NCBI GenBank assembly: GCA_963790475.1
Contig: CAWBOS010000019.1
Span: 1-31,906 of the forward strand
DNA length: 31,906 bases
Source: an uncultured delta proteobacterium
GTDB lineage: Bacteria; Desulfobacterota; RBG-13-43-22
Direction of reading: 5' to 3'
The translations under genes were made by a program, and so were the position numbers. The notes beneath the pieces were generated by a model. It searched no databases. It was given only the letters and a program-made list of their open reading frames with translations, and was not told the DNA's origin. This document shows positions 1 through 31,906 of the stretch, in pieces. The stretch's first letter is position 1, and each line of letters opens with the position of its first letter.

Positions 1-829
1 GGCCGGCGCAGGGGCAAGCGGGAAAGAAGGGTTTCGATCTTTGACGGGTCCGGCTCCGGGAGGTCCATTGCCCCGGTCAGGTCAGGTCGGACGGTCGGTG
101 CCAGGCCCAACAAGGCCTTTAGGTCATGACTGGTTTTACTGATTTGCCGTTCGAGGTCATTCAGACGTGAGGTAGCCTCCTGCCAGGCTATTAGATCGGC
201 GCTGGATGTTTCCAGGGTAAGATCCCCTTGGTTCAAGGCCTTTTGGGTTCGCTGATACTGGTCCGCAAAAAAGGCCTGGTACGATTGCAGGATAGGTCTC
301 ATTTTTTCTTCGGCCCGGCTTTTCACAAATAAAAGCCGCGCCTGCTGGACCACCTGCCATTCCTGCCACAAGACGGTCAAATCGACCTTAAGACTATCGG
401 CCCGGGCGGCGTCGATGGCGGCATTTCGGGTTATCAAGGCATTAAGGTCGTAATTCAGTCCCATATTAAAGGCATTCACCAGGGCCGGATCGCCATTGAT
501 GGGAAAATCCAGTCCACCGGTCAATTGCGGATTAGGCAAAATCCCGGCGGCCATCAATTGGGCCCTGGCTATCCCTTGCTCATCCCGGGCCGTTTTCAGA
601 TCAGGATTGTTAGGACTGCCAATATAGCAACTTCAGTCATATCCAAACCGTCATCGGGATTGAAGGGATGGGCGGCCAATTCCGGCCAGGGCATTTTTTG
701 AGGCTGGATAACTAAATGCGGCACCCGGTCCAGCAAGGTCGGCTGAAAATTGAGTGGTTTGGGCTTATAATGGGCACAACCGCCCAGACCCGCAAAAATC
801 AGCAGGAAAATCAGAAAAGACTTTTTCAA
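1..829 (-). CDS. TolC/OEP-family outer-membrane efflux lipoprotein, frameshifted near 610, runs off the left edge
   Basis: Lipobox-like LGGC in ORF 596-829. A one-base shift near 610 continues as NNPDLKTARDEQGIARAQLMAAGILPNPQL...LWQEWQVVQQARLLF...LPLRR, open to base 1. These are typical OEP helical motifs. Confidence 0.8.
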
Positions 830-1365
830 AATTTTGCGGCCCCCTTTTTTCTCCTGAAGGCGATAAGCATAAATACAGTTCCCAGAACAATGGGTTCTCC
901 CACGGCTACAGGAAGGACGTTGTTCGGGTTCAACCTGAGTATGCGTTTGACCTCAAGATGGGACATGACACTGCTTATTGGGGTATCATTATTTTTATCC
1001 ACCACTGTTATATAGGCCACATAACTTCCGGAATCGATCAGACGCATGGGCCATCGCCCTTCATAGGTCCCCCGGGGCGGAATGGTCTCTACTTTGATGG
1101 CCTTGTTGGCGCTCCAGTCCTCAAGATCCATGGGCGATTCTTTTCCTCGGGTCACATTGGCTAGTGAAATGTAAGCGATAATATTGTTAACAGCTTGGTC
1201 GGAATTATTGGTTATTGTCCCCGTATAGGTTATTTTGTCCCCCATATTAGCCTGGAGGGAAGGCGGATTAATGAAGACCGAGATACGGCTTGCCGCCAGG
1301 GTATTGGAATAATATACCATTATGGCCAGAAAACTGGTTGATAAAAATAATAGGGTGCGTTTCAT
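826..1365 (-). CDS. Exported Ig-like domain protein with C-terminal membrane anchor
   Basis: Signal peptide, beta-rich GDKITYTGTITNNS segment, and a C-terminal hydrophobic helix followed by RRKK. Overlaps the TolC start by 4 bp. Confidence 0.65.
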   Translation of the reverse strand: MKRTLLFLSTSFLAIMVYYSNTLAASRISVFINPPSLQANMGDKITYTGTITNNSDQAVNNIIAYISLANVTRGKESPMDLEDWSANKAIKVETIPPRGTYEGRWPMRLIDSGSYVAYITVVDKNNDTPISSVMSHLEVKRILRLNPNNVLPVAVGEPIVLGTVFMLIAFRRKKGAAKF

Positions 1366-1374
1366 TTTATTACC

Positions 1375-1992
1375 TCACATTTCCAGTCTGGATACACTTC
1401 TTTTCAAAAACCACAAGGAAAGAACGGTGTAGCCGCAGATAATGGCCACCCGACCGGCCTGAAAACTGAAGCCCTGGCTGTCGATGACCACGCTGTCAAA
1501 GGTATTGAGGGCATCGGCCAGGGGATTTATAAAATCGAGGGCCAGCCCGAACCATGTCCCCCGCAAAGCGGCCGAGATGAAAATAGGGAACCCGGCCAGC
1601 AGAAAGATAAAGAAGGAGAGAATCAGGGAGTTTTTTATGGACTTTATCCTGGCTGAAAGCCCCAGAGAAAAGGCGGAAAAAATAACGGCCAGAAGCGTTC
1701 CGAGGACGGCCAGATAAATGATTCCGATAGTCACGTTCTGTCCCCCTTTCCCGACGACAAAAAGATAAGGCAGGGAAATGACCAAAATAATTCCCCAGTT
1801 GGTTAAGGCCGCTCCCAGCTTCCCCAGGGCAATTTCCATCTTGCTCACCGGGCTGCGGATGGTCGTGGTCTTCCCCGCCCCATTCGGACCCAGGAATCCG
1901 AAAATGTCACCTTCTCCTACCTCGAAATCAAGGCCGTCCAGGGCCGTGTGGGACTCATATTTTTTAACCAGCCCCTCTACACTAATAATCAT
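1375..1992 (-). pseudogene. In-frame chimera: ABC ATPase N-terminus joined to the C-terminal half of an ABC-2 permease (internal deletion)
   Basis: Walker [10 protein letters not shown] is followed directly by [12 protein letters not shown] and transmembrane helices. There is no Q-loop, signature motif or Walker B. Good RBS (AAGGAGG). Confidence 0.75.
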
Positions 1993-2055
1993 GGCTGCCC
2001 TCCTTATTTCATTATAATTGCCTCACGGTTACAAGGGATTACAATCCGGCTTGGA

Positions 2056-2082
2056 ACTCCCTCCCTATTTTAGGGGGGAGGG
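2056..2082. terminator. Stem-loop downstream of the PepSY gene
   Basis: ctccctccctattttaggggggaggggg is self-complementary and lies between PepSY and the ABC gene. Confidence 0.4.
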
Positions 2083-2110
2083 GGCGGAAACAGTTCCGTC
2101 CCGATGGTTA

Positions 2111-2512
2111 TTACTTTTCGTTTTCTTTATGGCCATTGTCGGAATCTTCTCTTTCATGGTCTTCATGGTCTTTCCGGTCGGTTTCGATCTTGAGAACCTC
2201 TCCGTTTCCGGCATCTACCTTTACATCCGCTATCTGCCGGTCGGCCTTGGCGACCTCAACCCCGTAGACAAGATAGCCGTCCTCATTTTCGAGTTCCGCC
2301 TTGATCACCTTTCCCGGTACCGCCTTAAGGGCCTCGTTCATGGCCGAATCGAAGGAAATTTTGGCCATCTCGGCAAATCCGGCTTCGTCATCGCCTTTTA
2401 TTGACAGGCTGCCCGCAGGCTTTTCCTGAAGCGCGTAAACTCCGACAATGGCGAAAAGGGACACCAGAGCGATTCCTCCCATAATTGTTATTATCTTTTT
2501 CATAGTGATCAC
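2111..2512 (-). CDS. PepSY domain-containing exported protein
   Basis: Signal peptide, then AKISFDSAMNEALKAVPGKVIKAELENEDGYLVYGVEV...VKVDAGNGEVL, and an acidic/His tail. Confidence 0.9.
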   Translation of the reverse strand: MITMKKIITIMGGIALVSLFAIVGVYALQEKPAGSLSIKGDDEAGFAEMAKISFDSAMNEALKAVPGKVIKAELENEDGYLVYGVEVAKADRQIADVKVDAGNGEVLKIETDRKDHEDHEREDSDNGHKENEK

Positions 2513-2572
2513 CTCCTTTCTTTTATAACGCTGTGTACTGCAAGCCTTCGTTTGATCTCAACTTACAGGCCC

Positions 2573-2604
2573 ATTATAAGAAGGGAAGATTACAGGAAGA
2601 TGAA
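2573..2604 (-). promoter_or_regulatory. Promoter with TATAAT -10 and a tandem direct repeat (OmpR/CusR-type box) in the -35 region
   Basis: The minus strand reads ttcATCTTCCtgtaATCTTCCcttctTATAAT, with the repeats 11 bp apart. Confidence 0.55.
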
Positions 2605-2984
2605 CGCCCGAAATAAATCATCCGGACCAATGAATTTTTGATCAACTTCATTTACGGTTGGTTATGGTTTAAGGATGGGCGGCAAATACCCGCCCCCGGA
2701 TCTGAGGGAGGATTTGGTATTGTTTTAGCCTGTCGCAACAAGTCGGTGGCTCGGGGTTGGCAAAGGACGAAAGGTTTCCTGGAGTGAAGGATCAGTCTAA
2801 AGGCACCCAGCGGTGAGTGATTTCCCGGGGTCTGACCTGGACCAGGAGAAACCCATATTCCGGTTTCCCGAAATTGTATCTACTGTAGAGCTATTACAGT
2901 TAACAATAAAAATTCTTGAGAATAAAGCTAATATAATATAAAGATTCTTTCAAATATTATTATTCCGCTCGCTGGAGTCAAAGA

Positions 2985-3980
2985 ATGAAACGAATTTTTA
3001 TCCCTTCACTTATCCTGCTTATTCAAATTTTCCTGATCCCTGCCTCTCAGGCCTTGGTCACCCTCCCCGAAAAACCGGTCGAAGAGCACCCTCTGGACGT
3101 AGTCCTTCTCCGCGACTTTCCTCTTCCGGTATCCGAGCAGACTATCCGGGACGAAGGACTTAAAATCCTGGTTTTCGGGGACAGCGGCACCGGGGATGAG
3201 ATTCAGTTCAAAGTCGCCCGGGCCATGCAGAATTTTTGCGCTCGACAGGGGTGCCACCTGGCCCTCATGCTGGGAGATAATATTCACCCTACCGGGGTAA
3301 TGTCGATCAACGACCCGCAGTTCATCGAAAAATTCGAAAAACCCTACGCTACCCTGAATTTACCGGTATTCACCATCCTGGGGGAACACGACTGGGGGCG
3401 AAAAGGAAATATGTACAATTGGCGGGCCCAGATCGACTATACCAAAAAATCCAAGTACTGGCGTATGCCTTCAGACGTCTACTCCCTGACCATCGGCGAT
3501 ATAAAAATCATAGCCCTGAATACCAATTCCTTCCCGGTTTCCAAAGTACAGAAGAGTTGGCTGAAGAAGGAACTGGAAGATTCCCTGGCCCGGTGGAACG
3601 TGGTCATGGGGCACAAACCTATATTTTCCTATGGTTATCATGGTGACACCGACTTTCTCATTCAGGATGTCCTCCCCCTGCTCTGTGACAAGGTCGACCT
3701 CTACCTTTCCGCCCATGAGCACAAACAACAGGTTTTGAAGGCCGACTGCGGCCTGCCGCTGGTCGTTTCCGGGTCGGCGGGTAAACTGCGACCCGAGGAG
3801 GAAACCGGGCCCCGGGCCCTTTTCAATCTGCCGGAGCCGGGCTTTGCCTACCTTTGGATCAAGAAGGATGAAATGATCGTTCAGATACTATCGGACCAAG
3901 GAATCGTCCGTTATCAAATGGTGATCCCCAAAGAACCCTCAGACCGGAAGATATTGAAACCGGTATCTTCTAAACAGTGA
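2985..3980 (+). CDS. Exported metallophosphoesterase, purple/tartrate-resistant acid phosphatase-like
   Basis: Signal peptide and motifs GDSG, GDNIH, GEHD, VMGH, AHEH. Confidence 0.85.
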   Translation: MKRIFIPSLILLIQIFLIPASQALVTLPEKPVEEHPLDVVLLRDFPLPVSEQTIRDEGLKILVFGDSGTGDEIQFKVARAMQNFCARQGCHLALMLGDNIHPTGVMSINDPQFIEKFEKPYATLNLPVFTILGEHDWGRKGNMYNWRAQIDYTKKSKYWRMPSDVYSLTIGDIKIIALNTNSFPVSKVQKSWLKKELEDSLARWNVVMGHKPIFSYGYHGDTDFLIQDVLPLLCDKVDLYLSAHEHKQQVLKADCGLPLVVSGSAGKLRPEEETGPRALFNLPEPGFAYLWIKKDEMIVQILSDQGIVRYQMVIPKEPSDRKILKPVSSKQ

Positions 3981-3989
3981 GGAAGGACC

Positions 3990-4937
3990 ATGGCTGATCG
4001 GATTGACAAAAAGACGGCTTATACATTTTTTTGGATTGCCTTTTTGACGCTGTTCCTCACATCACCGGGATGGAAGTCGGCGATGGCCCAGCCGCCCGCC
4101 AGGGACCTTGATCCGTTGATCCGGGATCTGGGGAATTCGGATTGGACGGTTCGGAGCCAGGCGGCCTCCGCTCTGGGAAAGATTAAAGATCCCCAGGCTG
4201 TCCCGGCCTTGATCAAGGCCCTTCAGGATCCGAAAGGCTACGTCCGCCGGCGAGCCGCCAGCGCCCTGGGGGAGATCAAAGACCCGCGGGCTGTCGAACC
4301 GCTGATTCATGCCTTGCCAGACCCGGAGAGCTATGTCCGGCGCAAGGCCGCCGCCGCCCTGGGTAAATTCAATGATTCACGGGCCGTGGAACCACTCGTT
4401 AAGGCCCTGAGGGACAAGGAATCCGAAGTCCGGGCCGAGGCCGTCCGTTCGCTGGGCAAAATCAACGATCCGCGGGCCGTGGAAAAATTGATCCCGGCCC
4501 TGCAGGATGAAAAGGAAGAGGTCCGCCGTACCGCGGCCATCGCCTTGGGGAAGTTCAAAGACCCACGGGCCGTGGAACCGCTGATCGCCTCGTTTAATGA
4601 TGAGAAATCCACCACCGTTCGGCGACGGGTGGCGGTGGCCCTGGGAGAAATCCAGGACCCCAGGGTGGATTCGTTTTTAAACCTGGCCCTCAAAAATGAA
4701 AATCTGGAGATCATCGCCGGCGCCCACGCCTTTTTCATCCGTCGGGGGGAAAAGGGGAGCGGGACCCTTTTGATCCGGTCCCTGCAGGAATATGGCTATA
4801 TCCGAATGGCTGAAAACTTTTCCCGGTGCGGCAATCCGGCCCTGGCCCAAGCGGGCCGGGATTGGATAAAGAATCAAGGGATTCAGGTGAAATCGGGGAA
4901 GGCCGAAAAGCCCCTGCGTTGGGGAAGTGATAAATAG
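3990..4937 (+). CDS. Exported/membrane-anchored HEAT (PBS-lyase) repeat protein
   Basis: N-terminal hydrophobic segment and about six 31-aa repeats VRxxAAxALGxIxDPRAVEPLIxALxD. Confidence 0.9.
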   Translation: MADRIDKKTAYTFFWIAFLTLFLTSPGWKSAMAQPPARDLDPLIRDLGNSDWTVRSQAASALGKIKDPQAVPALIKALQDPKGYVRRRAASALGEIKDPRAVEPLIHALPDPESYVRRKAAAALGKFNDSRAVEPLVKALRDKESEVRAEAVRSLGKINDPRAVEKLIPALQDEKEEVRRTAAIALGKFKDPRAVEPLIASFNDEKSTTVRRRVAVALGEIQDPRVDSFLNLALKNENLEIIAGAHAFFIRRGEKGSGTLLIRSLQEYGYIRMAENFSRCGNPALAQAGRDWIKNQGIQVKSGKAEKPLRWGSDK

Positions 4938-5110
4938 TTGGAGGCAGGGAATCGCTTAATCCCCCAAATGAGGCCGGCCATGCCAACGGGGGGGTATCAC
5001 TGACAGGCTCAATGAAGGTCTTCCGGAGGTCATGGGAAAGTGGTAGATTCCTGGAAGGACCTAATTTTCATCGGGCGTTCGTTTTTCCTCAGGATTTGGG
5101 CTGATAAAAT

Positions 5111-6301
5111 ATGAAGGATATATCATCGCCGTTCTTACTTCTCTGTTTCACGGGGGGGCTGGCCATCTTCAGCTCCACCATTTCCAAAAGCCCTGTCCTG
5201 CCTCTTTTTGCCTCTCACCTGGGGGCCGATCCGGCCGGTATAGGTTTCGTTGCGGCCATATCCGCCTTTACCGGGATTGTGGTCAGCATTCCGGCCGGAC
5301 TGCTCTCCGACCGCTGGGGCCGGAAAAGGATGCTTCTGTTTTCCGCCTTGGTTTTTTCGACTGCTCCCTTTTTATATCTGGCCGTTGCCCACCTGTGGCA
5401 ACTCGCCTTAGTCCGCTTTTATCATGGGCTGGCCACGGCCATCTTCATCCCTGTGGCCATGGCCATGGTCTCCGACCTCTTCCAGCAGGGAAGGGGGGAA
5501 AAATTGGGCTGGTTTTCCACCTCCACTTTACTCGGCCGGTTTATGGCCCCGATCATCGGAGGGAGCCTGATCGGCTTTTTGGCCTTCAATCCTTCTTTGG
5601 GGTTTAAGGCCGTTTATCTGGTCTGCGGCTTAGCGGGCATCCTGGCCCTTCTTATGGTCTTTAAACTCCCCTATCCGTCCCCTTTGAAAAAAGAGAGGGA
5701 GCCTTTAGGGGAGACTTTAAAGATCCTCAAAAAAGTCATGGCCAACCCCGGAATTTCCCTGACCAGCGGTATGGAAGCGGCCATCCTTTTTGCCTATGGG
5801 ACTTTTGAAACCTTCCTGCCCATCTATTCCATAAAAATAGGGCTCAGTGCCTATGAGGTGGGGGTCTTCCTGTCCGCACAGGTGATTACCCTGGCCTTGA
5901 CCAAGCCTATTTTGGGCCGCTTTTCAGACCGCCATGGACGGAAACCCCAGATTCTGGTCGGGGCCATGATGGGGGCCCTGTGCATAGGGAGCCTGTCGAT
6001 TTTCAAATCCTTTTTTCCCTTGCTCCTTCTAAGTATATTATTTGGATTAAGCTTATCGGTTGTTACCTCGGCCACCTCGGCCTTGGTAGCCGATTTCAGC
6101 CGGAAAGAAACTTACGGTTCGGCTATGGGCATACTCGGTTCCATTATGGATATCGGCCATACTACCGGCCCGCTGGTCTCCGGGATCGTCGCCAAATATT
6201 TGGGTTTTACCCTGTCTTTCATAAACGCCTCGGTTGTTTTAACAGCCGTGGCCCTTGTCTTTTGGGCGGGAGTTAAGTCTCCCCATAGGCAAAATTATTA
6301 G
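5111..6301 (+). CDS. MFS transporter
   Basis: About 12 hydrophobic segments, with MFS motif A twice (GLLSDRWGRK, GRFSDRHGRK). Confidence 0.92.
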   Translation: MKDISSPFLLLCFTGGLAIFSSTISKSPVLPLFASHLGADPAGIGFVAAISAFTGIVVSIPAGLLSDRWGRKRMLLFSALVFSTAPFLYLAVAHLWQLALVRFYHGLATAIFIPVAMAMVSDLFQQGRGEKLGWFSTSTLLGRFMAPIIGGSLIGFLAFNPSLGFKAVYLVCGLAGILALLMVFKLPYPSPLKKEREPLGETLKILKKVMANPGISLTSGMEAAILFAYGTFETFLPIYSIKIGLSAYEVGVFLSAQVITLALTKPILGRFSDRHGRKPQILVGAMMGALCIGSLSIFKSFFPLLLLSILFGLSLSVVTSATSALVADFSRKETYGSAMGILGSIMDIGHTTGPLVSGIVAKYLGFTLSFINASVVLTAVALVFWAGVKSPHRQNY

Positions 6302-6683
6302 AAGGAAGATTTATGAAAGAAATCAAGGTCGGCGATGAGAGGTCGTCCTTCGGTTTTTTCTCCTTGAAAAGGCCGGTGAAGTTTTCTTTCAACTGAAGAT
6401 GGGCGAGGCTGATAAAGCCCCCAGTTAAGGCGCATGCCCCCCAATCCGGGCCGAAAATGCATTCCTTTATTGATAAAATACCACTTCAACCACGAAAATA
6501 TACTGTTCAACCATTATTTCCATTTCCCTCTCTTTTGTTCATAATAAAATAAAGCATTTATCTGCCCAAGATACCGATTCCGGATAAGTTGTCGTGAAAA
6601 TGGTCCTACCGGGTTAAAAAGAAATTTCAGACCTTCTGCGGGATGAGAATTCATCCCCGGAAAAAGAGGCAAAGGAGTCTATT

Positions 6684-7082
6684 ATGCGTCAACTATCGAT
6701 CGTATCCGCCATTTGCCTAATGCTGGCCACTTTTAATGCCCTATCAGGGTGTAGCTTCGTTACCGTTAATTCAAAACCCTATTTGGGTGTGCCGGTATAT
6801 CCCCCAACGGATCCGGCTAGTGTCCAAATACTTCGCGGGGAGCCATCGCGTCCCCATGAACGCTTGGGCGAGATCAGTCTTGAGCCGGAGGGAAATCCGC
6901 CGACGGCCGAAATGGAGGCAAGGTTGAAGGAAGCCGGTGCGCAAATGGGTGCGGATGCCGTGGTCATCGTGGCAGACACAACCAGGATTATGGGCGGGTA
7001 CGTGACAGGTCCCTGGTGGGACCGTCAGATATACCCTGTATACGGACGAGTCATCATTGCCGTTGCCATCAGGTATGTGTAG
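6684..7082 (+). CDS. Conserved-type lipoprotein of unknown function
   Basis: RBS aaggag, lipobox LSGC, and LKEAGAQMGADAVVI resembling small YbjQ/dodecin-like folds. Confidence 0.7.
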   Translation: MRQLSIVSAICLMLATFNALSGCSFVTVNSKPYLGVPVYPPTDPASVQILRGEPSRPHERLGEISLEPEGNPPTAEMEARLKEAGAQMGADAVVIVADTTRIMGGYVTGPWWDRQIYPVYGRVIIAVAIRYV

Positions 7083-7292
7083 TACGAAAATGCCGTTCAA
7101 GGATTCCAGGGAAGGGTTCAAGAGGTATAATTTCGACGCCTTTGACTTGAATTCTTGGCCCTTTCAGTCCCTGGCCTCTCTTTTAGGCCTCATATCTTCG
7201 AGAGGATTTCCATTCAAGGTCTATGGGTTACAAGGGTTAAGGGGACTTTTAAAAACCATATCCTTTGTACCGTTGAAAAAAAGGAGGATGTT

Positions 7293-8225
7293 ATGAAGAA
7301 GAGAATCATCTTAGCGGCTTTAGTATTCGGGTTTTTGGGTTCATGGGTTTTTCAACTGTCTTTATCGGTCGCTCAGGGAAACCCGGCGACGGAAAGTAAA
7401 TCACCGGAACAAGGACTATTGAAAAAAACCGAACAATTGACCGGTGCCAAAGGAGAGTACGTGTCCAAAGAAGGCGTTTACAAAGTCGGTTTCCCGCGTT
7501 CCGACCTTAAGGTGGAAATTTCAGGCACTAAAATGGTTCCGGCCCTGGGCCTCGGTGTCTGGGCTGGTTTCAAAATCACCGGTGGCAAGGCCATGGTAAT
7601 GGGAGATACTGTTTTAACGGAAGATCAGGTTAATCCTGTCCTGGACGCGGCCCTGAACAACGGTTTGGAAGTTACCGCCATACACAATCATTTTTTTTGG
7701 GATTCTCCTAAAATCATGTTTATGCATATCGGAGGTTCAGGGGATGTGGAAAAATTAGCCGCCGGGGTAGGTAAGGTTTTTGCTAAAATCAAGGAGACCG
7801 CCGGCGGAAAAGGCCAAAAACCCTTTGCCGACATAGATCCGGCAAAAACCACTCTTGATCCTACTAAAATAGATGCTATCCTGGGGGTAAAGGGCCAGAT
7901 GGCCGCAGGCGTTTATAAAATTACCATCGGCAGAACGACAAGCATGCACGGCCACGAAGCCGGCAACGCTATGGGGATAAATACCTGGGCGGCCTTTGCC
8001 GGAAGCGATGAAAAAGCGGTGGCTGACGGCGATTTTGTGATGCTTGAGTCCGAAGTCCAGTCGGTGTTGAAGACCTTGCGTCGCGCGGGGATCAACATCG
8101 TGGCCCTCCATAACCATATGTTGATGGAATCTCCCAGAATGATTTTCCTTCATTATTGGGGCGTCGGCTCTACGACCGATTTGGCCAAAGGATTAAAAGC
8201 GGCTTTAGATACGCAGAAGAAATAG
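7293..8225 (+). CDS. DUF1259 (LppY/LpqO-like) exported protein with two repeated domains
   Basis: Start placed at ATG 7293 after AAGGAGG, followed by a signal peptide. Duplicated motifs VTAIHNHFFW...MFMHIGG and IVALHNHML...IFLHYWG. Confidence 0.85.
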   Translation: MKKRIILAALVFGFLGSWVFQLSLSVAQGNPATESKSPEQGLLKKTEQLTGAKGEYVSKEGVYKVGFPRSDLKVEISGTKMVPALGLGVWAGFKITGGKAMVMGDTVLTEDQVNPVLDAALNNGLEVTAIHNHFFWDSPKIMFMHIGGSGDVEKLAAGVGKVFAKIKETAGGKGQKPFADIDPAKTTLDPTKIDAILGVKGQMAAGVYKITIGRTTSMHGHEAGNAMGINTWAAFAGSDEKAVADGDFVMLESEVQSVLKTLRRAGINIVALHNHMLMESPRMIFLHYWGVGSTTDLAKGLKAALDTQKK

Positions 8226-8340
8226 GAAATGATGGGAAATCGTTAAACAATAAAAATTAATCAGTCATAAAGAATTAAAATTATGAGGTCCAAGATTAAC
8301 CGGGCCTCCTTGTCCCTGGCCGTGAAGGCTAATAAACAAT

Positions 8341-8859
8341 ATGAAAACCCTTTTTGGTTTCTTCTTTTGTCTACTGATCTTTTCAAGTCTGGCCCAGGCT
8401 GGTCCTCCTCTATTGACCAGCGACACCGGCACCCCGGGAGATCGGCATTGGGAGATCAATGTCGGTTTATCCGGGGAAAAGACCTCTACTCATTTCCAAT
8501 GGGCCGTTCAGGCCCTGGACCTCAATTACGGACTTGGAGAAAGGATACAACTCAAATATGAGCTGCCCTGGATCTTTTCCAGACCCGAGGGAGAAGAAAC
8601 CAAGGACGGCATCGGCAATTCGGTCTTAGGGATAAAATGGCGGTTTTTTGATGAAGAGCGCCAGGGAATCGCCATATCTACCTATCCCCAGGTTGAATTC
8701 AATACCTCCAACTCCTCGGTGGACAAGGGCCTGGTGGATAAAGGCCCCAAATACATCCTCCCTTTGGAGATTGAACGGAAGATCGGTCCGGTCAATGTCA
8801 ATGGGGAGGTCGCCGGTGGAGGTCAAATATCAAAGTCGAGAAGACGGATTCAGCTTTAG
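8341..8859 (+). pseudogene. Outer-membrane beta-barrel 'transporter'-like protein, C-terminally truncated
   Basis: Signal peptide, GPPLLTSDTGTPGDRHWEIN, DLNYGLGERIQL and GIGNSVLGIKWRF. Barrel-like sequence stops near 8810 and unrelated sequence follows. Confidence 0.6.
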
Positions 8860-9022
8860 AGCGAGGGCCGGCACACCTTGCGTGTGACCATGGAAGGCGA
8901 CCGGATTCAACGCTTTTATGATGGTAAGAAGTATGTGCAAGCGAAGGACTCGACCTTTCAGGAATCAGGCAAAATTGGTCTGTGGACCAAGGCGAAGCAC
9001 GGAGTCTTTTTGATGACTTGAA
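8828..9022 (+). pseudogene. Degenerate C-terminal remnant of a DUF1080 (3-keto-disaccharide hydrolase-like) gene
   Basis: Reads RRIQL*SEGRHTLRVTMEGDRIQRFYDGKKYVQAKDSTFQESGKIGLWTKA, then SLFDDL in a shifted frame. Not in the ORF track. Confidence 0.65.
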
Positions 9023-9037
9023 AAAGAAGGTCTGCAA

Positions 9038-10054
9038 ATGGTAAAGCCCAATCGAAAAAACATTGAGGTCTGGTTGTATCTGGTCCTTACCTTGGCCTTT
9101 CTGTGGGGGAGCGAAACCCGGACTCAAGGCGCCGCACCCCTCCGGCTGATACAGACGATACCACTGCCGGGGGTCAGCGGGCGCATCGACCATATGGCCA
9201 TAGACCTCAAAGGGGGGCGTCTTTTCCTGGCTGCCGTCGGCAACAACTCCCTTGAAGTTCTTGACCTTCCGACAGGCAGGCATCTCAAAAGAATCAGTGG
9301 GTTAAAAGAGCCGCAGGGTGTTGTGTACGTTTCCGGGTTGAACAGGCTTTTTGTGACCAACGGAGGGGATGGGTCTTGCCATATCTATGAAGGCGATTCG
9401 TTTCGGCTTATTGGTAAAGTAAAATTTTCTGAAGATGCTGACAATATCCGTTATGATCCAGGGACAAGGCAGATTTATGTGGGTTATGGCCGTGGCGCTT
9501 TGGGCGCAATCGAGGCCAGTAATGGAAAGCGTATCGGTGATGTCGGGCTGGCCGGCCACCCGGAATCGTTTGTATTAGAAGAGAGAGGATCCCGCATCTT
9601 TATAAATATACCTTCGGCGGATCAAGTTGCCGTCGTCGATCGAAGTAGACTGGCCCTGGTGACCACCTGGCCAGTGGTAGGGGCCAGGTCGAATTTCCCA
9701 ATGGCCTTGGATGAAACCAGTCATCGTCTCTTTATCGGCTGCCGACAGCCCCCCATAATCCTGGTCTTCGACAGTGAGTCACACCACGAGGTAACCCGAT
9801 TAGAGATCGCCGGGGATGTGGACGATATCTTTTATGACCCGGCTCTAAAACGTATCTATGCTTCCGGCGGGGGAGGACTCCTCAACATCATTCAACAGAA
9901 CGCTGCCGATCAGTACATCCTCCTGGCAAAAATCTCCACGGCAAAAGGGGCCCGGACTTCGCTGTTTGTCCCTGAACAAAGGCGTCTCTATCTGGCCATA
10001 CCGGATCATGGTAAACAACCAGCGCGGGTGCACATTTATGCCCTTGATCCGTGA
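9038..10054 (+). CDS. YncE-like exported beta-propeller protein
   Basis: Signal/anchor segment and repeated blades (GRIDHMAIDLKGGRLF, DADNIRYDP, FPMALDETSHRLF, DVDDIFYDP). Confidence 0.8.
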   Translation: MVKPNRKNIEVWLYLVLTLAFLWGSETRTQGAAPLRLIQTIPLPGVSGRIDHMAIDLKGGRLFLAAVGNNSLEVLDLPTGRHLKRISGLKEPQGVVYVSGLNRLFVTNGGDGSCHIYEGDSFRLIGKVKFSEDADNIRYDPGTRQIYVGYGRGALGAIEASNGKRIGDVGLAGHPESFVLEERGSRIFINIPSADQVAVVDRSRLALVTTWPVVGARSNFPMALDETSHRLFIGCRQPPIILVFDSESHHEVTRLEIAGDVDDIFYDPALKRIYASGGGGLLNIIQQNAADQYILLAKISTAKGARTSLFVPEQRRLYLAIPDHGKQPARVHIYALDP

Positions 10055-10236
10055 TGAAAAGAAAGAACAGATGACCAGGAGACCGAAAACCTGTCCCGAC
10101 CGCCCTTATAGGACTGGCGAGTTTAATCATTCTCTGGCTCTTCAAAATCCACGAACCCTTATTGATCGCCGCAGCCGCCGTGGCCGGGATGCTGTTATAC
10201 GGCCGATGATGGAGAAGACAAACCTTTCTTAAATTC

Positions 10237-11097
10237 TCAGCTAGTTTTCTTGAAGGGGAACTCCGGCCACCAGGGATAAAAATCCGGCAGGTCTCGGCTC
10301 AATTTCATGGGAAAGTTAGGCTTTCGCTTTTCTAAGAAAGCGTTAACACCTTCCCGGCAGTCCTCTGAACGGCCCATGAAAAACACGGCCTTGGACTCGA
10401 CACGATGGGCATCCATGGGATGTTCGGCGCCGAGCATTCTCCAGACCAGTTGTTTAGTCAGGGCCACGGAAATGGAAGAGGTGTTCTCGATTATTTCACG
10501 GGCTTTTTCCATGGCTGCCGGCAAAAGGTCTTCCGCGGGCAGCACCCGATGCAATAGTCCGGTTTGCAAGGCTTCCTGGGCGGAAAAAACACGGCCGGAT
10601 ATCAGCCATTCCGCTGCCTGCCCTATTCCCACCACGCGGGGCAGAAACCAGGTGCAGCAGCCATCCGGAGCGATGGCCCTTCGGGTAAACACAAAACCCA
10701 TCCTGGCCGTATCCGCCGCCAGCCGGATATCCATGGGCAGGGTCATGGTGGCGCCTATGCCCACCGCCGGCCCATTGATGGCGGCAATCACCGGTTTTTT
10801 CATCTCGAAAATACGGAGGTTTAATACCCCACCCCCGTCCCGGAATTCATCGATTGTCTCCGCCCTATAACTAAAGGCCGATCCCCCACCGGCACTCAGA
10901 TCCGCCCCGGCGCAAAAGCCGCGTCCGGCTCCGGTGAAAATCAACACCCTGACCTCGTCGTCTTCCTCGGCCTGATCAAGGGCCCGAATTAATTCCCGGC
11001 CCATCTGTGCTGTAAAAGCGTTCAGTTTATCCGGTCTGTTCAAGGTGATGAGCCCGATTCCTTTTTCTTTTTCGTACCTGATTTGTTCAAACGGCAT
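10237..11097 (-). CDS. Enoyl-CoA hydratase/isomerase (crotonase family)
   Basis: ITLNRPDKLNA, FCAGADL, KPVIAAINGPAVGIG, EGVNAFLEKRKP. Confidence 0.93.
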   Translation of the reverse strand: MPFEQIRYEKEKGIGLITLNRPDKLNAFTAQMGRELIRALDQAEEDDEVRVLIFTGAGRGFCAGADLSAGGGSAFSYRAETIDEFRDGGGVLNLRIFEMKKPVIAAINGPAVGIGATMTLPMDIRLAADTARMGFVFTRRAIAPDGCCTWFLPRVVGIGQAAEWLISGRVFSAQEALQTGLLHRVLPAEDLLPAAMEKAREIIENTSSISVALTKQLVWRMLGAEHPMDAHRVESKAVFFMGRSEDCREGVNAFLEKRKPNFPMKLSRDLPDFYPWWPEFPFKKTS

Positions 11098-11287
11098 GGC
11101 TTCTCCTTAACTGTTGTGAATTTTAAATTCAATAAGCCAATTTAACACTTCTTATCTGCAAATACCATCCTGGTCTAATCCCGGGGTCGGCAAAAGAGCC
11201 CTCCATCCCTGACCTCCGACAAGTTTCTGCCCTGACCTTTTAACGGACATCTGAAAATTGTCCTATCGATCTCCGGAGCGAAGTCTT

Positions 11288-11316
11288 TTGACATACAGGC
11301 CGGGCCTTTGTATAAT
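11288..11316 (+). promoter_or_regulatory. Consensus sigma-70 promoter for the ATL gene
   Basis: TTGACA-17 bp-TATAAT, exact consensus. Confidence 0.8.
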
Positions 11317-11325
11317 TTACCTTCT

Positions 11326-11787
11326 ATGAAAAAGATTGCCACGTCACTAACTAGAGAAAATGGTCGGGTCCGAAGTTCCCTGAAGACAAATCCTAAGAGG
11401 AAACTGATTAATTTTTTTCAACAACGGGTCTTGGAGATAGTGCGGGCCATACCGCGCGGTCACGTATTGACCTATGGGCAGGTGGCGGCCTTGGCCGATA
11501 CCCCGCGGGCCGCGCGGCAGGTGGGACGTATCCTCTACTCTTCCGGACGAACCGTGCCCTGGCAGCGGGTGATTAATCATTACGGGGGGCTTTCGACCTA
11601 CAAGGTCGGCAGCGGGGAACAGCAACGGGCCTTACTGGAAAACGAGGGCGTTTCCTTTAAGGAGGATGGAACCCTTGACCTGAAACGATATCAATGGCAG
11701 CCGAGTCTGAAGATGATTAAGAAAATGAAACTGCCGGAGGAGGTCGCTTTCCAGATCAATGCCCGGTTACCTTTTTCCCAAAGATAG
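11326..11787 (+). CDS. Alkyltransferase-like protein (MGMT family, non-catalytic ATL/YbaZ type)
   Basis: IPRGHVLTYGQVA, ARQVG, and PWQRV in place of the catalytic PCHRV. Start moved to ATG 11326, downstream of the promoter. Confidence 0.88.
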   Translation: MKKIATSLTRENGRVRSSLKTNPKRKLINFFQQRVLEIVRAIPRGHVLTYGQVAALADTPRAARQVGRILYSSGRTVPWQRVINHYGGLSTYKVGSGEQQRALLENEGVSFKEDGTLDLKRYQWQPSLKMIKKMKLPEEVAFQINARLPFSQR

Positions 11788-12032
11788 GGTGAAATCAATA
11801 GATACTCTCCTTTCTCATTTTCATCCACTTTGGTGGGTGAATGCCTAATAAGGGACAGAAGTAAATCCCACCTATTATTAACCTGCTTTATTTAATTTAT
11901 TGATTTTTGATGTTATTTGTCTTAATAAAGCTAGTGTGTCGTTTGCTCTGCCATTGATCAAATTTAACAAGTAAGCCTATTTAACCTTCACCAAACAGGG
12001 ATTATTGATCTTTCACTCAAAAGGAAAGAAAA

Positions 12033-15000
12033 ATGCCCCGCATATTCGACAACATCGAACTTGATCTGCTCCCGGCCCTTCGGGGAACACTAACGCTTTC
12101 CGACCGCTCCGACTTCTGTGTCGGTTACTTCAACCTGCGGGGCTGGAAAGCCATCGATGACCTTATTGAAAAATGGCCAGGAGGCCCCGAGAAACAATGC
12201 CGGCTGCTGGTGGGAATGCAGCGCCTGCCCCAAGAAGAGCTGCGCAAAGCACTGAGTCGGGTTAACGGTCCTGATGAGCTTGACAATCATACTGTCATAC
12301 GTCTGAAGAAGACCTTGGCCGAAGAATTCCGAAACCAGTTAATCCTCGGGGTGCCGACCAATGCCGACGAAGCGGGCTTACGGCGATTATCCGCCCAGCT
12401 CAAGGCGGGCAAGGTCGTCGTTAAACTGTTTCTGCGCCATCCCCTTCATGCCAAGCTTTATCTTTTGTTCCGCTCTGATCCCATCAATCCGGTCATCGGT
12501 TATTTGGGCAGTAGTAATCTAACCCTGTCAGGACTTTCCCATCAGGGAGAACTCAATGTTGATGTCCTCGACCACGATGCCGCCATTAAGCTGGGAAACT
12601 GGTTTGAAGATCGCTGGAACGACCGCTGGTGTGTGGATATCACGCAGGACTTAATCCGGTCCATAGACGAAAGCTGGGCTCGGGAAGAGCCCATCCCTCC
12701 CTATCAAATCTTCATAAAAATGGCCTATCATCTGGCCCAGGAAGCCCGGGCCGGGTTGACGGAGTTTCGGATTCCTTCAGAGTTCGGTCGCCGCCTTTTC
12801 GATTATCAGGTAGCGGCGGTAAAGATCGCTGCGCATCATCTTAACAAACGGGGCGGGGTGCTTATTGGTGACGTTGTCGGCCTGGGGAAGACCCTGATGG
12901 CCACCGCTCTGGCCAAAATCTTCCAGGAAGACCACTACACCGAAACCCTCATCCTCTGTCCAAGAAATTTGGTGAAGATGTGGGAAGACTATGTGGCTGA
13001 ATACCGCTTGCTGGCCAAAGTGCTTTCTTTAACCAGGGCGGTCCGCGAACTGCCTGACCTTAGGCGTTACCGGGTGGTCCTCATTGATGAGAGCCAGAAT
13101 CTCCGCAACCGGGAAGGGAAACGCTATCGGGCGATTCAGGAATACATTCAGGAAAACGAGAGCAAATGTATTTTGCTTTCGGCTACGCCGTACAACAAAA
13201 CCTATCTCGATCTTTCCAGTCAACTTCGTTTGTTTGTGTCAGAGGACCAGGACCTGGGGATTCGTCCTGAAAGGCTGCTCCGGGATTTGGGGGAAACCGA
13301 GTTTATCCGCCGCCACCAGTGTCCGGTCCGCTCCATTGCCGCTTTCGAAAAGAGCGAATACGCCGACGACTGGCGGGAGCTGATGCGGATCTACATGGTC
13401 AGGCGGACACGCAGTTTCATTCAAGACAACTATGCCGACACCGATCCAGCCACAAAACGAAAATACCTGACTTTCGAAGATGGGACCCGATCCTTTTTTC
13501 CCGAACGGATCCCCAAGACAATAAAATTCAAGGTTGATGAAAAAGACCCTTCGGACCAATATGCCCGCCTTTACGCACCGGATGTGGTGGAGGCTATCAA
13601 CCGTCTCAAACTTCCTCGTTATGGGCTGGGGAACTATATCGCCGCTACCCCCCACAAACCACCCACGCCGATCGAGGCCAGACAACTCCAGGATCTTTCC
13701 AGGGCGGGTAAGCGTTTGATGGGTTTTTGTCGGACCAATCTCTTCAAGCGTTTGGAAAGTAGTGGTGATGCCTTCCAGCAATCTATAGAGCGGCATATCC
13801 TCCGGAACCACGTTTTCCTTCATGCCATCGAAAACGGCCTGCCTCTGCCGCTGGGCACCCAGGATTCGGGCCTGCTGGACAGCGGCAACTACGACGAAGA
13901 CGTGGATGATATTACGGCCAATGCTGAACTTTTCGAACAAAACGACGAGGAGCCCCAAAAAAGACAGGGGCCATTACACTTTCGTGCTGTAACCGATTTC
14001 AAAACCCGCGCCGCTGAAGTTTACGATACCTATGCCACCCAGCTCAAAAATCGCTTCAAATGGCTCCGGTCCGACCTTTTCGTCAAAGCGTTGGCCAAAG
14101 ACCTGGCCGAAGATGCCTTGAGTTTGATCAATTTGCTGTTGCGTTGCGGGGATTGGGACCCGAAAAAGGATGCCAAGGTTGAGGCCCTCCATGAACTTCT
14201 TACCAAGCGCCATCCGAAAGAGAAAGTCCTGGTTTTTACCCAGTTTGCCGATACGGCCCGTTACCTGGAGTACCAATTACGTACTCGTAGTGTAGGAAAA
14301 CTGGCCAAGGTCACCGGGGAGGATGAAGACCCAACCGGTTACGCCTGGCGCTTCAGCCCGGAATCCAATGCCAAACGGGATCGGATTCAACCGGGGGATG
14401 AACTTCGCGTATTGATCGCCACCGATGTCCTCTCCGAAGGACAGAACCTTCAGGATTGCCCCATTATCGTCAATTTCGACCTGCCTTGGGCCATTATCCG
14501 CCTGGTCCAGCGTGCCGGACGGGTGGACCGTATCGGGCAGAAGTCCGAAAGGATTCTCTGCTATTCCTTCCTGCCGGCAGATGGTGTTGAAAACCTGATC
14601 CGGCTGCGGGCTCGGGTTCGCCAGCGGCTGAATGAAAATGCGGAAGTGATCGGCACCGATGAGGCTTTTTTTGAAGATGAGCAGGAACGGGAAACCCTTT
14701 ATAACCTTTATGATGAGAAAGCGGGCATCCTGGATGGGGACGAAGAGTCGGAAGTGGACCTTTCTTCCTATGCCTACCAAATATGGAAAAACGCCATCGA
14801 TCTTGACCCAAAACTGCAGCAAATTATCCCGGCCCTGCCGCCGGTCGTCTTTTCGACCCGACCCCATCAGGCCACAGAAAAAAAACCTCATGGTGTCTTG
14901 GTGTATCTGCGAACCGCCGAGGGAAACGACGCTTTAGCCTGGATGGATAAGGAGGGCAATCCGGTAACCGAATCGCAGTTCGAAATCCTCAAAGCGGCCG

Positions 15001-15413
15001 AATGCCTGCCGGATACTCCTGCTCTTTCGCGGCAGGAGAATCACCATGAACTGGTCCGTAAGGGGGTGGAGTTGATTGCCGCCGAAGAAAGATCAATAGG
15101 TGGTCAATTAGGACGACCTTCGGGCGCTCGCTTTCGCACCTACGAGCGCTTAAAGCGTTACGCTGAACAAGTCAGGGGTACTCTCTTTGACTTGCCGGAG
15201 CTGGCGAAAAGTATCGAAGATATCTACCGCTTCCCTTTGCGGCAGTCGGCCGTTGATACCCTTAACCGGCAGCTTCGGGCAGGGGTGTCCGACGAGAAAC
15301 TCGCCGGGCTGGTCATGGCCTTGCGCGACGAGGACCGGCTCTGCATTGTTCATGAAGAAGAAAGACCAAGCGAGCCGCAGATTATCTGTTCTTTGGGGCT
15401 GGCAGAAAAATAA
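12033..15413 (+). CDS. PLD-family nuclease fused to SNF2-type SF2 helicase (restriction-like subunit)
   Basis: N-terminal HAKLY...GSSNLT...ELN. Walker A GDVVGLGKT, Walker B LIDESQ, motif III SATP, SEGQNLQ, and motif VI QRAGRVDRIG. Confidence 0.92.
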   Translation: MPRIFDNIELDLLPALRGTLTLSDRSDFCVGYFNLRGWKAIDDLIEKWPGGPEKQCRLLVGMQRLPQEELRKALSRVNGPDELDNHTVIRLKKTLAEEFRNQLILGVPTNADEAGLRRLSAQLKAGKVVVKLFLRHPLHAKLYLLFRSDPINPVIGYLGSSNLTLSGLSHQGELNVDVLDHDAAIKLGNWFEDRWNDRWCVDITQDLIRSIDESWAREEPIPPYQIFIKMAYHLAQEARAGLTEFRIPSEFGRRLFDYQVAAVKIAAHHLNKRGGVLIGDVVGLGKTLMATALAKIFQEDHYTETLILCPRNLVKMWEDYVAEYRLLAKVLSLTRAVRELPDLRRYRVVLIDESQNLRNREGKRYRAIQEYIQENESKCILLSATPYNKTYLDLSSQLRLFVSEDQDLGIRPERLLRDLGETEFIRRHQCPVRSIAAFEKSEYADDWRELMRIYMVRRTRSFIQDNYADTDPATKRKYLTFEDGTRSFFPERIPKTIKFKVDEKDPSDQYARLYAPDVVEAINRLKLPRYGLGNYIAATPHKPPTPIEARQLQDLSRAGKRLMGFCRTNLFKRLESSGDAFQQSIERHILRNHVFLHAIENGLPLPLGTQDSGLLDSGNYDEDVDDITANAELFEQNDEEPQKRQGPLHFRAVTDFKTRAAEVYDTYATQLKNRFKWLRSDLFVKALAKDLAEDALSLINLLLRCGDWDPKKDAKVEALHELLTKRHPKEKVLVFTQFADTARYLEYQLRTRSVGKLAKVTGEDEDPTGYAWRFSPESNAKRDRIQPGDELRVLIATDVLSEGQNLQDCPIIVNFDLPWAIIRLVQRAGRVDRIGQKSERILCYSFLPADGVENLIRLRARVRQRLNENAEVIGTDEAFFEDEQERETLYNLYDEKAGILDGDEESEVDLSSYAYQIWKNAIDLDPKLQQIIPALPPVVFSTRPHQATEKKPHGVLVYLRTAEGNDALAWMDKEGNPVTESQFEILKAAECLPDTPALSRQENHHELVRKGVELIAAEERSIGGQLGRPSGARFRTYERLKRYAEQVRGTLFDLPELAKSIEDIYRFPLRQSAVDTLNRQLRAGVSDEKLAGLVMALRDEDRLCIVHEEERPSEPQIICSLGLAEK

Positions 15414-15489
15414 TACCACAAAATTTCCCTTCCGGTTCAAGACCATTATGATAAAATTTCAAAAATTTACCAATTCAGGAGGTCCGGCC

Positions 15490-15684
15490 ATGAGCCTAAC
15501 CGCAAAAAACCTATCGGCTCTTAAGATCATCAGGGCAGTGGAATGTCTTTCTGAAGACGAAAAAGAAACCCTGGCCATTCTGGCCGATAAAAAATTATCG
15601 GGGGAATTATTAAAAAGAAGAAAGGATGTCTATCTGGAACTGAAAAAGGGAACCCTTTTAAGTCCAAAAGATCTTTTCACATAA
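15490..15684 (+). CDS. Small putative antitoxin (64 aa)
   Basis: RBS AGGAGG and ATG at 15490, with upstream TGnTAAAAT. Sits directly before a RelE-like fragment. Confidence 0.65.
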   Translation: MSLTAKNLSALKIIRAVECLSEDEKETLAILADKKLSGELLKRRKDVYLELKKGTLLSPKDLFT

Positions 15685-15799
15685 AGGAACGAATTATCGT
15701 ATTGTTTATGAGCTTTTTGAGGAAGACCGGCTTGTGGTCATTACCATGATTGGCAACAGGGAAACCTTTTACGAAAAATTAAAACGAAGGGTATTATAA
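15683..15799 (+). pseudogene. C-terminal half of a RelE/ParE-family toxin with no start codon
   Basis: KGTNYRIVYELFEEDRLVVITMIGNRETFYEKLKRRVL* matches the YRIVY...IGxRExFY pattern. There is an in-frame stop just upstream. Confidence 0.75.
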
Positions 15800-15804
15800 C
15801 TTAT

Positions 15805-18800
15805 TTGAATCTCAATAAAGATCGACTCCGTTCCCTTCTAAAAGGATATGACTTTCAACCTCTTTTCATAGAAGAGCTGGGCTGGGATTATTTTCACTCC
15901 TCCATCGATGTCCCTGTGGAGGGGAAAACCTTTCCTTTGGAAGGTATTGCCCAAAAACGGGGACTGGCGGTCTTTGTATTAACTCTCCCTTCTGATCTTC
16001 CTTTTCCCAATTACCCGACCCGGCGGAAAATCGAGACTAAACTTGCCAAGTCGATTCATGAACATCTCATTATCTTTATCGATATCATAAGGTCCATCCA
16101 AATCTGGCAATGGGTGAAACGTGAGCCCGGAAAACCCGCCTCCTGCCGCGAACATACCTTTCATCGAAATCAATCCGGTGATGCCCTGATTCAGAAACTT
16201 GAATCCATCACCTTTACCCTGGATGAGGAAGAACGGTTGACGCTTCCTGACGTGACCGGCCGCGCCCGTGCTGCTTTCGACGTGGAGCGGGTCACCAAGC
16301 GTTTTTACGACCGGTTTCAAAAAGAGCATGCGCAGTTTTTTAAATTCATCACGGGCATCACCGATCAGGAGGATCATGAGTGGTATGCCTCGGTCATGCT
16401 CAACCGTTTAATGTTCGTCTATTTCATTCAGCGCAAGGGCTTCCTGGACGGCGATCCCGATTATCTCCGCAACCGGCTGAATCGGATGCGGGCTGAACAT
16501 GGGGAGGGCAAGTTTTATTCATTCTATCGCTACTTTCTTTTGCGGCTGTTCCATGAAGGTCTAGGCGGGCGCTCCAGGTCAAAGGAACTGGAGAAACTGA
16601 TCGGTAAAATACCTTATCTTGACGGGGGTATTTTTGACATTCACGAACTGGAACGACCGGATCGCTACGGAAAAGATATTCACATCCCCGACGAGGCCTT
16701 TGAGCACATCTTCGATTTCTTCGACCAATATCAGTGGCACTTAGACGAACGCCCGCTGCGAGCGGACAATGAAATCAATCCGGACGTCCTCGGCTACATC
16801 TTTGAAAAATACATTAACCAGAAACAGATGGGGGCTTATTACACTAAGGAGGACATCACCGGGTATATCAGCAAGAATACGGTGATCCCATTCCTTTTTG
16901 ATACGGCCCGGGCCAAGTGTAAGGTCGCTTTCGAAAAAAGTGGCTCAGCCGCCTCGACTGAGAATCCAACAGTCTGGGACCTGCTCCGGGCTGACCCCGA
17001 TCGCTACATCTATAAGGCCATTCGTCACGGCCTAACCTGGAACTATCAGCCCAATCATCCCAACCAGGGTGCGCCGCTGGACCAGCCCTACGAATTGCCG
17101 GAAGACATCGCCACAGGCTTAAACCCATCCACTTTGCACCAACCTGTCGGAGAGGTAGCTTCGGTTAACGACATTGAAACCATCCGGCTGCGGAAAAACT
17201 GGAACAAGGCGGCCCCGCCTGAATATGCCCTGCCCACCGAGACCTGGCGCGAAGTCATTGCCCGGCGCAAGCGGTACGATGAAATAAAAACCAAACTTGC
17301 CGCCGGAGAGGTGCATGAAATCGATGACCACATCACCTATAACCTGGATATCCGCCAGTTCGCCCAGGACGTGATTGAAAACTGCGAAGGTCCGGACCTG
17401 CTTCGCGCCATCTGGCAGTCCCTCGAAAAAATCTCCATCCTGGACCCGACCTGCGGATCAGGGGCGTTTCTATTCGCCGCTCTCAACATCCTGGAGCCGC
17501 TTTATGAAGCTTGCTTATGTAGGATGGAGGCCTTCATCGAAGACCTTGAGCGTTCCGGAGAAAAGCATCGGCCGGAAAAGTTTTCCGATTTCCGGAAATT
17601 ATTGGCCAAAGTCGCCGCACATCCCAACCGCCCCTACTTTATTTTCAAGAGCATCATCCTGAACAACCTTTACGGTGTGGATATCATGGAAGAGGCCGTG
17701 GAAATCTGTAAGCTCCGCCTCTTCTTGAAGCTGGCCGCACAGGTTGATCCTGACCCTGCCAAACCCAATCTTGGAATAGAGCCCCTGCCGGATATCGACT
17801 TCAACATCCGGGCCGGAAATACCCTGGTGGGTTACGCCCGTTATGAAGACGTACTCAAAAGCGCCGAAGGGGATTGGGTCCGGCTCAATGAAATCGAACA
17901 GGTCAAGGTCGCCGCCGCCGATCTTCAACAAACCTTTGACTCCTTCCGTGCCCGACAGGTGGAAGGAGACGGCTCCGTGCCCCACGAGCACAAGCAGGAA
18001 CTCCGCAAAAGACTTGCCGCCCTGAACGAAGAACTTAACCGCTATCTTGCTGGCGAGTATGGAATCAGTAAAGAAAATATTACGAACAAGAAAAAATACC
18101 AGGACGCCTACGCAAAATGGCTCAAATCCCACCAGCCCTTCCATTGGTTTGTGGAGATTTACGGTATAATCCAAGGGCGTGGTGGATTTGATGTCATTAT
18201 CGGGAATCCACCGTATGTTGAGTACCGTAAAGTCGTAAAGCAGTATACTTTGCCTTCTGAATTCGATAAATATTGCGCTAACCTGTATTCAGCCTGCTCC
18301 TACCGCGGGCATCTTCTGAAGAAGCCATCAGGCTACCTATCCTTTATCGTGCCGGTTTCCCTTGGGAGTACAGATCGAATGCACGACCTGCGGGAAATCA
18401 TCTCTAAAGGTCATAAAATTCATCATGTGAGCTTCAGCACCCGTCCTTCAAAGCTATTTGAAGGCGCTGAGCAACGCCTCACCATATACATACAATCTCC
18501 AGCCCAAAACCCCACAGTCTACTCAGGAGGCTACTTAAAATGGACGAAAGAAGAAAGGCCGTATCTCTTCGCCTTGGTCCACTATACTTGCTTGGAGCCT
18601 TTGGCCAAAAGGAAATCCCTCTGGCCCAAAGTCAATGGACAATTTGAGCGACGCATTTTTCAAAAAATGCTTCACAATAAAAAAATTGACTCTGACGTTC
18701 TTGGTATAGGAGCCAAGTTGTACTACAAGAATACGGGTATTAGGAACTTCAATACAGTGACTCTACGCCCACCGAAATGTTGGATTAATAACACGCCGAC

Positions 18801-19224
18801 GTCAAGCTCACGGGAAACCATCCTCGATCTAAAGCCAGAACAAATGCATCCAATGCATTGCTTTCTTATCAGCAGCACGTTCTTCTTTTACTATCAAGCT
18901 ACCTCGAATTGCCGGGACCTCAATCCTTCTGACATCTATTTTGCTCCAGAACCCGATTGGTCATCGAGCATAAAGGAACTCAAGGAGCTTAGCCAAGCAG
19001 TCGAAAAGGATTACACTTCTAAGGCGAAAATCCTGAAAATGCACAACAAGTTGACGGGCCTTGTTGAGGTGGAATCCTTGACGCCATCCGTCTCCAAGTC
19101 CATCATCGACGAAATTGACCGCGTCCTTGCCCGGCACTATGGCTTTACCGAGGAGGAACTGGACTTCATTATTAACTACGACATCAAGTATCGCATGAGG
19201 CGGGAGACAGACGAGGAGGAATGA
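15805..19224 (+). CDS. Large gamma-class N6-adenine DNA methyltransferase (Eco57I/Type IIG-like M-TRD architecture)
   Basis: Motif X GAYYT, motif I ILDPTCGSGAFL, LYGVDI, NIRAGNTL, and motif IV IIGNPPY. A TRD-sized region follows, then the helical tail. TTG start. Confidence 0.92.
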   Translation: MNLNKDRLRSLLKGYDFQPLFIEELGWDYFHSSIDVPVEGKTFPLEGIAQKRGLAVFVLTLPSDLPFPNYPTRRKIETKLAKSIHEHLIIFIDIIRSIQIWQWVKREPGKPASCREHTFHRNQSGDALIQKLESITFTLDEEERLTLPDVTGRARAAFDVERVTKRFYDRFQKEHAQFFKFITGITDQEDHEWYASVMLNRLMFVYFIQRKGFLDGDPDYLRNRLNRMRAEHGEGKFYSFYRYFLLRLFHEGLGGRSRSKELEKLIGKIPYLDGGIFDIHELERPDRYGKDIHIPDEAFEHIFDFFDQYQWHLDERPLRADNEINPDVLGYIFEKYINQKQMGAYYTKEDITGYISKNTVIPFLFDTARAKCKVAFEKSGSAASTENPTVWDLLRADPDRYIYKAIRHGLTWNYQPNHPNQGAPLDQPYELPEDIATGLNPSTLHQPVGEVASVNDIETIRLRKNWNKAAPPEYALPTETWREVIARRKRYDEIKTKLAAGEVHEIDDHITYNLDIRQFAQDVIENCEGPDLLRAIWQSLEKISILDPTCGSGAFLFAALNILEPLYEACLCRMEAFIEDLERSGEKHRPEKFSDFRKLLAKVAAHPNRPYFIFKSIILNNLYGVDIMEEAVEICKLRLFLKLAAQVDPDPAKPNLGIEPLPDIDFNIRAGNTLVGYARYEDVLKSAEGDWVRLNEIEQVKVAAADLQQTFDSFRARQVEGDGSVPHEHKQELRKRLAALNEELNRYLAGEYGISKENITNKKKYQDAYAKWLKSHQPFHWFVEIYGIIQGRGGFDVIIGNPPYVEYRKVVKQYTLPSEFDKYCANLYSACSYRGHLLKKPSGYLSFIVPVSLGSTDRMHDLREIISKGHKIHHVSFSTRPSKLFEGAEQRLTIYIQSPAQNPTVYSGGYLKWTKEERPYLFALVHYTCLEPLAKRKSLWPKVNGQFERRIFQKMLHNKKIDSDVLGIGAKLYYKNTGIRNFNTVTLRPPKCWINNTPTSSSRETILDLKPEQMHPMHCFLISSTFFFYYQATSNCRDLNPSDIYFAPEPDWSSSIKELKELSQAVEKDYTSKAKILKMHNKLTGLVEVESLTPSVSKSIIDEIDRVLARHYGFTEEELDFIINYDIKYRMRRETDEEE
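19121..19206 (+). repeat. Direct repeat copy 1 (3' tail of the methyltransferase gene)
   Basis: 74/86 nt identical, ungapped, to 21301-21386. Confidence 0.95.
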
Positions 19225-19230
19225 CATATG

Positions 19231-19349
19231 CTTGAATTTCAAATAGTTCGACTCAAGATAATTTTCCCTGCACAACTTATCCCTATCGGAAACAAAAAAG
19301 ATTTTAAGTTGGCGGCCACAAAGCAAAACGTTAAAATGTGAAATTCAAG
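19231..19349. repeat. 119-bp segment bounded by inverted repeats
   Basis: cttgaatttca (19231) and tgaaattcaag (19339): 11 bp perfect, 13/14 when extended inward. Confidence 0.5.
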
Positions 19350-19362
19350 AGGTTAAAAAACC

Positions 19363-19995
19363 ATGGATTATGTGCAAATAAAAAGTATTGTAGAAGAGGC
19401 GGTCAAAAATGCAGGTCAATTTAAGTGGTGGCTTTATCTTTTAATCCTTGTAATAGCAGCTTCGGGTTCGTTCTTGGGCTCATACTTGAAAAAAAAAGCT
19501 GAAAATTTAGCCACCAAAGAGGACATAGAGGATATAACTAAAAAAATTGAAGAAATCCGGTCGGGATACAATGCACAAATCGAATTCTTAAAGGCATCCC
19601 TTCAACTATCAAATCAACTAAAATTAGCCGCACTTGATAAACGGCTCCAAAAACATCAGGAGGCATATTCACTTTGGAGAAAATTACTTTTTAGCTTAAA
19701 CCATAAAGAAAAGATCATACCTGCAATCATAGAATGTGAAAACTGGTGGGATGAAAACTGTTTATATCTCGGGCATGAGGCAAGATCGGCATGTAAAAAA
19801 GCAATATTTGAGGCTGTTATTTTTAAGGATCTTGCTGAAGGTGAACCAATAAGAAAAAGTCAAAATATAGTTGAAGATGCCGGTAAAAAGATTGTCGATG
19901 GTGTCAATTTGATCTATTTGGGTAAAGAAGGTAAGGAACCGTCGGAATATGAAATAGTTAACTATACAATGGATCCAACGCTCGGACCGATTTGA
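19363..19995 (+). CDS. Hypothetical membrane-anchored coiled-coil protein (AT-rich cargo)
   Basis: RBS gagg, one transmembrane helix, then KKAENLATKEDIEDITKKIEEI. Confidence 0.75.
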   Translation: MDYVQIKSIVEEAVKNAGQFKWWLYLLILVIAASGSFLGSYLKKKAENLATKEDIEDITKKIEEIRSGYNAQIEFLKASLQLSNQLKLAALDKRLQKHQEAYSLWRKLLFSLNHKEKIIPAIIECENWWDENCLYLGHEARSACKKAIFEAVIFKDLAEGEPIRKSQNIVEDAGKKIVDGVNLIYLGKEGKEPSEYEIVNYTMDPTLGPI

Positions 19996-20049
19996 ATGTT
20001 GGGAATATGAATCAATTTTCTCATCACTTCAATTCAAAAAATAGGAGAA

Positions 20050-20358
20050 ATGCTAGCCATGGCAATGATTTATTATTTCAAAGACGGGCCACGTCCAGGA
20101 AACTCCGGTCCTGGTTATAAGGTGTCTCTGCAGGACCTGGAAACAAAGATAGGAAATCAACGGATTAAATATCTTGACCCAGCGCTACCAGAAATTAATA
20201 AGGATAATCCTTCGATGAATCCATGTTGGGTAGTTGTAGAAATTGAGTCCGGAGACCGATTTGGCCGCTTTTTCGATAAAATAGGCTTTTATATTGTTTT
20301 GGATTTGACTCCTGAGAAAGCACACAGAAAATTATTTAAAATGCCCAATGCGTCTTAA
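20050..20358 (+). CDS. Hypothetical protein (AT-rich cargo)
   Basis: RBS aggag and a 102-aa ORF co-oriented with the island. No recognised motif. Confidence 0.6.
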   Translation: MLAMAMIYYFKDGPRPGNSGPGYKVSLQDLETKIGNQRIKYLDPALPEINKDNPSMNPCWVVVEIESGDRFGRFFDKIGFYIVLDLTPEKAHRKLFKMPNAS

Positions 20359-20476
20359 GATGTTAAGTCTAAAAACCAAAATTTTCCAAAATCCCCCGGT
20401 AGAACGGCAGTGGCTGAGAGAAAATAAATCTGACATGATTTAAATAAAGAAACCCAAAAACGTTCGAGAGCATTTT

Positions 20477-21280
20477 ATGGAATTTTTAATACCACTAAAA
20501 GACATCGTAATAGAGCCAGGGAAACGGCTTGATGTATCTGCCGGTTCCGAAGAAGAGGTTGTCGCCTTAATCAAAAAGACCTATGGCTTCATCGCTGAAG
20601 CGATGGAGATATCCGTTCAGGACGGTTTGGTCCGGATTAAATTCAAAGACGCCACTCCGGAGAAGATCAATGAAGCCCTGGCCAAATTGAAGAAGGCGGT
20701 CAAGGAAGGGCAAGAGGGCAGACTCCTGAAGGCCCTGAAATTGTTCCAGGAGGTTCTGGCCGTTATCCCCGAGCACGTAGACGCCAGACGGAATCTGGCC
20801 AAGACGTACCTGGAGTTGGGAAATTTGGATAAGGCCAAGAAACATTTGAACGAATGCATTCAAATAAATCCCAAGGATTTCTGGTCCTATATCATGCTGG
20901 GGAATATCTATGCCCGGAACGAACGCAACCTGGACGTGGCCGAGTTTTATTATGAAAAAGGCATTGAGATCAATCCGGATGACGCAATGGTACTGAACAA
21001 TTATGCCAACCTGATGATGGAGAAGGGCAATTTCGCCAAGGCGGAGGAAAATTTCAAGAAGTCTTTGAAATTGAATGCCGGTTATCCTCATACCTACTTT
21101 GGCTTGGCCCTTCTTTACCGGATGGCCGGCCATCCGGAGGAAAGCCTCCAAGTTTTAGAAAGGCTGTTATCCACCCTGCCCAATGTTCAGGGTATCGAAT
21201 CTTCCCAAGTTTATAAAGAGGCCAAGGATCTCTACCGGGAAATAAAGAAGGAAATTAACTCAAAGGATACGGTCCATTAA
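20477..21280 (+). CDS. Tetratricopeptide-repeat protein with a small N-terminal alpha/beta domain
   Basis: About five TPR units (ARRNLAKTYLELGNLDKAKKHL, SYIMLGNIY, VLNNYANLMMEKGNFAKAEENF, TYFGLALLY). Confidence 0.88.
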   Translation: MEFLIPLKDIVIEPGKRLDVSAGSEEEVVALIKKTYGFIAEAMEISVQDGLVRIKFKDATPEKINEALAKLKKAVKEGQEGRLLKALKLFQEVLAVIPEHVDARRNLAKTYLELGNLDKAKKHLNECIQINPKDFWSYIMLGNIYARNERNLDVAEFYYEKGIEINPDDAMVLNNYANLMMEKGNFAKAEENFKKSLKLNAGYPHTYFGLALLYRMAGHPEESLQVLERLLSTLPNVQGIESSQVYKEAKDLYREIKKEINSKDTVH

Positions 21281-21300
21281 GAGGCACATTGAACTGTATT

Positions 21301-21410
21301 GCGTCCTCGCCCGGTACTACGGTTTCACCGAGGAGGAACTGGACTTCATCATCAATTACGACATCAAATACCGTATGGGGCGGGAGGCTGAAAAAGAGGA
21401 AGATGAATAA
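21301..21410 (+). pseudogene. Orphan 3' tail of a second, diverged methyltransferase allele (direct repeat copy 2)
   Basis: 21303-21410 encodes VLARYYGFTEEELDFIINYDIKYRMGREAEKEEDE*, against VLARHYGFTEEELDFIINYDIKYRMRRETDEEE* in the intact gene. No in-frame ATG upstream. Confidence 0.92.
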
Positions 21411-21480
21411 AAAGCCAAGGTATTTCTCGAAGGCATTATGGGGGAGAATTCGGATTCAAACCCCATAAAATTCCTTTGGA

Positions 21481-21509
21481 TTGACGAGCATCGACTTCGA
21501 TCGTATAAT
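21481..21509 (+). promoter_or_regulatory. Sigma-70 promoter for the UPF0175-like gene, with a palindrome in the spacer
   Basis: TTGACG-17 bp-TATAAT; the spacer contains atcga-ct-tcgat. Confidence 0.75.
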
Positions 21510-21543
21510 AATAAAAAAGGGCTTTTTAAAAAGGAGGGCTATT

Positions 21544-21840
21544 ATGTGGCAGTTAAAACAACTTGAAAAACTGCGGGAGATTGAACCCGATGTCGTTGAT
21601 GGAGCCATTCAAATGCTTTTAGAAAGGGAAATTGCCCTGAAAGAAAAGCTGATTATCGGCGCCTACATGGACGGTGACATTAATTTCGGCAAGACCGCGG
21701 AGTTATTAAACATTCATCCCGTAAAATTGAGAGAGCTTTTTTTATCCAGAGGGATTCCGATAAAAATGGGGGTTTCTTCGGAAGAGGAGATACAGGCCGA
21801 AGCCTTCTCCGCCCGGAAAATGCAGGATAACGGCCAATGA
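21544..21840 (+). CDS. UPF0175-family putative antitoxin
   Basis: RBS AAGGAGG and ATG at 21544. AYMDGDINFGKTAELLNIHPVKLRELFLSRGI is an HTH-like pattern. Confidence 0.75.
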   Translation: MWQLKQLEKLREIEPDVVDGAIQMLLEREIALKEKLIIGAYMDGDINFGKTAELLNIHPVKLRELFLSRGIPIKMGVSSEEEIQAEAFSARKMQDNGQ

Positions 21841-21893
21841 TATTCTTTGATTTATAAACTAATTCGCATGCCAAGGTCGGAAAGGAGGTTTAA

Positions 21894-22097
21894 ATGGAAA
21901 CTTATGAATATGTGGCTGAAGTTTTATCTGATGGACATCTTTCTGTCCCGGAGAAGTTAAAAGAAAAATTGCGCAAAAAGACCAAAGTGAAAGTCATGAT
22001 TTTGATTGGGGATCAAGAATCAGATTGGAATAATTTTACGATGTCCCAGTTCTTAAAGGGGTATTCGGAGAAGGACGTCATCTATGACGACCTATAA
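21894..22097 (+). CDS. Putative antitoxin (AbrB-like N-terminus, acidic tail)
   Basis: RBS AAGGAGG, AEVLSDGHLSVPE...KVKVMIL and GYSEKDVIYDDL. Overlaps the toxin start. Confidence 0.75.
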   Translation: METYEYVAEVLSDGHLSVPEKLKEKLRKKTKVKVMILIGDQESDWNNFTMSQFLKGYSEKDVIYDDL

Positions 22098-22407
22098 TTT
22101 TGGAGATATAATTTTTGTTGGATTTCCTCATTCAGACTTGGAAGGTATAACCAAAAGACCGGCAGTAGTTCTATATGATTCCGGGGACCAGGACGTCCTT
22201 GTCGCCAGGGTAACAACGCAGGACTATAATTCTGAAACGGATTATAAAATATCCGATTGGGAAAAATGTGGATTGCTTGCAGCCTCGACTGTTAGATTGA
22301 GCAAACAAGCAACCATTGAAAAACGATTTATATTGAGGGAGTTGGGAACATTAGGAAATGCCGAAATATTCGAATTGAAATCTATCTTGAAAAAAATATT
22401 TTCGTGA
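22084..22407 (+). CDS. PemK/MazF-family toxin
   Basis: FGDIIFVGFPHSD...KRPAVVL...VARVTT...GLLAASTVRLSK...LGTL. Confidence 0.85.
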   Translation: MTTYNFGDIIFVGFPHSDLEGITKRPAVVLYDSGDQDVLVARVTTQDYNSETDYKISDWEKCGLLAASTVRLSKQATIEKRFILRELGTLGNAEIFELKSILKKIFS

Positions 22408-22549
22408 TAGATGAAATATTTAGCACTTTCAGAGGAGGAGTAACAAATTCTGAGTAAACCCGCCAGGAGGCTCCACCAGCAATTTTATATCGTATATCCC
22501 GAGATTTGACAATCAATAATAACCAAATCTGAAAGGGAAATCTCCGAAT

Positions 22550-23116
22550 ATGGATAAAAGAACGAACCAGCCTCACATGGCATTGCTTCTTACCCTAAGC
22601 CATTGTGCCTATCCGGCCAACCTCCTTGACCGCTTTAAGGAAAAGGCACCGGAGAAATTGGCGGCCATCGGTCCTATCGAGCACCTTGCCAACCGAAAAA
22701 CGGCCCTATTTTGTTCGGCCCAAACACCGGGAGAGGCCATCCTGCGGGCCCATGATATGGCCCGGCGCCTGCGCGATGAGGGAACAACAGTCATCAGCGG
22801 CTTTCATTCCCCTATCGAAAAAGAATGCCTGAGTATACTCCTCCGCGGCAAGCAGCCCATCATCATCTGCCCCGCTCGGGCCATTGAAGGAATGCGTATC
22901 CCCGCTGAATGTCGTCCGGCCTTCGATGCTGGAAGGATTCTATACCTCTCCCCATTTGTTGAAAAACCGAGGCGAGTGGACCGTGACTCCGCCCTATACC
23001 GCAATGAGATAGTGGCCGCCCTGGCCGATTCCGTTTATCTTGCCCATGTGCAACCCGGTGGGGATACTGATCGCATTGCCTTGTTCCTCAAAAAATGGGG
23101 TATTCAAAGCTTGTAG
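22550..23116 (+). CDS. Short SMF/DprA-like SLOG-fold protein
   Basis: YPANL...IG...ALFCS...VISGFHSPIEKECL...YLSPF...RNEIVAALAD mirrors the DprA Rossmann core. It lacks SAM and winged-helix domains. The start may be ATG 22577. Confidence 0.78.
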   Translation: MDKRTNQPHMALLLTLSHCAYPANLLDRFKEKAPEKLAAIGPIEHLANRKTALFCSAQTPGEAILRAHDMARRLRDEGTTVISGFHSPIEKECLSILLRGKQPIIICPARAIEGMRIPAECRPAFDAGRILYLSPFVEKPRRVDRDSALYRNEIVAALADSVYLAHVQPGGDTDRIALFLKKWGIQSL

Positions 23117-23215
23117 CTTCGGTAGTCGGCCAACAGACCAGTATCTTACGCATTCTTAATTTTTTTTTCAGATCAGCCAATAATTTGTTGTCTCCGGTCT
23201 TACCTCATTCCCCAG

Positions 23216-24442
23216 CTATTCTTTCACCCCCGAAATACTTTCCAATGGATGACTGGCCCTTTCCAGCTTTTTTACCGTTGGGATCACATATTCCGGCACA
23301 GGTTTCAGGGTAATGGCCTTGTCTTTATCGCAAGCCACATAGCAAAGGCCGCAGCCTATGCAGCGTATCGGTTCAAAAGCCCGGGTTTTATTTTTGGTAT
23401 CCACGGTCCAGGCCCCCATGGGGCAGGCCTTGGCGCATTTTCCGCAATAGGAGCATTTGGCGGCATCCACTTCCGGCATGAAATGGGGAGGAGCTATACG
23501 TCCCGGTGCATTGAATTCGCTGATGGACCGCATCATCATGCAGCAGCATCCACAGCAGGAACAGCTCGTATTGGATCCGGCGATTTCATATCCCATGGTC
23601 CAGCTCACCAGCCCGCTGGCCTCGGCTTCGGCCTTTATTTCCAGGGCGTCTCTTAGGGTGATACGCCGCATAAGTCCGGCTTCGCTTTCCCGCACTGCCA
23701 AAGGTCCCATGGTAACGCAGTTTTCCATGGGCCGGCCGCAATATTGACCGATGATCTGGGCGCCCATCCGGCACTGGCAAAGTCCTACGGCAAAATCCTG
23801 ATACTGGTCGAAGATCTCCCCCAATTGATCCGTTGGCAAGGCCATGGGATTATACTCCAGGCTTTGGCCCACTGGTAGATAGCGGATCCCGGGCGGGCGT
23901 TTCCCCACATTAAGGGTGGTAAACCCGGTTTCATAGAGGGGCAGAAAGAGTTCCACAAATTTTTTGTGCCAATCCGTCAGAGTATCCAGGGAAGTTCTTA
24001 CCAGAATGGTTTCCCAGGCCCCCGGGATCAGGGGCTGGAGAAAATATTTCCGGTTGTCACTTTTCTTCGAAGCCAGGATGATCCGTTTTTCATCGGCCAG
24101 ACTATCCATGATGCGGCTTACCTCTTCCGGAGTTCGGTGTTCGGCTTCTGCGATCTCCCGGGCTGTCTTACCGGTCTTAGCCCCTTTCAGATGCCTAACG
24201 AACCCGGCTTCTTCCTCGGTCAGCAGGTGCTTCAGCACCGCGACATACTGGTCGCAGAGAGGGGGACCGCCGAACCGCGGCCCCCACATCTCGGCCACTT
24301 CCAAATAGACTTTCGGAAGGCCGGGATAGTCCTCCGGCGAGCGTTCTCTGATGGCCACCGGACGGGGCTTCACCGGTCCGATCACCCCGTTATTAATTTG
24401 GATAAGACGATTGCCCTTGGTGTTGCGGTTTTCCATTCCCAT
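23216..24442 (-). CDS. 4Fe-4S dicluster domain protein with N-terminal HTH-like region
   Basis: CQCR, CSCCGCCC, CSYCGKCAKACP, CIGCGLCYVAC. RBS aggagg. Confidence 0.88.
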   Translation of the reverse strand: MGMENRNTKGNRLIQINNGVIGPVKPRPVAIRERSPEDYPGLPKVYLEVAEMWGPRFGGPPLCDQYVAVLKHLLTEEEAGFVRHLKGAKTGKTAREIAEAEHRTPEEVSRIMDSLADEKRIILASKKSDNRKYFLQPLIPGAWETILVRTSLDTLTDWHKKFVELFLPLYETGFTTLNVGKRPPGIRYLPVGQSLEYNPMALPTDQLGEIFDQYQDFAVGLCQCRMGAQIIGQYCGRPMENCVTMGPLAVRESEAGLMRRITLRDALEIKAEAEASGLVSWTMGYEIAGSNTSCSCCGCCCMMMRSISEFNAPGRIAPPHFMPEVDAAKCSYCGKCAKACPMGAWTVDTKNKTRAFEPIRCIGCGLCYVACDKDKAITLKPVPEYVIPTVKKLERASHPLESISGVKE

Positions 24443-24607
24443 CCTCCTAAATAGTTATAAGATTATAATCTAATAATGAAATGGGGCTATTTTAGCGATT
24501 CCTTTGATCCATGGCAAGATAAAACATTTTCTTGATCGGCCATTCCGCCTGTTTGCCCTATTATATTGGACGACATAATTTTTTACTACAATCGAATACC
24601 TATTTCC

Positions 24608-24700
24608 CGTCATGCCGGACCTGATAAGCCTGCCCCGTACTTGATACGGGGGCATCCAGGGACTTTTAAGAACTGGATTCCGGCTTTCGCCGGAATGACG
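24608..24700. repeat. Palindromic REP/MITE-like element with a nested hairpin
   Basis: Reads cgtcatgccgg...ggcatcca...tggattccggctttcgccggaatgacg, with internal cccgta-cttga-tacggg. Confidence 0.75.
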
Positions 24701-24801
24701 AGATAGGCACTTATTTTTATCGCAATGGGATGTAAGTATATAAAAATAATCCTGATAGGAAGCGAACGGACTTGCCTACACAGGACGGCTTTAAATAATA
24801 T

Positions 24802-24841
24802 TTGACAAATAAGCCCGTCTCAATTAAGTTCGTATACGAAC
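24802..24841 (+). promoter_or_regulatory. marR promoter and putative operator
   Basis: TTGACA-17 bp-TAAGTT. A perfect 14-bp palindrome GTTCGTATACGAAC (24828-24841) overlaps -10/+1. Confidence 0.7.
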
Positions 24842-24849
24842 GGTTAATC

Positions 24850-25275
24850 ATGGCTAAAAAACATAAAATAAATTCGGATTGTTATATTTTTCTCCTTTCC
24901 AGGGCCAGCCAGAAAGGCCATCAACTGGTTCAAAAGCGTCTGGAACCTTATGAGATCACCAACATCCAATATGTGGTACTGGAAATGCTCTGGAATCAGG
25001 ATGGTCTCACGGCGGTGGAACTGGGCAGGCGGCTGATCATCGACAAGGCCACCTTGTCCGGGATATTGGACCGAATGGTTCACGGCGGGTGGGTGATTAA
25101 AAGTCCGGGAGAAAGGGATAAAAGAATAATCCGGCTGTTTCCGTCCGAAAAGGCCCGGACCTTGAAGAAGAAGCTGATCAAGGAACGGGAAAAGGCCAAT
25201 GAAGAGCTTTTGGCCGGTTTCAACAAAGATGAGAAGGTATTATTAAAAAAGCTTCTCTTGGAAATATTATTGTAA
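24850..25275 (+). CDS. MarR-family transcriptional regulator
   Basis: ITNIQYVVLEMLWNQDGLTAVELGRRLIIDKATLSGILDRM...DKR. Start at ATG 24850, because the track's TTG start is the -35 box. Confidence 0.92.
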   Translation: MAKKHKINSDCYIFLLSRASQKGHQLVQKRLEPYEITNIQYVVLEMLWNQDGLTAVELGRRLIIDKATLSGILDRMVHGGWVIKSPGERDKRIIRLFPSEKARTLKKKLIKEREKANEELLAGFNKDEKVLLKKLLLEILL

Positions 25276-25304
25276 AACCAAAACCAAAATTAAGGGAGCT
25301 CGCC

Positions 25305-27560
25305 ATGGAAGAATGGAAAAAAACGACTTGTGTATTGTGCGGTAATCTTTGCGGCCTGGAAGTCCGGGTGGAAAATAACCGGATTGTAAAGGTCCGCGGA
25401 GACAAGGACAATCCCCGGAGTGAAGGTTATGTCTGTCGAAAGGGTTTAAATATTCCTTTTCACCAGCATCATGCCGACCGGCTTAAATACCCGCTGAAGA
25501 AGGCAGGAGAGACTTTCACCAGGATTTCCTGGGACCAGGCCATCGAGGAAGTATCCCAAAAACTTTCCACAATCGTCAAAGATCACGGACCGCGCGCCTT
25601 GGCCCTCATGGGCGGCGGAACCATCGGCTGCCCTTCACAAGGCCCCTTTGCCGTAGGTCTGCTCCGGGCCATGGGGTCCCAGTATTTTTACAATGCCCTG
25701 GCTCAGGAACTGACCGGCCGATATTGGGCGGACGGCAAGAGCTTCGGGGATCAGAACCTCCATACCCATCCGGACCTGGAAAAAACCGACATGCTTCTGA
25801 CCGTGGGATGGAACCCGATCATGAGCCACCACACCCCTCAAGCCCGGCGGGTGCTTACCCAATTCAGCAAGGACCCCAACAAGATGTTAGTTGTTGTTGA
25901 TCCGAGGCGTTCGGAAACCGCCAAGATCGCCGATATTCATCTACCGATACGTCCGGGAACGGACGCACTCCTGTTTCGGGCCATGATTTCAATCATAGTC
26001 AATGAGGGTTGGGAAAACCGGGGATATATTGAAGAACATGTCAGGGGTTATGAACAAATTAAGCCGTTGTTTTCCAACTTCGACGCCAGAGAGGCCCTGA
26101 AGGTCTGCGAACTGGACTATGATCAGGTCCGGGAAGTAGGCCGCCAATTTGCATCCCGCCGGTCCAGTTATCGGAGCGATCTGGGCGTGCTCATGAACCG
26201 CCACAGCACTCTGATTTCATATCTTGAAAACGTCTTTCTCACAATTTGCGGCCGAATCGGGGCCAAGGGCGGCAATATTTTCGACCCGGGGCTTAGAGGC
26301 GTCCCCAGAATAAAGGTGCCCGGTCAGGAACAGGAAGGACGGGCCTGGCGGACGGTGGCCACCGACTTTCCCCCCATCACCAACCTTTATCCCCCCAATG
26401 TCATGCCGGAGGAAATACTTAACGATCATCCGGACCGTCTGCGGGCTGTTATGGTCAGCGCAGCCAATCCCCTCCGGTCCTTCGCCGACACCTCGGCCTA
26501 CGAAAAGGCCTTTAAGCAGTTGGATCTTCTGGTCACCGTGGATATCGCCATGACCGAGACGGCTTCTCTTTCTCATTACGTCCTGCCCGCCCTCTCGGCC
26601 TATGAATCCTGGGACGGGGGTGGCGCCACCGGGTTCCCCAAAACTTTCATGCAATTCCGAAGGCCGGTGGTGGAGCCTGAAGGAGAACAAATCGAGGCCG
26701 GAGAGATTTTTACTCGGCTGGCCGATCGTCTGGGGTTCATTCCTCCCATTCCCGCCTCCCTTTATGAAGCGGCGGAAGGAGGAAACCGGCTGCAATTCGG
26801 CGGGGCGTTGATGGTCTTCCTGAAGGATCACCCCGAAGCAGGCAGACGAATGCCTTATATCCTTTCTAAAACCCTTGGGAAAAAGCTGGGTTCCGGAAAT
26901 CTAGCCTCTCTCTGGGGAAGACTGCAAACCCTTCCGGCACCGGCTCAGGAACGGGCTGTTAGAGCCGGATTTATCTCCGGACCGGGGTTGGGGGATGCCG
27001 TCTTTCAGGCCGTCATCGATCATCCCCAAGGGGTTTACACCGGTGAGTGCGATCCTGAAACCTGGGATCAATTCCAGCTCGTAGCTACGGAGGATAGACG
27101 GATCAACCTGGATGTCCCGGAGATGGCCGATTGGCTGAAAGAAATCGATCCGGGGGCCGAGGAGAAACGGCTTAGACAGGACGAGAATATCTTCCCCCTT
27201 ATCATGTCCTCGGGTCGTCACTGGGATGTGAACGCCAATACGCAGATGCGTGATCCCGATTGGAACAAAGGGAAGCGGGCCTGTACCTTGACCATGCACC
27301 CCAAGGATGCGGAAAAGTTCGGCCTTCACGATGGCCAGATGGTCAAGGTGATTACGGAGGCAGGAGAAGAGATCATTGAGTTGGAGGTAACGGAAATGAC
27401 CCGGCCGGGTTATGCGGTTATGCCCCATGGATTCGGTTTGGTGCACCAGGGGAAAACCTATGGGGCCAACGCCAACCGTTTGGCTAAAAATACCCATCGG
27501 GACCGGATCGCCGGTACGCCCTTGCATCGTTTTATCCGCTGTCGGGTGGAAGGGATTTAA
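25305..27560 (+). CDS. Molybdopterin-dependent oxidoreductase (DMSO reductase superfamily), cytoplasmic
   Basis: CVLCGNLCG...CRKG 4Fe-4S motif, VVDPRRSETA, IRPGTD, and a C-terminal MHPKDA molydop-binding domain. No Tat signal. Confidence 0.92.
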   Translation: MEEWKKTTCVLCGNLCGLEVRVENNRIVKVRGDKDNPRSEGYVCRKGLNIPFHQHHADRLKYPLKKAGETFTRISWDQAIEEVSQKLSTIVKDHGPRALALMGGGTIGCPSQGPFAVGLLRAMGSQYFYNALAQELTGRYWADGKSFGDQNLHTHPDLEKTDMLLTVGWNPIMSHHTPQARRVLTQFSKDPNKMLVVVDPRRSETAKIADIHLPIRPGTDALLFRAMISIIVNEGWENRGYIEEHVRGYEQIKPLFSNFDAREALKVCELDYDQVREVGRQFASRRSSYRSDLGVLMNRHSTLISYLENVFLTICGRIGAKGGNIFDPGLRGVPRIKVPGQEQEGRAWRTVATDFPPITNLYPPNVMPEEILNDHPDRLRAVMVSAANPLRSFADTSAYEKAFKQLDLLVTVDIAMTETASLSHYVLPALSAYESWDGGGATGFPKTFMQFRRPVVEPEGEQIEAGEIFTRLADRLGFIPPIPASLYEAAEGGNRLQFGGALMVFLKDHPEAGRRMPYILSKTLGKKLGSGNLASLWGRLQTLPAPAQERAVRAGFISGPGLGDAVFQAVIDHPQGVYTGECDPETWDQFQLVATEDRRINLDVPEMADWLKEIDPGAEEKRLRQDENIFPLIMSSGRHWDVNANTQMRDPDWNKGKRACTLTMHPKDAEKFGLHDGQMVKVITEAGEEIIELEVTEMTRPGYAVMPHGFGLVHQGKTYGANANRLAKNTHRDRIAGTPLHRFIRCRVEGI

Positions 27561-27605
27561 TGCGAAAATAGGGTTTTCAACGCCCTTAACCTCAATTGGG
27601 GCCTT

Positions 27606-27632
27606 GTAGGGCGGGTTGAAACCCGCCCCTAC
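27606..27632. repeat. GTAG-type REP palindrome between convergent genes
   Basis: gtagggcgggtt-ga-aacccgcccctac, with one bulge. Confidence 0.7.
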
Positions 27633-27705
27633 GGGTCCTTTTCATGATTCGCGGCGACCTTGCGGGGCTTAAAGGTTTGATGATAAGGCTGATCTTGTCG
27701 AACTA

Positions 27706-28431
27706 TCAGGACCACAGGTATTTGCCCCGATCGGTTAAAAAATCCTTATAAATTTTGTAATAGTCGGTGTCTTCATAACGGGTTTCGGTAATGGGGATGG
27801 TATCGAAGTTGTAGATCGTCGCTTTAGGGTAGGACAGCAAAATGGGGGAATGGGTGACGATGATAAACTGCGCCAAACCGGTCTCACTGGTTTCTTTCAG
27901 GATTCTCAGCAATTCGATCTGTTTTTTGGGTGAAAGGGCGTTTTCCGGTTCATCGAGAAAATACAGTCCTTTTCTTCGGTAGGTGCTGTCGAAATATTGG
28001 ATATGCCTTTGGCCGTGGGAGCGGGAAATGAGCGAGTCTCCACCGAAATAATCAAATAGCTTGGGACTGGGTTTGGCCCAGGAATCGATGCATTCGGCCA
28101 GATATCGGAATATTTCAGAATCAAAGTACGAACCCGGAACGGCGCCGTCGTTCCATTCCACCTCGATATATTTATAGAGCTCTTCGGCATATTTATTCTG
28201 ATAAAAAACCCTTCTTTCATAGCCCTCTTCATCCCGCCAGATATGGATGGAGCATCTGAGGGCAATGGCTTTCAACAGGGTGGATTTGCCCGTTCCGTTT
28301 TCCCCGATAAAAAAGGTCAGGGGCTGGGTTAAATTCAAGGCTTCTGTTTTTTGAAAAATTTCCAGGTTGAAGGGATAACAATCTGTTATCGGGAATCGTT
28401 CGCTGTGGATACTTATTTTTTTTAAATGCAC
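27706..28431 (-). CDS. ABC-like AAA ATPase (COG3910-type predicted ATPase)
   Basis: GENGTGKST, SHGQ, FLDEPENALSP, IVTHSP. GTG start after aggtga. Confidence 0.88.
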   Translation of the reverse strand: MHLKKISIHSERFPITDCYPFNLEIFQKTEALNLTQPLTFFIGENGTGKSTLLKAIALRCSIHIWRDEEGYERRVFYQNKYAEELYKYIEVEWNDGAVPGSYFDSEIFRYLAECIDSWAKPSPKLFDYFGGDSLISRSHGQRHIQYFDSTYRRKGLYFLDEPENALSPKKQIELLRILKETSETGLAQFIIVTHSPILLSYPKATIYNFDTIPITETRYEDTDYYKIYKDFLTDRGKYLWS

Positions 28432-28552
28432 TAATCACCTTCGGAATTTTCTTGCTTCACCAAGATCTGTTAAAAAATATCGTCGTTGAATCTGGCCTTT
28501 AATCGTTCGGGATTGCCTGAAAAACAGGAGGGAATTGGCACCCCTACCCCGG

Positions 28553-29595
28553 TCATTTCGTGGCGGTGATAAAATCCAGCATGCCGCCCTCGCCTACCGG
28601 CAGGCGCTCAATGGTTTTAAAACCGGCCCTGGACAGCAGTTCATCCTGTTCTTCTTGGGCGATATGGACGATGCCGCCCAAGGCCTCAAAATACTGCTCA
28701 ATGATCCCGTAATCGAATCTCGGGTTTCTAAAATCCTCCAACCGGCCGGGATAGGGATAATCCAGGATCAAAAGCCGCCCCCCTTTTTTCAAGGCCTGAA
28801 AGGTCTTAGACAGTGCTTCCCGGCGGACTTCCGGCAGGATTTCGTGGAGGGTCAGGATCATCCCGGCCAGGTCGAAGGCCTCATGAAAATTGATTTCCTC
28901 AGCCGCTTATGTTTTCCACGGTCACCCGGTCTTCCAATCCGAGTTCGGAAATCGATCGCTCGGCATTCTCAATGCCGTAAATATCAGGATCGATACCGGT
29001 AAAGACGCTCTTCTTAAAAACCTGAGCGAACTCCAGGATCAAATGACCACTCCCGCAACCCACATCCAAAAAAGCGCAACCCTTTTCCAGTTGGGTTCTT
29101 AAGATGATCGTTGACCGGGAAAATCATAGACAGAAAAACCGTCGAGATACTTCTTGTTCCCCGGCCGGCGACAAATGAAGTCAAAGGTGATTTAACCGTA
29201 TAAGTCGGTCTGCCGGTTCGGATATATTCAAAGAACGGATCATTGATTCCATCGAATTGGGTATTGCCGGTGGGCCGGTCTTCCCTTTGGGGATTCGGCC
29301 GAAAGGACATATCAAGCCCCAGGACCTCTTCCAGAAAGGGTTGCAGTCTGAATCGGCCTCGCTCATCACAGTCGAGAATTTCAAAATGATAGGCTGTTTG
29401 GCACCAGATCTTCAAAAAAGGTTCATAGAGCATCAGCTTTAGGGCCAGATCAGGCACCGTGAGACCCTCAAGGGATTCGGCCAGGGCATCCAGCATTCCG
29501 AACCGGAAGCCGGTATTGATGACCTGAGTCGCCCGGTGGCCTTTTTCAAAAGAACGCACCTTGGCGATTTGATCCAGTATGGTTATTTCGGACAT
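28553..29595 (-). CDS. Class I SAM-dependent methyltransferase with N-terminal wHTH; two apparent +1 frameshifts (about 29098 and 28903)
   Basis: The middle frame reads QLEKGCAFLDVGCGSGHLILEFAQVF...GIDPD and links ORFs 29014-29595 and 28553-28861 (LTLHEI...LKKGGRLLILD). Confidence 0.8.
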
Positions 29596-29646
29596 CGTTG
29601 GAACTTCTCTTGAGAACGAAAAAAAGGGGAAAGGTTTTGTAGAAAT

Positions 29647-29693
29647 ATAATCCTGTTCCCGGAAGACTATCCGAACTCCGGGAACAGGATTAT
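29647..29693 (-). terminator. 17-bp perfect stem-loop after the acyl-CoA dehydrogenase genes
   Basis: ataatcctgttcccgga / tccgggaacaggattat, just after the stop at 29702. Confidence 0.7.
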
Positions 29694-29701
29694 TGGGGTT
29701 T

Positions 29702-30839
29702 TTAAAAAGCTTCCATTCCTTTGGTCAGTAAGGATTGGGCTACTTTCTCATAATGATAGGTGGTGCTTCCGCAAATCATGGAGAAGGGATGCGCCCTTCG
29801 ATAGTAAAGGGCGACATCGGCCTCTCTGGTGGTTCCAATCGCGCCATATATCTTGACGGCCCTTTCCGTTACGAAGCGGTAAGCCTCATTGGCAATGGCC
29901 TTCAGGGCTGATGCATCTCGCATGAAGTTCCCCCCTTCATCGATCATGCAGGTCACCCGATACAGATAATTGTTACAGGTATCGTAGGCCAATAACATAT
30001 TGGCCATGAAATGCTGAATGGCCTGATAGCCCCCGATAGGATTCCCGTATTGCTCACGTTCCCGGGCATATTTAGCGGTCATGTCGATAGCCGCCCGGCA
30101 GCCGCCGGACATCTCGGCCGCCTTGGCCACGGTCGCTTTGGCATACATTTTTTCCAGCAGGGCCGCTCCGTCGCCCGGGGCCCCGAGCATATCCGTCTTG
30201 GCCACCTTGACGTCCTTAAAAATGACCTCGCAGGCATTTTCCGACGACACATAGGGCAGTTTGGTAATCTTGACCCCTGGAGTCTTGGCATCTACCAGAA
30301 ACAGACTGAGACCGGCATTACCGGCCTGAGCGGCCACAATCAATTTCTCGGCGATATTGGCATCCATGACGAACAGCTTGGTCCCGTTCAATATAAAATT
30401 ATCGCCCTGGGGTTCGGCCTTCATCTGGATACTTTCAAAACTATAGTCGGTTTCCGGTTCATATTGGGCCAGGGCCATGATAAGGCTGCCTTCGGCGATA
30501 CGGCCCAATAAATCCGTTTTTTGCTCTTCGCTGCCGCCTTCCAATACCAGCAGTCCAGCATTGAATAACGGTGGAGAAAAAAGGGCTCGGGAAAACGGCC
30601 TTGCCGATTTCCTCCTGGATAATGGTCAGATCCATGAAAGTCCCGCCATACCCGCCGTATTCTTCAGGGAAGTACATACCCGTCCAACCCAGCTCGGCCA
30701 CCTTCTGCCACAACTCCGGTGAGTACCCCTCTTCGGTCTCTTCGATGTGTTTGACCTTTTCAAAATTACATTCATTAATGAAAAATTTCGCCGCCGAGTC
30801 CCTGAGCATCGTTTGTTCTGAAGTGAAATCAAGATCCAT
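29702..30839 (-). CDS. Acyl-CoA dehydrogenase, beta-type subunit; apparent +1 frameshift at about 30557
   Basis: MDLDFTSEQTMLRD...LGW...EEIGK, then FILNGTKLFV and REQYGNPIGGYQAIQH. Removing one base joins STVIQC to GLLVLEGG. Confidence 0.85.
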
Positions 30840-30854
30840 ATTCTATACCCCCCC

Positions 30855-31906
30855 TCATCCTTGTCCTTTTAACCTTGGCAGGCCGCAGCCGACCCAGGCA
30901 ATGATATTACGTTGAATTTCATTGGAACCGGCGCAAATAATGCTGCCGATGATGGATTGATACATGGTGATCATGCTGCCGTGCAATGGAGCCCAACTTG
31001 AACTCTTCCAGGTTACCGGGCAGTCCCATGATTTCCAGTGCAAAATCAGCCGTGCGTTGAGTCAGTTCCGTGCCGAATACCTTGGACTCCGAGGCCGCGG
31101 CCGGTGAAAAACGCAGATTGCCTTTCTCCTGAAGCCAGGCAATCCGGTAGGCCTGGGCCCGTCCGGCTTCCATATCGGCGTAGATCCTTCCAATTTTCTG
31201 ACGAACCAGAGGATCTTCATAAAGATATTTGCCGTTCCGTTTGGTTGTTTTGACATATTCGATAATCTGCTCTAAATGTCTTCTGATCCTGGAAAAAGTG
31301 CCTATTCCCGATCTTTCAAAATTCATGGTGTCCCGGGTTATGCTCCACCCCTGATTCTCGGCCCCGATCCGCTCGGATTCATGGATCTTCACATCGGTAA
31401 ACCAGACCTCGTTATAAATATGAGCACCGTCCATATATTTGATGGGCCTTACTTCAATGCCCGGCCAGGAAAAATCGACGTTAAAGACCGACAATCCTCT
31501 TCCCCTTTTTTCGGCCGGATTGGTCCGGGCCAACAGAAACATATGATCGGCCTTGTGGGCCCCGGTGGTCCATGTTTTTTGTCCGTTAACAATGTAATAC
31601 TCCCCATCCTTGATCGCCGTCGTCCTGAGTGAGGCCAGGTCGGAACCGGCATTCGGTTCACTCCAGCCCTGGGAATATTGAACTTCACCGCGGGCAATGG
31701 GAAGAAGGATTCTTTTTTTCTGTTCTTCCGTACCATGCAGAAGAATGGTCGGACCGAACATCCCCACCCCAAAACCGTCGATGGCCGGTACACCAAAATA
31801 GCCCATCGATTCATTGAAGATCAGCTGCTCGATCAGGGGCGCATCTCTTCCGCCGTATTCCTTCGGCCAATGCTGAACATACCAGCCCTTCTCAACCAGC
31901 TTTTTC
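30855..31906 (-). CDS. Acyl-CoA dehydrogenase, alpha-type subunit; 5' end outside the window; apparent frameshift at about 31003
   Basis: QGWSEPNAGSDLASL, NGQKTWTT, NEVWFTDV. The C-terminus ICAGSNEIQRNIIA is in the shifted frame. Confidence 0.88.

Follow-up and report, generated by a model that had tools for sequence, protein, structure and literature searches.

Copies of a conserved methyltransferase gene end recur at the joint between a helicase-methyltransferase system and changing defence genes

The window analysed here, a stretch of 31,906 nucleotides from an uncultured delta proteobacterium, carries on its forward strand a PLD(HKD)-SNF2 helicase-nuclease gene (12033..15413; Pfam PLDc_2, SNF2-rel_dom and Helicase_C) and, as its partner, a gene for an Eco57I-type N6-adenine DNA methyltransferase (15805..19224, from a putative start codon; Pfam Eco57I, 5.5e-25). 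In PADLOC, the helicase matches ‘HKD+Snf2’ (1.3e-45) and is also DrmD-like, and the methyltransferase matches REase_MTase_IIG (PDLC03628, 1049 bits), aligned up to its final residues. The domain order is that of Type IIG enzymes, with an Eco57I/gamma-class N6-adenine methyltransferase domain ahead of a target-recognition region at the C-terminal end (TRD; variable aa 801-1100), and no nuclease family was matched in the 1139-aa methyltransferase protein, whose aa 1-450 have no assigned domain, the PLD nuclease domain being on the neighbouring helicase. DISARM/BREX-like matches in the window are limited to partial DrmD-like and DrmMI/PglX-like ones under the NCBIfam cut-offs, and the other components (DrmA/B/C or BrxA/B/C/L, PglZ) are absent from it, so that the full gene set of DISARM or BREX is not present. 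The first ~25 helicase codons (the “head”, 12033..12105) have orphan copies in relatives, identified by blastn with homology beginning at the ATG (89% to locus L026, 79% to L033) and followed there by AAA_21/DUF4276 genes.

The methyltransferase gene ends in a conserved tail (copy 1, 19093..19224), 77-92% identical in amino acid sequence across many phyla, which is in frame with the ORF 15805-19224, finishes at its stop codon and is the true C-terminus of the enzyme. Some 2.2 kb downstream of the intact gene lies copy 2 (21291..21410, forward strand), a non-coding leftover of the last ~40 codons of the methyltransferase gene. Realignment confirmed the earlier note’s description of the repeat: its cores, 19121-19206 and 21301-21386, match without gaps at 74 of 86 nt; the 12 differences comprise 10 synonymous ones and two that change the residue, H/Y at 19135 and R/G at 19198. 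The codon frame of the repeat begins at 19120/21300, with an R/C difference just beyond the range given earlier, and fainter similarity extends to about 19221/21401. The match is far above chance, because copy 1 as a BLAST query against the whole assembly (6.34 Mb) found only itself and 21301-21401 (83%, E 1e-23). Read in frame from 21291 to 21410, copy 2 gives ...VLARYYGFTEEELDFIINYDIKYRMGREAEKEEDE and a stop codon; this frame has no start codon ahead of an internal Met and does not continue that of the TPR gene, whose end is at 21280, and copy 2 is therefore not translated as a tail. Copy 2 is 92-94% identical at the nucleotide level to tails of other genomes versus 86% to copy 1, and each copy resembles different foreign tails more than it does the other; copy 2 is therefore no recent local copy of copy 1, as the earlier note had also argued.

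Upstream of the tail, comparison of nucleotide and protein sequences shows a TRD (18224..19094) that is clearly swapped between close alleles. Nucleotide homology to two such alleles (G004:C35 and G009:C48) breaks off at 18218/18223 and returns at 19095/19100; amino acid identity, a comparison that the earlier note had called for, is 88-100% before the TRD, 16-50% inside it and 90% after it; and the TRD has a GC content of 0.42-0.48 versus 0.50-0.56 in the methyltransferase core. A phase-variable TRD shufflon does not fit: the repeats are direct, no recombinase family was matched by the 20 larger window ORFs scanned, and no TRD lies upstream of copy 2, the TPR stop codon being 10-20 nt away. 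TRD exchange is reportedly the subject of a ‘domain movement’ study. Exchange of TRDs between alleles of Type IIG and Type I S genes is described by Furuta, Abe & Kobayashi (2010; PMC2853133), and, to the extent of the sections of that article used here, the window resembles it in having a variable recognition domain between conserved flanks that differs among close strains, and departs from it in that the 3′ boundary element survives as orphan copies following module turnover.

Between the two tails we found the three co-oriented genes reported previously (ORFs 19363-19995, 20050-20358 and 20477-21280), preceded by a segment (19225..19274) that travels with the copy 1 tail type, being 87% identical to what follows the attached tail of G004:C35 and a half-tail in G001:C235. 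ORF1 (210 aa, with an N-terminal hydrophobic segment) is a conserved hypothetical protein whose 133 relatives at E<=0.001 are all unnamed or ‘hypothetical’; ORF2 (102 aa) has no assigned function and just 2 relatives apart from itself; neither has a family in Pfam, NCBIfam or PADLOC. ORF3 encodes a 267-aa TPR-repeat protein (Pfam TPR families). No mobility domain (transposase or integrase) was detected in the 2.18-kb insert with Pfam, PADLOC and NCBIfam. The three genes do not form the single cassette that had been proposed: the TPR gene stands alone in G009:C35 as an 87% identical nucleotide copy with homology confined to the ORF, and ORF1 has relatives in 80 metagenome loci, 0 of which carry the tail, ORF2 or the TPR gene. 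Tail, TRD and cargo appear to have separate histories.

This bears on the scenario put forward in the earlier note, a joint import in which one fragment brought a new TRD, a tail and all three cargo genes, took the place of the old TRD and ended just before the old tail, making specificity change and cargo gain a single event. Such an origin agrees with a TRD unlike those of close alleles, with a GC content lower in the TRD and in cargo ORF1 and ORF2 than in the core, with the mostly synonymous differences between the copies, and with the foreign affinity of copy 2, which shares 91.6% identity over 21300-21844, downstream gene included, with an orphan in G004:C8 (L026). However, the cargo is a mosaic by GC content (ORF1 0.35-0.37, ORF1 and ORF2 together 0.35-0.39, the TPR gene 0.47-0.50) as well as by the solitary occurrence of its genes, and the scenario still requires an unexplained illegitimate joint at the tail start. 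Moreover, copy 1 and ~45 nt downstream of it are 86.9% identical to G004:C35 (core, 85.6%), where TRD and cargo differ, so that joint arrival of TRD, tail and cargo is not demonstrable; we regard it as rather unlikely.

Beyond copy 2, and likewise on the forward strand, a UPF0175-like small gene (21481..21840; Pfam UPF0175, 1.7e-05, below cut-off) also adjoins the orphan tail in G004:C8. It is followed by an antitoxin-like ORF (a weak match to NCBIfam RelN antitoxin, far under the cut-off) with a MazF/PemK toxin (21894..22407; Pfam PemK_toxin, 1e-10), a module that stands by itself in 6 family genomes, and by a short DprA/SMF-like (PsyrA-like) gene (22550..23116; Pfam DNA_processg_A; PADLOC PsyrA, 1.9e-13), a recurrent right-hand neighbour with homologues downstream of tails in six loci (L023, L025, L031, L035, L219 and L223).

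Recurrence of orphan tails beside varying cargo, the test set by the earlier note, is borne out. In a phylum sample of 401 genomes, 22 of 31 tail matches are orphans, as are 16 of the 20 distinct tails in the window plus 12 loci from eight same-genus relatives; a single contig (G001:C235) carries five, with defence genes between them. Among loci from other phyla, 5 of 80 have an attached tail and a downstream orphan, the pairs bracketing HicAB, GmrSD or a PDDEXK nuclease. Some of these pairs are nearly identical and recent: about 105 nt with 3-4 mismatches flank HicA/HicB (L103), 62 nt differing at 1 position flank a YhcG nuclease (L093), and others lie in L081, L062 and L083 (GmrSD). Tail and downstream gene also reappear together as a unit that is attached in one genome but an orphan in others. 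The conserved methyltransferase gene end is thus no one-off but a place where foreign DNA has been joined repeatedly, since comparable leftovers lie next to differing defence genes in many bacteria.

The ends of the orphans are informative about the joints. At 7 or more orphan tails the gene upstream is unrelated (a TPR gene, DUF4276, an AAA ATPase, HsdM, Res, DUF4145, SNF2) and stops 0-60 nt before the tail, with no space for remnants of a TRD. Against the 59-aa query, left ends fall anywhere between residues 4 and 36, a spread of ~100 nt, and right ends sit at or close to the stop codon, a distribution that points to joints scattered in a homology patch rather than to a single fixed site. 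It is thus highly improbable that the tail is an att- or attC-like site served by an integrase in trans, as in integron cassettes or islands at gene 3′ ends. Arrays of small co-oriented cassettes with a repeated element between them are what such a site would produce, and three orphan tails share a small palindromic insertion at one identical position; yet the palindrome is not dispersed (1 match in 5 genomes), Rfam returned no match, the cassettes lack a shared inverted-repeat element, every intergenic spacer is unique in the genome, and 0 of the 20 larger window ORFs scanned match an integrase, recombinase or transposase family.

Alternatively, a second full methyltransferase gene or system downstream could have been deleted except for its tail, retained for expression of the downstream gene. 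Tandem full-length methyltransferases do exist (L042, L048), and a plain deletion in L219 fuses a helicase remnant to the tail; certain tails run into the beginning of the following gene (the L103 tail stop codon overlaps its ATG), and other tails of the genus have GGAGG within the acidic end, ahead of the next gene’s ATG. But no promoter-like site was found inside copy 2, and a strong one (11 of 12) lies past it, at 21481-21509; orphan tails bear stop codons, a frameshift and insertions; the UPF0175-like gene is 96% identical in G013:C160, where it has no tail; and the near-identical, recent pairs (three loci) are already 62-115 nt long, leaving no time for erosion. This course of events is unlikely in our estimation.

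Nor is an assembly chimera between strains at all credible, even though the metagenome-assembled genome has an estimated contamination of 9.68%, and the tail, present in many organisms of the same habitats, draws a read depth of up to 265 over 21244-21407. A mis-join at the longest run of identity between the copies, 23 nt, would leave a single hybrid tail instead of two with 2.18 kb of unique sequence between them; a single G004 contig shows synteny with the island flanks on both sides (11500-12263 and 23216-24449); the same architecture recurs in many independent assemblies; and a contig from run X1, possibly the source sample, bridges 19133-19375 with no differences. The same 23-nt run, with the 86% identity of the repeat, implies that tail-to-tail excision of the 2,180 bp, which the earlier note envisaged, should be rare; no excised form or junction appeared in the thin read data. 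A further weakness of the model in that note is that the architecture is not peculiar to this tail within its own genome, in which at least 5 other genes have 3′ ends duplicated around inserted genes. Genome self-BLAST gave 9 loci with a gene 3′ end repeated downstream of an insert, among them a MazF/RHH pair behind a Mo-oxidoreductase gene (repeat of 160 nt, 96%) and a glycosyltransferase behind a GDP-mannose dehydratase; this count is not clearly above the 7 of the mirror-image control. Overall, the first interpretation is partly supported.

The reading that we favour, with a probability of roughly 0.55, is that copy 2 is a decaying, untranslated relic of a methyltransferase tail that marks a foreign-DNA joint made by homology-anchored illegitimate recombination, most likely at the last conserved stretch before the variable gene bay. 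The tail is the last stretch still common to diverged helicase-methyltransferase alleles; on its upstream side is the hypervariable TRD, and on its downstream side a bay in which small genes for defence and toxin-antitoxin functions vary. DNA from a related locus would pair at the tail or farther upstream, and its non-homologous far end would then be joined illegitimately within the recipient’s tail, a few dozen bases upstream, placing the cargo directly past the stop codon, with the methyltransferase intact and a partial tail copy behind the cargo. The outcome would be an ‘insertion with long target duplication’ via homology-facilitated illegitimate recombination; repeated events and later exchange between tails could yield arrays and shuffled modules, with the TRD swap being a separate homologous exchange bounded by core and tail. 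The repeat, the orphan state of copy 2, its recurrence with varied cargo, the scattered left ends and the right ends at the stop codon, the TRD swap, the surplus of synonymous conservation in the tail and the like architecture at other genes are observed, whereas how the DNA recombined, in what order, and whether anything still moves today are inferred. Comparing the window with G008 gives a synonymous codon identity of 26/35 in the tail and 247/574 elsewhere (Fisher p 3.6e-4), and of 511 windows of 43 codons, 13 reach 0.74 or more, every one of them in the tail; this excess between diverged alleles fits exchange at the tail, but could instead reflect a DNA- or RNA-level constraint. Random joints do not by themselves explain why the plain deletion in L219 and replacements by unrelated RM systems also stop at the tail start. 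Larger remnants exist too, which speaks against this reading: plasmid L225 has a 344-aa ORF that ends in the tail.

In homology-facilitated illegitimate recombination, one homologous anchor and one illegitimate joint capture foreign DNA by a conserved segment, and the classic cases yielded deletions more than duplications; the process was reportedly described in natural transformation by de Vries & Wackernagel and by Prudhomme in 2002. The window would resemble it in the capture of foreign DNA beside a conserved segment. Insertion with long target duplication, a type reportedly described by Nobusato in 2000, is the type to which our locus probably belongs. As far as the sections drawn on here go, Furuta, Abe & Kobayashi (2010; PMC2853133) describe insertions that lack mobility genes and come mostly from species with natural competence, flanked by direct repeats, tens to hundreds of bp long, in which the target is duplicated and which in some cases overlap a gene 3′ end, by an unknown mechanism; their criteria were repeats >30 bp, a related genome with an empty site where both repeats align to a single-copy target, no transposase or integrase and an insert <20 kb, the inserted DNA being an RM system, with R and M genes as the screening criterion. 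Against those sections, our locus is alike in lacking a mobility gene, in its direct repeats of more than 30 bp (86-101 nt at 83-86% identity) that overlap a gene 3′ end, and in its insert of 2.18 kb, below 20 kb and free of transposase or integrase. It is unlike in that the tail of an RM-type gene would itself be the duplicated target and the cargo consists of other defence and toxin-antitoxin genes, the insert having no R and M genes (it encodes a membrane-anchored hypothetical protein, the 102-aa ORF2 product and the TPR protein); one conserved tail is struck repeatedly across phyla; and the copies in the window have diverged (86%), with no empty-site relative among the 41 and 21 genomes searched, so that insertion rather than deletion is not proven.

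Integron cassette arrays, and islands accreting in tandem at tRNA 3′ ends, likewise combine small co-oriented cargo units with a repeated boundary and keep the target gene intact via a supplied 3′ end; unlike them, the array here yielded no integrase (no IntI-type tyrosine recombinase beside it among the 20 larger window ORFs), no attC-like imperfect inverted repeats shared by cassette ends and no fixed crossover point. Synechocystis PCC 6803 plasmid pSYSX (NC_005232.1) encodes a ~1150-aa helicase-related protein, then a DNA methyltransferase of ~1100 aa that finishes with the same tail (64% aa), with small toxin-antitoxin genes in the locus; there, unlike here, a VapC pair sits between the helicase and methyltransferase genes, and the tail was detected at 1 place in the record, with no orphan.

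A bolder extension, which we hold only tentatively, is that the tail may act as a portable, recombinase-free landing pad, each capture leaving a tail copy, such that arrays, for instance the five orphans of G001:C235, would be an ordered record of acquisitions made one after another and modules would be exchanged. Conceivably, cargo from any related locus could be caught after the stop codon by host recombination, in an integron-like fashion, and, just as tentatively, tails might allow exchange of whole defence modules between strains and across system types.

How genes of defence islands are gained and lost without dedicated mobility enzymes is an open question, for which this locus and its relatives offer a countable case. 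Time and again, a stable system and changing cargo meet at one conserved gene end, whose scars outnumber intact genes in one genus and remain after the methyltransferase is lost. Should the anchor mechanism prove false, this would still be a well-documented case of known RM-locus turnover. If it is true, orphan tails might serve as markers for finding undescribed defence genes and could aid in reconstructing the order of gene acquisition, and insertions with ‘long target duplication’ would be tied to a testable recombination pathway.

The duplicated methyltransferase tail is a real and robust observation. The conserved last ~40 codons of the Eco57I-type methyltransferase are present in the window both as the in-frame end of ORF 15805-19224 (copy 1, core 19121-19206) and as an orphan (copy 2, core 21301-21386), the frame of which ends at 21410, has no usable start codon and differs from that of the upstream TPR gene, which stops at 21280. 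In an ungapped alignment, 74 of the 86 nt are the same, with a longest identical run of 23 nt, and 10 of the 12 differences are synonymous, the exceptions being H/Y and R/G. Three ORFs lie between the copies (19363-19995, 20050-20358 and 20477-21280), and the earlier note correctly described a diverged tail duplicate. Searched against the whole 6.34-Mb assembly, of which the window makes up all of the 31.9-kb contig C19, copy 1 matched only itself and 21301-21401 (83%, E 1e-23). A chimeric assembly is very unlikely, because it cannot yield two tails around unique sequence and because the flanks of the island are syntenic.

The island extends from ~11.8 to 23.2 kb and is flanked by an O6-alkylguanine-transferase-like gene on one side and by a ferredoxin-domain gene on the other; both flanks are also present on contig C19 of the related genome G004. 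A PLD(HKD)-SNF2 helicase-nuclease (12033-15413) is encoded upstream of the N6-adenine methyltransferase (15805-19224; Pfam Eco57I, 5.5e-25; PADLOC REase_MTase_IIG PDLC03628, 1049 bits, aligned through the last residues). The pair shows only partial likeness to DrmD/DrmMI and PglX, below the curated cut-offs, and no further DISARM or BREX genes were found within the window; MANTIS/Gao_RL is a different, four-gene system. A named example of the same pair, with the same tail at its end, is found on plasmid pSYSX of Synechocystis PCC 6803. A search for solved structures sequence-related to the methyltransferase returned none.

The cargo between the tails consists of ORF1, a conserved hypothetical protein of 210 aa with 133 relatives, all unnamed or 'hypothetical', ORF2, of 102 aa with two relatives, and the TPR protein. 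Three units follow the orphan tail: a UPF0175-like gene, then an antitoxin-like/MazF pair, and then a short DprA/SMF-like (PsyrA-like) gene (22550-23116). Homologs of the last gene recur as the right neighbor of the tail region at many loci (L023, L025, L031, L035, L219 and L223), and it may either belong to the system as a third component or form a constant margin of the cargo bay. In the spacer that separates the methyltransferase stop from ORF1, a 14-nt inverted repeat (19231-19244/19336-19349, 93% complementary) has its arms 91 nt apart, and its left arm lies within a segment common to the window and G004:C35. No Rfam families were detected across 11000-24000. Retention of the orphan tail for a promoter function is not supported, given that no promoter was found inside copy 2. 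The strongest sigma-70-like match in the region (21481-21509; TTGACG, 17 nt, TATAAT; 11/12) overlaps the listed TTG start of ORF 21481-21840; translation of this UPF0175-like gene probably begins at a more downstream position.

With the complete methyltransferase as query, 41 related genomes gave a few full-length homologs and many short matches that covered only residues ~1097-1139 and lay in short open frames. Thirteen stretches from eight same-genus relatives correspond to 12 loci (two overlapping stretches of G001:C235 were merged). When the window is included, these loci carry 20 distinct tails, of which 16 are orphans and 4 are attached. Across a phylum sample of 401 genomes, 31 tail matches were found, spread over 19 genomes; the open frame around the match is 865 aa or longer in 9 cases and 150 aa or shorter in 22, and several genomes carry orphan tails and no attached ones. 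On G001:C235 (L023/L024, ~5300-23000), five same-strand orphan tails follow a different methyltransferase that does not carry this tail, and the array additionally includes a half-tail that is joined to a truncated DprA-like gene. The defense-type genes between these orphans encode AAA_21 and DUF4276, Schlafen/AlbA_2 and DprA-like proteins (twice), AAA_21 and RloB, and a zeta-toxin-like kinase. The orphans are decaying: some have acquired stop codons or a frameshift, L-to-P changes are shared, and a small palindrome has been inserted. The palindromic insertion, of 20-25 nt, follows the INYD codons at the same position in three orphans (L023, ~16005-16030 and ~19650-19675; L029, ~9620-9645) and may have been left by a break or repair of the hairpin type; a dispersed element was rejected, with 1 match in 5 genomes. 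The closest methyltransferase homologs, at L025 (G004:C35) and L031 (G009:C48), contain internal stop codons or frame breaks, and thus several systems in the genus are probably inactive while the tails and downstream genes persist.

Orphan tails mark the 3′ boundary of widely differing modules: a Type I system with RadC and DUF4145 (L033), HsdM (L027, at the syntenic site in G004:C19), Res-type or SNF2 helicases (L028, L223 and L221), an AAA ATPase (L026), and a helicase remnant from which the methyltransferase body has been deleted (L219). For at least seven orphans, no more than 0-60 nt separate the stop of the unrelated upstream gene from the first detectable tail homology, which excludes room for a remnant of the target-recognition domain (TRD). 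The left ends of the orphans are scattered between residues 4 and 36 of the 59-aa query; the right ends are at or near the stop codon. The opposite end of the operon behaves similarly: orphan heads, comprising the ~25 first codons of the helicase gene with homology from the exact ATG, lie upstream of AAA_21/DUF4276 genes in L026 (16658-16731) and L033 (17072-17127; window counterpart, 12033-12105). Thus, both operon ends survive replacement of the interior.

Beyond the phylum, too, the tail is conserved to an extraordinary degree. It is encoded in at least 516 of 599 candidate stretches from a species-representative genome collection, originating from Chloroflexota, Bacteroidota, Cyanobacteria, Nitrospirota, Acidobacteriota and others, with an amino acid identity of 77-92% in the best 80 stretches. 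These best 80 loci include 57 attached tails, and seven hold more than one tail, two having three tandem full-length genes and five a tail with a downstream orphan. The genes between the tails of the five encode HicA and HicB in Aphanocapsa (L103), a GmrSD-type enzyme in Chloroflexia (L083), a YhcG/DUF1016 nuclease in Bacteroidales (L093), and small unknown ORFs in a cyanobacterium (L081) and in Nitrospiraceae (L062). Three tail pairs are near-identical (L103, ~105 nt with 3-4 mismatches; L081, ~115 nt with ~6; L093, 62 nt with 1) and have the look of target duplications that arose locally and recently; in L103 and L081 the repeat extends to the stop codon, and in L093 it ends ~15 nt before it. 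Thus, the recurrence of orphan tails beside varying cargo, which the earlier note had put forward as a test, was found in the same-genus loci, the phylum sample and other phyla alike. We found no description of orphan methyltransferase tails in the literature, in a search that covered papers without their supplements and is no proof of absence. One annotated protein might represent a larger form: on Chlorohelix plasmid NZ_CP128403.1 (L225, locus 6149-7183), a 344-aa 'hypothetical protein' that ends in the tail lies two genes after a 945-aa DNA methyltransferase and may be a split gene or a larger remnant (TRD plus tail).

The window methyltransferase has undergone a clean TRD swap, as the earlier note envisaged. 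Nucleotide homology to G004:C35 and G009:C48 runs at 83-86% through the helicase and methyltransferase core, breaks at 18218/18223 and restarts at 19095/19100; amino acid identity to G004:C35 falls from 88-100% in residues 300-800 to 16-50% in residues 801-1100 and returns to 90% in the tail. Copy 1 and ~45 nt past its stop are also present on G004:C35 (86.9%), beyond which the cargo differs, and the same segment follows a half-tail in G001. For copy 2, tails in G001 and G009 show 92-94% identity, and an orphan on G004:C8 with a different left end matches it and the adjoining UPF0175-like gene at 91.6%, and the UPF0175 gene occurs without a tail at 96% identity on G013:C160. The TPR gene stands alone on G009:C35 (87%, homology confined to the ORF), the MazF pair is found separately in six family genomes, and none of 80 metagenome loci with ORF1 relatives has the tail, ORF2 or the TPR gene nearby. 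A conserved cargo operon is accordingly rejected; the 2.18-kb 'cassette' is a mosaic, and the separate matches of TRD, tail and cargo imply separable histories. The proposal that all three arrived in a single event went too far. No empty site for the window locus was found among the relatives searched.

The arrangement fits the category of insertion with long target duplication. Furuta et al. 2010 (PMC2853133) describe insertions of RM genes that are flanked by repeats of 24-423 bp, some of which overlap the 3′ end of a gene; mobility genes are lacking, most of the species are competent, and the mechanism is not known. Site-specific recombination at the tail is unlikely: none of the 20 larger window ORFs scanned encodes a recombinase, the orphan ends vary, and no attC-like element was found. 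The integron/attC idea was likewise rejected. We propose homology-facilitated illegitimate recombination, an existing concept, whereby donor DNA would pair in the conserved tail or upstream of it, and its heterologous end would be joined at a nearby site still within the recipient's tail. The right end would then fall at the stop codon because homology ends there, and scattered left ends, short repeats and an intact methyltransferase would follow as well. The two window copies are diverged, which would reflect either an incoming tail from another allele or a later replacement of the attached copy in the course of TRD exchange. Even deletions and replacements have end-points clustering at the tail start, which this mechanism explains incompletely.

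RecA-dependent recombination has requirements on identity and identical run length; with 86% identity and a 23-nt run, tail-to-tail excision should be rare in the window. Contigs of four sequencing runs (X1, X2, X3 and X5) over 17800-22700 contained no excision or circle joint, although contigs are blind to rare variants and the read data are thin, each run containing at most 0.22 of the sampled words. No contig of these runs had 31 letters on both sides of the TPR/orphan joint, and an X2 record touching 19127 and 21318, with 10 other letters between, is a third-party tail rather than an excision product.

The same architecture occurs at other genes of this genome. Self-BLAST for local direct repeats (50-400 nt long, 200-8000 nt apart) identified 177, among which the 3′ end of a long ORF was repeated downstream as an orphan in 9 cases vs 7 in the mirror arrangement, a weak test of enrichment. 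The nine include five other host genes (at C12:794000-797500, C10:1068500-1073500, C12:55000-58500, C12:486000-490000 and C12:1389000-1393500; L133, L132 and L135-L137, respectively) in which inserted genes lie between the gene end and a second copy of its final 68-160 nt. As a set, the inserts comprise a MazF/RHH pair, a glycosyltransferase, a 146-aa ORF, an IS1595 transposase and a ferredoxin-type gene. A Mo-oxidoreductase gene is followed by MazF and RHH (repeat of 160 nt, 96%), a GDP-mannose dehydratase gene by a glycosyltransferase-methyltransferase gene, and a methyltransferase-like gene by IS1595; the other hosts encode DAHP synthase and a CCG-domain protein. One end of the repeat falls within ~10 nt of the host stop codon in four of the five; in the CCG-domain case the repeat ends 27 nt before it. 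L133 also contains a hairpin-forming element of ~75 nt (2900-2995; 5 copies in the genome, and present in many genus contigs) and a second recurring element of ~55 nt (2266-2319; across the genus). Thus, the architecture is generic in this genome, and the earlier note went too far on how singular the mechanism is.

What is unusual about the methyltransferase tail is its frequency of recurrence and phylogenetic breadth. Compared with a distant allele in G008 (58% aa), same-residue codons are identical at 26 of 35 positions in the tail vs 247 of 574 elsewhere (p 3.6e-4), and the 43-codon windows that reach 0.74 (13 of 511) all lie within the tail; codon choice differs in tails from AT-rich genomes. 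The simplest reading of these codon patterns is that the tails are homogenized within the genus by recombination. On whether the tail is special, the codon result and the genome-wide repeats point opposite ways. Thus, from the loci compared, the interpretation that stands, alongside the TRD swap and shorn of the single-event cassette and of uniqueness, is that the tail is a recurrent boundary or anchor adjoining varying cargo.
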